Assembly: GCA_000091205.1 (NCBI GenBank)
Contig: AP006501.2
Length of the DNA stretch: 64,000 nt
Source: Cyanidioschyzon merolae
Lineage: Eukaryota
Strand: one strand, 5' to 3'
The notes below the pieces were generated by a model. That model worked only from the letters and a program-made list of their open reading frames with translations, did no database searches and had not been told where the DNA came from. A program made the position numbers and the translations under genes. Positions 1 to 64,000 of this stretch are shown here, piece after piece; positions within the stretch are counted from its first letter, which is position 1, and each line of letters opens with the position of its first letter.

Positions 1-1383
1 GCGAAGCACGACCAGTGCTTCGAGTCGCCCCGGACCGAGCACCCCTGGAAACTCGACTCGAAACCAACCGCAATCGCTGTCGGTAGCGGACTCCATCCAG
101 TAGAGGAGGACGCGCTCAGCATCACACGGACGAGTACAGGACGCTATCCACTCGCGCAGGAAACTTGGTTGTAGTTGCGCCCGACGCAGGTCGAACGACC
201 CGTGTCGACGACTCCATCCAGGCCAGAAACTGGTCTCGACAGCCAAGGACGCGTCGGTGACAAGCACTCGCGGCGGACACAGGTGCTGGAAACGCTTCCA
301 TGCCCAGATCGCTGCATTCCAGTGCGTCCATTGCTGGTCCAGGTGGCGTTGGTAGAGCCAGAACAACTGCGCACTGCGTTCATCACGAGTCTCTGGATGA
401 TAGAGTCGCGGGGCGGCCACCTGCATCGTCCACGCCGGTGCAAACAGCGCTACGCTCGCTCCGGTCGACCAGGCTACGTCGAACGCTTCAAAGGTGCGGA
501 ATCCACCGCCACCGGGCATCTTTCCCCGCCCGTACACATCAATGCCTACATAAATATCCTTCGCTGGTCGATTCAGCTGCGAGGCTCGCGCTACCGACTC
601 GAGCAGCCTTTGACCTGTTTCCCAGCGGTAATCCAGGTACATGGCGGAGGCGACCTGGAAAAATGCCTCGTTTCTCGCATTCAGCCTGGACTGATGGGCG
701 AGTTCACCATCCACCGTCAGGGCATCATACCAGATGACCGCTGCATGAGTACCCACTCGTTTCTGCAACTGCTCACGCAGCGTCGAGACAAAGATCAACA
801 CGCGCTGTATTGCAGGCGACAGAGGAGTGCTCTGGTTGCGCGAGCTTGGCGAAACCTTGGCATCGTCGCGAATTTCCACTTCAAAGTTCACCAACCAGCC
901 GTCAAAGCTAAATAGTTCAGCTAGACGAGCCAATCGATACGCGAGGAAGAAGATCGTGCGCAGATGGAGTAGCTGCTCCAGCAGGGCACCCCCGGCAGCG
1001 TGTTCGAGGACGCAGCTCCCAAAGCAGCGCACATGGTGCCGATGAGCGGCCTCGACCCAAGCCGGAGGCGGCATCGACACTCCATGGTGCGTGAAGTAGA
1101 CGAAATCGTCGATGAAAGACCACTCTCGAAAGTGGTACGCGAGCTCCGCCTCGGTTCGTGACCTCGTGCCATAGCACTCTGCGACGCTGTACGGTTGCGG
1201 AGCGTCGTGGCAGAGCAGTACGCGTTGGTGGCGCGTTGTCGACGGCTCTTGGAACGGAACTCGACTTTTTTGATCTAAATGTAAAGCACTAGATGATTCA
1301 TCCCAGTGTAAGAGCTCTTTAAGCGAGGAAAAGTACCATGAACCCGCTCCAGAGGTGGTTGAGGGCGTCTCCCCCATCCCATG
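1..1383 (-). CDS. Endo-beta-N-acetylglucosaminidase, GH85 family (partial; the C-terminus lies beyond the window start)
   Basis: Manual reverse-strand translation gives GH85 hallmarks: 'RVLLCHDA', 'FIDDFVYFTHHG', 'FDGWLVNFEVE' (catalytic Glu region), 'VIWYDALTVDGELAHQSRLNARNEAFF' and 'LDYRWETG'. The + ORF at 175..915 is antisense noise. The start is approximate; it may include an intron or an upstream Met. Confidence 0.6.
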
Positions 1384-1438
1384 AGCGCCAATATCGGCTG
1401 TGTACGATGCGAACGCGGAGCACCACAACACTGTACAG

Positions 1439-2497
1439 GATCATGAGCTGTACAGTGTAGGTAGGATTCCAAAGTGGTATGAGATATTCTTACTTGTCGT
1501 TAGACGTTGGATCATGAGCTGTACAGTGTAGGTAGGATTCCAAAGTGCTATGAGATATTCTTATTTGTCGTTCGACGTTGGATCATGGGCTGTACAGTGT
1601 AGGTCGGATTCCAAAGTGCAATGAGATATTCGTACTTGTCGTTCGACGTTGGATCATGAGCTGTACAGTGTAGGTCGGATTCCAAAGTGCAATGAGATAT
1701 TCTTACTTGTCGTTCGACGTTGGATCATGAGCTGTACAGTGTAGGTCGGATTCCAAAGTGCAATGAGATATTGTCACTTGTCGTTAGACGTTGGATCATG
1801 AGCTGTACAGTGTAGGTAGGATTCCAAAGTGCTATGAGATATTCTTACTTGTCGTTCGACGTTGGATCATGGGCTGTACAGTGTAGGTCGGATTCCAAAG
1901 TGCTATGAGATATTCTTACTTGTCGTTCGACGTTGGATCATGAGCTGTACAGTGTAGGTCGGATTCCAAAGTGCTATGAGATATTCTTACTTGTCGTTCG
2001 ACGTTGGATCATGAGCTGTACAGTGTAGGTCGGATTCCAAAGTGCAATGAGATATTGTCACTTGTCGTTAGACGTTGGATCATGAGCTGTACAGTGTAGG
2101 TAGGATTCCAAAGTGCTATGAGATATTCTTACTTGTCGTTCGACGTTGGATCATGAGCTGTACAGTGTAGGTCGGATTCCAAAGTGCTATGAGATATTCT
2201 TACTTGTCGTTCGACGTTGGATCATGAGCTGTACAGTGTAGGTCGGATTCCAAAGTGCTATGAGATATTCTTACTTGTCGTTCGACGTTGGATCATGAGC
2301 TGTACAGTGTAGGTCGGATTCCAAAGTGCTATGAGATATTCGTACTTGTCGTTCGACGTTGGATCATGAGCTGTACAGTGTAGGTCGGATTCCAAAGTGC
2401 AATGAGATATTCTTACTTGCCGTTCGACGTTGGATCATGAGCTGTACAGTGTAGGTCGGATTCCAAAGTGCTATGAGATATTCTTACTTGTCGTTAG
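1439..2497. repeat. 71-bp tandem satellite, about 15 units, in the ENGase upstream region and the DHFR-TS 3' region
   Basis: The unit 'gatcatgagctgtacagtgtaggt(a/c)ggattccaaagtg(c/g)(t/a)atgagatatt(c/g)ttacttgtcgtt(c/a)gacgttg' repeats with a 71-bp period (units begin at 1439, 1510, 1581 and so on). There are a few polymorphic positions. Confidence 0.9.
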
Positions 2498-3303
2498 GCT
2501 TCTTGCTTGCTTTCAATAGTCCTTGCGCGCTGCCAGGGTACGCTGGACTTTGGAACGAGATTCGACTTGGTTGCTGAGGCAGCTATGAGTAGCTCGAAAT
2601 GCAGCATAGCACAAGTTCCGTAGCTCATGGTAGCTTCTCTTTACACTGGCGACAGGGAGCCGGGTACGCGAGCTGAGCCAACATAGAATTAAAATCTTTA
2701 GTCGAGTTGTCGGCAGGAGACTTCCCGTTCTAGTAAGCAACTCGCAAGCTTGACGGAGACCCGTCGTTGCACGCTGTAGCTCAGCAGTTGTGCTCCCCTG
2801 CGTCAAGCGTGACGTCTGCAGCATGTGCCCTGGGTGCCCCTCGTACCCTTTCCTGGAATCGCTGCCACACAGCTGTTGTTCTCCCAGCGCCCGACTGCAA
2901 GCGTCTTTGCTCACGGCAAGTAGAGCCTGCAAGAAGCTTGAGGTCTCGGAAATGGGTCACAATTCCAAGTGCTACGCACTAGAGGCCGTGTTTATTCGCA
3001 CCTGAATATAGACAGCATCATAACGCGTTTGCTACTTGCATATACCAAGCCCGCACCAGAACCAAGCAGATACCTCGACCAAGGGCTTCGCTCGGCTACG
3101 TGTCGTGCTCAAGAACTCGCCAGTGAACTGCAACCGGTGCGTAGCGGCTCCATGCATCACCACTCTCGACTGGGCAGAGGGAAAAGAGGAAACGAGTTGC
3201 ATCGGGTTCAAGCGCTCGTCATTCTGCGAGCCCGGCCTCGAGAGGGCCCCCTGGATACCACTTTCGTTCGGGGTCAGCGTCGACACGTTGTCACCGATTG
3301 GCA

Positions 3304-4911
3304 CTACACAGCCATATCCATTCGGAGCGTTTGATGCGGATAGTAGCCAATCAATTCGATGTCATCAGTGCAAAAGTCGTCTATATCTCGAACTGGCCGG
3401 CGGAAACGGATATGTGGAAATGGTCTTGGTTGCCGACCTAGCTGCACCTTGAGCGCATCAACATGGTTAAGGTAGACGTGTACGTCGCCCATGGTATGCA
3501 CCAACTCACCGGGGCGCAAATCAGTGACATGTGCAAGCATCATAGTCAGTAGCGAATAACTTGCAATGTTAAACGGGACGCCCAGGCCGAGGTCACAAGA
3601 GCGTTGATATAGTAAACAAGAGAGTTCCCCATTTGCAACGTAGAACTGAGCGAGCACGTGGCACGGCGGTAAAGCCATCTCGGGGAGTGCGAGAGGATTC
3701 CACGCACACAAGAGCATGCGGCGGTCGTCTGGGTTTGTCTTCAGCGTCTCCACGATCTGGCGAATCTGGTCAACGCCCTGATTACGATAGTCCGTCTTGC
3801 AGTCCACGTACTTCGCCCCGAAATGGCGCCATTGGAAGCCGTATACGGGACCAAGATCGCCCTCTGCACGGTGCGAGAGCCCTCGAGCGTCCAAGAACGC
3901 TCGGGAAGCGTTCCCGTCCCAAATGTGGACTCCTCTAGCCGATAATTCCGTAGCATCGGTGCTGCCGCGGAGAAACCACAGCAACTCCTCGACAACACCT
4001 CTCCAAAAAACCCGCTTGGTTGTCAACAAGGGTATGCACTGATTTCGCAAAGAGAATCGCATCATGGCTCCGAAAAGCGAGAGCGTACCAACGCCGGTGC
4101 GATCTGCCTTGCGATACCCGTGTCCGATGACTGAGCGAACCAGGTCGAGGTACTGCTGCTCTTCGTGGTTACACTCAAGCACTGGCCGTTCGATAGTTTT
4201 TGTATTCGATGACGGTTTCGCATCCGATGCGACCCGCTCACGTTCAGGGCTGTGCGACATGGGTATCCGCTCCTGTCTTCGATAGACCAAAAACTCCACT
4301 TCAAGTTGTTCAGCGCGTTCATCAACACATACCGACACGCAGTGCTTATTACTAGGCCCATCTTCTACGTACTCATCTGAAGGTATGGCTGGCATGAAGA
4401 CGTCACAGGGATAGGGCGCACGCTGCGGATCCAGTCGTCGAATGCGCGTCAAGTAGATGCGATCACAGGCCGGGTGCGCGAGGGTCTCTCGAAAGACACT
4501 AGCCCCGCCGATGACATACGCGACCCGCGCACCATGCAGTGCTGCCAAGCTGCACGCCTCGTTCAGACTGTTGGCTAGGTAGGCGCCCGCGAAAGCGTCG
4601 CTCGCCTCGTTGACGATCGGTTTCTGTCGGGTAAGCACAATGTTCAAGCGACCGGACAGCGGTCGACGCTCTGGTGGTATCGACAGCCAGGTGTGACGCC
4701 CCATGATGACCGCTGGTTTGCCACCGACGACAGCGGATTCGTCTTCACTGCTGCGACAGTTTCTCGTGGTAACGCGCTTGAAGTGGGCGAGGTCTTCTGC
4801 AATGTGCGGCCAAGGCAGCTGACCGTTGTATCCTATACCCCAATCAGCAGCTTGTACAGCAACTACGATACGTAGTGGCAACTGAACGTTAGGAATCTCG
4901 TCGGACACCAT
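3304..4911 (-). CDS. DHFR-TS: Bifunctional dihydrofolate reductase-thymidylate synthase
   Basis: 535 aa. The N-terminus carries DHFR motifs ('[20 protein letters not shown]', 'GRHTWLSIP'). The C-terminus carries TS motifs ('[12 protein letters not shown]', '[17 protein letters not shown]', '[13 protein letters not shown]'). It starts at a true ATG. Confidence 0.95.
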
Positions 4912-6361
4912 ATATTCAGCTGCTTTGACACAAAATAGAGCTGCTTTGGTGCAGAGATAATCCTCATGCGTAGAAGTGTAGCGCAGCCGTTTCCCGCGCT
5001 TGCGATCGCCAGCGGCCGCGGCATGCGTTCGCCTGGTGGAATGCCTCCAGCGGCAACATCAGGAACGCAACGCTGAACTGAGTGACCAGCTCCTGTCTAG
5101 AGATTTTACCGAACTTTTAGAGTCTTGGCGCTAAAATTGCGGGAAACAGGGTGAACCATTTGATTCGTCGTGTGATGATATGGTGTTGGGGGTTTCAAGC
5201 GGCGCATTCCGCGCTGTTCATCTGGAATTCATGATGTCATCGTGATCGGGATGCTTGTCGATGCACTAGAACAAGCGTTCGTAAATGAACCGATATTATG
5301 ATCCGAAACAGAGGTGCGGAACGTTGTTTTTCTGCATCCGTACAGCATGTTCATAGTATACGTTCTCAAAATTTTTGATCGATACGTTTCAAAGTAACTC
5401 GAATGCGCAGTTATTCGCGTCCCTGGATTGACCGAGGGACACACTGCCGTCCAGTATTGACGGAATATGCACAAGATCATGCCGGAGGTTGACTGAATAT
5501 CTTAGGTCAACTAATAGATGCCGTTTGAAAGAGATACCCTTCATTTTTTGCGGTTATCAATGCAACGGCATTCGACAGCAGTCTTATACCGCTCAGGGAG
5601 TATTTGTCAGCAGGGCGCCGTCTCTCTGGGATGGATGGAGAGGCGTCTTGGACTCGGACTCGAGTCATTGTCGTGATCGATTCGAGTGTGGAGGGCGTCA
5701 ACGCCGTACACGATAGGAACTTTAAGGAGTAGTCATTTATTCACAAGTTCTCCATCCTAGAGTTTCCTTACTTTTGTGTTTTATCGTGGACAACTTTGTA
5801 TTCTACAAATCCTTGATCGATTCGGAGAGCGACCGCTTACTTCAGCCGCGGCCAGTATACTCATAAATGGGATCGTCCGGAAAAAATCCGCGTCCATATC
5901 GTACAGCAGTGGGCGCGGAATCAGTGGAGATCACCCAGTCGAGCCCTGAGTGCCTAACACGGGCCTTTGCTGAGCTATAACGCAAGCGTTCATGTACCAC
6001 AGGGCGGCTTTCGAAGAATGAAATGTGGTGGACATCAGCGAACGCCCTTCCGCTGTCAAGCGTCATTGCTATGAAAGGTACACCGAGGCTATTTCTTAAA
6101 ACAAGATGAAAGAAGCATGCAAAGCGTAGATCACAACTGTCGACTGTGCGTGAAATACTTTGATACCAGCTGAAAACTCCAGCTTCGAGACGAGAACGCT
6201 GCTACTACCACGATCGTTTGAACGCTGATAACAGCACTACAGGGAAACAAGTGTCCAGCGTCTTGAATGCCAAAGATACCGTTGCGAAAGAGCAAGCAGT
6301 TGCAGAAAAAGCCCCTGACGCTAATCCTCATACAAGTCAGAAGTCAACCCTAACTTGAATA

Positions 6362-6858
6362 TACCAGTCCGTGCCAACAAACTGCATACCTTTCATACTC
6401 CGCTGATACGAACAGATGACAGCATTGCCTCTAGCACGCGCACCAACTCTAATACATACATACATACCAGACCGTGCCAACAAACTGCATACCTTCCATA
6501 CTCCGCTGATACGAACAGATGACAGCATTGCCACTAGCACGCGCACCGACTCTCATACATACATACCAGACCGTGCCAACAAACTGCATACCTTCCATAC
6601 TCCGCTGATACGAACAGATGACAGCATTGCCACTAGCACGCGCACCAACTCTAATACATACATACATACATACCAGTCCGTGCCAACAAACTGCATACCT
6701 TCCATACTCCGCTGATACGAACAGATGACAGCATTGCCTCTAGCACGCGCACCAACTCTCATACATACATACATACCAGTCCGTGCCAACAAACTGCATA
6801 CCTTCCATACTCCGCTGATACGAACAGATGACAGCACTGCCACTAGCACGCGCACCGC
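6362..6858. repeat. Roughly 103-bp tandem repeat (period 99-107), 5 units, with an embedded (ACAT)n microsatellite
   Basis: 'gtgccaacaaactgcatacct(t/c)ccatactccgctgatacgaacagatgacagcattgcc(a/t)ctagcacgcgcacc...catacatacata' recurs at 6371, 6474, 6573, 6680 and 6783. It lies in the divergent intergenic region between DHFR-TS and the kinase. Confidence 0.85.
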
Positions 6859-6995
6859 CAGAGCGCCATGACATGCAACGTGGTTAGGGCAAGACGGCAG
6901 GCGTTGCGTTTGCGTCCTCCCGGCAGGTGCCCGCAGTCTCTACGCTCGATTCGGCAGGTGTTTCCCTCTGGAAAATAACACAGGCCCCTGCATTT

Positions 6996-8165
6996 ATGGC
7001 GTTCGCCTCGACAAGCTGGGGTACGAGCTGGTGCCCCGGATGGCGGATCAGACGGGTATCAGCAGTGGTGCCGCAGCCGCTGCGAGACCTGAGGCTCCTG
7101 CAACGCGACTACTCGCTGGTTCCGCCGCCCCGCTATAAGGTCTCACCGTTGGACTTTGTGATCGATCGAACGCGAGTACTCGGATCTGGTTCGTTCGGGA
7201 CTGTCTATGAGGCAAAGAAAGTCGTCGCCCCAGAGGAGGGACTTGAAGTCGCAGCCAAAACCGTGGCCAAAGAGCGTCTCCAAGGTGTACAACTGGACGA
7301 TGCGCTCTACTACACAGCAATCGAACGGTACGCAAATGACCAAGTTCGAGCTACCATCGAATCCAATACAGACGCAGCACTCGCCGATCACGTCGCCCGC
7401 TACCTCGGATTCGGTGAGCACGCTGGCACCGAATGGTTATTCTTTGAACGCATTCCCGGTTCGACACTGGAAACCTATTTCAACAGCGAGACGGATGACA
7501 TCGCATTTGCGCTGGCACTCTCGCAAGCGCTCAACATCAATGCCACAGATAGCTCCGAAGATGGCGTCCATATCTTGCGACATCTGGTGCTGCGAGTTGC
7601 TTCAGAGGTCCTCGAAACGCTCGTATCATTCACCCGACTTGGTATGGTTCATCGAGATATGAAACCCCTCAACTGGATGATCGATGAACAGCGCCGTTGT
7701 CTTCGCGTCCTAGACCTGGGCTCGGCAGCGTTCATCAGTACGCCACGGTACGGTGCGGCAATCGGGTACAATGCACGCTGGGGACCCGCAGACCCGGACT
7801 TTGTTCCCCCGGAGCGCTTTCTTGATCCGCGTTTCCCTTACCAATTCGATGTGTACTCGTGTGCATTGAGCCTCTTGCGTATTGCTGTTCCAGGTCTGCG
7901 CAAAATCGCTTCTTTCCGAGCGTTTGTGGAGGAATTCCGAATCAGACACCAATCGGACTTGGCACTGTATGCGTCTCGAGTTTTCAACGGTACCGCTTCC
8001 TTCATACCGGACAAGTTTGTGACTGGATTGGTTGTACTGAAAGCAGATGATGGACGTTTATTCGAATTCGTTCGCCAGATGCTGCGGGAATCGCCATCGG
8101 ATCGTTTGTCGCCTGAGGCAGCGCTGGTGACGCTGGCGAAGATCCACGGTGCGATCACTGCCTAG
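6996..8165 (+). CDS. Serine/threonine protein kinase
   Basis: Gly-loop 'LGSGSFGTVYEAK', 'AAK' lysine, 'MVHRDMKPLNWMI' (HRDxKxxN), 'LDLGSAAF' (DLG variant of DFG), 'PPERF'. The ORF track starts at a GTG at 6927; the first in-frame ATG is at 6996. Confidence 0.8.
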   Translation: MAFASTSWGTSWCPGWRIRRVSAVVPQPLRDLRLLQRDYSLVPPPRYKVSPLDFVIDRTRVLGSGSFGTVYEAKKVVAPEEGLEVAAKTVAKERLQGVQLDDALYYTAIERYANDQVRATIESNTDAALADHVARYLGFGEHAGTEWLFFERIPGSTLETYFNSETDDIAFALALSQALNINATDSSEDGVHILRHLVLRVASEVLETLVSFTRLGMVHRDMKPLNWMIDEQRRCLRVLDLGSAAFISTPRYGAAIGYNARWGPADPDFVPPERFLDPRFPYQFDVYSCALSLLRIAVPGLRKIASFRAFVEEFRIRHQSDLALYASRVFNGTASFIPDKFVTGLVVLKADDGRLFEFVRQMLRESPSDRLSPEAALVTLAKIHGAITA

Positions 8166-8735
8166 CGTCATTGGCGGGTCACTGCCAATGCGCCTGCAAA
8201 GTCGGGGCATCAACCCAGAATACCGAACATGAACCCGATACACGTTCTAGGTATCTTTGTGCGTGTATCGCGCTGGCACAGACGCAGCGAGCGGCATGAG
8301 GCAGCGTGTCGGTATTCATGTGGGGCGGTTCGGATGCAGTGCAGTGTGTCCGTCGTCGTCAGGATGTAGCACGGCAATGAGCGCTGCAGAACACATCACC
8401 AAAAAAACGTTGTATCGTGTGGGTGTCGCTTGTTCGCTCATAATAATGAATACACAGCTGGATCCGGCGATGGATCTATGTCAGCCGGAATTCGCCTCGC
8501 ATGTTCTCTGTCTGGGCATGCGTCTTTTGCGAGAAGTTGTGAAGCGTGAACAGGCGCGGGCGCAGGCCACAGGTAGAGGACTGCTGACCATTGACGACAA
8601 CAGAAACAACAACAACAGCAACGCTGCACGTGAAGATTGTCTATCTGTAGGTCACGCGTTCACAAGCAGGTACCGACGAGGGCCTCGCCGGCGTGCCCTA
8701 TACCAGCGCATCCAAAAACGAATCCATCGCGGAAT

Positions 8736-9347
8736 TCAACAAAAGCGCCGCTGCACACACCGACGCGTCTGAACTCGCTCTGGCCCAGCTTCATGCAGCT
8801 TCGTCACCGAATCGGACCGGAATGCGTTCGCGACGAACCTGGAACAAGTCCGGGCCCGACGTGGAACAGTCCGGGTGTTTGGATTCGTAACGACACCTCC
8901 GCAGGTCATCAGTGTGGGATCGCTTCGATCCTGGGAGCCAGCTGCTAGTTTCCAGCAGCAAATAACACTTTGACCGCCTTCGCGTTGCCCGATACCTTCG
9001 AACACCTCCGTATCGCTGCCGATGGGTACGTGTTTTCCGTGGATATACCCAATGCACATGACATCATTCGAGACGTTCCGCGAGAAGCAAGCATCGCGCT
9101 GGTCGCTAATACGGGCGTGCATGTAGCTGCGGCACACCGGTTCATTCGCCCCCGAGTACGGCATGACACTGCATCCATTGTCGTCGTGAATCAGGTACGC
9201 AACCAAAGGGCGAGCAAATCCTCTTTCGCACGTGAAGCGTAGGCTGCATTTCTCAGAGTTGCCAAGCGCATCGCCCGGTAGCGTTCGATGGGTGTCTACT
9301 CCAGAAGGCATGCTTCCACGCGGGTTATCCTCGAGTCCATGGGCCAC
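8736..9347 (-). CDS. Hypothetical ORF (unsupported)
   Basis: 203-codon ORF in the gap between the kinase and BTAF1. It has no recognisable motifs and no ATG-defined start, so it is listed only as a possibility. Confidence 0.15.
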   Translation of the reverse strand: MAHGLEDNPRGSMPSGVDTHRTLPGDALGNSEKCSLRFTCERGFARPLVAYLIHDDNGCSVMPYSGANEPVCRSYMHARISDQRDACFSRNVSNDVMCIGYIHGKHVPIGSDTEVFEGIGQREGGQSVICCWKLAAGSQDRSDPTLMTCGGVVTNPNTRTVPRRARTCSRFVANAFRSDSVTKLHEAGPERVQTRRCVQRRFC

Positions 9348-9800
9348 TCCAGGTGCACTGAGGGAGCCGCTTGTGCTGCGGAAGCGCTCTGGTGCTCCGC
9401 TGCCTGCTCGACGATTTTATTCTAGGTCCAATCGACACGTACATAGATAGATAGCAACATAGATCCGTAGACAGGGGTGCAGGGATATAAAGGGTGAACC
9501 AAGTACTAACGATCCGTAGAGGTTGCGGTATTCGAGGACAACTTGCCCAGCCCAGCACAGCACAGCACAGCACTGAGCGAGAACAGCGGTAACCTCGGGG
9601 CACTCGAACCTGCCAAGTACCGCAGCGCGCGCTCCCGCCTTGTCTGCCTGTTTCTGTGTCGCTCTGGATTCCGTGCGAAAGCCGGTTTTCCACAACCGAT
9701 TTTATCGCATACATTCGCTTCCTCGATACCGCAGGAACTCGTTCAAGGTACCTCGGTCAGGGTGCAGCTCATTAAAAAAGCAGCGATCGTCATCAGGCGC

Positions 9801-12800
9801 TCAGCGCTTGGAATCGTGCTCCATCTGTACCAGCGCCGAGCCTTCTTGATCGCTCGTGAGAAGCTCCTGCACAAAGGCACGTGCCCGTTGGAACTCCTCT
9901 CCGTACGCCTCGGCGGCCGCTTGTTCGGGTATGCGTGCGAGCATCCGCCAAGCGCCTGTGCTGCGACCTCCAGCTTCTCCATGAGCGTCTTTTCCGGGCG
10001 CACGTCGACGAGCTGACCCAGTTTCCGCGGACGGCAGCGGTATCTCGGCCTTGGCATCGAGAGCCCCAGCGGTACCTGTCGCCGCCACCGGTCGAAACAA
10101 TTCCAGAATCTGCTCGGTGTTCATGAGACGCAGCGAAGCGTTCTCCTGGTTCACCACGCTGGTGGCGAGATGCATCTTAAAGCGCTGAATGCTCATGATC
10201 TTCTCCTCGATGGTACCGCGGGTAATCAGACGATGCACTGTCACCACGCGCGTCTGACCGATCCGGTGCGCTCGATCCATTGCCTGCAAGTCTACCGTGG
10301 GGTTGTAGTCACATTCCACGAAAATGACCGTATCGGCACCGGTGAGGTTCAGCCCGAGACCCCCGACGTGTGTGGTCAGCAAAAGGCAGTCAATCGTCGG
10401 GTCACGGTTAAAGCGATGGACGAGATCCTGGCGAATACGCGGATCGACAATGCTCCCGTCCAGTCGAAGGTAACTCACCTGGGGATACCAACGTTGCAAG
10501 ACGTCTGTCTCGATGATGTCCAGCGTCTCTTTCAGTTGTGCGAATATGAGCGCACGATGCTTCTTTTCTGCGCGCTGAGACGTTGTGTCCCACGTCTGCA
10601 CGGTAGCGTCGATGATACTGGCGCCAGCACTGCTGGTGTCGTCGCTGGCGATACCGCACTCGTAGAGAAGCTCCCCGAGTGCAAGCATTTTGGGAGCGAT
10701 GTCGAGGCTGTTCCAGTCTAGTTGGGCTCGATTCAGCTGCTCCTCTACCTGGCGTCGCAGCTCGGGCGCGAGTTCAGATAGGATCAATCGCGGATGCGTA
10801 CATAGGCGTCGTAGGAACATCAATGCATAAAAAACATGACTCGAACCGGAGAGTCGTTTCGGCGTCAGCGCTGGGACCTGTCCAGCATCCTCGTCGGTGT
10901 CGCGGGGCGCTGCTTCCACTTCCGCTGCCGTCGCTGCCAGTGTTGGTGCACGAGTCTCCGCGAGCCACTCCAGCGGAGCAGTCTGCACAAACGAGTCGTA
11001 GATGAAGCGCTGTATATCGCTGAGGGCACAGATTCGATCCTGGATGACTTTGGGCGGCAGTTCCTTCATGACGTTTTCCTTCATTCGTCGAAGGATAAAC
11101 GGGAGAACCTGGCGGTGGAGCGCAGCCAGGGCCCGCTCACCGGCCTCTCGTGCTGCGTCGCTGCACTTGGGATGACGTGCCGCCTGGATAGGCTTGGCAT
11201 ACTGGGCAACAAACGACTGCTCTGTGCCCAGATAGCCGGGCATCAAAAAGTCAAACAAGGCCCACAGTTCCGTTACATTGTTCTGAATCGGTGTTCCCGT
11301 CAGAATCAGACGGTGACGGGCGTGCAATCGTCGCACGGCTTGCGACAGTTTCGAGCGAGCGTTCTTGATCATGTGGCCTTCGTCGAGCACCACATAGGCG
11401 TAGCGCAGGCTAGCTAGCTTCTCCAGGTCGCTTCGAACGACTTCATAGCTGGTAATCACGAGCGGTGGTCGTTCAGCACCGCGAAGCTGTTGTGCGAGCT
11501 CCTGCCGCTGACCGGGCGCGCCAGCGTACACAAGCACCGGCGTCAGGTGCCTTGGGAAGAAACGCAGCACCTCATCATGCCAGTGGTGCATCACACTGGC
11601 TGGACAAACGACCAGACTCGGGAGCGGAGTCGTGCCAGCGCTCGCCTCGAGAGCGACCTGCCCATCGTTTTGTGCAGGAGCATCGACACCATCACGATGA
11701 CCACTCGTGCTACTTCGACTGGAGAGTCGGGCACCAGCTGGGCCGCCCACTAGTCCGCATCGATCAGCAGCCAAGATGCAGAGCGTCATTAGCGTCTTAC
11801 CGAGACCCATGTCGTCGCAGAGTGCTCCGTGCAGTCCGTAGCGATGGAGAAACGCCAACCAGTTGAGACCCTCTTGCTGATATGTGCGCAATTGAACGTT
11901 GTCGCCAATGGGAATGCTCAACCGGAACACTTCGAGAGGCTTTTGCCCGAGAAGCTGGGCGATAAAGTCGCGGGCACTGCTTAGCTGCTGCTGGAGCGCT
12001 GGCGACAGCAACTCGTCTGCCGGCAAGGCGCCTTCCAATGGCAACAGACGGACAAGTTCCCCAAAGACCATCGCGGCGAGACTGCGTACACGTTCATCTT
12101 GATCTACGAGACGTCCGAGCAGGGGTACCACCAGAAAAGCCGCATAAGGAATGATGCGCTCTCCCAGACTGTGCACGATTTCCGCTAAGAGCGCTATTGC
12201 CTGAAAGCGTGCTTCGTAGGTATCGCAGGTCGTGTTTGCGTGCCGGTTCACGGGCACGGCAGGAAGTGGTGCCTCTTCGCCCGGCTCCAGGAGCGGCAGC
12301 AGGTGCTGAATGACAGCTTCCATGGCCGGACGCGTGAAGCGACAACATAGAGGTACCAGTGCTCGCGCTCGACGACGAATGAGCGCTGGGAACAGCATCA
12401 ACAAGCGCGACACCAAGGTGGAGTCCAGGTCATCGGCTACCGCACAGAGCACCAGGTCACATCGTTGGTGTTGCTCGGCTTTGGTCTCGTCGGTATCTGC
12501 GCTCGCGGGTGCATTCGGAAGCACAGACTCGACTGATCCGAAAACCTCCTGTTCCATTTGAGGTAGCTCCGTAAACAGGCCTGGTCCGTAGACTCGCGCC
12601 AGTGCTGCCAACGCTCGCGAGCACCTCGCTGTGATGAGGTTCTTCACGACCTGATCTCGCGCTTTGCTACCTCTCTTCATGCGTTGCGTCAAGCGAGCGA
12701 GATCCATAGCTGCGACCTCCTGAGCGCACTCGACCAGAGAGCATGCGTCATGCGCGTCGAAAAGCGGAACGCCGAAGCCATCGGGCAGCTGTTCCAGCAG

Positions 12801-15443
12801 GACGCCAAGGAGGATACGGATCCATGGGGTTACACGGCTCGGTAGCTCGGGGAGGTGGCGCACGAGGGCCCCCACAGCTGCCGCTGCAACCAACAGGCGA
12901 CCGGTATTCTCTGTTTTGCAGCAACGAAGGATCGCGGATCGGACATTCAGACGCATGGCTGTGAGCCGCGCTGCCGCTTCTGGGTCCGTAACCTGCTCCC
13001 AAAGATCATCCCTAGTGCATGCCCCGAAAAGCGCTCCAAGATCTGCTGTTCGCGGTGTCTGTTCCGGAGCTAGCGCTGGTACCTGCGCCGGCTGCACCTG
13101 TCGCAGAGAACGAATTGTCTGCCAGAAGAGTGGATCCAGTTCAGCGTGCGCTTCCTCGTGCAGCGTATCCGTTGAGCGCTCCAAGAGTGCGAGCTGCGCC
13201 TCCACGGCAGTCAACAACCACGCCGGACATGTTTCCAGTGCGCGTCCAGTCAAGGCGAGGAAACGGCGCTGCGTCAATGAGGACGCTGCGGCGAGCGTTG
13301 CTAGCCAGCTTGCCAAGCCATGCCGCTCGCCTTCGAGACAGTGCGGGTGCATCCGGATGTAGCACGCGAGCGCTTCTGCGCTTTGAAGCTGCATTTCATA
13401 GCCAGCATCGTGACCAGAGGATACGGGTGCCACAGCTGTGCCCGGTAATGACCAATGCATTCGCTGGAAGAGTCGCTCGAGCAGCTTCTGCGCTTCGACC
13501 GGGGATCGAGCTTCTGCTGCTGCGCGCAGCAGGAGCACTTCAAGCGGGTGCCGGGAGCAGCCCAGCAATGCTTCTACCGGCTTTGTGCCGTCGACATTGT
13601 CAAGAAGAGACTTCTGGGGTACAGCTGCAGGTGTACCCGGCGCTGGCTGGATAATCACACCGGCATGCTGCGAAGCATCTGGGACTTGCTCCTGTGGAGT
13701 TTCCCGGTCATTCTCCACAAATGTGCACCGGGTATCGCAGAGCAGATACCAAAATTCGCGCAGCTTTCCACCGATCCCCGCATCAGTACCCGTTTCGAGC
13801 AGCCACGCTGCCCATATCGCTGAATAGAGTCCAGCCTCGTCGAGAGTGCGGCGAACTGGCGAAGCCTCGGGCAAGGCGCGCAAACCCTGCATCAGACAAC
13901 TGAGAGCAGCGCGACGTGTTTCTCCGTTGCGATGACGCAGGAGACGAAACACCCGAGCTGGACCCTCGCCCAGGATCGAGCAAGACGAAGGTCTGGCCCG
14001 CAGGAGCGCTTCGATGCAACGAACTAGAGCAGTCACACATGCACTGAGCTCATCAAAGGATCCGAGATTGTCCCAGCAAGCGCCCAAAATCTCTGTAAGA
14101 TGATTCGTGCTGCGCTCGATATCCAGTCGATGGATCTCTTCGGCAATCAATATGATAACCTCACATGCTGCTGCTATCACGTCATCGTCATCGGATTTCA
14201 GCACATCGAGGAGCACCGGCAACGTCTCTGGCAGCCGTTTCGCTCGCAGATCCGCCCGCACTGCAAGTAGATAGCGCATGCCGAGCAAACCGCCGTGCCG
14301 TGCCTGCCACTCCTCCTTATATCGGATCAATTCGAGCAAATGAGACTCTAACTGGGCAGCGGTTTCAGCGTCGAGGCCGACAGCCACCGAGCCGAGCGCC
14401 ATGGAGACAGTTTCTGGCACCGGTGCTACCACTTGATCGGAAGCGTAGTCGCGGAAGCGATCCATAGCCAGGAGCACGTACATGCGAGAAGCAATGTCCT
14501 CACGTTCTTCCATCGGTAGCCATTCACGAAAAGCTCTTACCGAGAGCATGTCTCGGGTTGCGACAGCTGCCCCGTGGCGCGTCTCCCAGTCGGGCGAGAG
14601 TAGCGAATCCGCCAGGATGCATACCAGTCGGTGAAGCGCTGCATCCAGCGTTACAGTGCCGAGGTCGTTTTCCGTTTCGAGCTCAATAGAACCCGCTTGG
14701 ACTGAAGTCTTTCTCGATGGGCGGTCAACGTCCTTGTCGCCGTTGTCGTCATCGCCGTCGTTCATATGTTCATGCGAGTCGGTGTGGACGGAGTCCAGAA
14801 CGTCCGCTTTGAGCGACGTTGGAGCTCGTGGTCGCTTGCATACGTTCGACTGCAGAGGTGCCGTCTTCCGCCGCTGAGGCACCCTCAATGCGTTTTTCGG
14901 AGTCGCTTGCTCTGTATTCTGCTTCCGTTCCGCAATATCTGCGAGACTGACGCCAATGTCCAGATCGATTGCGGTGGCAGCCACGCCCCCGAGGAGCTCT
15001 CGACGCAGCTCTACCCACTGCTCACGAACGTCGCCTGCCGCGACCATGTACTCGACTCCGCTTGATGAGGAAAACACTGAGCCCGTATCCATGAGGAATT
15101 TCGGGTCGAGTTGCCGCAGTGTGAGCAAGTTGTTTAACGCTTCGTCGTTGTCGAGGTTTGCCGGCGCCTGCAAACAGGTCTGCAGCCGTTGGACGACGAG
15201 TTTCAACGCCGATCCAGCACATATTCGAGCATCCCATACTTTCGAGTGCAAAACAACCCGCAACAGCTGGTTCAGAACGTGTACGGAGCCAGGATCTATG
15301 ATGAAAGCTGCATCCGAGGGTTGAGCGTCAACGAGTTCGGCGAGTTGCTGGGCCGCCAGTCGTCGGACGCTCGTACTGGTATCCTTTGCCTCCAGCAGAG
15401 CCAGTAGTCCATCAAGCCGACTCTGTTGTTTCTGGAGAAGCAT
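9801..15443 (-). CDS. BTAF1: TATA-binding-protein-associated factor BTAF1/Mot1 (SNF2-family ATPase with N-terminal HEAT repeats)
   Basis: About 1880 aa. The N-terminus '[38 protein letters not shown]' resembles the Mot1/BTAF1 N-terminus. SNF2 motifs: '[17 protein letters not shown]' (Walker A), '[10 protein letters not shown]' (DEGH), '[28 protein letters not shown]' and the helicase-C block '[48 protein letters not shown]'. The TTG at 15455 in the track was replaced by the ATG at 15441-15443. Confidence 0.9.
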   Translation of the reverse strand: [1880 protein letters not shown]

Positions 15444-16890
15444 CACACGGAACAAGCCTCAGGCTTGGCTTGCGGCAGTGTTCGGTAGCTTGGAATACGC
15501 GTCGTATCCGGTGGTACTGCGTCTCGCACACCGGCGCGCAGGTGTAACGTGCAGTAAACAGGAGTTGTACTGTGCGTCGACTGGTGCGGAGGCTGGGGGC
15601 GTCTCTCGGGGAAACCTGCTGAGGCCAGCAAAACTCTGCAGACGTACCCACGCCTGAATAGAATGGAAAGCCTTCTCTGACACTGGAGTACTCGTTATGG
15701 TATTGGTCTCTTCGCACTATCATCGACAAAAGGCTTTGCTAGCTTTCCGTGCGACGGCTTACTTTCCTTTTGTCTTACACGGGGCTTTCACGACGTCAGT
15801 CTCTTCTGTACCTCAGGATCCGTTCTCAATAGTCGAAGGATGCTAGCGGTAGGACTCACGTCCCGATGTCTCTGCTTGCGGCTGTTGTCGACGCATTTCC
15901 TGCCAGGGCCGATGTTGCGACCTACGCTCTGTTATCTATTTTTAGCTTCGCTGCAGAAAGACTCGATGCGCCCCTGGCGGCGTTTACACTTCGCTGCGGG
16001 AACATGTACCCGAGTTGTCCAAGCGTGCGCGCCTCATCCCGCTCTGAGCAGCACGCTTCGGCCCATGAAGGCTTGCTCCATCGCACGGTACGGTATGCTC
16101 CAGACGCGTACAAAGAATCCGTACCTCAGTTCACCCACCTGTTTCCGCGCCCAGTGCCGTCACGGTCGATCGTTGACTTCGTCTAGGCGAACGCCTCGGC
16201 GAGTACCCTGTCCGCTGTACTCGCAAGTGCATGCTGTCGCATTCGATAAAGGATTTGACGAGCGCTGTGTTGTCCATGATGAAACAGGAACCGGAAGCAG
16301 AATCCATGCTGGAGTAGAGATCCAGTGCGTACGATCCGTCCACGCTCCATTTGTGCTGATCGGTGGCATACGCTCTATATGAAGCGATGGCTGCAATGGC
16401 CAAAGTCCAAATCCATGAAGTTTTTCCATGGAAACAGAAGAGGCGGGAGTCTCAGGGAGCATGCTCCCCGCGTGAAACACACCATGCTGCTGTCGAATCA
16501 GGATTCATCGATGGCCTCAAGTAGAGAATCATTGATCTTTCGAAGGCAATCGCTCATTTGAAATGACAAGTTCAGGACACATTCGACAAGAGCTCGTGAC
16601 CCTCGCATCGTGATTTCATCGAAGCGCTTTGCCCTGAAAAGAGAAGATCGAAGATTTGAAACATACATGATTTGTACAGCCTACTCGTCAGGAACGTGGA
16701 AGCGTCCAGGCCTCTACGTATGACTCGGATCACGGGGTCGGTTGCCTACGAGAGCGTGTCCGAAGGCGTCGCGAATTGTCTTGATTCCGTTGACGTAACG
16801 AATTCCATCTGCAAAACGTCCAAGAAGGCACCCTTAAAAAATAAAGACTAGCAGCTGTCATGCGACCTATGCATCCGACAGCGCTCATAG

Positions 16891-19333
16891 CTATGCTTTG
16901 AATATCGCTGTTCTGAATATAAAAAACATGACATAAGATCGCAAGGTCCGAGCGACGCACGCAATTCTGTGCGTTAAGTTTATCTTGTAACAGGTGTTTT
17001 CGCGAGTCTGACCCCTCAATATCCATCGACGCGTTTGAGTGCACGACGACGACAGCGTGGATGTGTATACACCGACGTATAGACGCTTCTCAGTCTTTCT
17101 CGACTGGCCACCTACTACTGGGTTCAAGTTCTCCTTGTGCAATTTAGCCCTGTGAGGCTGCTTCTTAAAGTTGGTTCGCGTCAACCCCGGAGACCTGCTC
17201 TCCAGCATCGCACATCTCCTGATATCAAGAGCGGCGTTAAAGTCACGATACAAGAACTCTATGCGATTCTTGCCTCTGATGGAACGCACCAGTGCAGGTA
17301 GGCCTCGAACTCGTGCCCCGTTCATTGCCATTTGCTCTTGCGTCAGCGCTCCGTACTTTTCTGTATCCCCAGGGCTCCGCTGACACGTTTTCGTCTCGAC
17401 CCTCTGAAGTGTGCACCTCTGCTCATGGTGTCTATAGGACATTCGGAACTCATCTGTCGGTATTGTGACGAAACGCTTTGCGCATTCTTTATACGTTCTC
17501 GATGTTGGAGCGGGTGTACACCCGTTTTGGGTCATCTAGCGCCCTGCTCCGAATGCGACTGCGGACCTTTAACTCCTGTCCTCCTTCAAGGCGCTCAACG
17601 CATTGAAAAAGTCGGCAAATGCTCGCTGCTTCCCGCAGTGTGGATTCGTACGCGGACGAGCCCACCGGAGCTTGGTATACTCTCTTCACAGCGCCTCCCA
17701 ATGCGCTACGCGAACTTTCGTGAATTCCCGAAAACCTCGACTGTTCGCTCCGCGGCTCGTCGCCTCGCTCATAGCTACCAGGTGCTCTTTCATATCTGCA
17801 TTCCACGAATCGATTTGCTTCCTTGCATTCATGATTCCCCGATTCTCGATAGTATCTTGCTCTCGAGAACCTCTAAAAGTCGCATGTCTTTCTGACCTTA
17901 GTTACCGTCAGTACCATCTGCCGCACGCCTGGGTACTCCGATGGTTACGATATTCGTGTTGCCGGGGTCCGCGCCAACACCCATGTCGTTCTGCGTCGCA
18001 GGACCCGCCTCATTCTGTTCTTTATGTGCATTGCCGAGAGCGATATCGAGGACTGACCAGGACGATCCGCCTCCTTGAAGCGCCTAGAGTGTACATTTAT
18101 TGTTACCCCATCGGTTTCGATCATCCCCATGAATACAGTTTTCTTGCTCTTTTTGAGACGTTTGAAATCGAAGATGCTCTTCCAGTACGTCTCCCGGTTC
18201 TCGCCGTTGAACGCCTCCCTGCTTACATCGAGCTCCGGACTGATCTCCTTCATGATGCCGTGAAGGACTCTGGAGTTGATTGAGACAATGCGCGACTTGA
18301 TCTCGCATATCGGAACGAAGTTGAAGCGCTTCTCCAGAATCGCAGCCTGCCGTCTCTCGGACTCTTGAATTCTTCGCCTATCCAGCTCTTTTTCGGCCTT
18401 GCGCTCGATCTCTCGATTCAGAAACACAAGCTATCACAGGACTAGGGTAGTACATCTTTTACCATCTGTTTTCCATATCTGATACCGTTTCTGGTGGAAT
18501 CGCCAGCCCTAGAACCGCATGCTGCGTTTGAACAGCTCCACGGATCACGGAAGATTCATTCTCTCTCCTGCGTAATTTCTACTTGTCTACAAATTCGATC
18601 TCCTGCTCAAGCTGACTATCGTTCGTGATGCCATTGATGAAGTTCCATATCCCTTTGCGAGACAGGCACGAGTAAAGTGCAAAGATGGAGCGTATCGTGA
18701 AATGTTCGGGGATCATGATCACGTGGTTCCTCAGGTTCATTAGGTACTTCAACGCTTCGTAGGTGTAAACATTCGAGTTCCGCCCCCCAGATCGAGTGCC
18801 TTCGAAGCGGTACTTGGGGCATTTTTCGTGGAGGGCATCCACCAGCTCATTTCTCCTCGACGCTTGCCCTGTCCCAAGCATCACGTACCTTATAAAGGTC
18901 TTTTCAAAAAATTCTTCCGGAACCTCGACTGTTCTGATGTCTGCGACATCGCGATACATCTCCCGCACCATACGCATCAGTCCTAAAGAAGGCTTCCAAA
19001 TACTCATCCAGTAAGACGCGACACGGTTTCTGATGGATTTTCGCAACTTTTGCCTATAAGGATGCTGGGTACGGCGTAGGAGAAAGGCTATCATTACCAT
19101 CTCGTCGAACTGTCGTCTTTCGAGCAGCTTCTGACGTTGGGCCTCCCCCTTTTGCTTCTTCGTCTTTTCCCGTTGCTATGGTGTCGGAAATGTTTTTCGT
19201 TTCTTGCTCTGGCAGCCGGCGACACCGGCCATCCGGGGTCCTTCGGCTCCGTTGCCGTTAATTTCCTTTTTCTATTCTTGAAAGCGATCCCATTTCGACT
19301 GCGTCGGCTAAAATCGCGAAAAATCACTTGCAC
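16891..19333 (-). pseudogene. Fanzor/TnpB-like nuclease gene, copy A (frameshifted, with internal stops)
   Basis: ORF fragments 18579..19100, 17945..18427 and 16891..17535 are collinear with copy B. Matches include 'FLLRRTQHPYRQKLR' against '[15 protein letters not shown]', and '[30 protein letters not shown]' against '[30 protein letters not shown]'. The RuvC-I block reads '[11 protein letters not shown]' (about 17945-17990) and the C-terminal motif reads 'YRDFNAALDIRRC'. Frame 17536-17600 reads '[28 protein letters not shown]', with two stops where copy B has '[13 protein letters not shown]'. Confidence 0.65.
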
Positions 19334-19500
19334 AAACTCGCTTGAGGGTTGAAATACGATTCAGCCGAAAGACTATACTTTGCTGGGGGCTCAACGCAAA
19401 TACATGTTGTACGTTAGAGCAACCCGCTCAGATGAAGCATCGCGTTTCCCATCAACGGCGTGATACGCGTCGTCTCTCACGCATGCAAGATAGGGAAAAG
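16990..19500 (-). mobile_element. Fanzor-family element, copy A (degraded, about 2.5 kb)
   Basis: Reverse-complement nucleotide homology with copy B extends from about 29920 and 19478 at the left end to about 32705 and 16990 at the right end. Identity is about 70%, higher in motif blocks. No transposase ORF was recognised inside the element. Confidence 0.55.
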
Positions 19501-19599
19501 CGCGTATTGAGCGTGCTGTCTAGAACAAGGAACAGAAACGAACCACCAACTAGCAACGATGTACAAATTTCTTTCCCTCTTTACGATAAACGATAAAAG

Positions 19600-20170
19600 G
19601 GGGAAAGGTTTCCGCATTTTCGAAAGTTTCCTCTCTCGACGGAAGGTCCCGCGAGCCGAACGAGTCTGTCGAGCTTGCGCTCTGTGGGCACCCACCGTTG
19701 TCAGGTGCTGGGGCGAGACACGACCGCCTCCTCTGCCATAGAGTTCATTCTGGGAACAGCGGCGGTCATGCTGCAACTGGGCATCGCCCTGGTCGCAGTG
19801 GTCGCCTAGAATGTCGCTTCGCGCTGCCGCAGGCAGTAGGTCTATCAGCACAGTTTGCAGGCTCTCAGAACGATTATGAATACCGACTCCGTATCAGGTG
19901 CACCGTACATCGGTCCGATGCCCTATGCGATATAGCAGAGCTGTTCTCTATACCGTGCTGCATCGGATTCAGCGGTTTAGGCGCTACTGCGGGCGCTCAG
20001 GGCAGGCACTTGGTGCACGATAGATCCTATGAAATAACCAGTATATCCCAGAGGAAGAACAAGTAATGGAACTTGGAGGTAGGGTACAGTTTAATGGACG
20101 CGTTCCCGAACCCCATTATCCATCCCCACACTCTGGTACCCAGGTTCAATGGAAACATGGGGTCATCGGA
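19600..20170 (+). repeat. Repeat 'U', copy A (a 450-570 bp dispersed repeat flanking the Fanzor left end)
   Basis: Direct-orientation homology with 29440-29885. For example 'gtaatggaacttggaggtagggtacagtttaatggacgcgttcccgaacc...ggttcaatggaaacatgggg' matches 'gtaatctaacttggaggaaggtgcttcatcatggacgctttcccgaaagcc...ggtcaatggaaacgtcttg'. Confidence 0.5.
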
Positions 20171-20401
20171 AAGACCAGATCGTATGGAGTCCATCGGTGC
20201 AGGGTGGTGGTGGCGACGCTGCTGCCGCTGCCGTTCTTTGTGCGATCTGTGGATAGCATGCAACGAAAAACGCCGCCGCCCTCAGGCAGCACGGCATCTG
20301 AAAGCAGCACCAGGAACGGTTCAAAGCCTATAGTCTTATTGTTCACGTGGAAGGCGTAATCTTGAACTGTAACGCTGTTGCCAAACTGAAACACAGAGAC
20401 A

Positions 20402-22453
20402 ATGAACAGTTCACACGGAGACGCTATCGTTGACGAGGAAGCAGGCATGACTGCCGAGCACCTCAGTGAACACGTGAACGGGGACACGTACGTACCCTTT
20501 GACCCGCTCAAGTCCCATGTAGACGATGAGTTCTCCGAGTTTAGCATGGATGCAGGGCACGGCTCTTTCTTTGAAGGCCAACCATCCGAATCTAAAACCG
20601 CGGAGGACTCGCTTGTTCAGCAGCAAACCGTGTCCATGAACTGGCACGACTTGTGCTTGTCGGTCCGACTCAAAACAGGTGGCCCATTTAAACGCTCGAA
20701 GGAAACCGTGGTGAAGCCCATTCTCAAAGGCATAACTGGTTACGTGCGACCGGGTCAAATGCTCGCCATTATGGGGGGCAGTGGTGCGGGTAAGTCCACG
20801 CTTTTAGCCATGCTCGGGGGTCGTGTTCCTGTGGGTGAGTACGAAATCAGCGGTGAGCTACGTGTCAACGGGCACGAACGCGACGTCAACATGTTTCGCC
20901 GCTACACAGGATTTGTCGAGCAGGACGACCGCATGTTTGCTGACCTCACCGTACGTGAACAGATCGAGTTTAGTGCGCAGTGTCGTTTGCCAGCCTCGAT
21001 GCCCACCGAGAAGAAGATGCGGCGCGTGGAGCAGGTGATCACTGAGCTGGGCCTTGCCAAGGCCGCCGACACCCCCATCGGGAACGCTGTACAGCGAGGT
21101 GTCAGTGGCGGTGAACGCAAGCGCGTGAACATCGGTATAGAATTGGTGACGAACCCGCCACTACTGCTGCTGGATGAGCCGACCACCGGCCTGGACTCGT
21201 TCCAGGCACAGGCGGTGATGCTCACGATGTTGCGGCTAGCGAAACGCGGGCGTACGATCATTGCAACCATTCATCAACCACGTTCGCAGATCTTCCAGAT
21301 GTTTGATTACCTGTTGCTGCTAAGCGAGGGTCATCAAATCTACTTTGGTCCGGCGAAAGATATGGTGCCGTATTTCGCGGCGCTCAAGTATCCATGTCCG
21401 GCCTACTTTAACCCAGCGGACTTTGCACTGGATTTGATCTCTCTGAATGCGCGCTCCAAGACACTGGAGAAGCAGACACGGGCACGAATCAGTTACCTAG
21501 CCAATCGCTTCCTCGAACACAAGTCGGAGGCCTCGCTGCCGTTGGATGATCCGTTGGGCGCCACCGGTGACCTGCATACCAAAGTAACGCGTAAGGGCGT
21601 GTCGCTCTTCTCGTCCGAAGGCGAACCGAACTACGCTGAACCGTGGCCGGTACAGTTTGGGCTCCTGGTGAAGCGCTCCTTCAAACTCATGGTGCGCGAA
21701 AAGGGCACGAACTTTGCGCGCTTCTTTCAGACGATCATCTTTTCAGTCGTTTTGGGTTTGATCTGGTTGAACACTGGACGCAATTCCTCTGACTTTAACG
21801 CTGTACCCGGTGTTCTTTTCTTCCTGCTTATCAATCAATCTTTCGGGGCGTCGTTCGGCGTTGTTTTCTTGTTCCCGCTTGAGCGGGGTATTGTCTTGCG
21901 AGAGCGCACATCGCGTTTCTATCGCGTAAGTGCTTACTTCCTCGCCAAGAGCGTCGCCGAGCTTCCCCGATTGGTGGTGCTCGCTGTTCTTTTCTCTTGC
22001 ATCACGTACTGGATGGTAGGCTTGCAACCGCACCCGTCCTCTTTCTTCATCTTCGTTGCACTTGTGCTGTTGACGACCCACACCGCGGAATCACTGACCC
22101 TTATGGCTAGCGCCTCAGCGAGTAGCCCGCAAACAGCAGCGGCAATCGCTCCGGTACTGATCGTGCTGTCGCTGCTTTTCGGCGGCTTCTTTATCGGCCC
22201 TAACGTGATTCCCGTGTGGTTGCGATGGCTTCGTTTTGTGTCGTTTATCTACTATGGATTCGCGGCTGTCATGGACAATGAATTCGGGTACATTCCGCGT
22301 TCGAATACCAATAATCCACTGGTCACGTACAACATCAATTCATTTGGTATCGGCGGAAACATCGGTTTTCTAATCATGCTTGATGTAGCGTATCGCGCAA
22401 TCGCCTTTGTGTTCCTGCTCTATAACAAGCCGCGATTCCAGAAAAGCATCTGA
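20402..22453 (+). CDS. ABC transporter, ABCG (White) half-transporter
   Basis: 683 aa. Walker A 'GGSGAGKSTLL', Q-loop, ABC signature 'VSGGERKRVNIG', Walker B 'LLLLDEPTTGLDS', followed by a hydrophobic 6-TM ABC2 domain. This NBD-then-TMD order is typical of ABCG. Confidence 0.9.
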   Translation: MNSSHGDAIVDEEAGMTAEHLSEHVNGDTYVPFDPLKSHVDDEFSEFSMDAGHGSFFEGQPSESKTAEDSLVQQQTVSMNWHDLCLSVRLKTGGPFKRSKETVVKPILKGITGYVRPGQMLAIMGGSGAGKSTLLAMLGGRVPVGEYEISGELRVNGHERDVNMFRRYTGFVEQDDRMFADLTVREQIEFSAQCRLPASMPTEKKMRRVEQVITELGLAKAADTPIGNAVQRGVSGGERKRVNIGIELVTNPPLLLLDEPTTGLDSFQAQAVMLTMLRLAKRGRTIIATIHQPRSQIFQMFDYLLLLSEGHQIYFGPAKDMVPYFAALKYPCPAYFNPADFALDLISLNARSKTLEKQTRARISYLANRFLEHKSEASLPLDDPLGATGDLHTKVTRKGVSLFSSEGEPNYAEPWPVQFGLLVKRSFKLMVREKGTNFARFFQTIIFSVVLGLIWLNTGRNSSDFNAVPGVLFFLLINQSFGASFGVVFLFPLERGIVLRERTSRFYRVSAYFLAKSVAELPRLVVLAVLFSCITYWMVGLQPHPSSFFIFVALVLLTTHTAESLTLMASASASSPQTAAAIAPVLIVLSLLFGGFFIGPNVIPVWLRWLRFVSFIYYGFAAVMDNEFGYIPRSNTNNPLVTYNINSFGIGGNIGFLIMLDVAYRAIAFVFLLYNKPRFQKSI

Positions 22454-23414
22454 ACGGAGGCGTTGCAGAAGTGCGACTGAGTCGATGCTCCGAACGGCAA
22501 TCAGTGCCAGGCGACATCATTTCTGGGCTCGGGGAGCTAGCGCCTATGGAATCAATGGCTTCGGTATAGTCTGGTGTGCATAGAATGGTATCGCGACACC
22601 AGTGATGCAAGCTGCTCGCATAGACTCGAACGCTGCGTTTCTAGCTTGCGTCGTTCCCCGGAATGCATTCGTCGTCTGGCATTGCCAACGACGAACGCGT
22701 TTTATCGAGTCCTCTCTTGAATCCGAATCCGTGGCATGCACGCGGGTCTAGACCTAGTGTTCGGGGTCAGGCATACGAACGGCGGTATCAAGGCTTCAAG
22801 AAGCTGATGCGGGCTGGATTCACACCTGCACGCGTCGCTTCCGCGGGGGCATCATCAGGGCTGTGAAGAAACAAACAGCCTCTCGGAATGCATCAATTGT
22901 ACGCTGCCTCGAGCTGCTGCTTCGTCCTGTCTCTGTCGAGACTAGTGCGGGATCCGCATCGAGCAGCCGATACTTGTATACGTCATAGCTTGTACGGACC
23001 GTTTTGCAGCTCATCGTCAGGGGAATCGAGCCCGTATGGATTGTTGTTTGTGGTATTAGTGTGCTGGACTGCCTCCACGCAGCTGGGTACCGAGCGGGCA
23101 TCAGTTGATGCGCTCCGAGGCGAGCGATATATACGGTGCAGGCCGGGCACGGTGGAGAAGCGTTATCGATGCGGCGTTTCCCTTGAGCCCTGTTTCCATG
23201 TGTGTGTGAGTGATTTTGGACGTGTATGTTTTCTAAAAGCAAGTCTCATCAATCGCGCACTGTCGTGCGCATCTCCGTAAGCACATTCTGTTTCTCGCAC
23301 GACGTTGTTCGCGTCGGTTACCACCAAGGCATGAACGACACTTCAAAACGAGCATCTCTAACGCGACACTTCTAAATCACACAAACGAAATTCAAAGCGC
23401 GAGCAGTACAACTC

Positions 23415-24237
23415 ATGCAACAGTGCCCTTCACACATGGCAACTGGGCGTGACGGTGGTGCGGAGCAGACGTCACCGGCTTCATCACCGCCTTGTACCGC
23501 TCTGCGTCGTCGTCGCTTTCAATGTCTACGCTCCGAACATCAGAGCACGAACGAAAGCGTTCTGCGCACGCTGCTCCCACTGCAGTCGCTTGGGGAACTT
23601 GAGGCGTCCGTGCCGCAACCCGCGGACTATGTGGTTTACAAGGGATTCCGGTACGCCCGGCCCTACGTTCACGCCTATCAAGCGTACTGTAAAGCGCGTT
23701 GGATCGGGCTTCGACCCTGCGACGCGCTCGCGGCCGAGTTCCCGTACCTACCCGCGTCATACTGGCGGGAAGCGCAACGCACCGGTCGACTGCTCCTTAA
23801 CGATCGTCCGGTTCCAACTGACTGTGTCCTAAGCGGACACGGTGTTGAGCGTCTTACCCATATCGTGCACCGACACGAGTTGCCCGTCGTGTACACCGAG
23901 CGGATTCCGGTGCTGTACGAGGACGCGCATCTGCTAGTCGTCGATAAACCTGCATCCATTCCGGTCCATCCGGGCGGTCACTACCACCGTAACGCACTAC
24001 AGCAGTTGTTGCGCATGCAACGGCATCTCGAGCGCTTCGCTTCGCCAGCGCTACCATGCGAGACTGCAGAATGCACGACATTCGCATCGACCGCACCGGG
24101 CGACTTGTCTGCAGCATTGGGTGCGGCCGGAGCGTGCTCCCCGGTGGCAATGTCAACGACCGTGTATGACGCGTCGACAGCGGCAATAGAGACACCAAGC
24201 GCGAATGCATTGCAGCATGCACCAACAACAACAACAA

Positions 24238-24279
<42 letters not shown>

Positions 24280-26270
24280 AGCGAACAACACAACCGCTGT
24301 GGATACTCAATGCCGAGGAACATAGAAAGCACGAGCCGCAAGTCGTATCGCCGGATACCTCGAAACCGGAGACGCTGCATGTGATCCATCGCCTCGACAA
24401 GGAGACATCCGGCGTCGTTCTGTTCGCCAAAAACAAAGATACTGCTCGAAGGTTTTCCATCGAATTACAAAAGCAGAGTACAGATGTCGGTGTCGGGAAG
24501 AGTGAAAGCAGCGCCCCGTTGAACCTGCGCAAGCTTTATCTTGCTCAAGTAGAAGGTATCTGGAGCAGCTCGGACGTGATCGAAGAAGCGCCAGTACCGG
24601 AAGTTACATCCAAGGCAGCGACTCTGTCTATGACAGACACGAAACACCTCGTCCAAGCCCTATTCCACTCATTCGAGGAGCAACGCAGAACGAGGGAACA
24701 AGCCGATCAGGTGCAAGGCGCGCCCCGACCGTACCACACCAGTGCACGTCTCGTACCAGACGCGGATAGTGATTTGATATCTGCACCGAACGCATTGACT
24801 CCACTGAAACCGGCGACAACTGGTGACCAGACGCGTACACGAGCGCACAGCGAGGCTGCGCCTTTGGATATCCTAGGCGTATCGAGAAAGCGGGCCCGAA
24901 ACAGTGACGAGGTCCAGGCCTTGGTCCAGGCAGCTGTTCGCAGTCCAGACGCGTGGCGGTGTCTCGAAGCTGTCGCCGAGACGCGCGGCGTTCACGTCAT
25001 CCGCAACGACAAGGACAATGCATCTGATCTCGTGCATCGCGCAACAAGAGTGCCAGCGACGACGACGACGACGACGACGATACCCCCCGATGCCAATGCA
25101 CCGAACGCCGAATCCGGTGCAGTGACGTGCCCGGCGCTGCGCACTTTGTTTCGAGTACGCCCTGGTCCAGTTGCCTGCGACATCGATGGCGAAGCGCATG
25201 CGGTGCAGGAAACGAGCGCGCTTGACGTGGCAGCTAGCGATACCCCCATCGCCGCTGGAGGAGAAGCGGGCGCAACGCCGCCGTTGCAGTACAGCGCGAA
25301 GCGTGACATCAGTGCTGGGTCCATGGAGATGGTCGCCAGCCTCCAGCAGCGCATCATCCCCTTGAAATATCCGTGGATAGTGTGCCGTCAACGACTGCTC
25401 TACGACCGCCGTGCAAATTGCACCAAGGTTGATGCCGACCGCGGCAAACACGCTGAAACCTGGTTCCGACCGCTCGCCTACGACGCAGAGCAGCGTCGCA
25501 CGCTCGTGGCCTGCATTCCCGTCACCGGACGGACGCATCAGATACGAGTCCATTTGGAGTCCATGGGTTATCCGATTTGCGGCGACGGCCTCTATGGCGG
25601 CGCATGGAGTAGCTCGCCACTACCTTTCGCTTCTGCCCATGAACCAGCGATACCCGAGAATGATCCTCGAACAATGCTAGACGCGCTGCCGTTCCAGATA
25701 CACGGTGCTGCATCGAATCCTGCTGTCGATACCGCCCAGAGTCTGGCTCGAGTCGAGTCAGAGTTCTCGTTGCGCGACGATGCCCAGGGAGCAGCGAACG
25801 GGAACACGGAAGCGCTCGATTTTGAATCGACACCTGTCGATGCCGATATCGCTGGCCTAGCGCCCAAGGCTCCCGCACCGTCCCTCGTTGCGCGCTGTCG
25901 CGAAGCGTCTTGCACGGCTGTCACGGGAACGTCAACCCGCGCTTGCATGCGGCAACCGTCATCGGAGACGCACCACTCGACAGCATCCTGTCGCGTTTTC
26001 CGCATTGGATCGCTAGCGGCAGAGCAGAGCCCTCGCTGCGCTCCCGAAGACGATGCGGCAAGCATGGGTTGCGTAATCTGTCCTGCACTGGCGGCGATTC
26101 CAAATGCCCTTCCAGAGTGCATTCATCTGCATGCGTTTTGCTACGGAACGTTCATAGCGCCGTTGCCGCAGTGGGCCATGGTGTACGGACCAGCATTGCG
26201 CCGGCACCAAGATGGAGAAGGCACATCCGAACTCGCCGGGTCTAGTGCACTGAGCGACGCATCCCCATGA
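23415..26270 (+). CDS. RluA-family RNA pseudouridine synthase (RPUSD-like) with long low-complexity insertions
   Basis: 'LLVVDKPASIPVHPGG', catalytic 'HRLDKETSGVVLFAK', and 'GRTHQIRVHLESMGYPICGDGLYGG'. Poly-Thr and poly-Ala tracts are encoded by (ACA)n(GCA)n at 24228-24284 and (ACG)n at 25056-25080. Confidence 0.8.
24228..24284. repeat. (CAA)n(CAG)n microsatellite inside the PUS CDS (read as Thr6-Ala12)
   Basis: 'acaacaacaacaacaacagcagcagcagcagcagcagcagcagcagcagcagca'. Confidence 0.9.
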
Positions 26271-26662
26271 CATGTGACCCCAATGGGCTCCGCTACGAGC
26301 ACAAGGCATGCACCAAGCCCCGGTTTCATGGATACCGTGCAGCATTCGTTCTAGAGCGCGCAATCAAACGCCGTCATGATGCCGTTCGACGTGCGGACCA
26401 ATGGACGACGTTTTGCGCGCTGAGCGCCTTGCGATTCGCCAGTCGCAAACAACCTCGTCACCCGTGCATCGTCTGACGGAACGCGTGCGCGCACCGCAAA
26501 AAGTCCTCGTCGGAAGCCGCCTCGCGACTCGACATCGACCTATGCACGCGAGCGATTTCGAAGCCGCCGTTGCATCATCGCGTGTGCACTACCGAACTCG
26601 GTTCGATAAACGCCGGCGCGAGACGGTGCTAACGCAACGCGCCTGCACCATCCCGATACCGC

Positions 26663-29254
26663 TCAGACTTGCGGCGTACGATCGGTACTCGTGCTGGTGC
26701 TCAGCCAACGCGATGGATAGCGAGGATCTTCGTTCTCCATTTTGTTCAACCATTCCACAATTTGCTGGAACGAGGGCCTCTCGCTGTAGTGCTCTTTCCA
26801 GCACTGCTCCATCAGCTGCGCCCATTGGCTCGGGATTCTCCAGGCGCTCTTCGAGTCTGGTCCCGAGCGCAGCGGCGGTCGGGCACCCTTGTCGGCCACT
26901 GCAAAGGCCGCCTGGATAGGTGTCATCGTCGCATACGGAATTTCGGCTGTGAAAAACTCCCAAATCGTGATACCGAAACTATACACATCCACTTTCTCGG
27001 TGTAGCGCTCGTGGCGAATCATCTCCGGGGCCATCCAACGATAGGTGCCGGTCTCCGCGGTCATCACGCCCGCCGCCGACGACGACGTGGATGCACTGGA
27101 TTCGGAGGCCGCAGTTGCCAACGACCTCGCCAGACCAAAGTCGGCAACTTTCACCGTTGGACGACCTAGACTCAGTGGTTTGTCCAACAGAAGGTTCTGC
27201 GATTTCAGATCGCGGTGAATGAGGCCACACGCGTGCAAGTACGCCATGCCGCGGGCTGTATCACGAGCCAGCGCCACCAGATCCGCGTGCTGCAGACGCC
27301 GCCACGCAGGCAACCGAATCGCCTGGTAAACGCTGCCACCAAAGCAGAACTCTGTGATGATCGCGAGACGCGGAATCCGTGGAACCGCACCCAGAAAAAG
27401 CAGGATGTTGCTGTGCCGAAGCTTGCTCATCACATTGACCTCTTCACAAAAGCTCTGAATCACGGACTCTGCACCCTTCTCGACGGATATCACTTTTGCC
27501 GCCACGATGCTGGCTCGCCATTCTGCTTTGTATAGCTCGCTGAACGCGCCCGATCCGATTTTCTCCTGCAGCTTAATCTCAGCAAAATCAATCTCCCAAG
27601 TCTTTTGGGTATCGCGAAGTTTTGTTTTGAGAACTTTGATGCGATCCTTGGACACCTCAAGTTCGTTGCGCAATCGGCGTACGAGTTCCGCGAGTTCCGT
27701 TACCGATGCATTCGGACCTGCGTCTCGCTCGGAGAGCATAGGATTTGACTCGGTTACCGGACCAATGGTTCGTGCCTGCGTCGCCACCTGAAGCGTTACC
27801 TGGGTGTCGGGTGCAGGGCCCGCCCCAGCGGCACCCCGAACGCTGCCATCCGCAGTCGCCAGTGGCCGCTGCGGCGCAAAAACTAGGCCGGACTCGACGC
27901 TGTTTTCTTCGGCGCGCAGACGCAGGCCATGGCAACGTAAGTTGCGCAGCAGGAAAGCTCGTCTTGTCATGTTGTGCTCATGAGCGATCCAACGAATTTT
28001 CATGCGCGCTCGATTGACAAGCACAGCATGACGAGTCAGACGATCAGCGGGTCGGATCCGCTCACAGAGGTTCTGCAGGCCAAAAATCCAGGCCATGAGT
28101 TCATCTTCGGTGATTGCGGCCATATCGACAGTGCGCTCGTTCAGGACCAAACTGAAACAAAGCCAGTCAGGGTCGGGAATGCGATCAGGGCCCAGTGTAG
28201 CAAAGACTGTGCTTTGCGGCCCGTGTAAGATCCGTTCGCACGTGTCCAAGCTCACGGAATGAATGCGAATGGGCTTTTCGGGGCGATTCATAGCGGATTC
28301 TTGGGCTTCTGTGCGGAACTGCGTGTCGCCAGCGCTTGAGTGCCCCGCAATGGTGCTCGACCATCGCAGTTCGCGGCTCTCGATATCCACATACACGTGT
28401 TCCCGGCGTCGTTTCCCCGATGAGAACGAGTATCGGTAGAGGACGCTGCCGTGGCGGAGAAATTCCCGATCGGCATCGCGGCGTGCTTCGAGGTAGCGTC
28501 GATCGGCAACCTCCCGCGCACGCTGCTCAAGATCCGACAGCGCGATATTCGAGAGCGATCGCTCGACACCCGAGGCGGCGGCGAGTCGCCCTTCGGCATT
28601 TGCAATCGCAGCGGCGGCGGCCATGCGTGCTGGCGGTGCCTTTGGAATATCCTCGTTGCCAGCAGGCGCAGTGCTGGACAATGCTGGTGGCACTGGTACC
28701 GTTTCGCGGCTGCTGCCTCGAGGCGCTGCGCCTCGCGCGCTCGACACAGGCTCTGCTGCCCGTGACTCACCAGTCAGGACACGCATGAGTTCATCGTAAA
28801 GCTGCGAGGCTCGTGCATCATCCTCTAGCACTCCGTCAGCATCATCGAGCCGAAAGATGTCCATAATAGAGTCAGACGGTAGCGAGAAAAGCTTCGCCGC
28901 TACAATGTTAAACCCATAGTCTCTGAGTTTATCCGAGAGCTCTGCGAGGAGGCCTTTCCGCTCACGACCCACAACTGTAAGTTCAACGGTTTTCATGCCA
29001 CCTTTCTGCTCCACGGCAAACTCAACGAACGGTTTTTTCGATAAGATAAACTGGCGCCATAGTTGGTAATGGCGCAGCGTCACCTCGGCCGGCAGCGACA
29101 TGACATACTCTCCAGGCCGGGCGCTTCGAACGTGGCCGCTCGCGCGTTCTACATGGTATGCGCTGCGGCTGTCGGGCGGCGGCGAAGGCACGGGCGGGTC
29201 CCCTTGGCCGCTCCCCCGCTCGGTACCCGCACCCGACCGTTGCACATCTGGCAT
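26663..29254 (-). CDS. TKL-type Ser/Thr protein kinase with an N-terminal ACT-like domain and a PH-like domain
   Basis: C-terminal kinase domain: 'IGSGAFSELYKAEW', 'VAAKV', 'LIHRDLKSQNLLLD', 'VKVADFGLARS', 'GTYRWMAPEMI'. N-terminal 'TVELTVVGRERKGLLAELSDKLRDYGFNIVAAKLF' is ACT-like. Central 'LRWSS...LCFSLVLNERTVDMAAITEDELMAWIFGLQNL' is PH-like. The TTG at 29266 was replaced by the ATG at 29252-29254. Confidence 0.8.
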   Translation of the reverse strand: MPDVQRSGAGTERGSGQGDPPVPSPPPDSRSAYHVERASGHVRSARPGEYVMSLPAEVTLRHYQLWRQFILSKKPFVEFAVEQKGGMKTVELTVVGRERKGLLAELSDKLRDYGFNIVAAKLFSLPSDSIMDIFRLDDADGVLEDDARASQLYDELMRVLTGESRAAEPVSSARGAAPRGSSRETVPVPPALSSTAPAGNEDIPKAPPARMAAAAAIANAEGRLAAASGVERSLSNIALSDLEQRAREVADRRYLEARRDADREFLRHGSVLYRYSFSSGKRRREHVYVDIESRELRWSSTIAGHSSAGDTQFRTEAQESAMNRPEKPIRIHSVSLDTCERILHGPQSTVFATLGPDRIPDPDWLCFSLVLNERTVDMAAITEDELMAWIFGLQNLCERIRPADRLTRHAVLVNRARMKIRWIAHEHNMTRRAFLLRNLRCHGLRLRAEENSVESGLVFAPQRPLATADGSVRGAAGAGPAPDTQVTLQVATQARTIGPVTESNPMLSERDAGPNASVTELAELVRRLRNELEVSKDRIKVLKTKLRDTQKTWEIDFAEIKLQEKIGSGAFSELYKAEWRASIVAAKVISVEKGAESVIQSFCEEVNVMSKLRHSNILLFLGAVPRIPRLAIITEFCFGGSVYQAIRLPAWRRLQHADLVALARDTARGMAYLHACGLIHRDLKSQNLLLDKPLSLGRPTVKVADFGLARSLATAASESSASTSSSAAGVMTAETGTYRWMAPEMIRHERYTEKVDVYSFGITIWEFFTAEIPYATMTPIQAAFAVADKGARPPLRSGPDSKSAWRIPSQWAQLMEQCWKEHYSERPSFQQIVEWLNKMENEDPRYPSRWLSTSTSTDRTPQV

Positions 29255-29439
29255 CCTCTCGAACAAACTCGTACGCTAGTCAATATTTTTGTTCAAGTAT
29301 ATCTCGCGCTTATTTCGTGCCACTTCAGCGTTCCACGTCGTCTCTAGTGCACGCTCCCTTTCGTGCTTCACTTCGTTCCGGAAACAGGTACCAGGGCACG
29401 CGCACTCGGAGGGTGCCGTTCGCTGGGCCGCCAACCTCG

Positions 29440-29885
29440 CCACCGTGTGTCTCCACCCCAAAATTTCGACGATGCAATGCCCGTTTTCGAAAAAGTACCT
29501 GCCTAAGGTTCCACCTTCGAAGCGTCACCGTCTCGAAAACGCAAAAGCGCACGCTTCCGCAGTGCGCATTCTAGCGCGCGGCAAAGTGCGAAAGCAACAC
29601 GCATCCGGCGGCGGCGTGTCTACACGCATCCGGCGCTGGGATGGCGGGATCGCTGCGAGCACGCATGCTGCAAGCGTAGCGGCGCTATAGGCGCCGCTGC
29701 TGTCGCTATCGGCAAGCACTAGGCACACGCAATAGCACGTATGAAACGACCAGAATATCTGAGAAGAAGTACAGGTAATCTAACTTGGAGGAAGGTGCTT
29801 CATCATGGACGCTTTCCCGAAAGCCACTATCCTTTCCGAATTCTGGAATCCATGGTCAATGGAAACGTCTTGTTAATGAAAAAAA
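29440..29885 (+). repeat. Repeat 'U', copy B, immediately 5' of the Fanzor copy-B left end
   Basis: Direct-orientation homology with 19600-20170 (see copy A). Confidence 0.5.
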
Positions 29886-30220
29886 CGAATCGCGCTCGGT
29901 GGGCGCACCTGGGAGATCAGGCAGTCAACTGACGCGATGCGCGTGCCGTTGTTGAAGGGAAACTCATTTGGGATCACGAGCGTGTTGTTCAGCTGTAAAA
30001 TGTTGGATTTCCGTTCAGGTCGTAGCCAAGTAAAGTTTTTCAGTTTATTTTTGTTTCAAACTTCAAACACGTTTAGTCAAGTGTTTTTTCGCAGTATATA
30101 ACAGCAGGGCTCAAAGAGCGTTCTTTTTCAAAGAAACTAATAAAAGGAAAGTTATGAAAAACCAAGTCCACGATCCTGGAGCCCCAGTGTCGCCGGCTGC
30201 CAGAAAAAAAACAAAAAACA

Positions 30221-32530
30221 GTGCCGAGTCCAGAAGAAAAGGAAGAGAAGAAGGACCGAAAGGGGGAGGCCCTACGTCGAAGGCGGCACGAGAGACGACT
30301 GTACGACGAGGTGGTGGTGAAAACCTTTCTTCTTAAACTTATCCAGGATCCCTATAGGAAAAAGTTGCGAGGCGCTATCGAAAAACGTGTCGACACGTAC
30401 TCCAAGAATATTGTCAAGGCGTCGTCGGGACTGATGCATTTAGCGAGGGAGATGTACGAAGACGTCGCGCACATGGAAACAGTCGAGATTCCAGACGAGT
30501 TCTTCGACAAGACCTTTATTCAACACCTGATGCTTGGTACAGGGGAAACGCGGAGGGAAAATGAGCGGGTGCACGCCCTCCACGAAAACTTCGCGGGATT
30601 CCGCTTCGAGGGTAATCGATACAAGGGTGACTCGAATATGTACGGCTATGGGGCGATGAAGTACCTCACGAACCTGAAGAACCATTCGATAGTGAACCTC
30701 GAACGTTACATGATACGCGCCTTGTTTGCACTCTACCCGGGCATCTGTCCGAAAGGAATATCAGCGATTATCAATGGCATCACGCACGATCGCAAGCGTG
30801 AAGATGACATCGAATTTGTCGACAAGAAGGCATCAAAAGTGAGCACGAATGAAGCTTCTGTAATCCGTGCGGTTATACAAGAGCACCGTGCGGTACTGGG
30901 GCTGGTGAGTCCAACAGACAAGATATCAGAGTCGAAAAAGGATAAGGAAAGATACTATCGCCTCATCCTGTGCTATTTCGTGTTTCTGGACCGAGAGCTC
31001 GAACGCAAGTCGGAGATGAACCTGAGTGAAGAGACAAATGAAGAGTACGAGAGACGGAAGGCTGTCCTAATGGGGAAGCGCTTCAACGTGGTTCCAATGT
31101 CCAATATCAAGTCACATTATGTGACTACCGACTCCAGAGTCCTTTACGGCATCATGAGGGAGATCAGTCCCGAATTCAATGTTAGTGTGGAGGGCTTCAC
31201 CGGCGAAAACCGGGAGACGCACTGGAAGAATATCTTCGATTTCAAACGTCTCAAAACGAGCAAACAAAATGTATTCACCGGGATGATCGAAGCCGATGGA
31301 GTAGCCTTGTGTGTACACAATCGGCGATTGAAGAAAGTTCGTCCAACTCCGCCTTCGGCTGCGCCCGTCATGAAGGATGAAGAAAACAAAGAGGAGGATC
31401 CTGTGACGCAGGAGGAGCAGGATGACGACCTTGTCGTTGGCGTGACGAAGGATGAAGAAAACAAAGAGGAGGATCCTGTGACACAGGAGGAGCAGGATGA
31501 CGACCTTGTCGTTGGCGTGACGAAGGATGAAGAAAACAAAGAGGAGGATCCTGTGACACAGGACATGCATGATAACGATTTTGTCGTTGGCGTGACGAAG
31601 GATGAAGATGAGAAGGAGGCGAGTCCTGCGACGCAGGAGGTGGAGAATAACGACTTTATGGTTGACGCGACGAAGCATGAAGAAAAGAAGGAGGCGGATC
31701 CTGCGACCCACAAAGTGCAGGATAACGACTTTGTCGTTGGCGCGGACCCTGGGAATACGAATATCATAACCATCGCTGCTCCCAAGCGTGCGGAAGATGG
31801 TACTGATGGTAACTTACGTCAGAAAGACATGCGTCTGTTGAGGTTCTCGAGAGCGAGATACTATCGAGAATCGGGAATCATAAATGCAAGGAAGAAAATC
31901 GAGACTTGGAATTCAGGAATGAAAGAGCACCTGGAAGCTTCGAGCGAGGTGACGAGCCGAGGAGCGGACTTTGAAGCTTTTCGGAAATTCACGGAAGTTC
32001 GCGTTGCTCATTGGGAGGCGCCGTGAGAGGAGTATACCAAGTCCCGGTGGGCTCGTTTGCGAATGAATTTGTATTGTGGGAAGCATCGGGCATTCGCGAA
32101 TTTTTTCAATCAACTGAGTGCCCTGAAGGAGAATCAAAGTGAGAGGTTGGTAGTGACGTACGGAGCAGGGCGCTGGATGACCCAAAAAGGAACTACGCCA
32201 GCTCCAACGACGAGAACGTACAAGGAATGTGCAAGGCGTTTCGCTACGATGCCTGTAGATCGGTTCCGAACGTCCTATACACACCATGAACTGGGTTGTA
32301 CACTACAGAGAGTCGAGATGGAAAAGTGCCAACGGAGCTTTGAGGACATAGCAAAGTACGGACCGATGACGGGGGAGCAAATGGAAACAAGGGCGAACGT
32401 TCGTGGACTCCTTGCACTTGTTAGTACAGTCAATGGCAACGAAAAACGGATGGAGTATGTGAATCGTGACTTTAATGCCGCTCTCAATATAAGGAAATGT
32501 GCGGTGCTGGAGAAAAGACCTCCAGAGTAG
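30221..32530 (+). CDS. TnpB/Fanzor-like RuvC nuclease homolog (eukaryotic OMEGA-type); one in-frame TGA at 32024-32026 separates a 601-aa ORF (30221..32026) from an in-frame 157-aa ORF (32057..32530)
   Basis: The N-terminus is basic and NLS-like ('[20 protein letters not shown]'). RuvC-I-like '[17 protein letters not shown]' sits at 31727-31780, with the Asp codon at 31745-31747. The RuvC-II-position block is '[13 protein letters not shown]'. A Cys/His cluster 'YKEC...HHELGC...EKCQ' follows. RuvC-III hallmark '[15 protein letters not shown]' sits at 32456-32500, with the Asp codon at 32468-32470. Frame 2 is open from 30158. The track start is a GTG, and an ATG at 30154 lies in frame 1. Confidence 0.7.
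31372..31746 (+). repeat. 75-bp (25-codon) in-frame tandem repeat, 5 units, inside the Fanzor ORF immediately before RuvC-I
   Basis: The unit is 'gaaggatgaagaaaacaaagaggaggatcctgtgacgcaggaggagcaggatgacgaccttgtcgttggcgtgac'. Units 1 and 2 are near-identical, 3 to 5 are progressively diverged, and the last unit runs into 'DFVVGADPG'. Copy A has a single unit. Confidence 0.9.
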
Positions 32531-32705
32531 ACAAGACGGAACTTTATCGGACAACCTCTCAAAGTCGAACTATATGAGAAAAAGTTGGAAGACGTAGTGG
32601 GTGACCCGTCGAGAACGACTCGCAGCCGTCTGCACGTCAGTCGGACACGTCTTGTCCAAGGCGCAGTTGCTGCCACGACTGTACACAGCCGGAAGCTGTG
32701 ACTGA
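32440..32705 (+). ncRNA. Candidate omega-RNA / right-end scaffold region of the Fanzor element (inference only)
   Basis: The segment from the RuvC-III coding end to the right end is conserved at about 65-70% among copies A, B and C (core '...cgtcgagaa(c/a)gactc(g/a)(c/a)agccgtct(g/a)(c/t)acgtc(a/g)gt...'). By analogy with TnpB/Fanzor loci, the guide scaffold overlaps the 3' end of the ORF. Confidence 0.25.
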
Positions 32706-32723
32706 GATTACGCGAAAGCGCTC

Positions 32724-33428
32724 ATGGCGTCGACTGGATCTGCCCCTATTGAACACGCTCGGGAACCGTGTCCTGATCGGATTCTAGACGATGTCGGAGG
32801 TGCGTTTTGCATGGGCGCCATCGGTGGTAGCATCTGGCACTTTGTAAAGGGCATGCGCAACTCCCCAAGGGGCCAGCGACTCCTGGGCAGCATCGACGCC
32901 GTAAAGCTTCGCGCACCGACGCTCGGAGGCAGTTTTGCCGTCTGGGGCGGTCTTTTTTCCACTTTTGACTGTGCTATTGGCGGTCTACGCGGAGTCGAAG
33001 ACCCGTATAACGCCATCGCAAGCGGAGCGATCACCGGGGGTGTGCTCTCTGCGCGGAGCGGCCTCCGAGCGTCGGCACGCTCGGCGCTGATCGGTGGCGT
33101 CTTGCTAGCGATCATCGAAGGGCTCGGAATTATGTTGACCAGAATGACTGCGGAGATGGGCCCAACTCCGGAAGAGGTCGAGCGGATGCGGCGAGAGTTC
33201 GCGGAACAGCAGCATCGGCAGCGACTGGAAGGCGGTGCCGGTACCCGTACCGCCGACGGCTTTGCGGCTCCCGCTGATGAGCGTCTGGGCATGGGCGCGA
33301 ATGACGTCGTTTTGACAGAAAATTCTGGCGTTCGGGTCGGAGGCAGTGCGGACCCAAGCAGTCACAGTGGCCAGAACGAGCCTGAACGCCGCGGCGGTGG
33401 CTTTCTGCGTTCCCTTTTTGGTAGCTAG
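32724..33428 (+). CDS. TIM17: Mitochondrial inner-membrane translocase subunit Tim17
   Basis: '[89 protein letters not shown]' matches the Tim17 GxxxG-rich family signature. A Gly/Pro-rich C-terminal tail follows. Confidence 0.9.
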
Positions 33429-34782
33429 GGTGACTGCGCTCGACACATGATTGATTGCTTGGAGGTCATACCGATGCCAGGAAACAGTCCGATTGAATAG
33501 AGAAGCTGGCGGAGCGCCGCTCGCTTTCGTTGCATGAACGATTGCCTGTTCTGGTCACTGCTGCGATGCAAATCCAGTGAAACTTGTGCTTGGTTGACGG
33601 CCTTGCATGCGATGAGGCCCGGCGTGAAACGCATTTTGGCTCGAGCAGCCCGCGTAACGTCGTCAGGGTTTCGAACTAGAGCGCGCTCGTTATCGACCAA
33701 GCAGCTGGATGCCAAGCTCGTTACAGAAGCGAGCGATCACCACGCGAAAACATTAAGAAACCCGTTGTGTCGTTCAAGTAGACTCAGTCGTATTTCAGAA
33801 TACCGCTCGCATCTTGCGGCCTTCAGTACAAGATTGAGCGTCCCTTAGCACGGTGAACCCGCAAGATTTGCCTGCTGCGATGAAGGCCCGCAGTGCCTTT
33901 CATCTCCGCAAAACGCAAACGATAGACAGGAGACGCCCCAGCGGAATCAACCTCGAAGCCTGTCAACGCTGATGGACACGACTCATTTGGAGCAGCGACA
34001 CAGTGCACCTTGCGGGCCGGTGCCATTTGGCCTTTAGGGAAATCCAAAACGACTCGTCCAAAGCGCAAGATGCACCATCCAGCCGGCCAAGGCGTCAGCA
34101 GTTTGGACGGTACGTATGCCGGCCGTGGCTGCCCGGCACTCGCAAACCAGGTGCACACACTGGATTCGACGCCCGCGTGACCCTAACGAGGCCCCCAGAG
34201 CGGAGCCTACTGCAGCCAAGCCATCCAAGTAGCACTGCAACATTCGCCGATGCGCAAAAATGTGCCGCATTTGAACCCGGCACTCAGGTCGAGCGCTTGT
34301 GCAGGGCCTCGGCCGACTCCCCCGAGGGGGCAGGCTCCAGAATCGCCGCTCCAACGCAGCACTCGACCGAATGATACGCTATACGAGACTTGAGCTTTCC
34401 GCGTCGCTTTTGCACACGTGTTCTGGGCTGCTTGGAAGCGACCCCAGTTGCTCGACGACATGCCCCGGTGGATGCTGCTCAGCGCTGTGGCATCAGGTCG
34501 GATGCATCGCCAGCTCCTGAAACGATGCCACATGAGGGTGACCCATCAGAGCGGGAGCGATCGCTCTCCATCGCCGGACACCAGTCCCTGCGTCCATATA
34601 CGAATCTGAAAATGTTGGTCATACTGAGTCTCCGGGGCGACCAGGGTGCCGCACCTACAGCACAGCGGCTGCTCGCGCGACGTCATCATGTTCTGCTGCG
34701 GAGGCCGCGTTCCCGCTGGGCACCGACCGAGGTTCGCGAACGCGTAAAGCTGCCGTCCAGTGCCTATCGCTGACCGATAGCT

Positions 34783-37700
34783 TTAGACGGAACGCCCAAA
34801 CCAGTGACGACACCGACGCTGGAGCACTTGCAGCGCGTGCTCGTTCGTTGCACCCTCAGCCTCCGCAGCGATGATCAGGAGACGTTCGGCCAGATCAAGA
34901 ACGGCTTCACCGCAGCTCTCTCCGACTTGTGGCAAGTTGTGGCCAGTCAGGGGCCACGGACAGGCGTCTACCAACGCCGCAGAGCCTGTCCAAGCAACGT
35001 CCGGCGAATCAAGCATCGAACCTGCATCCTGGAGGAGATCATTCACGAGCACAGCGTCCGTGTAGAGCTCCCAGACGAGTTGCAAATCCACCGGCCGAAC
35101 GAGTTGCGTTGCGGTAACCGGCTGGATCAGTTCCTGTGCAGCAGCTGCGGGGCATGCGACACCAGCAAAGCCGTTCGCAAAAGCGAAAAGGTTCCGCTCT
35201 ACAATCAGGGTCAGACATTCCGCATCCAACGCATTGTGACGTTGCATCCGCCGCGACAAAGTGCGTTCCAGCGCCAGCATGGTATCGTAACGGAGGGTGC
35301 ATTCGAGTAACCGCACATAGAGCGCAAAACATCGAAACTGCCAGTACGCAAAGCAGTGGTTATCGTAGAGCAACGGTGCATGCGGCAACTGCTCCGGTGC
35401 TACCAGATACCGGTGGTTCCACATCAACCAAAAATAGCCGTGCCGCGAAGCGCTCGACGCATCCACACGAAACAACGGCTCCAGGGCAGTGATCGCTCGC
35501 GCAGCGTCCTGATAACCACAAAAGACGCCCAAGGCGTACAGGTAGGCACTGCGATACGACGGCAGCTCAGCAAGTTGCGTCAGCACAGACCCAAGCTCAT
35601 CGTTCGATCCATTCGACCTCGTCGACCGCGTCGTCGTCGTTCCAGGATGTGCGCTCTTCGAACTCGGGATCCAACCGAGCGCTTGGTAGAGCGCATTCGC
35701 CAGCACTGCGAGTCGGTACTCGAGCCACGGTGAGTACTGCAACTGGGCCTGGCCGTGCAGTTGCTGAGAAAGTCGCGGCAAAGCGTGTTCATAGCGCGCA
35801 AGTCGTTCGGCGATACGCTCGACACTGCTTGCGTACGACACGGGGGGCGCGGCTTCGCCAACCTCCCGTAACCATTGCCAGTAATCGAGCAGAAGCGCTA
35901 CTTCTGACTCCGCTGCTGGTGCGTCTTCCGCATCCGGGGTATCGTCTTTCCCGTGCGCTTGTTCCCGCAATGTGCACAGCAGGTTGGGCATGGAAGCACG
36001 CGCGGATTCAACTGCGCGCTTTGTATCCGGCGCAAGTGTATCCCAAGCAGCAGCCGGGATATGTATCGGAAGTAAGAGATAGGCACAGTAGAGTGCCTCC
36101 CAGTGAGCAGCAGTATGGACAGCGTGAGCGTTTGGTGTACGTTTTGCGCCCGTGGCGTGTCTGCATGAAACGGAAGCGGCTGCTTCAGGAGCCGACGCGT
36201 GTCCAGCGGTACCGCTGTGGCTCGTCATTATGATTACTGCATCCGGGGCGTGTTTGTTGCCACCAGACGCGATCGTCTGAACGCCCACAGCGAACCGATG
36301 TGCTGTGAGCAGCCACTCCACGTACCTGTGAAGACGAAAGCGGTTCGCGTTGCCAATAAGTTCCGCTGTTTCCAGTGAAAACTGTGCAGCATGACGCATA
36401 CAGGTCGCCAGTGCCAGTGTTAACTCGGAATCATCGAGTCGCGGACAGAGTGCGCGTCTGTCCTCGAGGTTTGATACTTCCGAGTTGCATGCGAGCTGCT
36501 GCTCGGTACGCTCAATCGTACCTTTGCCGGGATGATCAGCAACGATGCCAACAGCCGCGGTAGCAGCCTCAGAAGACGGAGCATCTATCGCAGAGGCAGA
36601 GGTATCTCGTGAAACAGCTTCCGGATCGACAGCCTCGACCGCTGCTACTCCTGCTTCGGATGCATTGCCCGAGCCGGTTGCTTTCCTTTGCGTTGCTGCC
36701 GCGGGAGCAGAAGCCGCTGTGCCCATTTCTGTAGCTGGCGTCGGGGCTGCGGCTGTCTCCGATGCTGTTTCCGTTGACGACTTGGCTGCACCGGGCGACT
36801 CGTGCCGTGTCGCCCGAAAATACGGGCTAATTCGTGGGGCTGGGTTGTCGGCCTCAGGGGACAACAGCCCCTGTAGGCGCTTCCGGCCAACACATCGTTC
36901 TTGCTGCGGAGCATCCTGCTTCAAAGCTGCCGATCCAATGAAGAAAGGAAGCAGCAACTCAATGAGTGTCTGAAGCGCGTCTAGCAGCTCGGTTGGTAGC
37001 AGTCGAGCCCGTCGCTCTGGTTCAGCCACTCTCTTGTACTCCAGGTCCAGGTACTCCATCTGCAGCCGGAAATGATACAGAAGCAGATCCCGATAACAGG
37101 GCAACAGATAGCGCTGCTCGATACCGCTTGCTGCTTGGATCAATTTCCCAGTCCATTGCCATAGCGTGCGAATACGGGGTCGTGAGCGACTCGCGAGCAC
37201 GTCGTCAAGTTCGGACTGACCGAGGGTCAGCGCCGGACAGAGCGCCTCCGGTGGAAGCACCATCTGCTCTGGACGCAGCGCTCTAGCCAAGGTCCATGCA
37301 CTGCAACTCGCTGCCACTGGTGGACCAGATTTCAGTCCGATCGCTGAGCAGTCTAGGCCATAAAGCACATGCAGGCATTGAATGCGCTCCCAGTCGAGAC
37401 GCGAAAACCAAGAAGGATCCCATTCCGGACTACACAGCGAACATCCAAGAAACCAACGCGCTCCTTGCTCTGCAGAGAGCCGCTCCCACAGCATTCCCGC
37501 ATAGAGCTGGTAAAGGAGGCTACAAGCCTGCCGCATTCGTTCGGAGGCTCTTCGTTCCATGGACAAGGCCGTCCCACGCTGTAGCCGCAGCGCCAAGCCG
37601 TGCAGAAGCTGATGCAGAAACGCACCGGCGGAGCAGCGAACAGCTTCATCCGAGTCTGAGAAAGCGTGCGTTCGGATGAAACGCTCTCGCCCAACAACAA

Positions 37701-40700
37701 AGAGACCAAACACTGCCGCCCATTCGACCAGGAGCTGATCATGCAGGTTTTGCTCAATGATCGACTCGGACGGGGCTACATCCCAGAGCAAGTCTAGGAT
37801 TCGCGGCAACGACACGCCGAGCATCTGATAGAGTTTGTGGCGCAGCTGAGCTGGCACCACGAGTGTCGCTTTCCCCAGGGCGTCAAGTTCCCGACGCAAG
37901 CTCTGCGCTAGAGCGGCTAGCTTTCGCCAGCGTGAAAGCGACGGCTCCCTACTGCGCTGGGCTTGCGCTTCCAATCGCGGAGACGAGTCCGGAGAGCGTG
38001 CAGTCGGAGCTGCAGACGCTGAAGCGGTTGCCGCCGTGACTCGCAACGTTACGCGCTGCAGCTCCTGCGCGGCAACGACTGCAGCACCGCCGGCATAGCG
38101 CGACAACAGCTGCCGCAATCTGACCTGAACAGTCTCGATTGGAAGATCCAAAAACGACAAGAGACGCATGAGCATCGCTTCCGAGTCCAGCATCTCGGTC
38201 TGAAACGTATCCTCGGAGGCGCCTAAACTCTTCCAGAGTTGTTCGAAGGCCGCATACTGGAGGCATCGAAGCAGGTCTATCTTGCCTAGGTGCAGCGATG
38301 TTTCTTCGGGGAGAGCGGCGTGCTCGAGGAGCTGATCCGGATGCAAGCCCGCCATCCAGCTGCATAGCACCTGGCATGCACTCGTTGCCTCCGGTCCGTT
38401 CTCCGCTGCAGTCGATGCGGAAACGCTACGGCAGCGCTCCTGTGCTCGACACGCCTCAGCGGATGCCAGCTGGGAAGCGTTCCCCGATGCCTCTGGCAAC
38501 TCCAGCAGTGCAGTGGATGCTGACGCTCGCCGGCGCAAGCGCCAGGCGCGCAGCAGCCTCTCGACTGGAGCATCGCTCTCCGTTACAGACATATCCTCGC
38601 AGAGCGGCGAGGTATCCTCGAAAACAAGTGCGTGTGTGGCTGTCGTCCCTGTGACAGGTGCAACCGTGTTCCTGCACCCCAGCGAAACAGACCCCTGAAT
38701 GGCTGTTTCCGTCCTTGCCGGATATTTCCCCGATGCTCGCCCGAAACGCTCCGTTGCTGCGTCATTTTGCAGCGCGTGTGCAGTGTCATCTGCAGTGTCT
38801 TTGGGATGCACTTCATCCGCTACGAACTGGCCTGCGGCGTGCCGCGGAACGGATATCTGCGACACCGATACCCCCGCAGCTGTGCTCTCATTCGCTTTGC
38901 TGGGTTCAGTCTGGTATTCTGCTTCCATGCTTGCTGCGATCGTGCATTCATTGTATCCGCTGGATGCTTGCAAAGCCTCTCTCTCAGCACAGGCTGACTG
39001 CTGACTGGTTGGCGGCTCCTGTGGCGACACCGATACCCGCTGAAGGCGCCCTGATGTACAACGTTTCCCTGCACTGTCCACGAAATGCGCTTCAGAAACG
39101 GTCGTATGATCACGTTGCAGGCGCTGAACATCTTCCCAGAGCGCGAGCGCTCTCTTGAGCGCATCCATCGCAGCGTTCCAATGCTTTTGCCGCAGCAAGT
39201 TCAGGGCGTGCAGGTACATGTACCGAATGAGCAACAGCATACGGATCGTGCTTGAAGGCAACAGGCCCTCCCGCATATAACCATCAAAGCAGGCTCGCGT
39301 CCTTGTGAGGACGTCGTCCACCAGTGACCAGTCTCCCGCCCAGAACGCAACCTCCAGGAGCGCTAGGCTACGCCACATCCATACCAGCCACCAGTGAGCG
39401 CGTTCCTCTTGTGGTATCGCGCTAGACGCTGGCGTGCCTAGCACGAACGACCCGGTACCGTTCGGATGCCAACTGATCCATAAATGATAAAGGCGACAGA
39501 GCTTTCGCGCTAGCGTCGTACGCATTCGCACTGGAATCGTCATCATTCGATCAAGTGCTTCGCCTAGTATTCGGTTCACGAGCGTTGTAAGCGGCAGAAG
39601 CGACTCGTGGAACTGAAAAGGCGCTCCCACGGAGCGCACAGCGTCGATGATTGTTGCGTTAGCTACCCGAGCTGTGGGCGTCTCTTGAACAGACTCGATC
39701 ACTTGTGCTGCCTGTGATGATGAAGCCGGATTCTGCTGCTCGGTAGCATCGTAGTCACGCAAGGCGTCGTGCAGCTGGCAACGCAGCTGTTCTAGAACTG
39801 CTGCTGCCTCTGGTGTTGCAGTTGCAGAAGCCGCATCTTGGTCGTTGGATGGCAGCAAACGCGATGCTGGTGCCGCTCCGTTGGCACCTGCGCCTCCGGG
39901 AATCTCACCAGCTGATATTCCTGCAATAATCATGGAACGTGGGACTGAAGAACTTCTAAGCGAAGCCTCTGTCTCGTACCGAAGAGACCGACGCGTTCTA
40001 CGGGCAGGTGACTCGCTTTCCGCAGTGGAAACACCAGCGCGGTTTGGCTCTGAACAAGTTTCCCCCGAACGGGAGCTTCGCGCCGGAGGCACCGTCGCCA
40101 CCGCCACCACCTGAGGGTCGCTCTCTACGCCGCCTCCTTGACACGTGGAGCATATTCCCCGTTGCTGCTGCTGCTGCTGCTGCATTGCTTCGTTCACCGT
40201 GACTGCAGCCGTTGCACTAGCAGCTCGACCGCGTGTCGAGGCCGTCAATGACGTCACAGGGTCACTGGTTGTACCACGAGTCGATTCGCATGCCGTTCGT
40301 TTCGAATGCTTGTGTTCCACTGGCTGCCGCTCTGCCGCTTCTGAGCCTTCCCTGGGTGATTCGCTAGCACCAGATGCACGGAGCTTGTTCGGTAACTTGG
40401 TCACTATCGCTTTCTTTGACGTTAATCCAGGCGCCGACTCTTGCGCCTCGGCCGGAACGCATGCACCTGCACGAAGCATGCCGCTATCCACCCGTTCTGA
40501 CACGCCTTCCTGCACGAACGAAGAAGATTCCGTCGTTGTCCGCATCACAGTAGCCACTCTTCCCGCCACCTGTTCAAAGGATGCAGCATCATCACCAACA
40601 CCACTAGACGGAAGCGCTGCAGCTCCTACACTAGAGAGCGGGGAGCGTCGAGCATCCGTTACGTGCCCGTGCGCGCCTTTGGCAGAAAAAGATGCTGCGG

Positions 40701-41913
40701 TTTCGCGTTCATCCCGTATGAACACATTGGCGGTGAGCAGCGGCTCTGCTGTATCCATTGCAAGACGCTTGTGTACCAATTGATCCACTTGATCGACTAC
40801 ATCGAAAACCAGTGCTCCGTCGTCATCCATTGGTATGATAGACAACACCGACGACTGCGACGATTCAGTTGCCTTCTCGCCCTGTGATTGTCGACGCCTC
40901 GTTCCTGCTGCCTCGCTTTCCAGCGTTTCATGCCGGCGTTTTCGTCGCCACGCCGCACTGCTCGCATGCGCTAGACAAGTAACTAGTCGTCGGTGCAGCT
41001 GTCTAAAAAGAATATTCCAGGCTGGCAGCGCCTTCTCGCTCTGACGCAGCAGTGCACGCGTCTGGCGCAGGGCGAAACAACACGCGCCTCGATACCCTGC
41101 AGCTTCAGCAGTAGCTGCGGCCTTCAGCCACAACAGCACGGTTTTCGGTTGGTAGTGCGTTGCCTTCGCGTACGCTTCGAAGGCTGCTGCGGGTTCACCG
41201 ATCCGTTCGTATACTTGTCCCAGGCTCCAGGCGCTCAGGTAACCTAGCCGCTTGATCCACGGGGCATCTCCCCGCTGCGGTCGGGAACTTGCCGACTCCA
41301 ACTTTTGTTGCTCAGCGAGCAGTCGCAAGACTCGTTCAAAACCGCTCGCTGCCTCGCTGAAACGTCCGTCTGCGAAAGCCTCGGCAGCTTGCGAGTATAG
41401 CCCTCGTAGTTCCGGCTCTAGCGGGAGTTTGGACGCAGGTTGATCACGTGTTACTTTGCTGGTTGCTTTCTCAGTTGATTCAATAGCAGATGCTGGCGCA
41501 AACCCCAGCATCTTCACACCCTGAGCCTTGTCAAGTCCAGTGAAGAGTGCGCGGGAACAACACGGCGTCGGTTTTTTTAATGGTGCGCACGAGCTATCAA
41601 CGTTTCGCTTTTTTTCGTTCTTCCGTGGACTCGGTTCAGATGAAAACGGAACCCTGAAGAGCGCGCTCGATTCGTTCATGCCGTCTTTCTTCCCCGGGAT
41701 TTTGGTACCTGTAAAGACTTGATATTCAATGAGCAGCATAGGAAGGTTTGCGGACTCATAGATTGGACTTGGATTCTCGGGCGTGTTTTCAGTTTGGCTG
41801 TTTCGACTTGCCGCCGCTGGGACATGAACGGTTCGCATCATCACGATGATTTGCGACGACCTCGAGCAACAGTTCGCAAAATACCCGAGCTTGTTATCGA
41901 TTCCATACATGGA
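34783..41913 (-). CDS. Large TPR-repeat-containing protein (about 2400 aa; possibly CABIN1/Hir3-like, unverified), with Ser/Ala/Thr-rich disordered regions
   Basis: One uninterrupted ORF. TPR-like helices run along its length, for example 'LGQVYERIGEPAAAFEAYAKATHYQP'. The track start is a TTG at 41991. The first in-frame ATG is at about 41911-41913, and the true start is uncertain. Confidence 0.55.
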   Translation of the reverse strand, partial: SMYGIDNKLGYFANCCSRSSQIIVMMRTVHVPAAASRNSQTENTPENPSPIYESANLPMLLIEYQVFTGTKIPGKKDGMNESSALFRVPFSSEPSPRKNEKKRNVDSSCAPLKKPTPCCSRALFTGLDKAQGVKMLGFAPASAIESTEKATSKVTRDQPASKLPLEPELRGLYSQAAEAFADGRFSEAASGFERVLRLLAEQQKLESASSRPQRGDAPWIKRLGYLSAWSLGQVYERIGEPAAAFEAYAKATHYQPKTVLLWLKAAATAEAAGYRGACCFALRQTRALLRQSEKALPAWNILFRQLHRRLVTCLAHASSAAWRRKRRHETLESEAAGTRRRQSQGEKATESSQSSVLSIIPMDDDGALVFDVVDQVDQLVHKRLAMDTAEPLLTANVFIRDERETAASFSAKGAHGHVTDARRSPLSSVGAAALPSSGVGDDAASFEQVAGRVATVMRTTTESSSFVQEGVSERVDSGMLRAGACVPAEAQESAPGLTSKKAIVTKLPNKLRASGASESPREGSEAAERQPVEHKHSKRTACESTRGTTSDPVTSLTASTRGRAASATAAVTVNEAMQQQQQQQRGICSTCQGGGVESDPQVVAVATVPPARSSRSGETCSEPNRAGVSTAESESPARRTRRSLRYETEASLRSSSVPRSMIIAGISAGEIPGGAGANGAAPASRLLPSNDQDAASATATPEAAAVLEQLRCQLHDALRDYDATEQQNPASSSQAAQVIESVQETPTARVANATIIDAVRSVGAPFQFHESLLPLTTLVNRILGEALDRMMTIPVRMRTTLARKLCRLYHLWISWHPNGTGSFVLGTPASSAIPQEERAHWWLVWMWRSLALLEVAFWAGDWSLVDDVLTRTRACFDGYMREGLLPSSTIRMLLLIRYMYLHALNLLRQKHWNAAMDALKRALALWEDVQRLQRDHTTVSEAHFVDSAGKRCTSGRLQRVSVSPQEPPTSQQSACAEREALQASSGYNECTIAASMEAEYQTEPSKANESTAAGVSVSQISVPRHAAGQFVADEVHPKDTADDTAHALQNDAATERFGRASGKYPARTETAIQGSVSLGCRNTVAPVTGTTATHALVFEDTSPLCEDMSVTESDAPVERLLRAWRLRRRASASTALLELPEASGNASQLASAEACRAQERCRSVSASTAAENGPEATSACQVLCSWMAGLHPDQLLEHAALPEETSLHLGKIDLLRCLQYAAFEQLWKSLGASEDTFQTEMLDSEAMLMRLLSFLDLPIETVQVRLRQLLSRYAGGAAVVAAQELQRVTLRVTAATASASAAPTARSPDSSPRLEAQAQRSREPSLSRWRKLAALAQSLRRELDALGKATLVVPAQLRHKLYQMLGVSLPRILDLLWDVAPSESIIEQNLHDQLLVEWAAVFGLFVVGRERFIRTHAFSDSDEAVRCSAGAFLHQLLHGLALRLQRGTALSMERRASERMRQACSLLYQLYAGMLWERLSAEQGARWFLGCSLCSPEWDPSWFSRLDWERIQCLHVLYGLDCSAIGLKSGPPVAASCSAWTLARALRPEQMVLPPEALCPALTLGQSELDDVLASRSRPRIRTLWQWTGKLIQAASGIEQRYLLPCYRDLLLYHFRLQMEYLDLEYKRVAEPERRARLLPTELLDALQTLIELLLPFFIGSAALKQDAPQQERCVGRKRLQGLLSPEADNPAPRISPYFRATRHESPGAAKSSTETASETAAAPTPATEMGTAASAPAAATQRKATGSGNASEAGVAAVEAVDPEAVSRDTSASAIDAPSSEAATAAVGIVADHPGKGTIERTEQQLACNSEVSNLEDRRALCPRLDDSELTLALATCMRHAAQFSLETAELIGNANRFRLHRYVEWLLTAHRFAVGVQTIASGGNKHAPDAVIIMTSHSGTAGHASAPEAAASVSCRHATGAKRTPNAHAVHTAAHWEALYCAYLLLPIHIPAAAWDTLAPDTKRAVESARASMPNLLCTLREQAHGKDDTPDAEDAPAAESEVALLLDYWQWLREVGEAAPPVSYASSVERIAERLARYEHALPRLSQQLHGQAQLQYSPWLEYRLAVLANALYQALGWIPSSKSAHPGTTTTRSTRSNGSNDELGSVLTQLAELPSYRSAYLYALGVFCGYQDAARAITALEPLFRVDASSASRHGYFWLMWNHRYLVAPEQLPHAPLLYDNHCFAYWQFRCFALYVRLLECTLRYDTMLALERTLSRRMQRHNALDAECLTLIVERNLFAFANGFAGVACPAAAAQELIQPVTATQLVRPVDLQLVWELYTDAVLVNDLLQDAGSMLDSPDVAWTGSAALVDACPWPLTGHNLPQVGESCGEAVLDLAERLLIIAAEAEGATNEHALQVLQRRCRHWFGRSV

Positions 41914-42960
41914 AACGCCACTGTTCTCGCTTCGCTCTCCATAATATCCTCGAACCTGGTACGCCTCACCTGCTGGATCTTCAATCACCAAACATAAGCG
42001 TGGGCATCGGGGAAGCTATCCAAACCGCTGGCTGGACGGAGAATCGTAGGCGGCTTCGCCACTTTTGTAAGCGGCTTTCACAAGCTGGTGCCTAAAGTTT
42101 ACTGACCCTGTCATGCCACATACTCGATTCTGTTCGAAACACGAATCCTCGTCCGGATATGCCAGCCGACACAATGGAACTCGACAGCAGCCGGATGAGG
42201 GTCACGACGCTTGCTGCCTGAGGCTCCCGACTCTAGTGTGTTCACGGCCAGGGGTCTTGGACTCGGACTCCAGGCATCGAGGCGGTCGTTTCCAATGGAC
42301 TTGTTGTGGTCGCCTTGCACGACGCGCAGGGAGTGCGGACGGATCGACGTTTCTCTACTTGTTCTGTAGGCTGGATTTTCCGTTCGGTCATTGCTTCACC
42401 AAGGGCAATATCGAGTTCGACTTGCTGCGTACCGAGTGGCGCAACGTGCGCTTGCACCAGCATCGAACAGCGTACGCACCGAGGAGATCGCCCAGAAGAA
42501 GCCCGTGGTGGTTCGGTATGACAACGGGCACGGAAACGGAGAAGAGCATCTGTGGAAGCCGCCTGTCGCGGTTAGGGGCATGGAGCGAGCGGCGAAGCAA
42601 GCCCTCACGGTCCATAGAGTGTACGTTATTGGCAAAGGTCTAGAGGTCATACGTGCACACCAGACCGCAAACAAGAGTGACCGCTTGAAAGAGCGCACCG
42701 GGTCTGTATGCAGAGAAGATGGGCATGGCGAACGAAGCGTGGATCGCGACTTGTACCTGTGCCTGATATGGGTCGATGAGAGCTGGAAACTGCGGGACCG
42801 GCACTTCAAACGCTGCCAACGATGTCCATCGCCTGCTGGCAACGGAGCTGGAGTGGCAGGAGTGTCCGGTGTACGCAGGTCCGCAGGAAAGCGACGGGGT
42901 ACGGAAGCGGCTCAAGAAAAGGTCCAAAACCGCAGGTTTCGTTGATCGTACCAAGATACC
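41637..42960. repeat. Segmental duplication, copy 1 (1.3 kb; includes the 5' roughly 120 codons of the TPR gene plus about 1 kb upstream)
   Basis: About 97% identical to 51797-53120 at a constant offset of 10160 bp. Identity starts at 'cagatgaaaacgg' and ends near 'cgttga'. Confidence 0.9.
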
Positions 42961-45900
42961 AAAAATATAGGGAGGGCGTCCGAATGGTCAGTCCTTGGTA
43001 TTTCAGACGGACATGTTAGCAGAGACTTTGAGCGCGGTTGAAAGACGCGGGCACTGCAATGGATCGCTTTCAAGACGAGCTGATGTGCTGCTGGGAAGCT
43101 GACAACGCTGGGTCTCGGCGAACAGCAAGCATCCAGGACTGTTCGTCTGGTAGGTAGACTCAGTGGTGACGAAAATTGGAGCACCATGCTGTCGCATATA
43201 TTGCCCAAGAAGATCGCTTTCTTTGTCTAGATACATCGCTGAGGCCTCGCGTACGATCTGCAGCTCCATACTTTTCCAGTGCCAGTCTCGAAGCGAAGAT
43301 GCCGCCGCTTGGCTCTTAGCCCCTGATCTTCTTTCATCGGATCTACTCAGTGTTTCAGCAAAATGCCCACACTGAGTATTCAACGATGATCTCGATAGGT
43401 CGCTCAAAAAAAGGCCGATGGACTGTATGGGAGCATGATAACTTTCCGGATGGTGATCGAGGCCTTGGAGTTGCGACGCGTAAAGTGCTATGACGCCTCG
43501 TTGCCGTTGGAATCACACCAAAGCAAGCGTCTCGGTTGACGACGGCCTTGCCCTCGGACGTTCGGTCAGCATTCCGTACACGATTTCGTGCATCTGTTTC
43601 AGTTTCATGCTTTCCTTGTATAGAGGTCCCATGGTACGTCGATGCTTGTGGTGTGTGTCTGTCGTCCTGAACGTATGCATGGGAATCGTACAACATCGAA
43701 TTCTGCACTCATCGCATGCTTTCGTCGAAGCAGCAAGAGTGCGACCTCTGCGCGCTCCAGCAAGTCCAGCATCGTAGGCTACAATGACACGACAAGACTC
43801 GGAGGTCATTTCCTTTCCCCATGCAATGAAAAACTCGGCAGAGGCATGCTTCTCGTGTTCTGAAAACTGCAGCTCGTAGCTACTTGAGCACTGTCTCGTG
43901 TAGGCCAGCCATGTGTATCGTCCGCAAGAGCCACTCGGATGTTCATATCCTCACTGGAAGAACCGTAGAAAGCATCTTCCTCTGCCGGACCTGGTACTCA
44001 GGACGTCAAGATAGGTCCTGACGCCGCTATTCCGCTTGTTGGTATGCCTGCTGCCTACGATCCTGCCCAGCTCTCGATGATTACGATCCCTGGGAAAATC
44101 AGATCATATTGCTTGTTCTGCATCGAGCATCAGTGGCGAGGTCATACGAGGGTTTCATCGAAGCATTTCAGAAGCGACTGGACAGCTGGTAGCCCTGCGT
44201 TCACAGCTCCTTCAAAGCGTTGCTTGACGACGTGCGTCCAAGCAAAGGCGGGGTAAGCAAGCTATGCTGGGCGACGATGCGACGCGAGCTTTCGTTGCGT
44301 CCTGCATCCCACATGTTGCGAGATTCTGCGCGTTACTATGTTTCTCATACAGAAACCTGTACAACAGTTTCAGGTTGATATGAACGCTTCGACGGTTCCT
44401 GCTTCCTGTCCCTCGCCGTCCTCTTTTCGGGAAGTTTAGTCGCTTGGTTGTTCTACGGTATCCTCTGCTGTTCAAATTCTCAGCGGAACGGAATAGCTAT
44501 GGTCGCTGTCCTCTGTATCCGTTGTTTACCGCGGACTCAGACTTACCGGATGGATGATGGAACCAAAAATTGCCTTCTCTATGTACAAAACTCCTCTCCC
44601 GCAAGTGCCTCTTCGGCACCCTCTCGTTCATGAACCGAGAGGCGAAAGAGCAGTTTAGGGCTGGTCTAGGTGCTGAGCGCCGCGTCGAAAATCTTGGGTT
44701 TCACAGATGCGAAGGACTCGTCTACTGATCCGTGAGCTTAGAAGCGGCGTTTTACAACGTCGTAGGAGACGCCTTGGACAGGATTGAAGCCAAGAGAATA
44801 GGCTGCCGCGAAGAGCTGCTCGACACCAGTGCCAGCTGCGCATACCTTGACCGCCTTTGGGTGCTGAAAAGCGACATTTTCTCAGGGCGGAACCGAAGAA
44901 TGTAGGAAATGAAAACCCCGAAATGCTTCGAAGAAGCGTGAGGTGCTCATCGATCCCAAGCGTTTGACGACTCGTGGGTGACTAGACAAAAGCATCGTTG
45001 ATGGGCCTGATATCCTTGGAATGCTCAATCATCTCTTCTTTGCGATCAGATGATTTTTCTTCTCTTTAAGGGTCCATAAACAAGCCTACCATTTCTCCCG
45101 AATGAATTTTCATGGAGTGAGACGAACACTCGGTTCTCCTGGAATAAGCGTTCCCATTTCAATACGAAAAATCAATGGAGTGATTAGGATCGTAAGGCGG
45201 TCTGTCGTAAAAGCGCGCTTTTTCTATCTGTGCCCATCCGAGTATCTTCATCGCTGGTTGTATCAAATGTGAAGAAACGTCACAGCCTGTGGATTCGCCG
45301 GTAGTATATCATGGACAACGTATGGGGTGCAATGGATTGCTGAGGATAACGTCGTTTCCATACCATATGATATGTACTGTTATGGGTGCAAGGCGTCCAG
45401 CATAAGGTCGATGAGAAGGTGCGTTCGTGCACCTGCTGTCGGTAGAATGACTCACTTTTAGCTGTAAAGCCTTTTGTCGCCAGCTATCAGTCAATACATC
45501 AAGTGTATCCACGACGTTCTTCTAATCTACAGAATCAACTTCTTTTCTTGGACATTTGCGTGAAAAACAATTCACGTCAACAATAACGTGTTGATACAGG
45601 AGGTCAAGCGCTCGCTGCGCTGACGATCATGCCAGGTACTTGCCCAGCAACGCTGCTCAGAGTCGTAGCGTTGCACGTTCTGCAGCGACGGGACGCGGGT
45701 ATTGATTCCATGGACGACGTGATAGTCTGTTAACGCACTTGGGCATTTCGTGTGTGTCCTTACACCAGAACCACCCTGTTCGTGCTTGCTATACCTTCAC
45801 AGCGGTGTGAGCGGTTGGCGGACCTTTGGCAGCTTCGTTCATAACTCGGAGGCGCTGTGCGTACGGCGTGCTCACCGGTCTGTTTACTCTGGGTGGCGAC

Positions 45901-46067
45901 GAACCTCTATGGGAACACGACATGCGTACGTTTCCCTGTCCGCATTGAGCCAAGGCTTAGCAAATCGACGCCCGTTTCACCCTACCGTCTTCGGAACTCT
46001 GGGATCGAAACAAAAGCGGCTTCAAAAGTGTTGCTTCTGTAACTGCGGTGGGCGTTTCCGAGTCACC

Positions 46068-47411
46068 ATGCGTACAGTGCGCGGAGAAGGACCAGCCCAG
46101 CGGCGTCCTATGGTGGTTGTTATTGCAGGTCCCACTGCAGTAGGAAAATCGCAGTTGGCCCACGAACTCGCAGCTCGACTGAATGGTGAGATCATCTCTG
46201 CCGACTCGGTACAGGTTTATCGAGGGCTCGACATTGGCGCAAACAAGCCAAGCGCGTTAGAAAGATCGCTCATTCCCTATCATTTGGTGGACATACTGGA
46301 GCCGTCGAGAGACGCCTTCTCTGCTGGCAGTTTCTACGAGCTCGCTCGAGCGGCGACGACCGCTATCCTGGGTCGCCAACGTGTTCCCATCGTTGTTGGT
46401 GGCACCATGATGTACCTCCGATGGTATGTCTTGGGTAAACCCGCAACAACAGCACCGACACCGGAGATCACGCGCGCTGTTCTCGCTGAACTCGCCCTCG
46501 ACGAATGGGACTGGGACCGCTGCCTAGCGCGGCTGGCAGCGCACGACCCCGAACGAGCAGCAATGCTACATCGTAACGACTGGTATCGACTGCGACGGGC
46601 ACTCGAAGTCGTAAAAAGCACCGGTGGAATAGGTATTGGTGGCCTACCGCTCAGAGGCGGAGCGCCTTGTTCCCGTCGCGCAACTGCTGCGCCACTATCC
46701 GCAACGCACATGGCTGCAGGGCCGTCATCGTCGTCGGCATGGACCGACACCGCACCCCCTGCAACAATAACAACGAAAGCCCCTGACCTGGATGTGGACT
46801 TTCGTTGTTATTTCCTGAGCCTTCCCCGAGTGGAGCTGAACCGACGCATAGATGCTCGCTGTGAGGATATGGTGTGGCGAGGCCTGCTCCTGGAGACTGC
46901 AGGTCTGCTCCGGGGCCCATGGGCGGCTATTGAAACAGGTACGGGGCCGGAAGCGGGCCTCGATGCGGAAACATCCAAAGCGTTGAGTGCCTTTCGTGCC
47001 ATTGGGTATCGCCAAGCTATTGAGTACTTGCAGCACGGTGAACGGACCCCGGCTGGTTTGCGTGCCTTTCTTGCCAAGTTCATGCAAGCATCACGGCAAT
47101 ACGCACGAAGACAGATCCAGTGGTTTCGCTCAGAGACGCTTTTCCGCTGGAGAGCGGCAGACCAGCCGGATCTCGTGGATCGCATTGAGAATGAGCTGCA
47201 GCGTGTCTCGCCGGTCGACGCACATGACGATGCGGAGGACGCGCGACTTCGAATGGAGAGCCATCGAGAGGCGAAGCAAATGAAACGATACCAAAGTTGT
47301 TTGCAAATATTCCATGATGATAGCAGGGCATGGCAAGTGCTACGAGCGCTTGATCCTTCGAGACCCAGTGATCCTGGTGTGCATGCTCCACCATCGCTGC
47401 CGACGTCTTGA
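46068..47411 (+). CDS. tRNA dimethylallyl(isopentenyl)transferase (MiaA/Mod5/IPT)
   Basis: P-loop 'VVVIAGPTAVGKSQLA', 'ISADSVQVYRGLDIGANKPS', 'PYHLVDILEP', 'VGGTMMYL'. The ORF track begins at a GTG at 45750; the first ATG precedes 'MRTVRG...MVVVIAGP'. Confidence 0.85.
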   Translation: MRTVRGEGPAQRRPMVVVIAGPTAVGKSQLAHELAARLNGEIISADSVQVYRGLDIGANKPSALERSLIPYHLVDILEPSRDAFSAGSFYELARAATTAILGRQRVPIVVGGTMMYLRWYVLGKPATTAPTPEITRAVLAELALDEWDWDRCLARLAAHDPERAAMLHRNDWYRLRRALEVVKSTGGIGIGGLPLRGGAPCSRRATAAPLSATHMAAGPSSSSAWTDTAPPATITTKAPDLDVDFRCYFLSLPRVELNRRIDARCEDMVWRGLLLETAGLLRGPWAAIETGTGPEAGLDAETSKALSAFRAIGYRQAIEYLQHGERTPAGLRAFLAKFMQASRQYARRQIQWFRSETLFRWRAADQPDLVDRIENELQRVSPVDAHDDAEDARLRMESHREAKQMKRYQSCLQIFHDDSRAWQVLRALDPSRPSDPGVHAPPSLPTS

Positions 47412-49099
47412 GCAATGCCTTGAGGCCTGTCGCAAGCGTGCGGAAGTTGCAATGTATGACGCAGGGCATCAACGTCAGCAGCTGTGGTTGCTTTCGCGAT
47501 TCTCCACGGTGTGCGTGTGTGCGCGGCGTCTGAAGCGAATACTCGCTGCAGCGTATTTCATGCCTTCTGGTCTGGAGAATCTGCTCCGCTGACGCAGAGT
47601 ATGGAGGTCAGCATGTGGGGTTGCTGTTGAAGAATCCGTACCGATTGTGAAGTGCGTGCTTCACTTGCGTCTGGAAGCGTGTGGCTTTGTCTGTATCCTA
47701 GTCGCCTCATGCTGCAGACGACTCGGATCCGCCAGATGCCAGAAATTCATAGACGCACTACTTCGTTCAGGTCCGGACTACATTTTGCAGTCATTGCGTG
47801 TGAGAAATCCAGTGCAACCTGCTGTACATGCGTAGTCGCGGTCCGCGAGTCTAATCAGGCAGTGTCTTGCTTCCGGATAAAGCACCTTGCCTGCAAGTGG
47901 GTACTCGTTGGTACACCAAACAACGTATTCATGGCAATATTGGGGCCTATAGATCACTGTGAAACCGTCGCACAGCTGTGAGCGAGTCCATCTTTTTCGG
48001 ACCGTTTCCGTCTCTCAAAATGCGTGTTTTTATAGAACCTTGCTCCGAAAGGTTTTCGACGTTACAGTGACTATCGGAATGCTGACATACCGACCGAGAC
48101 TGCCCGGCACCATACAGTGGACCCGGCGCCGCACCTAAAGGCTGTACCACGAGCGCTTCTTTTCGCTCGCCTTTTTTGCCCTCCAGTACGAGCCTATTCT
48201 AAAGCTCCGTGTCCCGCAACGCTGCACCATGCAATGTCCATGTTGTTGCGTTGATGCAGTGCCTGGTGCTGCGGAGAGCGCCTGCGATCCAGTTGCCCGC
48301 ATCGCATCCCTCGTAAGCAGTATCAGATGAAAAATGAACCACTGATGTGGTAGCTCTGTTGCTACCTCTGGGCTTTCTCTGGATTTTCTCCTAGATGTGA
48401 AGCCTCGGCATCCAAACTGCGGCGTTATGGGTGTTTGGATCCATACATAGATTTGGGAATTTATGAAGTGTTTTCGGAGGGGCTTTTTCGACACATTGCC
48501 AGTGTAATTCGATACATCGCTGCCATCAGCATGATTGACGACGTAGTGGTGAAAGGGATCGTAGCATATCGATATCATTGTCCAGTTCGTATGTACAGGC
48601 ATCCACGTATGTCCTCAAATTACGTGGAGCGTGTTCATGTCAGGTACTCTTCACGTTTCCTATTTTTCTGATTCAAGGCAACTCGTAGGCGCGGAAACTC
48701 GGGCTACAGGACTGACACGGAACACAAGTCGATGTCGTTCCTTGTCGACTTCTTTACGAACGCATACGGAAGCCGAAACGAATCTTTCGTGCCAAAAAAT
48801 CGATTTTACTCGAAAGAAAATTCCCCATTTCGTAGAGAGCATCGACGAAACGGCACTCGCGGCCATGATGGTACATCATAACGGGTACGCTCCCAGATGC
48901 TCACATTTCACCCATTTGCACGAAAATGGGGCTTTGACTCGGGACTCACTCAACGCAGCGATCGCTTCTGTTGTAGCGTGCGTTACCGCTTTTCGCGAAA
49001 TGCCGGAAGGCGGATCGATATTTCTCGACTTGTACTGCGACCTCGACCTATCTCTCGGTACTTTTCTTCCATCATGGACAAGGTCTGGTTCCAAAAGCC

Positions 49100-49450
49100 G
49101 TCAATCGAATGGCACGTCGTGCATTTGCAGGCACAACAGGCAGACTACTTTTCGGGGGAATTGCTCGCAAGAGACTTGCGATCATGGCGTACAGCACCGG
49201 GCGCTTGAGCGGAAGCGGCCTCCAAGCCAAGCCCTCTGTACGCATCAAGGGTATGGACAGAGCGATGAAACAAGCGTTCACGCTCCACAGAGCGCCTCTG
49301 GAAGGCGAACGAGGCGTGCCTGACATGTGGGACTCCTGACAGTAGCCAAATTTCCCGGCTGTGAAGCGCGCAAGGAGGTTGCATGCAAAGATGATGAACA
49401 TGGCAAGCGAAGCGCGGATCACAACTACCGCCTGTGCATAGAATACGCGA
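49100..49450. repeat. Third, diverged copy of part of the 42.1-42.9 kb duplicated unit
   Basis: About 70% nucleotide identity with 42560-42790. Matches include 'GMDRAMKQAFTLHR' against 'GMERAAKQALTVHR' on the + frame, and 'ALWSVNACFIALSIPL' against 'TLWTVRACFAARSMPL' on the - frame. Confidence 0.6.
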
Positions 49451-49866
49451 TCAGTAGTCAAAAGCGGCAATATTAGGAATTGAACGCTGCCATCAACATG
49501 CTTTTTCTGCTGACAACCGAGCTGGAGGGACAGTAGAAATCAGCATGTTGAAAGCCGGAGAGCAGAGAGATCTGTAGGAGCCTGTCGTTGGAGAAACCTG
49601 CGAAAGGCTGGTATTGGTCACACTGGGAAGAAATACACAATTCTGTTTCTACACCCCTCGAGTTGCGTGCATGGAATCGTTTTATTTTTTCTCGCACGGA
49701 AGTATCGCCTTCTCCTTGCATCGAACGAGACGCTCCGTGGATGTGCAACCGCCGTCATTGACGTCGTCGCATTCGCTACGATCCGGGAACGGCTTGTTCG
49801 CAACTGCTTTGACGAGTTCGTACGGGTTAGTGCTTCTATACACTGGACAGGCAACCGCTTGTGATA

Positions 49867-50649
49867 ATGGAAGCATCATCGATCCAGGTGGACCTCGGGC
49901 ACCTAAAAGTTATCGATAATCGAGCGGTAGAGGAGCAGTCCGACATCGATGCGCGAGCATCTACGGCGGTGCAGCGGCTCGTAGACGAGCTCTTCCAGCT
50001 GCCACCAGACACAGCTGCCACAGAGCAGGTGGGTTTTGGTCGGGTGGTGCGTCTTCCAGCGCCAATTGAGCGCCTTCCACGTGAGAAACCGCTTCCGAAA
50101 CGCGAACAGTTGCAGACCAGGTGGGAGCGTTTCGCCCAGGCCAAGGGCATTCAACGTCACAAGCGGGAGCGCTTCGTCTGGGACGAGACGTCTCAGTCTT
50201 GGCGCCCGCGCCACGGAGGTGGTAAAGCGCGTCCATCAATCCATTCTAAAGCTACTGAATGGATCATTGAGGATAAAGAAGAGGGACCACCCGGGCGGAA
50301 CCCGTTCCGCCGTCGGAAAGGATCACCAGAGAGCCGGAAAGCTGCTGCCGGGCCAACTGCCTCCGTCAAGAGCACCAAAGCGACCGCGAAGCGAGACCGT
50401 GTGAGGGAGGCACAGCAAAAGCTCTCGGAACGTATGAAGAGCGCCAAAGACGCCCTTGACCATCAACTTAGCATCGCCCAACGGAGCACTGCAAGTATGG
50501 GAGCGTACGACCGACGAATCGATGGTGAACGGGATCACCGGCAACGTGGCAAGTCACGGGCCGGGGAGCTGAACACTCCGTCCCAGTATGCTTCGGAGAG
50601 AAAGCGGGCCTTGCAGGTTGCAGATGCCGTACTCCAGGGAATTTCATAG
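49867..50649 (+). CDS. RRS1: Ribosome biogenesis regulatory protein RRS1 homolog
   Basis: 'VDLGHLKVID' (the DLGNL motif) and 'RLPREKPLPKREQLQTRWERFAQAKGIQRHKRERFVWDETSQSWRPRHG' match the RRS1 family core. The ATG at 49867 lies after the GTG the track chose at 49861. Confidence 0.85.
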   Translation: MEASSIQVDLGHLKVIDNRAVEEQSDIDARASTAVQRLVDELFQLPPDTAATEQVGFGRVVRLPAPIERLPREKPLPKREQLQTRWERFAQAKGIQRHKRERFVWDETSQSWRPRHGGGKARPSIHSKATEWIIEDKEEGPPGRNPFRRRKGSPESRKAAAGPTASVKSTKATAKRDRVREAQQKLSERMKSAKDALDHQLSIAQRSTASMGAYDRRIDGERDHRQRGKSRAGELNTPSQYASERKRALQVADAVLQGIS

Positions 50650-51335
50650 CGAAGAACGTGCGTGTACATCGGAGCCTGCATTCATGGAGCCGCATTCGTG
50701 GAAGGCCACCAGCAATGCGACGCCTGCGTAATATGGTGATGCAGTGTCCAGACGGACGGGGAATCTTAAAAGCAGGAAACTCGTTGGCGACTTGTGGTTA
50801 GAGGACGCGTGCAGCTGGTAGATATACGGCGCGCTCTGCGTGACAAAGACGATGTCCTCGTTCTATTCGAGATACGCTTGACAATCCTCGGATACTGAGA
50901 TGATATGAGACTTGTGATGATGCGCGTTGTCGCGAGCGCGTGGAGAAGTCCCGACCAGCAAACGCCATCGTACGCCATTACTTTCCTGTTTACGCATCCG
51001 CTCAAGACACGGGTATGCGGACATCCAAGAGTCAGCTGAATGAGAACTGCAGCGAGCTCCCAGGCGTGCTTTGAGGTTGAAACTCTCGCGTATACGGCGA
51101 GCTGCGCACGCAGTTTAAGAACACTGCAGTTGGCGCGAATGATGCGCAAATTATCCATGGATGCAGGTACGGAGCAAAAGCTGACCTAATGGAGATACAC
51201 TCCTGTAGACTGGTAGTAGTTCGCTCATGGACATGGCTCTTTCCATGTTCTGGATGAACAGCTACGAGTCCGCGATGGAGCGCAGTACCCCATGTTCCGA
51301 TATCTTGAAATACAGTGACATAAGAGACATATCGA

Positions 51336-51338
51336 TCC

Positions 51339-51375
<37 letters not shown>

Positions 51376-51376
51376 C
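51336..51376. repeat. (ACGC)n microsatellite
   Basis: 'cacgcacgcacgcacgcacgcacgcacgcacgcacgca'. The overlapping ORFs 51032..51388 and 51225..51425 are artefacts of this repeat. Confidence 0.9.
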
Positions 51377-51470
51377 TCGATCTGACACGCACGCAGTGGC
51401 CTCGACTAGGAACCAGAAGGCTCACGCGATCGATTCATCATTTCACTTCCAAACGGATCCTGATTATGAT

Positions 51471-52151
51471 TCATGGAATTGGCGAGTTTGACTCTACATC
51501 GAGTGTCGGTTGCTTCCGTGGTTGGTGGTAACCATCGTGCAACCCGAGGGTCCCAGGTAGCTTGATTGACCCTGCATCATTAGAAAGGCGACGAGAAGTA
51601 TGCCTTATGGGCGAGCGCCGCTTACCTACTGAGCCGAGTCGGCTACACTCTTCTCGACTCGCGATAAATTTTCCAACGATCGGTTGTTTGGTCGCAAGGA
51701 TTGGTATCAGTGACCAGGCACGTCGCGAGTGCGAATATCTCGTTGATGAAGGAATTGAAACTTGCGCGCTGTGTTGGGCACCAGCACGACACGCCTCAGA
51801 TGAAAACGGAACCCTGAAGAGCGCGCTCGATTCGTTCATGCCGTCTTTCTTCCCCGGGAGTTTGGTACCTGTAAAGACTCGATATTCAATAAGCAGCATT
51901 GGAAGGTTTGCGGACTCATAGATTGGACTTGGATTCTCGGGCGTGTTTTCAGTTTGGCTGTTTCGACTTGCTGCCGCTGGGACATGAACGGTTCGCATCA
52001 TCACGATGATTTGCGACGAGCTCGAGCAACAGTTCGCAAAATATCCGAGCTTATTATCGATTCCATACATGGAAACGCCACTGTTCTCGCTTCGCTCTCC
52101 ATAATATCCTCGAACCTGGTACGCCTCACCTGCTGGATCTTCAAGCACCAA
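51471..52151 (-). pseudogene. Truncated duplicate of the 5' end of the large TPR gene, created by the segmental duplication
   Basis: The first 118 residues are near-identical to the N-terminus of the 34783..41991 ORF ('MV(I/L)EDPAGEAYQVRGYYGERSENSGVSMYGIDNKLGYF...ALFRVPFSSE'). The sequence then diverges into unrelated sequence at the duplication boundary, about 51797. Confidence 0.55.
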
Positions 52152-53120
52152 ACATAAGCGTGGGCATCGGGGAAGCTATCCAAACCGCTGGCTGGACGGA
52201 GAATCGTAGGCGGCTTCGCCACTTTTGTAAGGGCGATCCACAAGCTGGTGCCTAAAGTTTACTGACCCTGTCATGCCACATACTCGATTCTGTTCGAAAC
52301 ACGAATCCTCGTCCGGATATGCCAGCCGACACAATGGAACTCGACAGCAGCCGGATGAGGGTCACGACGCTTGCTGCCTGAGGCTCCCGACTCTAGTGTG
52401 TTCACGGCCAGGGGTCTTGGACTCGGACTCCAGGCATCGAGGCGGTCGTTTCCAATGGACTTGTTGTGGTCGCCTTGCACGACGCGCAGGGAGTGCGGAC
52501 GGATCGACGTTTCTCTACTTGTTCTGTAGGCTGGATTTTCCGTTCGGTCATTGCTTCACCAAGGGCAATATCGCGTTCGACTTGCTGCGTACCGAGTGGC
52601 GCAACGTGCGCTTGCACCAGCATCGAACAGCGTACGCACCGCGGAGATCGCCCAGAAGAAGCCCGTGGTGGTTCGGCATGGCACCGGGCACGGAAACGGA
52701 GAAGAGCACCTGTGGAAGCCGCCTGTCGCGGTTAGGGGCATGGAGCGAGCGGCGAAGCAAGCCCTCACGGTCCATAGAGCGTACGTTATTGGCAAAGGTC
52801 TAGAGGTCATACGTGCACACCAGACCGCAAACAAGAGTGACCGCTTGAAAGAGCGCACCGGGTCTGTATGCAGAGAAGATGGGCATGGCGAACGAAGCGT
52901 GGATCGCGACTTGTACCTGTGCCTGATATGGGTCGATGAGAGCTGGAAACTGCGGGACCGGCACTTCAAACGCTGCCAACGATGTCCATCGCCTGCTGGC
53001 AACGGAGCTGGAGTGGCAGGAGTGTCCGGTGTACGCAGGTCCGCAGGAAAGCGACGGGGTACGGAAGCGGCTCAAGAAAAGGTCCAAAACCGCAGGTTTC
53101 GTTGACAGTACCAAGAGATC
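51797..53120. repeat. Segmental duplication, copy 2
   Basis: See copy 1. ORFs 52273..52803, 52551..53105 and 52556..53002 are near-identical to 42113..42643, 42391..42945 and 42396..42842. Confidence 0.9.
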
Positions 53121-54013
53121 CACACTGTCATATGCGCACCCGAGTTTGAGCTCCTGTTCCATTTTATGCCGTGTGATGGATGTGATGCCGTGCACGAGAG
53201 GCGCGTTATCACCCAGGCAGGCAATCGCAGCGCTCCACCATTGCAAGTCAACGTCTCAGCGACAATCACGAGGCGATCCTAGGTATTTCTCTTGCTCATT
53301 CCAGTACGCTGCTGAGATTATTTGTAATGGATTACAGTGTTTGGGTGGTTTATCCGGATTCCATCAAGTTCCACAAAGCATATGCATATCGCCCGAAAAG
53401 ATCCAGAAGATGATTTTCTCATTTATGAGTATCTTGGTGGCAAGCTTATCGATCGGGAACGCCACCACACAAGTTTCACGCTATGTGGAAAAGTAAAACC
53501 CCCTCATGGATCTGTTATCAGTTCCTCGTATGGCAGTTACACGCGCATGAGCATGCCATTGTGTGACGAAGGCTGTTCGTTCGCAACGTCATCAGCCGAA
53601 ATACGACCCGAACAACATGCGTCATCGTTATGCCCCTTCCTGTGAGACACTTTATTTAAGTTAGTGGCTGAGCGAATGCACCTCATCCTCGTTCTCTAGA
53701 GGGTACGGCAACGATCACGGCGGCTGGGCTGATTCGGTCCAGCGCGCGATCCACCTCTCCGAATAGGCCCAAGTCGTCTAGAATCTGTACGATGCAAACA
53801 TTTTTCCTCGAACAGCGCAGAATCACGTCGTATCTGCCCATGCAGTACGCGTAGCTAGCTGGTTGCGGTGCTCGGCAAGACGATCTCGTTATAGCGCAGA
53901 CACTAATATCCGCGCGTGACGATCTGCGATCCCTAAGGTGGTTGTATACCGTATCATAGACGGTCTACGTAGTATCCAATGCCCAATATCCGCACAAAGC
54001 GACCTTATGTTGC

Positions 54014-54751
54014 CTAGTGCTCGCACTCTCGGATCAGCGCAAGCACATCGTAGATGATCCGAGCAGTCATTCCCCAGACAATTTTCCCGCTGCTGAGCTC
54101 TCGTGGTAGACAAAACATCGGTGCGGGGGCGGCCTCGGTCGAGAACTGTTCTAAGGGCGCTTGACGTTGCCCCGTCTCTTCTGGGGAGTCTCGCGCTGTT
54201 GTACCAACGATCTCCGAGGTTGTGTTTGCGCCTGCATGACTGGCTTCATTCACGAGATCCGTTCCCAGGGTCGTGTCCTCCCAAGTACAGTTACCTGATT
54301 CGGAGCGGCACGCCTCGAGAACACCGCGCGGCACCACAAGCAGGCTTTGAACCTCAGCCCGGTTCAACGCGAGTTGGCTTGGATTGACACGATCGTCCAA
54401 GTATCCGATGAATGACAAAACTCTAAAATTAGATGAGCGCAGAAGCGGCCGATACTCATGAAACTTTCCCAGTATGCGTATAAAACTAGGATCAAGTCCG
54501 ATCTCCTCTTGAGTCTCTCGCAAGGCGGTTTCCAGAAGAGAGCAATCCCCAGCGCGTACTTTCCCGCCAGGGCAGGAGATTTCGCCCCGGTGGATCCGAA
54601 CGAGCTTCGATCTCTCTGTGAGCACGAAAGCAACTTGGACGCAGGAGTCAGTCTCAGCCGCCTCGGGCCCGCGACAGAGTAAGACGAGCACAGCGGCATT
54701 CGGGGCCGCCACCGAGGGATCGTGATCCACGCGCACCGTGCGCAACGGCAT
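54014..54751 (-). CDS. Nudix hydrolase, NUDT7/Pcd1-like CoA pyrophosphatase
   Basis: CoA-pyrophosphatase-type block 'AAVLVLLCRG...VAFVLTERSKLVRIHRGEISCPGGK' followed by the Nudix box 'LLETALRETQEEIGL'. The 498-codon track ORF (to 55510) has a low-complexity N-terminus; I chose the internal ATG ('MPLRTVRV'). Confidence 0.7.
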   Translation of the reverse strand: MPLRTVRVDHDPSVAAPNAAVLVLLCRGPEAAETDSCVQVAFVLTERSKLVRIHRGEISCPGGKVRAGDCSLLETALRETQEEIGLDPSFIRILGKFHEYRPLLRSSNFRVLSFIGYLDDRVNPSQLALNRAEVQSLLVVPRGVLEACRSESGNCTWEDTTLGTDLVNEASHAGANTTSEIVGTTARDSPEETGQRQAPLEQFSTEAAPAPMFCLPRELSSGKIVWGMTARIIYDVLALIRECEH

Positions 54752-55559
54752 TGTTCGCAGCCGCTGTTCTATGCGGTTCAAGAGATCACTGGTCCTCCTC
54801 GATCGAACATGAACGTGGCGTGCCCACGGCAAAGCTCGCTGAAGAAACGGCACCATGCGGATTTGGGTCCGGGTTCGTCCCAACGAGGTCGTCGACGACG
54901 CCAGCATTGGTTTCGACGGCACCTGTGATGGCGTCATTGTCACTGGTAACGACCTCGAATCTGTAGAATTCTGAGCAAGCGAGCGCCCCGGCATCGATGT
55001 GTTCGAGTTGAAGGCACTTGACCACCAGTTCCGCTGTGCCACCTTCCACAGTGTCTCGACCCAGTCACGCTCAAGAATACGGTGCTGAACAAAACGCACC
55101 AAGTTAGTAGCAAAGCCTCGCCGCGGCTTCCGCGACGTGGTGCATTGCAAGCCTGTAGTTGTGCGCCTCGGGCGCTGCCGTTTCGGTGGCTGGGCTGCCT
55201 GCGAAGCCGGTGGACGTGCTGGTTCAGGAACGAGCCGACCACAGAGTGAAGCGCGGGAGGCGCAACCAAGCGTCCTGTGCTCGACGGCGTCGCAAGCCTT
55301 TCTCAGCTGTACCCATGTGAAACTTGAAACCTTCAACAATCCTAAACCAGTCAGCGGAATGAAAAGCGTTGACAACACTCTAGCCCTGGGCGACTGCGCC
55401 GACACGCTGCCAACTCGCACGGGTGGCGCAGTTCCAACCTCGACTCCGGTCGTCGCCGGTGCCACCCCAGAGCAGAGCATCCCGCTCCCTTGACGTACCA
55501 GCCTACCCATAAGATGCAGGGCCGGAAAAAGACTCTAGCGAGCTCCCAGCGGGCAACGA

Positions 55560-56100
55560 GTTTACACGTCGATAAAACGGCTGTGAACCGAGATTAGGTT
55601 TGGGATATCGCGGAGGTCGCTAGCCTGTGTAAGATTGTCCAATATCGTCGAGGACGCTATTGCTAGATTTGAACCTAAAGATATATATACATGCCAACTC
55701 ACAGACGCCTCCGAGTTTCTTACAACAGGCTCCTGCTGTCCGCTTCAGCTTTTCCGTGTACACCTCGAGCTGGAGAGGGTGTCCAGCAATGTTCGCTCGC
55801 ATCACATCCATGGGTCTCGTCTCCAGCACCGCATATCGTCTGATATTCATGGCGGCGTTCAAGTTGCGGTTCACCATTTCCGTTCGTTTATAGTTTCCGA
55901 TGGGACTCATCAATGCGAGGATTCCGAGAACTCGCGCCCCCAGTGCCTTTTGCTGCTCTGTATGGTTCCCGCGCTTTTCTATCGCCGGAGCGCACCGCTG
56001 CCTTATCTCCATCTCGGCCTTCTGAAGTGTACATCCTGGTTCATCCCTCGGATTTTCTATTTCCTCAAATGACCCCGATTGTCTAAGACCTTTGGTGATG
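55560..56100 (-). mobile_element. Fanzor-family element, copy C (3' fragment only, pseudogene)
   Basis: ORF 55620..56012 encodes 'CTLQKAEMEIRQRC...MVNRNLNAAMNIRRYAVLETRP...HPLQLEVYTEKLK', collinear with the copy-B C-terminus and with its post-stop extension ('QPLKVELYEKKLE'). Upstream homology is lost within about 100 bp. Confidence 0.55.
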
Positions 56101-57568
56101 ACCTAGCCGGAGGATGAGGGACTTGCGGAAGAGAGACGACATGTGTCCCGGTGTCACCGTGTGCTGAACGCTTCGGCGATTCGTCCAGTGCAGCGATTGT
56201 TACGTTTCACAATAGAAAACACTCTTCCGATGGAGTTCATCTACGGAGTGCACGGAGGAAGAGCATGCAGCTCTACCCCGATGGCATCGGAAAAAGACCG
56301 AACGCAACGGGTGTGGTCAAATGCCACGTTGTCGAACAGAGCGACGTTGCGAGACGTCAGCGAAAACTCTCTAATGGCTGGACGAAATTGCTGGTGCTGT
56401 TATATGAGCCTTCTGTACGAGCGAAACTAAGGCCGCCAAGTATATCCACTTCAGCTGGAAGAGAGGATAATGTCGTCGTTATCTTCGAGTTCGATCCTGC
56501 ATGGAACGGGCTCTATCTCCGCGACTACCCATATACGCTCCGAACGTCTTGTACGAAAAAAGTTTCATCGATCGAAACAAACCGCTCGATGCCCTCTGCT
56601 TCGTACTGATCGCGAGGTTCCAGGAACCCTGTCGTTGCGATTTCTTGTGGAAGATAGCGGAGTGTGAACTAGAACTTTTTTCCACTGTGTTCTAACGTTT
56701 TTAGGACCACACGAGCAAGCTGTTGCGAAAAATCGACGCGTGTGGCGACTAGCAGCGTCGCTTTTTGCTTTTCGTAAGGTTATCAACGGGTCCGTTGCTA
56801 CCAGTTACCGCAAACACGCTTTGAGCACATCGGTTTTTGGCGCGATGTGCATCTACTTTCTTTCAGTGTCTCTCAACCATCTGACTATTGTGGTATGTCA
56901 TACCTGAAGGAGAAGTGCTGTCCTCATTGCACTGTTCATTAAAGAATATATATATCCTACAGGCAAATCTAATACGATGCATACTGTAAAATGCATTGCG
57001 ATTCCGACCTCCTGCACTGCATCGCACCGGCGGTGGAACGAAACCAAGCTGGATGACGCGAAGCAGGCAGGCAAGGCAAATCATAGATGACTGAATTGTC
57101 TCTTCATTCGCGAATCTCTAACAAACAGCTCGTTCCTCGAAACTCCAGTTCTACACTCTCGCTTTCCAGCACCGTCTGTAGCGATGAACTCTGTCGATAT
57201 GGATCGCTGAGCGTGCTCTGTTTGACTGTCTCGCACGCTGCGGCAGTGGACACGCTCTTAGCTTGACACCTGGTGCAGCAGATGCGACTGCTGTACCTGT
57301 GAAACGGAGCCCGGTCGCCACCGCGCACTAGTCGCCGGGCTGGTTTTCCTGAGATCTGCGTTTCTATTTCTTCCCAGCGACGCTATTTGGAGCGAAATAA
57401 CGCAAACTTTTATTATTAGAGGAGTAATTGAACGATTTCGGAGCTGTTCAACGGGGGAACGGTGAGGAGTTAGCGTCGCGGTTGCACACGCCGGTCAGCT
57501 GCACTTTTTGCACGCGCAGCGTAAACCCCGTGTCGCCCGGTTCCCAGAGACGGTTTTGGACCGAACTT

Positions 57569-58183
57569 ATGGCCGCAGACTCCACTGAATCCAGCGACTT
57601 TGCTGTCATACCCTTTGGATCCGAGTACTTGCATTTTTTTGCGGTGAAGACGCTGATCGACGGCTTGCTGAGCGAGCCTTACTCCACGTTCACCTACCGG
57701 TACTTTCTACGCCAATGGAGCGAACTGTGTTTCCTAGCGGTTCGGAAACTTCCGCATGCTGCATCGTGTACACCGCTCCGATCTGAGGATTTGTTCGGTT
57801 GCATCATTGGCAAGGCAGAGGTGCACAGAGACTCGCTCCGCGGATATATTGCAATGATTGCCGTCGACATGACGCATCGTCGACGCGGTCTAGGCACATT
57901 ACTCGTACAGCGAACGCTGCAAGCCATGCAAGAGCGAGGATGTGATGAGGTAGTCCTCGAAACTGAAGTAACGAATCACTCCGCGCTACGAATGTATGAG
58001 AAGCTAGGCTTCTTGCGCGACAAGCGTCTCGAACGGTACTACTTGAACGGATCGGATGCGTTTCGACTGCGCCGCCGCCTGGTGCCGCTGCCGATGCCCA
58101 ACATCGACTCACCAGCACCCCAGCTGCCATTGAATCAGAAAACGTCGGAACCCGAGAGAATCACCGAAAGCTACTCTGATTGA
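57569..58183 (+). CDS. N-alpha-acetyltransferase, NatC catalytic subunit-like (NAA30/Mak3, GNAT fold)
   Basis: 'LLSEPYSTFTYRYFLRQWSELCFLA', 'GYIAMIAVDMTHRRRGLGTLLVQ', 'EVVLETEVTNHSALRMYEKLGFLRDKRLERYYLNGSDAFRL'. The track start at 57428 is a TTG; the ATG at 57569 was chosen. Confidence 0.8.
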   Translation: MAADSTESSDFAVIPFGSEYLHFFAVKTLIDGLLSEPYSTFTYRYFLRQWSELCFLAVRKLPHAASCTPLRSEDLFGCIIGKAEVHRDSLRGYIAMIAVDMTHRRRGLGTLLVQRTLQAMQERGCDEVVLETEVTNHSALRMYEKLGFLRDKRLERYYLNGSDAFRLRRRLVPLPMPNIDSPAPQLPLNQKTSEPERITESYSD

Positions 58184-58508
58184 AAAGAGCGTTCGAATAC
58201 GGGCTTTTCACAAGTGTTCCCGTGATTTGCATCCAGGTCCTAGTTGCTGTCGTCGAATATAATCTATACATCATCTCTGGGGAAGCCTGGGCTCCACCAG
58301 AAACGCGTTTGAAACAGTGTTTAGATGCGTATGTTCTTCGCGAGCTGAACGTCGCAGTACGACGCCTTCCATCGACTAACGTAAGTTGATGATGTGCCGC
58401 AGGCTACATCGCGAGGAACTCGCGCTTCTCGGATTGATTGCGCGATTTTATCCATTGTCGAGTAGGGAAGATACGCGCGGAAATCTTCCCTCTAGCCTCG
58501 AGTGGGTC

Positions 58509-58730
58509 ATAGCGTTATCACCAACGCGATGCAGCCCACAAAGTTCTATTTGATGACATTTCACGTTGCGGAGTATATCTGCAGATGGCTTGTACGTGTG
58601 CGCATGTGCACATGTACATGCATCTACATTGGCATTACCGATTGTCATAGCGTTATTACCAACGCGATGCAACCTAGAAAGTTCTATTTGATGACATTTC
58701 ACGTTGCGGTGGATACCTGTGGATAGCTCA
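58509..58730. repeat. Two copies of a roughly 70-80 bp unit (138-bp spacing) plus (CATG)n and (GGC)n microsatellites
   Basis: 'catagcgttat(c/t)accaacgcgatgca(g/a)cc(c/t)a(c/g)aaagttctatttgatgacatttcacgttgcgg' appears at 58509 and 58647. 'catgcatgcatgcatgcat' and 'ggcggcggcggcggcggc' follow. Confidence 0.8.
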
Positions 58731-59015
58731 TGCATGCATGCATGCATCATTGCATGTGTCCATGCGTGCACGCGCACGCATCTCCTTGGCGGCGGCGGCG
58801 GCGGCAATGAAGGTCATGGAGACACCTTGTATAACGATTGCGTTGCCGGGGTCCATGAGATGTTCTGCATGCCGCGTCAACTTTGACCTTTAGTTTTCGC
58901 TACTATCTTTGTGCGAGCTCGAGTGGCAAACTGTCGCGTTCGTTGCTTTTCAGCCTTGCGATTCCGTTCTTCAGGAATTCATTCATCCAGAGCCATTGCC
59001 TCGAACAGGCAACCT

Positions 59016-60992
59016 ATGAAAGAAGCAAAGCTCATGGCGGGTGAAGTACTCGAGCGCTGGCCGGAGCCGACCTCTCTTCATGCACTCGTTGAGCGGCTGT
59101 TCGTCGAGCTCTTTAGATATGGCTCTTTATCAGCAATCGCGTTTCATTTCGACTTCAGTCTTGGAGTTCTGGAGCTGCACTGGCGCACAATCCCCGATAC
59201 GAACGCGGCACCGTCGCTTGACGTGAAGGATTGGCTCACGAACTGCTGCACGAGAACGGTTTTGGCTGCTTCTAGCCTGCGGATAGAGGGTGTATTCGCT
59301 CACCGTCCGATTATACGTCGCCAGCTCGAAGCGCAAGCCGGTCGGCTAGCCTCAGAATTGCTTTCGACCGTGTTGCGTCCGTGGGCTGCCCTATACGTAA
59401 ACGTCTCGTGGGAGGTAGCTCTCATGGGAAGCGGCACTCTCGCCTTTGCGCGGCACTTCAGATGGGATAATCCGAATGACGAGGCAGCATCCGAGCAGCC
59501 ATGGCTCCATCGAATGCGCCAATTGCTGAACGAAACAGCGGCTGTTGTGCGGTTTTCCACACACGTCATCGCGGGGAACTTGCCCGCGAGCCCGATGCCA
59601 TCAAGATCGGCATCGGGTGAATGGCATCTTGCTCTGGTCCACGGCTTCCGCCAATGCTGTTGGATCTTTGGCTGGAACGGGCGACCGTTGAAGATCGACA
59701 TCGAATGTCTGCAGCGGACGCTCGGCGTTCCGCATCGCGAGCAGCTTGCTTGCGGCATTGCACAGTGGCGTGACGGAAACGCTACATGGGGAGCATTCCA
59801 GGCAGATGGCTTCGATCATGCCCGAACAGCGGACTGCTGGTTGTGCAGTGGCCCAGCCGAATCATGCGAAGTGTTCCAAGCACTTCAGTTAAAGCTACGA
59901 GAACTCTTGGGGGTAAGCACCTCCACGTTGCAAACGGATTCGGTCTGGGGTAGCGTGCGCGAGCAAGCGCTGGCCAGTATCACTGCGTCTCGGCGGTCGT
60001 GCCAGCGACACGATGTCGTGCCGTCAACCGCGTCACTCCGCGATCCCGTACTCGCAGATGGCATTACGTCGACGACCCGCGCGCTGGCATTCTCCGAGAC
60101 CCTCGGCCGACCGCGAACGCCGCCAAGCCGATGCCGCACGCGTCCTTGCACGCGAGATACGTCGAACTTTCCGCCGTCGCTGAGCGTCTTCACGACGCGC
60201 GCCCTTGAGCGCCTACAGCCGGGCTGGGAGAGCGACCTCTACGGGGCGCAGGGACACTGCCCTGTGCCGATCCTCCCCGACCTTGACAATGCGCGCGTTG
60301 ATCCCACAGCTGCCAGAACGGCGGTCCAACTCCACGCCCGTGAACTTGAAGATGCAGTTGTCGTCGGTCAATTTGATGCCAAATTCATTGTGTTCCGAGT
60401 GCGCTCTGAAATTTTTCTATTGGATCAACACGCAGCGGATGAGCGGGCTCGTTTCGAGCAACTCACGCAGATGTATCAAGAGTCACTGGACCCCCGGAAG
60501 TACCCAACTGCTCTGAATCGCAGCGTTTCTCTTCGGGTCCCGTTGCTTGTCGATCTCGGTTCTCGTTGCCTATCTGCAACGACATGTGCATTCCTGCGGC
60601 ATTTTGGATGGTCCTGGGATGAAGCCTCATCCGAAAAGCCAATAGATACGCATATAGCGAGCACAGCTATCGCTGGTACTGAGCACCGATCGACTCTTCG
60701 AGTTCGCAGTGTGCCAAGCGTTCTCGGTCAGCAGCCGCTCCTCCAAGCTTCAGATCTGCTCGAGTGCATTGACTTGATGTTGGAAACGGATCACGCGGTT
60801 AGCATGGTACCTGCTGCACAGCGAGTCCTCGAAACGCTTGCTTGTCGTCACGCCATCATGTTCGGTGACCGTTTGGATCTCGCAGCCTGCCAACAGCTTT
60901 TGAAGCGTTTATCGAAATGCAGGTTGCCTTTCCAGTGCGCCCATGGGCGACCTTCGGTAGCTGCTCTGAGCTGCCCGAGGCGACCCCGGTGA
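59016..60992 (+). CDS. MutL-homolog C-terminal endonuclease/dimerization-domain protein (PMS1/PMS2/MLH3-type) lacking recognisable GHKL ATPase motifs
   Basis: The C-terminal 220 aa carry 'FIVFRVRSEIFLLDQHAADERARFEQL' (the DQHA(x)2E(x)4E nuclease motif) and 'CAHGRPS' (the CPHGRP motif). The N-terminal about 450 aa show no ELVENSxDA, DNGxGI or GFRGEAL motifs. The track start is a GTG; the ATG at 59016 was chosen. Confidence 0.65.
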   Translation: MKEAKLMAGEVLERWPEPTSLHALVERLFVELFRYGSLSAIAFHFDFSLGVLELHWRTIPDTNAAPSLDVKDWLTNCCTRTVLAASSLRIEGVFAHRPIIRRQLEAQAGRLASELLSTVLRPWAALYVNVSWEVALMGSGTLAFARHFRWDNPNDEAASEQPWLHRMRQLLNETAAVVRFSTHVIAGNLPASPMPSRSASGEWHLALVHGFRQCCWIFGWNGRPLKIDIECLQRTLGVPHREQLACGIAQWRDGNATWGAFQADGFDHARTADCWLCSGPAESCEVFQALQLKLRELLGVSTSTLQTDSVWGSVREQALASITASRRSCQRHDVVPSTASLRDPVLADGITSTTRALAFSETLGRPRTPPSRCRTRPCTRDTSNFPPSLSVFTTRALERLQPGWESDLYGAQGHCPVPILPDLDNARVDPTAARTAVQLHARELEDAVVVGQFDAKFIVFRVRSEIFLLDQHAADERARFEQLTQMYQESLDPRKYPTALNRSVSLRVPLLVDLGSRCLSATTCAFLRHFGWSWDEASSEKPIDTHIASTAIAGTEHRSTLRVRSVPSVLGQQPLLQASDLLECIDLMLETDHAVSMVPAAQRVLETLACRHAIMFGDRLDLAACQQLLKRLSKCRLPFQCAHGRPSVAALSCPRRPR

Positions 60993-61456
60993 TCGCCAAT
61001 TCAGTGCTGCATCACCGAGAAGCTTGCGACAGAGCCTGCTTTTCTGTGCTTAAAGCGCTAGTTTCGTCACTCACGTATATCGACAATGATACTTGTGGAC
61101 TTGTTTCGGCTTTTCCATTGCGCGTGTTTGCAGGTTCGGAACAAACGCTAGCCATGCCGATGTTGCAGAGTTGGTTCGAAATCCACTAAACATGCCGCTT
61201 CACCATACGGAAGCACCAGCAAACCCATGAATGCATGCACGACCAGCGTGGACTTGGTCAACGGTTTGCAGGGCGTTCCCGTCGACAGCCCTGATGCGCG
61301 TACTTGAAACCGAGCTGGGTTAGCGTTCGGGCTTCACGTATATGCAAAGACCAGCATACCGCGTATACTCCGATGCTCGCTCCGTACACTATCGAGTACA
61401 AAGCAAATATCCAATGTACATTTTGTACATGATTGGAATCGCCGCTTATCAACATA

Positions 61457-63277
61457 CTATCTCCGTCCGTGCAAAAGCGCCAAAACAACGCGGCGCATTT
61501 TTTCATACGCTACCTCAATATCATCATTCACAATACGTAAATCGAAACCTGTAATTTTCTCAGCGATATCCATTTCCTGGCGGGCGGCCTCCAGGCGCCG
61601 ATCGAGTTCCGAGGGACTCTCGGTCTCGCGCCGCCGGAGTCGCTGCTCGAGCTCCATCAGCGAGGGCGGTGCAATCCAGATATAGAACGCATCCAATTCC
61701 TGTCGATCCATCATGGTTTGTGCACCCTGCAAATCCAGACTCAGAATGCAAACTCGAGGCGATGGCGATTGCGTAACAGCTCGCACAGCACCAAACGTCG
61801 TCCCGTAGTAGTTGCCGTAAACGCAGGCATATTCGATGAATTTGCCTGCGGCGACATCCGCCAAAAAATTTTCCTTCGACACGAAATGGTAAGACACACC
61901 GTCAACTTCTCCTGGACGCGGCGCTCGCGTTGTTGTCGATACCGAATAGCCCAGATGGTTCGGAAACTCTGCTAGAAGCCGCCCTATGAGCGTCGACTTG
62001 CCCACCCCAGAAGGGCCAGTTACCACAATGGCGGTTACAGCAGGCGGATTTCGCGCCAAATCTGGCAAGTTGCGGGCGCTGCGTGCAGCGCGTCGCGACG
62101 CCACGTCATGGTTGGAGGCGTATTCTGCGTGCTGTGATGCTGCATTGCGCGCTGCGCTCGCTGGTGCGATGCGTGCTGCCTCTGCATAGTCACGTATGGA
62201 AACATACCATAGGGGTATCTTGTACGAGAGAAACCCCAAGATGCATGAAAAGACCTGACTCGATGTCAGCGTGCCTCGCTGCGATAGCACGAGGCTCAGG
62301 ATTGCCACCATGGGCGCCGCATAGCGCGCAGCAGAGAAGACGGACACCGCGCGTGGCTGCTCGGTGGTACTCGCTGGAGCTGCCGCAGCGCCAGCCAGAT
62401 CAGTGGATCCAGCGATGGGCTGCAGGCGATCAACGGATCGCTGTAATAAGCGAAGATAGAGGACGCCAGCCGATGAGCCAGCCGCAAAAGCGAGAGCGTC
62501 GGCGATTCCCGCGCGCAGGAAACAAACACAGACGCCAATGCCGGACGTAACGAGTGTGCCCTGCAGGAGCCACCTCTTCAATTTCTGGTACTCTTGCAGG
62601 CCTTGGTCGCGCTCGGCGATCATCTCTGGGCTCAGCGGTGCGCTCCTAGCGGGTGGCGGAAGCGCCTCTAACGTCCACACTCGGTTCTGTGGGTCATACG
62701 CTACTCTGTCGCATACGACGATTTCGGTGCTCGTGCGCCATACTGTTTTTCGATTCGAACTCTCGATGAACTTGTTGGTATCGCCGACGCGTTCTAATGG
62801 CTTTATATCTGTAATAACCTGGACAGAGTTCGCACGTGGTGTGACGCCCTCCACAACGCCTATGAGACGCTCCTCTCGCCATCTGCCTGGATAGAGCACA
62901 ATATCTCCAACCTGTGGATCGTTACGTATCGCGTTCGCAGCGTTGTCTTGCTGCGCTGTCAACATCCGACTGGTGCTGTGTGGGGCTGCTTCCTGAGCGC
63001 CTCGCTGAAGCAGGCGAACTTGAGGGGCTCGCAGCTGGGCTCTCCGGCTTCTACAACCTAGCGCTGGACGCCGACTGGTGCTTTCACTGCGTCGTTTTTC
63101 GGAAGCGCGTCGCCTCAGCGAGTGGTCAGTCACCCGGCACGCTGTCGAGCGCAGCAAGGGCACGAAACTGAAAGTTGAGCGCGGTGGTCCACGGTGTGCT
63201 GGGTACCGCCTTCGTTCAACGCGACGCCCAAGTCCCCAAGGCGGTGACTCGTATAGTCGCCGTACGTTCGGTGACAT
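61457..63277 (-). CDS. Guanylate kinase with a long N-terminal extension (about 400 aa, including a hydrophobic segment)
   Basis: The C-terminal 190 aa carry 'IVVTGPSGVGKSTLIGRLL', 'YSVSTTTRAPRPGEVDGVSYHFV' and 'GKFIEYACVYGNYYGTT', which match guanylate kinase. It starts at a true ATG at 63275-63277. The N-terminal region is basic and low-complexity, followed by 'LVTSGIGVCVCFLRAGIADALAFAAGSSAGVLYL'. Confidence 0.75.
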   Translation of the reverse strand: MSPNVRRLYESPPWGLGRRVERRRYPAHRGPPRSTFSFVPLLRSTACRVTDHSLRRRASEKRRSESTSRRPALGCRSRRAQLRAPQVRLLQRGAQEAAPHSTSRMLTAQQDNAANAIRNDPQVGDIVLYPGRWREERLIGVVEGVTPRANSVQVITDIKPLERVGDTNKFIESSNRKTVWRTSTEIVVCDRVAYDPQNRVWTLEALPPPARSAPLSPEMIAERDQGLQEYQKLKRWLLQGTLVTSGIGVCVCFLRAGIADALAFAAGSSAGVLYLRLLQRSVDRLQPIAGSTDLAGAAAAPASTTEQPRAVSVFSAARYAAPMVAILSLVLSQRGTLTSSQVFSCILGFLSYKIPLWYVSIRDYAEAARIAPASAARNAASQHAEYASNHDVASRRAARSARNLPDLARNPPAVTAIVVTGPSGVGKSTLIGRLLAEFPNHLGYSVSTTTRAPRPGEVDGVSYHFVSKENFLADVAAGKFIEYACVYGNYYGTTFGAVRAVTQSPSPRVCILSLDLQGAQTMMDRQELDAFYIWIAPPSLMELEQRLRRRETESPSELDRRLEAARQEMDIAEKITGFDLRIVNDDIEVAYEKMRRVVLALLHGRR

Positions 63278-64000
63278 GAAGGTAAAGAAAGACTCAACGA
63301 GAAGGCGAACGAGTCAACACACTGCGAGCGGCAGCCAAGTACACTCGTCCCTGTCCGGAAATCCGCATTGCGCAGTGGAGGCAATGCATTCTGCGTCGCT
63401 GGCGCCTGTTATGGATCGTCCTCGGCGCTTGCGCTGTCCTTCATCCATCCAAGATTATAGTCTTTCAGCTCAATTGTGTTTCAATCCCGCTGCGGTTCGT
63501 AGCAGGAGATCGATATTATAATGCAATATACCGGCTAAATCGCAGACGAATTGCATGCAGGTTATATTCTTTTCTGAGTAGTTCAAGGAGATTTGGATTG
63601 CTCCTCCTGGCCAGTCATATCATAGGACTCTGATGGTTCAGGAACACTGAAAGAAACAAGAATATAGGCTCTGCATCAAAAACATGAATTCTCAAGGCGT
63701 GCTTGCGGTAAATGGTAGAAAACGGTCCGTCGATCAGCCTACGGAAAGCGAATAACGATAACAGTTGCTGACATGGGCGTTTCTGTTTCTCTGCCCTTGT
63801 TGGTGCGCTCCTGAAAACGCTGGGATCCAATCGCACATAAAGTCCTACCACACGAACAGCCATCATCCACCGAGTTCGCAACTACAGAGTTCCTGGAACG
63901 CAGCGATCGGTATGAATCACAGGAACGTCGGATTGTTTTCACAGTCGATGAGACTTTCTTGGGACGAAACGGTCGGAGCGTATATGGATATTCGAGGTGA

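Follow-up and report, generated by a model that had tools for sequence, protein, structure and literature searches.

Decayed CMe-1-type Fanzor1 elements and Tc1/mariner relics in a 64-kb stretch of the Cyanidioschyzon merolae genome

According to the available text of Bao & Jurka (2013, Mob DNA 4:12), CMe-1A is a family of transposase-less Fanzor1 transposons of Cyanidioschyzon merolae, with ~150 copies of ~3 kb that are ~80% identical to their consensus, have no TIRs and are in some cases intact. The 5' 635 bp of CMe-1A are described there as equivalent to TE-N2_CMe, and PUl-1 of Pythium ultimum as a Fanzor1 borne by a mariner/Tc1 element. Fanzor1c was likewise associated with mariner/Tc1 elements (Jiang et al. 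2023). In Fanzor1 proteins, the canonical RuvC-II glutamate is replaced by Gly or Pro, and an alternative conserved glutamate located downstream is essential (Jiang et al. 2023).

We analyzed a stretch of C. merolae DNA of 64,000 nucleotides (hereafter the window) and found four Fanzor-derived loci in it, named copies A, B, C, and D (Table 1). Another 71 related loci were found in metagenomes, and the viral contigs scanned contained no relatives. Together with the ~150 C. merolae copies reported in the available text of Bao & Jurka (2013), these loci agree with the old multi-member family that a sequence-only reading of the window had proposed. Judged by its sequence, copy A is a dead insertion of the already known CMe-1A Fanzor1 transposon. 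None of copies A, B, C, and D is able to make a nuclease now.

Table 1. Features of the window related to Fanzor1 elements and DDE_3 transposases
Feature	Position	Strand	Basis
Copy A, CMe-1A Fanzor1 element, nearly full-length and heavily decayed	17015..20168	-	blastn against consensus
Copy A 5' module, TE-N2_CMe-like, consensus 1 to ~647	19516..20168	-	contiguous in consensus alignment
Copy A Fanzor1 ORF remnant	17055..19258	-	codon-by-codon lesion calls on alignment to consensus
Copy B, lightly decayed CMe-1 element belonging to another structural subfamily	29688..32692	+	consensus alignment
In-frame tandem repeat of five 75-bp units within copy B, shortly upstream of RuvC-I	31291..31740	+	repeat search
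Copy D, P0052-like Fanzor1 remnant from another lineage, strongly decayed	43353..44410	-	tblastn
DDE_3 transposase remnant upstream of copy D, same strand	44648..45168	-	tblastn, E=8.6e-18, 38-44% identity
Copy C, Fanzor1 C-terminal remnant (consensus nt 2737-3095, aa 611-730)	55694..56044	-	local alignment
Tc1/mariner-type (DDE_3) transposase pseudogene immediately upstream of copy C, same strand	56151..56954	-	tblastn
Third DDE_3 transposase remnant, running off the window end	63526..64000	+	tblastn, E=2e-10

Extent and lesions of copies A and B

By blastn, positions 1-3092 of the CMe-1A consensus (3169 bp) aligned with window positions 20168-17071 at 79.6% identity over 3116 columns, and a weak remnant of homology to the 3' end of the consensus could be followed down to about 17015-17023. 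Copy A had been placed on the minus strand at 16891-19500. The strand and the core of this interval stand, but ~670 nt at the 5' end had been missed, and 16891-17015 is only the read-through of a chance ORF lying outside the element.

The ORF of copy A had been described as broken, which its lesions bear out. The start codon is changed from ATG to ACG (19258-19256), the ORF body carries five frameshifts relative to the published consensus (near 19207, 18477, 18029, 17874, and 17840), or seven according to a second aligner, and eight in-frame stops are present (19178, 18581, 18436, 18433, 17900, 17688, 17571, and 17538). The motifs GADPG (17975-17961), TDEFR, and RDFNAA (17247-17230) are still readable, and the peptides quoted in the sequence-only reading were all found in the frames given for them. 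Homopolymer-length errors are common and one lesion of copy B lies in an A-run, so one could imagine that copy A is functional and that its frameshifts and stops stem from faulty assembly or from programmed recoding; with eight stops, 5-7 indels extending beyond homopolymers, a lost start codon, and a 20% divergence from the consensus in which private changes are neutral-like, this is scarcely credible.

Copy A was the most degraded of the 41 full-length copies compared, with 80.5% identity vs 84-88% in the others, and it has lost the 3' terminal hairpin. It is 72-74% identical to all other copies and shows no special kinship to copy B. Its private or near-private divergence amounts to ~13%, and that of copy B to ~4%. 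Copy A has been dead the longest, about 70% of its divergence being post-inactivation decay, and copy B died recently.

The collinearity of copy A (-) with copy B (+) noticed earlier was recovered by blastn, with 72.2% identity over 1340 columns and 75.7% over 971, and as five inverted-repeat blocks. Consensus positions 648-3143 aligned with 29891-32692 of copy B at 84-87% identity, consensus 6-189 is inverted at 29873-29688, and consensus 190-647 is missing; because of this inversion and this gap, we assign copy B to a sister structural subfamily. The forward TE-N2_CMe 5' 635 bp, by which the available text of Bao & Jurka (2013) characterizes CMe-1A, was found in copy A and not in copy B when both were aligned to the consensus, and no description of an inverted TE-N2 5' module was found in that text.

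Copy B, which had served as the intact reference, turned out to be damaged itself. Its ORF has an ATG at 30154, a 1-nt insertion in an A-run near 30205, a TGA stop on a conserved Trp (32024-32026), a TAG stop (32528-32530), and an arginine in place of the essential RuvC glutamate Glu603 (VDRFR, 32261-32263). Copy B is thus also a pseudogene, with a dead active site, and its conceptual translation shares 80% identity with the CMe-1 protein. Compared with the consensus, the 75-bp repeat adds 300 nt to copy B in frame; a single unit is found in copy A, and variable numbers of units occur in P0001 and P0012. A related strain carries an ortholog of the copy B insertion (L009), with 97.5% identity that reaches into the Tim17 flank. 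Neighbor genes include an ABC transporter and Tim17.

The TGA of copy B occupies the same codon in copy A, in L018/L019, in L032, and in L009, the ortholog of B, and copy B otherwise has few lesions, as might be expected if TGA were recoded or read through, or if an already dead master had kept transposing. We consider both versions very unlikely, since 60 of the 70 family sequences matched at that codon have TGG, most large ORFs in the window end in TGA as their normal stop, copy B has a second stop and a frameshift besides its dead active site, and copy A, bearing a different 5' module, is not specifically kin to B. By a rough estimate, ~3 independent G-to-A hits are expected at this codon among ~45 copies at 14-20% divergence. 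Selenocysteine, or TGA recoding in general, was rejected at the shared stop.

Fanzor1 identity and ends of the element

In DNA comparisons, the published Fanzor1 CMe-1A consensus shares 80-87% identity with copies A and B. A profile built from 65 family sequences and run against the PDB with hmmsearch retrieved PpFz1 (9cf0, E=1.7e-24), SpuFz1 (8gkh, E=7.9e-19), and GtFz1 (9cer, E=9.8e-12), and the membership of both copies in one Fanzor-like family, proposed earlier, is supported by the identity to the consensus and by these matches to solved structures. Single sequences were insufficient: phmmer of copy B against PDB sequences gave nothing, and the sole Pfam match of copy B by itself, to PF07282, stayed below threshold; 19 of the 65 members do match this family (Cas12f1-like TNB domain). 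The top six Foldseek matches were all Fanzor1, obtained with a poor query model (AlphaFold2, 34-row alignment, pLDDT 55, RuvC half <50).

The catalytic residues follow the Fanzor1 pattern. D484 (RuvC-I) and E656 are invariant in the family and D725 (RuvC-III) is nearly so; the canonical RuvC-II site reads AYGAG, and the invariant E656 lies in VDEFR ~35 residues downstream. [quoted passage not shown] Sequence comparison with PpFz1 showed that the cysteine pairs of the zinc finger CxxC...CxxC, located between RuvC-II and RuvC-III, are absent in the CMe-1 lineage (TSSFCPKC...LLRCKNMSC in PpFz1 vs ...LALVST in CMe-1); wider relatives keep only 'LWC' of this region.

Among 32 related copies, the 5' modules fell into classes of 11, 8, 9, and 4 members, and the type of copy A accounts for 11 of the 32. 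At the other end, the last 180 nt are well conserved and stop at a sharp boundary common to dozens of copies. Most copies carry a terminal hairpin, which exists in two variants with compensatory differences and is absent in copy A. RNAalifold, applied to the 3' alignment (~200 nt, 205 columns), returned no consensus structure, and we therefore base a possible guide-RNA role on analogy and on the terminal hairpin. Scanning the window against Rfam and for tRNAs yielded no matches. No fully intact CMe-1-type copy was found among 39 full-length related loci scored against the 10D consensus.

These boundaries also bear on the origin of the two copies. Lying only 10 kb apart and inverted, A and B might be taken for host-gene paralogs left by a segmental duplication, but their homology ends at the element boundaries, the flanks are unrelated, the 3' boundary is common to dozens of copies, and the 71 further loci sit in different contexts, besides the many copies counted in C. 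merolae in the available text of Bao & Jurka (2013). Such a duplication is highly improbable, and transposon insertions are the reading that we retain.

Selection before decay

The sequence-only reading had concluded that the A and B lineages diverged as functional genes under purifying selection before copy A decayed, and had suggested a dN/dS analysis. Using NG86, we obtained dN/dS values of 0.50 for A vs B, 0.50 for A vs the consensus, and 0.37 for B vs the consensus. Neutral simulations based on the empirical substitution spectrum, run with and without CpG context, gave a dN/dS of 0.77 (range 0.59-0.97), and none of the 400 reached the observed values. Divergence of the A and B lineages under purifying selection followed by decay of copy A is thus supported. 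A CpG artefact in dN/dS was considered and rejected, since CpG-aware simulations never reach the observed values.

Differences between A and B had also been said to be concentrated at third codon positions. They number 169, 169, and 219 at the three positions (39% at position 3, chi-square p ~0.01), so that the excess is real but 'concentrated' overstates it. This modest excess arises entirely from substitutions shared with other copies. The copy A substitutions shared with at least three other copies (n=125) are distributed 38/19/68 over codon positions and 53% of them are synonymous, whereas the private ones (n=147) are distributed 45/52/50, with 27% synonymous vs a neutral expectation of 25.5%. 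Because the private substitutions fit the neutral expectation, we see no general third-position bias, and because the shared ones are enriched, the data point to a selected divergence followed by a long decay of copy A.

A dN/dS below 1 between two dead copies could instead reflect mutation bias, or gene conversion that other copies imposed on dead ones, all the more so as NG86 is biased, with neutral simulations giving 0.77 rather than 1, and as many copies lie near each other, making conversion possible. We judge this unlikely: the simulations fail to reach the observed values in either sequence context, and the synonymous enrichment is confined to shared substitutions. Past purifying selection on the nuclease is therefore the explanation that we keep. 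The two-phase pattern independently supports the view, expressed in the available text of Bao & Jurka (2013), that coding capacity persisted in CMe-1 for an unusually long time, given that the family is 'non-autonomous'.

Transposase relics and comparison with known systems

Copy C is 70% identical to the consensus in nucleotides and 53% in amino acids by local alignment, and its RuvC-III aspartate is changed to Asn (NRNLNAA, 55871-55851). It had been read as the last roughly 130 codons plus the downstream conserved region. The peptide NRNLNAAMNIRRY is indeed present, but the Fanzor part is restricted to codons 611-730, and the downstream conserved region is there but without its terminal ~75 nt. 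The codon-position pattern of copy C, 30/29/40, is not significant. The adjacent transposase pseudogene was detected by tblastn (E=3.5e-19 and 5e-13), using as queries the neighbors of P0053 and P0057, annotated PF13358 DDE_3, and it has stops in the aligned frame. The order transposase then Fanzor tail recurs in L059/L061, and the junction itself is common to L060/L072. Copy C is part of a transposase-plus-Fanzor-tail composite and not simply the 3' piece of a copy of the A/B type.

Two tblastn queries detected copy D, P0052 (aa 420-675) at E=2.8e-29 and P0001 at E=5e-12, and the ORFs of copy D are fragments only. This fourth relic with its transposase (43353-45168) has the same transposase-then-Fanzor layout as C. 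The remnant at the window end is 67% identical in nucleotides to the C-associated one over 513 nt and explains inverted repeat I6. In the intact nearest relatives, P0053 and P0057, a same-strand DDE_3 transposase gene directly precedes the Fanzor gene. Local alignment revealed no convincing TIR at the ends of the C composite, L079, L078, or L003, intact mariner-Fanzor relatives included, and neither TIRs nor TA target duplications, the marks of Tc1/mariner elements, were recognized for the relics. Decay or incomplete contigs could account for the missing TIRs. The transposase proteins gave no match to the CMe-1A consensus itself. In view of the missing TIRs in the C-type composite and in intact mariner-Fanzor relatives, the link to a mobilizing transposase is circumstantial.

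Taken together, we give a probability of roughly 90% to an account in which copy A is a fossil CMe-1A element from a master lineage that diverged under selection, and decayed neutrally after insertion. A live element, as we infer it from the family, would have a ~2.5-kb core starting with a ~260-nt leader, followed by a 734-aa Fanzor1 ORF with a basic N-terminus resembling a nuclear localization signal and a RuvC nuclease whose glutamate is rearranged as in Fanzor, and would end in the conserved 3' region closed by the terminal hairpin. By analogy with characterized Fanzor1 and TnpB proteins, the CMe-1 family protein would bind an RNA transcribed from the 3' end of its element and cleave DNA that matches this RNA. 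Movement would require a transposase acting in trans, for which Tc1/mariner enzymes are candidates because their relics adjoin copies C and D. Different 5' modules became joined to the core and gave rise to structural subfamilies, with a TE-N2_CMe-type module in copy A and an inverted TE-N2 end in copy B. Master lineages diverged with purifying selection acting on the nuclease, single insertions decaying neutrally afterwards. Family identity, lesions, selection signal, and the adjacency of transposases are results of this analysis, and RNA guidance and mobilization in trans are inferences.

More tentatively, and with less chance of being right than wrong, the 'unclassified' CMe-1 elements might be transposase-less derivatives of a Tc1/mariner-Fanzor1 lineage whose relics survive in the same genome, as the composites C and D and the solitary transposase remnant at the window end. 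A 2.5-kb hairpin-ended Fanzor core would then have been joined repeatedly to 5' modules at one fixed boundary, and CMe-1 would gain a transposon classification and a candidate mobilizing enzyme, both of which were lacking in 2013. Beyond annotation, the locus has little importance: instead of gene calls, masking as remnants of transposons is appropriate for ~3.1 kb at A, for 3.0 kb at B, and for the relics C, D, and E. The Tc1/mariner relics beside Fanzor remnants, with the modular 5' ends, could settle how the family moved and are the sole lead worth specialist attention.

As to known systems, the closest is CMe-1A itself, as described in the available text of Bao & Jurka (2013): it is the same element as copy A over the whole consensus, the TE-N2_CMe-like 5' part included, and its copy divergence (~80%), its length, and its lack of obvious TIRs match the window copies. 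With the Fanzor1 proteins SpuFz1 (8GKH), PpFz1 (9CF0), and GtFz1 (9CER), the family shares profile homology across the REC and RuvC regions and the motifs DPG (RuvC-I), (I/V/L)DE(F/Y)(R/K)T(S/T) (alternative Glu), and NRD (RuvC-III); unlike them, CMe-1 has no zinc-finger cysteine pairs and the window copies are all pseudogenes. As in mariner/Tc1-borne Fanzor1, a DDE_3 transposase lies directly upstream in C, D, P0053, and P0057, whereas A and B have no transposase and C retains just the final ~120 codons of Fanzor. Bacterial TnpB of IS200/IS605 is likewise a RuvC-type nuclease, related also through the TNB domain matched by part of the family, and its omega-RNA region would correspond to the hairpin-bearing 3' end of the element. 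Unlike TnpB, CMe-1 is a eukaryotic element with no TnpA, encoding a much larger protein (734 aa) in which the RuvC-II glutamate is rearranged.

Relationship of the copies to the CMe-1 family

Copy A is collinear with copy B, as had been proposed at roughly 70% identity: blastn aligned A (- strand) and B (+ strand) at 72.2% over 1340 columns and at 75.7% over 971, and a repeat search of the window also recovered the relationship as five inverted-repeat blocks. Every peptide quoted in that sequence-only reading is present, in the frame given. With the conceptual product of B as the query, 57 relatives were returned from 5.8 billion proteins, nearly all of them fragments from a few JGI metagenomes, many with the Pfam label DUF8286.

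Both references for alignment, a consensus of 3169 bp and a CMe-1 protein of 734 aa, come from the supplements of Bao & Jurka 2013 (PMC3627910). That paper describes CMe-1A as copies each ~80% identical to a ~3 kb consensus, without TIRs and with target duplications undetermined, and its 5' 635 bp as identical to another repeat, TE-N2_CMe. Once four extra repeat units are removed, the translation of B is 80% identical to the CMe-1 protein without gaps. Judging from this value and from the consensus matches of A, B and C, the element is the published CMe-1 family or, in a very closely related organism, its equivalent. The idea of an old, multi-member Fanzor-like family was correct in substance, with ~150 copies given by Bao & Jurka and the relics C and D in the window.

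Features related to Fanzor1 and Tc1/mariner transposases in the window
Feature	Position	Strand	Description
Copy A	20168-17071	-	consensus 1-3092, 79.6% identity
Copy B, whole element	29688-32692	+	pseudogene
Copy B	29891-32692	+	consensus 648-3143, 84-87% identity
Copy B, 5' part	29873-29688		consensus 6-189, inverted
Copy C	56044-55694	-	consensus 2737-3095, 70% identity
Copy D	44410-43353	-	fourth, strongly decayed Fanzor1 remnant; closer to the lineage of database proteins P0052/P0053 than to CMe-1
DDE_3 (Tc1/mariner) transposase pseudogene	56954-56151 or 57021-56151	-	E=3.5e-19; directly upstream of C, same strand
DDE_3 transposase remnant	45168-44648	-	directly upstream of D, same strand
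Third transposase remnant	63526-64000	+	runs off the window end

The window looks like that of an intron-poor eukaryote; its GC content is ~55%, its longest ORFs reach 2402 aa and its usual stop codon is TGA. It also contains 71-nt units repeated in a long tandem array (1367-2589; at least 14 registers, ~95% identical), a second array with units of ~100 nt (6361-6857), and a 300-nt direct repeat of 96% identity whose copies, 10 kb apart, overlap the start of the 2402-aa ORF (41628-41927; ORF 34783-41991, -) and a 226-aa ORF (51788-52087; ORF 51471-52151, -).

Decay and past selection in copies A and B

All lesions of A and B were scored against the CMe-1A consensus. The start codon of A is changed from ATG to ACG at 19258, five frameshifts lie near 19207, 18477, 18029, 17874 and 17840, and eight stops occur at 19178, 18581, 18436, 18433, 17900, 17688, 17571 and 17538, which bears out the broken frame described earlier; the 3' end is degenerate and lacks the terminal hairpin. 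Among 41 full-length copies none is as degraded as A, with 80.5% identity against 84-88% in the rest, and A is among the most eroded members of a known, old Fanzor1 family. B had served as the intact reference for A, but it is itself a pseudogene: a 1-nt insertion in an A-run (~30205) shifts the ATG (30154) out of the main frame, a Trp codon has become TGA (32024-32026) where 60 of the 70 family matches at this site read TGG, Arg at 32261 takes the place of the essential alternative RuvC Glu, and a TAG at 32528 truncates the C-terminus. A metagenomic locus from a related strain (L009) is a near-identical ortholog of B (97.5%) and shares both its flank and its TGA.

A (17686-17688) and three further related loci (L018, L019 and L032) also have TGA at this conserved Trp codon of B. 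These are probably independent TGG-to-TGA transitions and not recoding. The TGA common to A and B was judged a coincidence because A is equidistant from all copies, because the 5' modules of A and B differ, and because recurrent G-to-A changes are expected at such divergence. Just upstream of RuvC-I, B carries an in-frame 75-bp minisatellite (31291-31740) encoding acidic 25-aa units, with five units in B and one each in A and the consensus; their number varies in the related proteins P0001 and P0012.

The dN/dS ratio (Nei-Gojobori, bootstrap 95% intervals) is 0.50 (0.40-0.64) for A against the consensus and 0.37 (0.29-0.48) for B against the consensus. For neutral evolution simulated on the consensus under the empirical spectrum, the estimator gives 0.77 (0.59-0.97) and not 1, CpG context making no difference, and none of 400 neutral simulations reached the observed values. 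The comparison of A with B, which had been named as a check, gives 0.50 (0.41-0.63), below this neutral value. Differences between A and B fall 169/169/219 on codon positions 1/2/3, a real but modest third-position excess, so that "concentrated" was too strong a word.

The clearest result on selection came from splitting the differences of each copy by their sharing with other, non-redundant copies.

Differences of A and B by sharing with other copies (neutral expectation, 25.5% synonymous)
Class	n	Codon positions 1/2/3	Synonymous
A, private	147	45/52/50	27%
A, shared with 1-2 copies	140	47/50/43	26%
A, shared with 3 or more copies	125	38/19/68	53%
B, private	48	16/14/18	19%
B, shared with 3 or more copies	193	51/43/99	48%

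The new stops of A also fall within its private and near-private classes. Since shared changes are rich in synonymous ones and private changes are near neutral, the master lineages diverged under purifying selection and each insertion decayed neutrally afterwards. Together with the dN/dS values, this split upholds the earlier proposal of functional divergence before the decay of A. Private or near-private divergence is ~13% in A and ~4% in B, and the decay time of A is about three times that of B.

Element ends, composites and transposase remnants

The 3' boundary of the element is sharp and common to dozens of copies. Most copies are closed by a terminal hairpin (e.g. L047:1625-1801) in two forms, CGTCGTTCGA-CTT-TCGAACGGCG and CGTTTTTC-TTTT-GAAAGGCG, which differ in compensatory fashion, and further compensatory variants exist. 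In B, this hairpin is replaced by another of 6 bp, CACAGC...GCTGTG (32680-32700). A fixed 5' boundary lies near consensus position 645 across copies (L001-L075; B 29877-29890; A about 19515), and upstream of it the copies carry one of at least three modules unrelated to each other, or a flank of their own: the CMe-1A/TE-N2 type, as in A (11/32 copies), the inverted TE-N2 terminus seen in B (8/32), a third module (9/32) and unique flanks (4/32). This arrangement suggests a core element of 2.5 kb to which other repeats were joined repeatedly, or which they targeted.

Copy C comprises only Fanzor codons 611-730, with an Asn in place of the RuvC-III Asp; the spread of its differences over codon positions (30/29/40) is uninformative. 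The order of transposase then Fanzor tail recurs in two metagenomic loci (L059/L061) and the junction itself is common to two others (L060/L072), indicating that C is a member of a repeated composite and not a random fragment. The last ~75 nt of the family 3' end are missing from the downstream region said to be conserved, and the label of plain fragment does not hold. The transposase pseudogenes beside C and at the window end are 67% identical over 513 nt, which accounts for inverted repeat I6. The closest intact CMe-1 relatives, P0053 (~40% identical) and P0057 (29%), are both encoded just downstream of DDE_3 genes, and a Tc1/mariner ancestry or mobilisation of CMe-1 is possible. The Fanzor1 family here is already known. 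Our literature search found no paper on Fanzor in Cyanidiales besides Bao & Jurka 2013, and the only leads beyond the literature searched are this possible Tc1/mariner link and the modular 5' ends.

Fanzor1 assignment and the RuvC site

Single family sequences gave no match against Pfam or the PDB. A profile of 7 sequences, run exhaustively with HMMER, retrieved 3285 cluster representatives at E<=0.001, of which 65 sequences were aligned. D484 (GxDPG) and E656 (VDEFR) are invariant in this alignment and D725 (NRDxNAAxNI) nearly so; its profile matches the solved Fanzor1 structures PpFz1 (E=1.7e-24), SpuFz1 (7.9e-19) and GtFz1 (9.8e-12); PF07282 is matched by 19 of the 65 members. The AlphaFold model is poor (pLDDT 55); in a Foldseek comparison with the PDB, its top six hits are nonetheless all Fanzor1. 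Zinc-finger cysteine pairs are absent from the CMe-1 lineage. The canonical RuvC-II position of the family is a Gly (AYGAG), and a conserved Glu lies ~35 residues downstream. The rearranged RuvC Glu site is essential (Jiang et al. 2023), and that of the CMe-1 family corresponds to it.

Follow-up and report, generated by a model that had tools for sequence, protein, structure and literature searches.

Positions 29688 to ~32721 of the window, the 64,000-nucleotide stretch of DNA analysed here, very probably hold a degenerate, non-functional copy of CMe-1A, a Fanzor1-encoding transposable element family of Cyanidioschyzon merolae. The find is not new as such: the CMe-1A family was already published in 2013, together with its consensus and its assignment to Fanzor1 (PMC3627910), and the novelty of a Fanzor-type system implied in the initial annotation of this DNA has to be given up. 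Bao and Jurka (2013, Mob DNA 4:12; PMC3627910) described CMe-1A as an element of ~3 kb without TIRs, present in ~150 copies, and themselves classed CMe-1 as Fanzor1. The consensus DNA (3,169 bp) and protein from the supplement of that paper were used as the reference. In blastn, the window was 84.0% identical to the consensus at consensus positions 648-2193 and 87.4% identical at 2122-3143; the copy is colinear with the consensus, and its divergence is in line with the ~80% similarity typical of the family. At the protein level, the window copy and the CMe-1 consensus showed 79.6% identity across 712 aligned residues, with the motifs in the same order. The presence of further paralogous copies was confirmed by searches of the window.

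The element had been placed at 29900-32705, which is roughly right for its core (29889 to ~32721) but leaves out an inverted 5' module that also belongs to it. The following parts were delimited:

29688-29873, minus strand: fragment of an inverted, TE-N2_CMe-like 5' module (consensus 6-189, 81% identity, blastn).
29889-32721, plus strand: CMe-1A core (consensus 648-3143 equals window 29891-32692, a confident match at 84-87% identity).
29889-29912, plus strand: left-end boundary with a small palindrome (GCGCTC-GGT-GGGCGC, read from the sequence).

The 5' module meets the left end of the core via a short A-run; at the other end, the final ~30 nt of the core are decayed, and the right end is approximate, with an uncertainty of ~8 nt. 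The consensus has ~635 bp at its 5' end in common with TE-N2_CMe, in forward orientation, whereas the window copy carries only positions 6-189, inverted. An inverted 5' module was found upstream of the core at many independent loci, and as this arrangement recurs as a subfamily structure, the inverted, truncated module is a family variant and gives no ground for excluding the copy from CMe-1A. The left boundary recurs across copies as ATCGCGCTC(A/G)GTGAGCGCACC; a randomly 5'-truncated element was rejected because the identical boundary is found in many independent copies. Elsewhere in the family, the left-end palindrome reads GCGCTC..GAGCGC or GCGCG..CGCGC. The CMe-1A element has no TIRs and encodes no transposase gene, and no sizeable coding ORF other than that of the nuclease was found inside it, in agreement with the earlier statement that it holds no DDE, HUH or serine-recombinase ORF. 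A link to Replitrons and their HUH enzymes was also considered, and was dropped, since none are reported from red algae in the Replitron paper.

The copy occupies the intergenic region of a divergent gene pair, a protein-kinase gene and TIM17, both of them bona fide C. merolae nuclear genes. The TIM17 ORF matches XP_005539054.1 / BAM83018.1 of C. merolae 10D exactly, which places the copy in the C. merolae nuclear genome. One scenario, compatible with a dead CMe-1A copy, is co-option of the relic, with its 3' part serving as promoter or 5'UTR of TIM17. The annotated TIM17 ATG (32724) is located ~3 bp past the right end of the element on the same strand, and the arrangement is kept in L005, an independently sequenced environmental ortholog of the window locus. 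Against this, TIM17 cluster representatives of related origin have a length of 205 aa, not 234 aa, so that the true start may be a downstream Met and the juxtaposition with the element less tight; moreover, chance placement of transposable elements in short intergenic gaps is common in compact genomes. We consider co-option of the relic improbable.

The reading that the CMe-1A copy is dead was examined on its reading frame, which displays the following features:

30154-30156, plus strand: ATG at the start-codon position of the CMe-1 consensus protein; in this copy it is not in frame with the main ORF.
30202-30219, plus strand: A-run region with a net gain of 1 nt over the consensus, a frameshift (alignment and three-frame translation).
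30221-32701, plus strand: Fanzor1 (CMe-1) pseudogene frame, 826 codons including two internal stops.
31372-31742, plus strand: tandem array of a 75-bp unit, with 4.9 copies here (four extra in-frame units) and one in the consensus.
32024-32026, plus strand: premature stop TGA, in the consensus TGG (Trp).
32528-32530, plus strand: second premature stop TAG, in the consensus TTG (Leu).
32657-32659, plus strand: native stop position, CAA here and TAG in the consensus.

Translation of the ORF showed the plus-strand frame 30221-32530 to be open save for the TGA at 32024-32026, as had been described. The frame is nevertheless not split by this single TGA only: the TAG at its end, which had been taken for the natural terminus, is a second premature stop, beyond which homology with other copies continues up to a TGA at 32699-32701. 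The frame runs on to that point as a result of the change of the native stop to CAA, and the consensus ATG is out of frame because of the net +1 nt in the A-runs. The 75-bp unit encodes an acidic 25-aa repeat in the linker just before RuvC-I, and this repeat-bearing linker is disordered in the structure model described below. In comparison to the consensus, the copy has the same genome and motif order and likewise no TIRs or transposase gene, whereas its 5' module is inverted and truncated instead of forward, its 75-bp units number about five instead of one, and it has acquired a frameshift, two premature stops and a Glu-to-Arg change and has lost the native stop and the terminal hairpin. With an out-of-frame start, two in-frame stops, the catalytic Glu replaced by Arg and the terminal hairpin lost, the copy cannot act as a Fanzor nuclease; it is a molecular fossil.

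A Fanzor gene that is near-intact and potentially functional, with a single stop that is read through or is a sequencing error, would also display a long frame and preserved RuvC-I and RuvC-III aspartates, and some family members do keep long ORFs, such as the homolog P0001 at 752 aa. The copy carries, however, at least five independent disabling or structural lesions, and the Arg replaces a Glu that is invariant in 80/80 diverse homologs. The same lesions are present in L005, and since this locus was independently sequenced they are not assembly errors. The reading as a near-intact gene, put forward in the initial annotation, is accordingly extremely unlikely. The fossil has also become fixed in an environmental population (L005). 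Of 55 distinct related copies in the family, just 4 have an open frame of at least 700 aa.

The active-site positions of the CMe-1A fossil are as follows:

31745-31747, plus strand: RuvC-I catalytic Asp (GAC), in GADPG, of the Fanzor-type DPG; aligns to SpuFz1 D383.
32138-32176, plus strand: strand at the canonical RuvC-II position, with no Glu; aligns to SpuFz1 FTVVMGDWS.
32261-32263, plus strand: site of the repositioned catalytic Glu (Ealt; SpuFz1 E541), CGG (Arg) here.
32279-32329, plus strand: counterpart of the TNB zinc ribbon's first half, with no CxxC motif.
32468-32470, plus strand: RuvC-III catalytic Asp (GAC); aligns to SpuFz1 NRD (D606).

All of the motifs named earlier (GADPG, the strand at the RuvC-II position, THHELGC...C and the RuvC-III motif) were recovered where they had been reported; the two nominated Asp codons are the RuvC-I and RuvC-III aspartates, and the strand lacking the canonical Glu had been correctly chosen. 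This Glu is absent from the canonical RuvC-II strand in all Fanzors (PMC10711439). What had escaped notice is the repositioned catalytic Glu, in DEFRTS, together with its loss here. SpuFz1 D383/N385/E541/D606 align to an invariant D, an invariant E and a near-invariant D of the CMe-1 family. In 80 diverse homologs, the D and G of DPG are invariant and its P is at least 90% conserved; the repositioned Glu, shortly before the [TS][TS]/zinc-finger position, is E in all 80; and in the RD of RuvC-III the R is invariant and the D found in 79. Among the family copies, this Glu position is E in 35/41, with R only at the window locus and its environmental ortholog. The Glu was lost secondarily, in a pseudogene, and its replacement by Arg is no reason to remove the copy from the Fanzor1 lineage.

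A single-sequence search of the conceptual window protein against Pfam, NCBIfam and PDB returned nothing relevant. The Pfam families suggested beforehand fared no better: OrfB_IS605 (PF01385) gave no match, and the Zn-ribbon/TNB models matched relatives only, below threshold (PF07282: 11.5-18.5 bits, with the gathering threshold at 26.3 bits). A profile built from close paralogs had no match in PDB, and AlphaFold run on a shallow paralog alignment yielded a pLDDT of 33, a model that was discarded. Conversely, an HMM of the 80 diverse homologs, searched against 177,635 PDB sequences, matched only PpFz1 (5e-21), SpuFz1 (2.7e-14) and GtFz1 (1.5e-10). The Fanzor1 fold, with its WED/REC/RuvC/TNB architecture, was tested on P0001, which is intact and 70% identical to the window protein. 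Its confident AF2 model (pLDDT 82.3, pTM 0.81) gave seven significant matches in Foldseek, all of them Fanzor1 structures (E ~1e-16, TMt 0.50-0.74), while Cas12 structures appeared only at E>0.02. Homologs also carry a weak precomputed match to PF26935, 'DUF8286', which was set aside, there being no trace of it in the literature. Taken together, the PDB profile search, the fold search and the identity with the CMe-1A consensus bear out the assignment to Fanzor1, the eukaryotic TnpB/OMEGA lineage; the relation to characterised Fanzors is indeed only distant, with 13-15% identity to the solved ones. Chance motifs, or membership of another family (e.g. a Cas12-like gene, or contamination by a prokaryotic TnpB/IS605), would agree with the empty single-sequence searches and with the match of relatives, though only sub-threshold, to a Cas12f1-like TNB model, but are practically out of the question given the specificity of the profile and fold searches for Fanzor1, the flanking C. 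merolae nuclear genes, and the DPG at RuvC-I and repositioned Glu, the two signatures that part Fanzors from TnpB (PMC10711439).

The comparison with SpuFz1 of Spizellomyces punctatus (PDB 8GKH, 9CEU-9CEZ), proposed at the outset, was positive: the P0001 model matches it with a Foldseek E of ~5e-16 and a TM of 0.74 normalised to SpuFz, and the two have the same DPG / repositioned Glu / RD active-site layout, at a sequence identity of only ~15%. SpuFz1 has a zinc finger of CCCC type, and its terminal inverted repeats measure 30 nt and come with a TA duplication, whereas the CMe-1 clade has neither CxxC pairs nor TIRs; the acidic repeat linker before RuvC-I is, in turn, a feature of CMe-1. The best profile match, PpFz1 of Parasitella parasitica (PDB 9CF0-3), covers the REC-like region, RuvC-I and the C-terminus, and its DEFRTS is near-verbatim that of the CMe-1 family; unlike CMe-1, it has a large RuvC insertion (the FRI domain) and CxxC motifs. 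In GtFz1 of Guillardia theta (PDB 9CER-T), Asn replaces the third Asp. The RuvC nuclease core is also that of prokaryotic TnpB of IS200/IS605 and IS607 (e.g. ISDra2 TnpB), and the TnpB-only, TIR-less organisation of CMe-1A, with subterminal hairpin-forming ends, is reminiscent of the IS200/IS605 architecture. TnpB differs in having a C4 zinc ribbon, D-hydrophobic-G at RuvC-I and a canonical Glu that precedes the zinc finger by ~50 residues, and CMe-1 has no significant sequence match to the TnpB Pfam models.

The Cys/His cluster previously noted at the place of the TnpB zinc finger is not a C4 arrangement; it consists of two Cys and two His, with no CxxC (THHELGC-x9-C). Two CxxC motifs were found in 0/80 clade members, and one CxxC in 1/80. 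Judged from these sequences, the whole Fanzor1 subclade containing CMe-1, with 1,459 representatives at 50% identity, is devoid of the canonical C4 zinc ribbon, a modest addition to what was known. A C4 zinc finger between [TS][TS] and RD is part of the Fanzor1 motif of Bao and Jurka 2013 (PMC3627910), and Yoon et al. 2023 (PMC10711439) attribute a zinc finger to "many", not all, Fanzors. As the clade in this respect is unlike all characterised Fanzor1 and TnpB proteins, its biochemistry could differ.

Beyond the coding region, one further segment was delimited:

32657-32721, plus strand: stop position to right end, putative omega-RNA scaffold region (per-copy folding and comparison across copies).

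RNAalifold on the raw MAFFT alignment of the 3' regions gave no meaningful consensus fold (-2.2 kcal/mol), as indels scramble the last 100 nt of the alignment; it was replaced by per-copy folding and a right-anchored ungapped alignment. The right end of the family is sharp, with a stop-to-end interval of ~60 nt. A conserved terminal hairpin was present in 32/32 copies whose end can be recognised; it is strand-asymmetric (-7.8 kcal/mol sense, -4.5 kcal/mol antisense) and displays compensatory changes in the right-anchored alignment. The window copy retains part of the stop-proximal stem and has lost the terminal hairpin. Thermodynamic z-scores of the whole 3' segment were weak (mean -0.85, per-copy folding), and Rfam had no match anywhere in the element. 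Instead of RNA structure, the terminal hairpins could represent transposition signals at the DNA level. That the CMe-1A ends are sharply defined across copies and can form hairpins is, again, a modest addition to knowledge. A semi-conserved TT(T/G)G(G/T)TG was also observed after the right end of family copies.

By homology to SpuFz1, GtFz1 and PpFz1, the CMe-1 protein (~734 aa) would be a Fanzor1 RuvC nuclease, in which the Asp of DPG, the repositioned Glu of DEFRTS and the Asp of NRD would form a two-metal active site, and which would cut matching DNA next to a TAM. Activity and omega-RNA have been demonstrated experimentally for SpuFz1, whereas in CMe-1 the cleavage, the omega-RNA and the TAM are predicted by homology only; a literature search found no publication on CMe-1 activity. 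To our knowledge, no partner transposase has been reported for the compact C. merolae genome, and no TnpA partner is known in red algae. It is conceivable, if very unlikely, that CMe-1A represents a zinc-ribbon-less Fanzor1 lineage with hairpin ends and neither TIRs nor transposase, spread either by its own Fanzor/omega-RNA nuclease (RNA-guided cleavage followed by homology-directed copying) or by an undiscovered ssDNA (HUH-type) enzyme. Were this true, either route would make CMe-1A a self-sufficient or an IS200/IS605-like OMEGA element in a eukaryote, and the recurrent modular 5' junctions and the motif after the right end would reflect targeted insertion.

The C4 zinc ribbon is usually treated as a family signature, and the CMe-1 clade points to a large Fanzor1 subclade that does without it. 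This clade is missed by single-sequence Pfam and PDB searches and becomes visible only through a family profile or a deep-MSA structure model, a blind spot relevant to anyone screening eukaryotic genomes for OMEGA nucleases. The sharper definition of the CMe-1A ends (left boundary palindrome, modular 5' modules and right hairpin) could help in looking for an omega-RNA in C. merolae, an extremophile amenable to genetics.

The frame at 30221-32530 (+) translated as described in the initial annotation, with a single internal stop (TGA, 32024-32026), and all of the peptides quoted there were found in the translation. The element region differs from its surroundings in composition (GC 0.49 vs ~0.58, with a strong purine skew). 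The motifs lie as follows:

31745-31747 (+), Asp codon of GADPG
32138-32176 (+), 13-residue peptide of the Glu-less RuvC-II strand
32279-32329 (+), THHELGC...C
32468-32470 (+), Asp codon of a 10-residue peptide at RuvC-III

Single-sequence searches of Pfam, NCBIfam and the PDB matched nothing. A large protein search yielded 28 close paralogs (~70% identical), every one of them of JGI origin, and their only label was a weak 'DUF8286'; a profile built on them had no PDB match, and AlphaFold run with this shallow alignment gave a failed model (pLDDT 33). An exhaustive HMM search led to a large family (1,459 representatives after clustering at 50%) in which lengths of 580-700 aa are frequent; half of the sampled representatives displayed sub-threshold matches, at an equivalent C-terminal position, to the Cas12f1-like TNB (former OrfB_Zn_ribbon) model. 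An alignment (A3) was made of the intact homolog P0001 and 79 diverse members, each 27-39% identical to it, and in this alignment the Asp of 'G.DPG', the Glu in 'DEFRT[TS]' and 'R-D..NAA.N' were invariant or nearly so. When the A3 profile was compared with all PDB sequences, exactly three proteins matched, all of them Fanzor1: those of Parasitella parasitica (E=5e-21), Spizellomyces punctatus (E=2.7e-14) and Guillardia theta (E=1.5e-10).

AlphaFold on the deep alignment produced a confident model (pLDDT 82.3, pTM 0.81), with disorder confined to the acidic linker. Foldseek against the PDB returned seven significant matches, all Fanzor1 cryo-EM structures (E 5e-16 to 9e-13; TM up to 0.74, normalised to SpuFz), and Cas12 structures ranked after these as marginal matches. 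The active site of the S. punctatus protein, SpuFz1, consists of D383, N385, E541 and D606 (PMC10432273; PMC11423790); counted through the HMMER alignment, D383/N385 fall on the 'DPG' strand of the family, E541 on the Glu of 'DEFRTS' and D606 on 'NRD'. Fanzor differs from TnpB in two signatures: RuvC-I carries DPG, and the Glu has moved to a site immediately before the zinc-finger position (Yoon et al., PMC10711439). The CMe-1 family displays both. The family is homologous to Fanzor1 and shares its fold, and the D/E/D triad is conserved. The initial annotation had recognised the family correctly from the raw sequence, as well as the two aspartates and the Glu-less RuvC-II strand.

One Fanzor1 family is listed for C. 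merolae in the founding paper of the Fanzor family (Bao and Jurka, 2013, PMC3627910). This family, CMe-1A, comprises about 150 copies, each ~80% identical to a ~3 kb consensus, and some retain intact ORFs; it is without TIRs, its TSDs were not determined, its TE class is given as unknown, and a separate short element, TE-N2_CMe, matches its initial 635 bp at 95% identity (PMC3627910). The 3,169-bp consensus and the 734-aa CMe-1 protein are provided in the supplementary files (PMC3627910). The window matches this consensus at 84.0% over 648-2193 and 87.4% over 2122-3143, and the conceptual protein shares 79.6% of 712 aligned residues with CMe-1; the element is therefore a copy of an already known, named family. 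No subsequent publication on the C. merolae Fanzor turned up in a literature search.

The state of the window copy was judged by alignment to the CMe-1A consensus, which revealed seven differences:

30202-30219, frameshift (net +1 nt in A-runs), the consensus ATG (30154) being out of frame with the ORF
31372-31742, array of 4.9 units with four extra in-frame 75-bp repeat units (one unit in the consensus)
32024, TGG to TGA
32261-32263, GAG to CGG, catalytic Glu to Arg
32528, TTG to TAG, with homology continuing clearly beyond
32657-32659, native TAG to CAA, the frame running to TGA 32699-32701
right end, decay of the last ~30 nt, terminal hairpin lost

With its frameshift, altered stops, Glu-to-Arg change and missing hairpin, the copy had been described too generously as 'near-intact'. 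The TAG at 32528, earlier taken as the natural end of the ORF, is not one, and the real position of the catalytic Glu, along with its loss (CGG), had been overlooked. The lesions are real and fixed, because an environmental contig orthologous to the window locus (L005) has the same locus, flanks, stop and Arg; the window copy is inactive on every count. Among related copies, just 4 of 55 distinct ones are open over at least 700 aa, and the catalytic D, E and D were found in 39/39, 35/41 and 41/50, respectively. P0001, the best-preserved homolog, likewise has the consensus ATG in a different frame from its long ORF (locus L001, 5881-6110), the shift lying at the A-run that is affected in the window copy; slippage may recur at this homopolymer. 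Copies differ in how many units they have of the acidic 25-aa repeat that precedes RuvC-I (31372-31742; homologs P0001, P0006 and P0011): the consensus has one, the window copy five and P0011 more. The repeat is predicted to be disordered.

Many independent copies start at consensus ~638-690, exactly as the window copy does, with a sharp common left start, 'ATCGCGCTC(A/G)GTGAGCGCACC', that includes a small palindrome (window 29889; consensus ~646). The related loci (L001-L081) differ in what lies upstream of this boundary, where at least four distinct modules recur: a forward TE-N2, an inverted TE-N2-like module with an A-run, and two further repeats. The inverted module is present in the window and at about ten other loci, and in the window it is reduced to consensus 6-189 (29688-29873). 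Random truncation of the window copy was rejected, since the same boundary and inverted module recur in independent copies across loci; the copy belongs instead to an inverted-module subfamily. The recurrent boundary and its varied modules suggest either that the elements are modular composites or that they insert into repeated sequences as preferred targets.

At the right end, copies could be aligned as far as '...GAA(A/C)GGCG', followed by a semi-conserved TT(T/G)G(G/T)TG and then by unrelated flanks; the first ~7 nt past '...GGCG' included TTTGGTG, TTGATGGTG, TTTGTTGT and GTGGTGGTG (L001-L081). The true terminus could lie ~8 nt further out, or this could reflect a target-site preference. 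About 56-65 nt separate the stop codon from the element end. Per-copy folding placed a stem of at least 5 bp right after the stop in 35/41 copies, with no strand asymmetry, and a terminal hairpin in 32/32 (sense -7.8 kcal/mol vs -4.5 for both antisense and shuffles). In a right-anchored alignment of 15 variants, 87% of the hairpin cells were paired, 4 of 10 pairs carried double substitutions, and the covariation score was 0.193 vs 0.129 in shuffles (reached by 2/500) and at most 0.07 in slid registers. RNAalifold on the raw 3' alignment was uninformative, z-scores for the whole 3' segment were weak, and Rfam had no match in the element. On this limited evidence, the terminal hairpin is consistent with a structured RNA (or single strand) at the expected end of an omega-RNA.

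By analogy with SpuFz1, GtFz1 and PpFz1, intact CMe-1 proteins would be omega-RNA-guided, TAM-dependent DNA endonucleases, and their putative guide RNA would come from the 3' end of the element. The element encodes no transposase gene and lacks TIRs, and no Replitron or HUH candidates in red algae are reported in the Replitron paper.

A C4 zinc finger is part of the Bao-Jurka motif (PMC3627910), and according to Yoon et al. (PMC10711439) the finger is carried by 'many' members. Whereas SpuFz1 has a CCCC zinc site (PMC10432273), the CMe-1 clade is without paired CxxC: between the Glu and the RD of A3, two CxxC were found in 0/80 sequences and a single one in 1/80. Columns matching the SpuFz1 cysteines hold mostly H/Y, D/T and C/Y, a conserved fourth ligand being absent, and the equivalent part of the model is of lower confidence (pLDDT 57-81). 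As observed in A3 (window 32279-32460), the CxxC...CxxC zinc ribbon is missing throughout the Fanzor1 subclade to which CMe-1 belongs (1,459 representatives at 50% identity in a global protein library); no explicit mention of a zinc-less Fanzor1 clade was found in the Fanzor literature surveyed.

Three relatives of the frame lie within the window:

17071-20168 (-), second CMe-1A copy, full-length 'long' type (consensus 1-3092, 79.6% identity), with a forward TE-N2-like module and an ORF broken by several frameshifts
55702-56044 (-), 3'-terminal CMe-1A fragment (consensus 2737-3083, 70% identity), with 'NRNLNAA' as its RuvC-III motif
43404-44094 (-), heavily decayed, very divergent Fanzor1 relic (family-profile domain E 4.6e-11)

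The relic is 27-32% identical in amino acids to all family members and comes from another Fanzor1 lineage that is far more divergent; Bao and Jurka (PMC3627910) give only a single Fanzor family for C. merolae.

The ORF directly downstream of the element (32724-33425) is an exact match to C. merolae 10D TIM17 (BAM83018.1 / XP_005539054.1). The right end of the element (~32721) lies ~3 bp before the annotated TIM17 ATG (32724) on the same strand (32692-32726), so that the sequence upstream of TIM17 derives from a TE; L005 displays the same arrangement. Since related cluster members are 205 aa long, not 234 aa, the true TIM17 start may be a downstream Met.

JGI metagenomes contain Cyanidioschyzon-like nuclear contigs of up to 160 kb (Ga0078972, Ga0080006, Ga0207433, Ga0123519, Ga0209012, JGI20133J14441, JGI24721J*) with 351 CMe-1A-related stretches, orthologs of the window locus among them. 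These contigs are useful for comparing filled with empty sites of the family.

Follow-up and report, generated by a model that had tools for sequence, protein, structure and literature searches.

In the window analyzed here, a 64,000-nt stretch of the Cyanidioschyzon merolae contig AP006501.2, the segment 32440–32723 is the 3′ end of a relic copy (copy B) of the transposable element CMe-1A, a family whose 3′ module most likely acts as an omega-RNA scaffold. The window's proteins match C. merolae 10D entries exactly. All features given below lie on the plus strand, except for copies A and C.

Three CMe-1A pseudogenes in the window

CMe-1A was described in 2013 as a Fanzor1 family of C. merolae, comprising about 150 copies of about 3 kb with about 80% identity to the consensus, without terminal inverted repeats or a detectable target-site duplication, and of unknown TE class (Bao & Jurka 2013, PMC3627910). 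As the initial annotation had proposed, three homologous copies are present in the window, and all three are CMe-1A members and pseudogenes. Copy B occupies 29889–32700, from the left end to the inferred right end as delimited by BLAST limits and the base of a terminal stem. Copy A (17071–19476, minus strand) is heavily degraded, with many stops and frameshifts and a 3′ truncation at family consensus position 42, and copy C (55694–56070, minus strand) is a C-terminal fragment only, with homology that stops at family consensus position 45. By comparison with the family consensus, the structured 3′ end is absent altogether from copies A and C. The idea that these two copies share an alternative 3′ end was dismissed: no other copy matches the sequence downstream of either. 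No intact CMe-1A Fanzor is annotated in strain 10D, and every homologue found was metagenomic.

CMe-1A is a genuine Fanzor1 element. No Pfam or PDB match was obtained with copy B as the sole query or with a close-relative profile, and the Fanzor1 match was gained only with a profile of distant relatives, not with a single sequence or a shallow profile. The profile of 84 relatives matched the solved Fanzor1 proteins PpFz1 (9cf0, E 8.8e-21), SpuFz1 (8gkh, E 4.4e-13), and GtFz1 (9cer, E 5.7e-9). An AlphaFold model of the relative P0001 reached a pLDDT of 82.4 and a pTM of 0.81, and its top seven Foldseek matches in the PDB were all Fanzor1 (E 4e-16 to 1e-13; target-normalised TM up to 0.72), with the Fanzor1 fold (WED/REC/RuvC/TNB) present; a model built with 41 close relatives had a pLDDT of 37 and was discarded. 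Sequence-only searches found no link of the CMe-1A protein to TnpB, sub-threshold PF07282 matches in four of 10 relatives aside.

The disrupted Fanzor1 reading frame of copy B, defined from the ORF list, its translation, and the family profile, spans 30221–32530. It contains two in-frame stops, a TGA at 32024–32026 and the already annotated TAG at 32528–32530, the corresponding codons being TTG in copy A and GTG in copy C. In the alignment of the 84 relatives, D484 and E656 of the RuvC Asp-Glu-Asp triad are invariant and D725 is nearly invariant; at the position of the RuvC-II Glu656, copy B reads CGG (Arg; 32261–32263).

The former coding tail and the predicted fold at the 3′ end

Within the segment of interest, 32440–32530 is the RuvC-III coding block and 32531–32659 is the former C-terminal coding tail, which is cut off in copy B by the TAG and read through in intact relatives. 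The family stop codon, also a TAG, aligns to 32657–32659, where copy B has CAA. The tail reads ...GQPLKVELYETTLEAVV...RRLHLGW... in the relatives P0006 and P0009 and ends with ...HVSWRLL in P0008, P0015, and P0016. Copy C, described at the outset as still protein-like in this segment, indeed continues in frame (...HPLQLEVYTEKLK, against TRRNFIGQPLKVELYEKKLE... after the stop of copy B). Judged from these alignments, the post-stop segment is ancestral coding tail, and most of 32440–32723 is plain ancestral coding sequence.

The conservation among the three copies proved more limited than first annotated. Counterparts of the copy B core motif 'ccgtcgagaacgactcgcagccgtctgcacgtc' were found in both A and C; the common segment, however, covers about 110 bp after the stop and not about 200 bp, because downstream of B 32641 the three copies are 20–40% identical, which is background. 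The match to copy B is lost in A and C at the B-equivalent of approximately 32641–32645, which places the B–A limit at B 32641/A 17071 instead of about 32705/16990, and the copy C limit at about 55694 instead of 55600. The identity between B and A is 55–72% in the post-stop segment versus 71–75% in the upstream coding block, and that between B and C is 54–58% versus 61–66%. The post-stop segment is therefore conserved no better than the remainder of the element.

A different pattern was observed at the family level. Codon periodicity is gone over the last approximately 170 nt of the ancestral ORF: upstream, codon positions 1/2/3 vary at 0.081/0.058/0.184, versus 0.121/0.097/0.133 in 32485–32657, with a fall at the third position (0.184 to 0.133, p=0.007) and a rise at positions 1 and 2 (p=1e-4). 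Third-position variability is at its minimum at a hairpin within the coding sequence (CTGGAG-N7-CTCCAG, 32507–32525, encoding LE.RPPE), the arms of which are nearly invariant in 48 copies, four-fold degenerate sites included, whereas its loop is variable; pairing holds in 271 of 288 cells. This hairpin is a possible 5′ stem of the scaffold and may lengthen the module to approximately 225 nt.

The predicted fold was analyzed in 47 independent metagenomic copies, with 48 copies entering the pair counts. On the sense strand, intact copies form two domains in their last 135–145 nt or so, with z values from −4.6 to −6.5 and none of 200 shuffles as stable; z was below −3 in 41% of copies. Over a fixed 56-nt interval, the median folding energy was −19.0 kcal/mol, compared with −14.0 kcal/mol in flanking controls (p 2.6e-6), and the sense strand was more stable than the antisense strand in 39/47 copies (p 1.2e-6) versus 52/93 controls.

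The first domain would be closed by a helix in which coding GCAGUAGUGG pairs with CCACUACUGU of the 3′ UTR. The 5′ strand of this helix (32591–32600, GACGUAGUGG in copy B) pairs with the 3′ UTR block in the minimum-energy folds of intact copies, and 87% of its cells are paired across the 48 copies. The 3′ strand (32673–32682, CCACGACUGU in copy B, with a T to G change) corresponds to a non-coding block with at least 90% conservation that is complementary to the coding VVG block, and the helix spans approximately 90 nt in joining coding sequence and 3′ UTR. Two smaller elements were also found: a hairpin at 32643–32657 (GGACA-CGUCU-UGUCC in copy B; AGAC-GUUUU-GUCU in a shifted register in the family, with 84% of cells paired) and, from a mutual-information scan and pair counts, hairpin 1 of the 3′ UTR at 32660–32674 (GGCGCAGUUGCUGCC in copy B). 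Covariation in the region peaks within hairpin 1, at the pair formed by B 32664 and 32669, which is C-G in 18 copies versus G-C in 17 and has the highest mutual information (0.91) among all column pairs. Double-sided cells numbered 23–28 versus 13–15 in shuffles, a level reached by 0/500 shuffles, and nearly all of them came from this single pair. Column-wise covariation is thin, given the near-invariance of the coding part and a terminal stem that resists alignment by column.

The second domain would consist of this long terminal stem by the right end (32684–32700), with a sequence that varies between copies. The stem was found in 46/47 independent copies with a median of 17 bp, 138 of its 749 pairs (18%) being G·U. 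Pairing is kept with unrelated sequences at the same site, which is not scorable column by column, and inter-copy homology ends at the base of the stem. Over all 429 alignment columns, the RNAalifold consensus was weak (−8.4 kcal/mol) and lacked the terminal stem owing to indels. One 5′ strand (221–230) may enter either of two mutually exclusive helices, with 257–267 or with 307–316, and the data fit both. In the distant relative L088, the end of which is undefined, no notable fold was seen in three 141-nt windows from approximately 80 nt before to 220 nt after the stop, a result of little weight. Rfam gave no match at the gathering score in the whole window, and a promoter and terminator scan found nothing, its models being bacterial and irrelevant to a eukaryote. 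The family illustrates how loss of periodicity together with strand-asymmetric folding can locate a scaffold where column-wise covariation is weak. The family module is most likely the Fanzor guide-RNA (omega-RNA) scaffold, and the flanking DNA past the stem would then be transcribed as the guide, by analogy with the solved Fanzor1 and TnpB systems.

In copy B, little of this structure is left. Its fold has a z of −0.52 on the sense strand, no better than shuffled sequence, and the antisense strand does no better; copy B ranks 38th among 47 copies. The closing helix, which has at least 7 bp in 72% of copies, has 0 bp in copy B, where 3/10 pairs are lost, and the terminal stem (CACAGC-cggaa-GCUGUG) is 6 bp long against the family median of 17 bp; hairpin 1, the upstream hairpin, and this short terminal stem survive, and 32660–32700 is the remnant of the non-coding right end. 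Copy B is thus shown to be a relic, with a nuclease that its sequence predicts to be dead, a broken closing helix, and a truncated terminal stem; because both fold and nuclease are lost, it is an ordinary one. The proposal that the region does double duty as coding tail and RNA scaffold consequently fits the family, in its periodicity loss and stable sense fold, but not the copies in the window, since copy B has a broken closing helix and a shortened terminal stem and copies A and C have no structured end.

Element ends, the Tim17 neighbourhood, and alternative readings

The right end was defined from about 80 metagenomic copies. BLAST homology of family copies always stops at B 32686–32696, and we prefer a copy B end at approximately 32700, as suggested by the family terminal stem, within a possible range of 32686–32722; an end at about 32720, for which a weak similarity to the family loop region speaks, is less preferred. 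Flanks of independent loci diverge directly after the terminal stem, as expected at any transposon end. At the left end, many family copies start matching at B 29885–29891, at ATCGCGCTCGGTG..., and the sequence opens with GCGCTC-GGT-GAGCGC, followed by small stems that differ in sequence between copies. Hairpins are therefore present at both ends. No TAM was found at the left end (B 29889); the sequences upstream of it belong to a small number of recurrent modules and thus provide too few independent flanks for a TAM motif.

Right-end-like modules without a Fanzor tail were observed approximately 700 nt upstream of the left end at five loci (L071, L036, L064, L053, and L017). These solo modules are part of a stretch, 2 kb or longer and common to the loci, that lies directly upstream of a full element.

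Downstream of copy B, the Tim17 gene (BAM83018, 32724–33428) is an exact match to C. merolae 10D Tim17 and has a Pfam match (PF02466, E 8e-32); its ATG is at 32724, as annotated. The statement that the element ends about 20 bp from this start codon holds, because an end at 32700 leaves a spacer of 23 nt (32701–32723), which would be the guide site if the copy were active and has no firm family homology. The element, 99% identical, is present at the Tim17 locus on each of six related contigs, and no insertion-free locus was found among them, so that the end is not fixable from an empty site. This identity runs evenly across the neighbouring genes and therefore carries no selection signal. Given that copy B has lost its fold, closing helix, and nuclease and keeps a terminal stem of only 6 bp, a guide that extends into the 5′ end of Tim17 is a positional possibility only, and nothing suggests its use. 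The nearness to Tim17 is due to an old, fixed insertion and is not a sign of RNA-guided Tim17 targeting; Tim17 is a bystander.

Beside the omega-RNA scaffold, the right-end structure could be mainly a cis-acting ssDNA transposition signal recognized by a transposase encoded elsewhere, comparable to the subterminal hairpins of IS200/IS605 or Helitron-type elements. The family lacks terminal inverted repeats and a detectable target-site duplication (PMC3627910), bears hairpins at both ends with the terminal stem exactly at the element boundary, and has solo right-end-like modules, all of which would suit such a signal, as would G·T-tolerant one-strand hairpins; moreover, RNA stability and ORF intactness are not correlated across copies (rho −0.02). 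We nevertheless regard this reading as unlikely: no HUH or other transposase was seen in the copy flanks examined and none has been reported for the family (PMC3627910), a closing helix reaching over approximately 90 nt from coding sequence into the 3′ UTR would be unusual for a DNA end, and 18% G·U with strong strand asymmetry suits RNA better. Replitron-like proteins have been reported to be absent from red algae. The transposition signal is also compatible with an omega-RNA, because both roles overlap in TnpB systems. That the structure is an mRNA 3′ UTR element for 3′-end formation or transcript stability, unrelated to a guide, is hardly credible; its RNA-like, sense-strand character directly after the stop codon would agree with this, but it runs right up to the transposon end and shares its upstream half with the ORF, ORF-less modules exist, and solved Fanzor1 systems have their omega-RNA at the same spot.

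For the window copies themselves, common descent is the correct account of A and C. As an explanation of everything seen here, with the post-stop similarity being nothing but a neutral residue of the ancestral coding tail, it agrees with the pseudogene state of all three copies, the loss of A and C homology at about 32641–32645, and an identity in 32531–32641 (54–72%) no higher than elsewhere in the element, but is quite improbable, as the family-wide periodicity loss, the z values of intact copies, the strand asymmetry, and hairpins of quite different sequence at one site are left unexplained. At the other extreme, copy B might still make an omega-RNA with a guide in the Tim17 5′ end that acts on or regulates the locus. 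The 23-nt distance, the surviving stems, and the fixation of the insertion, 99% identical in all related strains sampled, could be read in this way; we consider it extremely unlikely in view of a fold no better than shuffled sequence, the lost closing-helix pairs and 6-bp terminal stem, a protein with two stops and without the catalytic Glu, the lack of an annotated intact Fanzor in strain 10D, and the even identity over neighbouring genes. An omega-RNA scaffold in the family, retained as a ruin in copy B, is thus the reading we adopt.

Wider meaning and comparison with known systems

For the window itself, these findings are of little import, as they concern the worn terminus of a transposon whose family was already known. 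For the family, they sketch by computation, for the first time, a probable omega-RNA of CMe-1A, the only Fanzor1 family that has been reported from a red alga, and locate its right end and its actual stop codon, both left open in 2013. The hot-spring metagenomes hold relatives with uninterrupted C-terminal frames and well-folded 3′ ends, which are candidates for acid- and heat-adapted compact nucleases. A more speculative extension, to which we give only a small chance, is that CMe-1A carries an undescribed Fanzor1 guide RNA, with a scaffold of approximately 135–225 nt, a closing helix between the final codons and the 3′ UTR, and an extended guide-adjacent stem in which pairing is kept while sequence turns over, maybe with free-standing module copies; intact members in hot-spring Cyanidioschyzon would then be active RNA-guided nucleases, and, separately, the fixed copy B might supply the promoter or 5′ UTR of Tim17, an essential gene. 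If true, active RNA-guided nucleases would exist in an extremophile red alga.

The CMe-1A description (PMC3627910) concerns the same family as copies A, B, and C, but it was published before omega-RNA was discovered and is silent on RNA structure at the 3′ end; the fold in two domains, the stop codon of the family, and the position of the right end are new relative to it. Among Fanzor1 systems, in which scaffold length varies widely and the solved RNAs have a 7-bp first stem-loop in common, the omega-RNA of GtFz1 shares sequence with the final 17 codons of the gene, and SpuFz1, which has inverted repeats, has a scaffold of 75 nt that lies entirely downstream of the stop codon (Saito et al. 2023, PMC10432273; Xu et al. 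2024, PMC11423790). Within the Saito et al. supplements covered here (PMC10432273), C. merolae was not found. CMe-1A resembles SpuFz1 and GtFz1 in its Fanzor1 nuclease and in a non-coding RNA, only predicted for CMe-1A, at the 3′ end that extends up to the right end with the guide just outside. It differs from them in a hypervariable end-adjacent stem (median 17 bp), a scaffold that would be approximately 135–225 nt, and the lack of inverted repeats. The solo modules recall the Fanzor 'ghost loci', which are right-end/omega-RNA-like modules without a Fanzor gene (Saito et al. 2023, PMC10432273). The ghost loci, however, are short units bounded by inverted repeats, whereas the solo modules lie in the shared region upstream of the full element.

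In TnpB systems of IS200/IS605 elements such as ISDra2, the omega-RNA (reRNA) scaffold and the last part of the nuclease gene share sequence, the scaffold extends to the right end, flanking DNA supplies the guide, and subterminal hairpins are present while inverted repeats are absent. Although its host is a eukaryote, no TnpA partner was seen in the flanks examined, and Rfam gave no match, the predicted CMe-1A 3′ module likewise overlaps the end of its gene, reaches the right end, and combines subterminal hairpins with a lack of inverted repeats.

CMe-1A copies in the window and their protein

The three repeats designated A, B and C are members of CMe-1A, a Fanzor1 element of C. merolae already published by Bao & Jurka (2013; PMC3627910), who described ~150 copies of ~3 kb, each ~80% identical to the consensus, of unknown class, without terminal inverted repeats and with a target-site duplication that was not determinable. 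Copy B lies on the plus strand, its frame interrupted by a TGA at 32024-32026 and a TAG at 32528-32530; copy A (19476-17071, minus strand) carries many stops and frameshifts, and copy C (~56070-55694, minus strand) is a C-terminal fragment only. Pairwise identities were 72-76% for B-A and 67% for B-C. Four window proteins were identical to C. merolae 10D entries: DHFR-TS (BAM83012), Tim17 (BAM83018), ABCG2 (BAM83015) and guanylate kinase (BAM83025).

As sole query, the copy B protein found no match in Pfam or PDB, and its close relatives, which bear DUF8286, came only from JGI and ENA metagenomes. Searching 1.8 billion representatives with a profile yielded 1,437 relatives. In an alignment of 84 of them, the Asp of G.DPG and the Glu of VDEFRTS were invariant and the Asp of NRD.NAA nearly so, and the resulting profile matched the solved Fanzor1 chains of Parasitella (9cf0, E 8.8e-21), Spizellomyces (8gkh, 4.4e-13) and Guillardia (9cer, 5.7e-9). 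The AlphaFold model built with a deep alignment (pLDDT 82.4, pTM 0.81) had Fanzor1 structures as its best seven Foldseek matches in PDB (E 4e-16 to 1e-13), and a Cas12f1-like TNB domain was matched in 4 of 10 relatives, always sub-threshold. By profile and modelled fold, the CMe-1A protein family is thus assigned to Fanzor1. The ORF has an internal repeat at 31372-31742, separating the N-terminal half from RuvC-I, in which a 75-bp unit encoding 25 acidic-type residues recurs 4.9 times in tandem; relatives differ in the number of units, and the model of the relative P0001 shows this part (residues 375-469) as disordered.

Other repeats were also observed. A 1.3-kb direct duplication (41628-42956 and 51788-53116, 98% identity, ~10 kb apart) holds matching ORF pairs of 176 and 184 aa, and tandem arrays occur at 1438-2495 (14.9 copies of a 71-bp unit, 96% match) and 6361-6856 (4.8 copies of a 103-bp unit). 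The ~175-bp stretch immediately 5′ of the B left end (29710-29885) recurs in many metagenomic loci in both orientations, sometimes away from any Fanzor copy, and about ten other loci have a second, distinct recurring module 5′ of the left end. In locus L088 (565-963), a distant relative (P0094, 36% identity) lies just 3′ of a partial gene that encodes a DDE_3 (Tc1/mariner-type) transposase domain, so Fanzor1s in other branches of the clade may ride on DDE transposons.

Former coding tail and right end of copy B

The initial annotation described a conserved segment of ~200 bp 3′ of the RuvC-III block, reaching ~32705, as a candidate omega-RNA scaffold. The core motif after the RuvC-III block, the TAG at 32528, the in-frame reading of copy C and the Tim17 ATG at 32724 were all as described. 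The extents were not: copy A follows the family consensus no further than position 42 (A 17071, B-equivalent 32641) and copy C no further than position 45 (~55694), and the sequences downstream of them matched no other copy. B-A identity was 71-75% in 32286-32530, 55-72% in 32531-32641 and 36-40% beyond. Within the window, the conserved post-stop segment is therefore ~110 bp long and conserved no better than the rest of the element. In copies A and C, homology to the family breaks off at consensus positions no more than 3 nt apart, just before a small hairpin and the stop codon, and gives way to mutually unrelated sequences; the shared site could be either coincidence or a preferred breakpoint.

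In open-frame relatives (P0006 and P0009), translation continues through the post-stop segment (...ENFLGQPLKVELYETTLEAVVDGRSKRTRRRLHLGWRRFVQG...), and P0008, P0015 and P0016 terminate at ...HVSWRLL. The usual family stop, a TAG within GTCTAGGGCG, falls in the alignment on B 32657-32659, which reads CAA. This indicates that B 32531-32659 is a former coding tail. Premature stops within this tail differ in position from copy to copy.

A metagenome scan returned 80 loci of 333 confirmed stretches. BLAST homology of B with the ~80 copies always ended at B 32686-32696, nearly every copy had a long hairpin 3′ of the conserved block CCACTACTGTA, and independent loci diverged at the 3′ base of this terminal hairpin. 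The hairpin of B (32684-32700, plus strand) is only CACAGC-cggaa-GCTGTG, which places the right end at ~32700, 23 nt 5′ of the Tim17 ATG, and on weak similarity the end may extend into 32701-32722. Each of the Tim17 loci obtained from related strains carried the insertion at 99% identity, and none among them was an empty site. The 2.8-kb element, on the same strand as this essential gene (32724-33428), is fixed in every strain sampled, and with its end so close to the start codon the promoter and 5′ UTR of Tim17 must either be within the element or read through it. In orthologues of B from related strains (L083, L085 and L086 against window 29700-31592), the 5′ half was only 86-97% identical and the 3′ half with the neighbouring genes 99%, a pattern that suggests either gene conversion among copies or chimeras in the metagenome assemblies.

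A predicted structured RNA at the family 3′ end

Variability by codon position (1/2/3), measured over 47 copies, was 0.081/0.058/0.184 in 31745-32484 and 0.121/0.097/0.133 in 32485-32657, so that third positions were more constrained (p=0.007) and first and second positions less constrained (p=1e-4) than upstream. In an upstream hairpin at B 32507-32525 (CTGGAG-N7-CTCCAG), the arms hardly vary, even at four-fold degenerate sites, but the loop does. A terminal stem was found in 46/47 independent copies (median 17 bp; G·U in 138 of 749 pairs), its sequence differing widely between subfamilies. Over a fixed stretch of 56 nt, sense-strand folds had a median of -19.0 kcal/mol compared with -14.0 in flanking controls (p=2.6e-6), with z-scores of -1.66 and -0.06 (p=3e-9), and sense was more stable than antisense in 39/47 copies (p=1.2e-6) vs 52/93 controls.

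The predicted module comprises two domains, domain 1 being closed by pairing of coding GCAGUAGUGG (VVG codons) with CCACUACUGU, and domain 2 being the terminal stem; the 3′ UTR block CCACUACUGU is at least 90% conserved, which this closing helix would explain. The last 134-144 nt gave fold z of -6.0, -6.1, -6.5 and -4.6 in loci L067, L027, L018 and L041, and 0/200 shuffles folded equally well. Over 46 copies, the median z was -2.2 for sense and -0.7 for antisense, 41% fell below -3, and the closing helix was present in 72% of minimum-energy folds. Hairpin 1 contains the region's top mutual-information pair (B 32664/32669; C-G in 18 copies, G-C in 17), and this pair contributes almost all of the double-sided changes, which exceed shuffles (0/500 reach the observed value). 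Two mutually incompatible helices use one 5′ strand. No relation was found between RNA stability and ORF intactness across copies, no TAM motif emerged from left-end flanks, and Rfam had no match in the whole window.

Right-end-like modules without a Fanzor coding tail were observed in L071 (1603-1705), L063, L036 (1266-1340), L064 (1074-1148), L053 (955-1027) and L017 (21-81), covering B-equivalent ~32635 to the end, including the terminal stem. They lie ~700-800 nt upstream of a full element's left end, in a shared part of these loci that spans at least 2 kb and has no obvious ORF, and may be 'ghost' omega-RNA loci as in other Fanzors, or part of a composite element.

Copy B as a relic and comparison with known Fanzor1 systems

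The fold of B 32594-32700 (-39 kcal/mol; shuffle mean -37.2, z -0.52) was no different in antisense and ranked 38th of 47 copies; of the 10 pairs in the closing helix, 3 are missing (GACGUAGUGG with CCACGACUGU), and the terminal stem is 6 bp. Besides its two in-frame stops, copy B has CGG (Arg) at 32261-32263 in place of the catalytic Glu. Judged from its sequence, with a decayed RNA fold and a dead nuclease, copy B is a relic. The proposed double duty as coding tail and RNA scaffold is right in kind for the family but wrong for this copy. A candidate B guide, only if made, would span 32701 to ~32720 in the Tim17 leader, and nothing points to its production.

The main rival reading takes the structured right end as a single-stranded-DNA transposition signal, since both ends carry hairpins and inverted repeats are lacking, a combination reminiscent of HUH-type elements; however, in TnpB systems the transposition-signal and guide-RNA roles occur together, so that such a signal and a predicted omega-RNA can coexist.

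The Fanzor papers searched, main text and supplements, make no mention of C. merolae; the CMe-1A element itself is already known, and the new part is its probable omega-RNA. Among Fanzor1 RNAs, length varies greatly, a 7-bp first stem-loop is common, and the Guillardia GtFz1 RNA overlaps 17 codons (PMC10432273, PMC11423790). CMe-1A fits these systems in general plan, but differs from them in having no inverted repeats, a long hypervariable stem at its end, and a helix that joins coding sequence to 3′ UTR.
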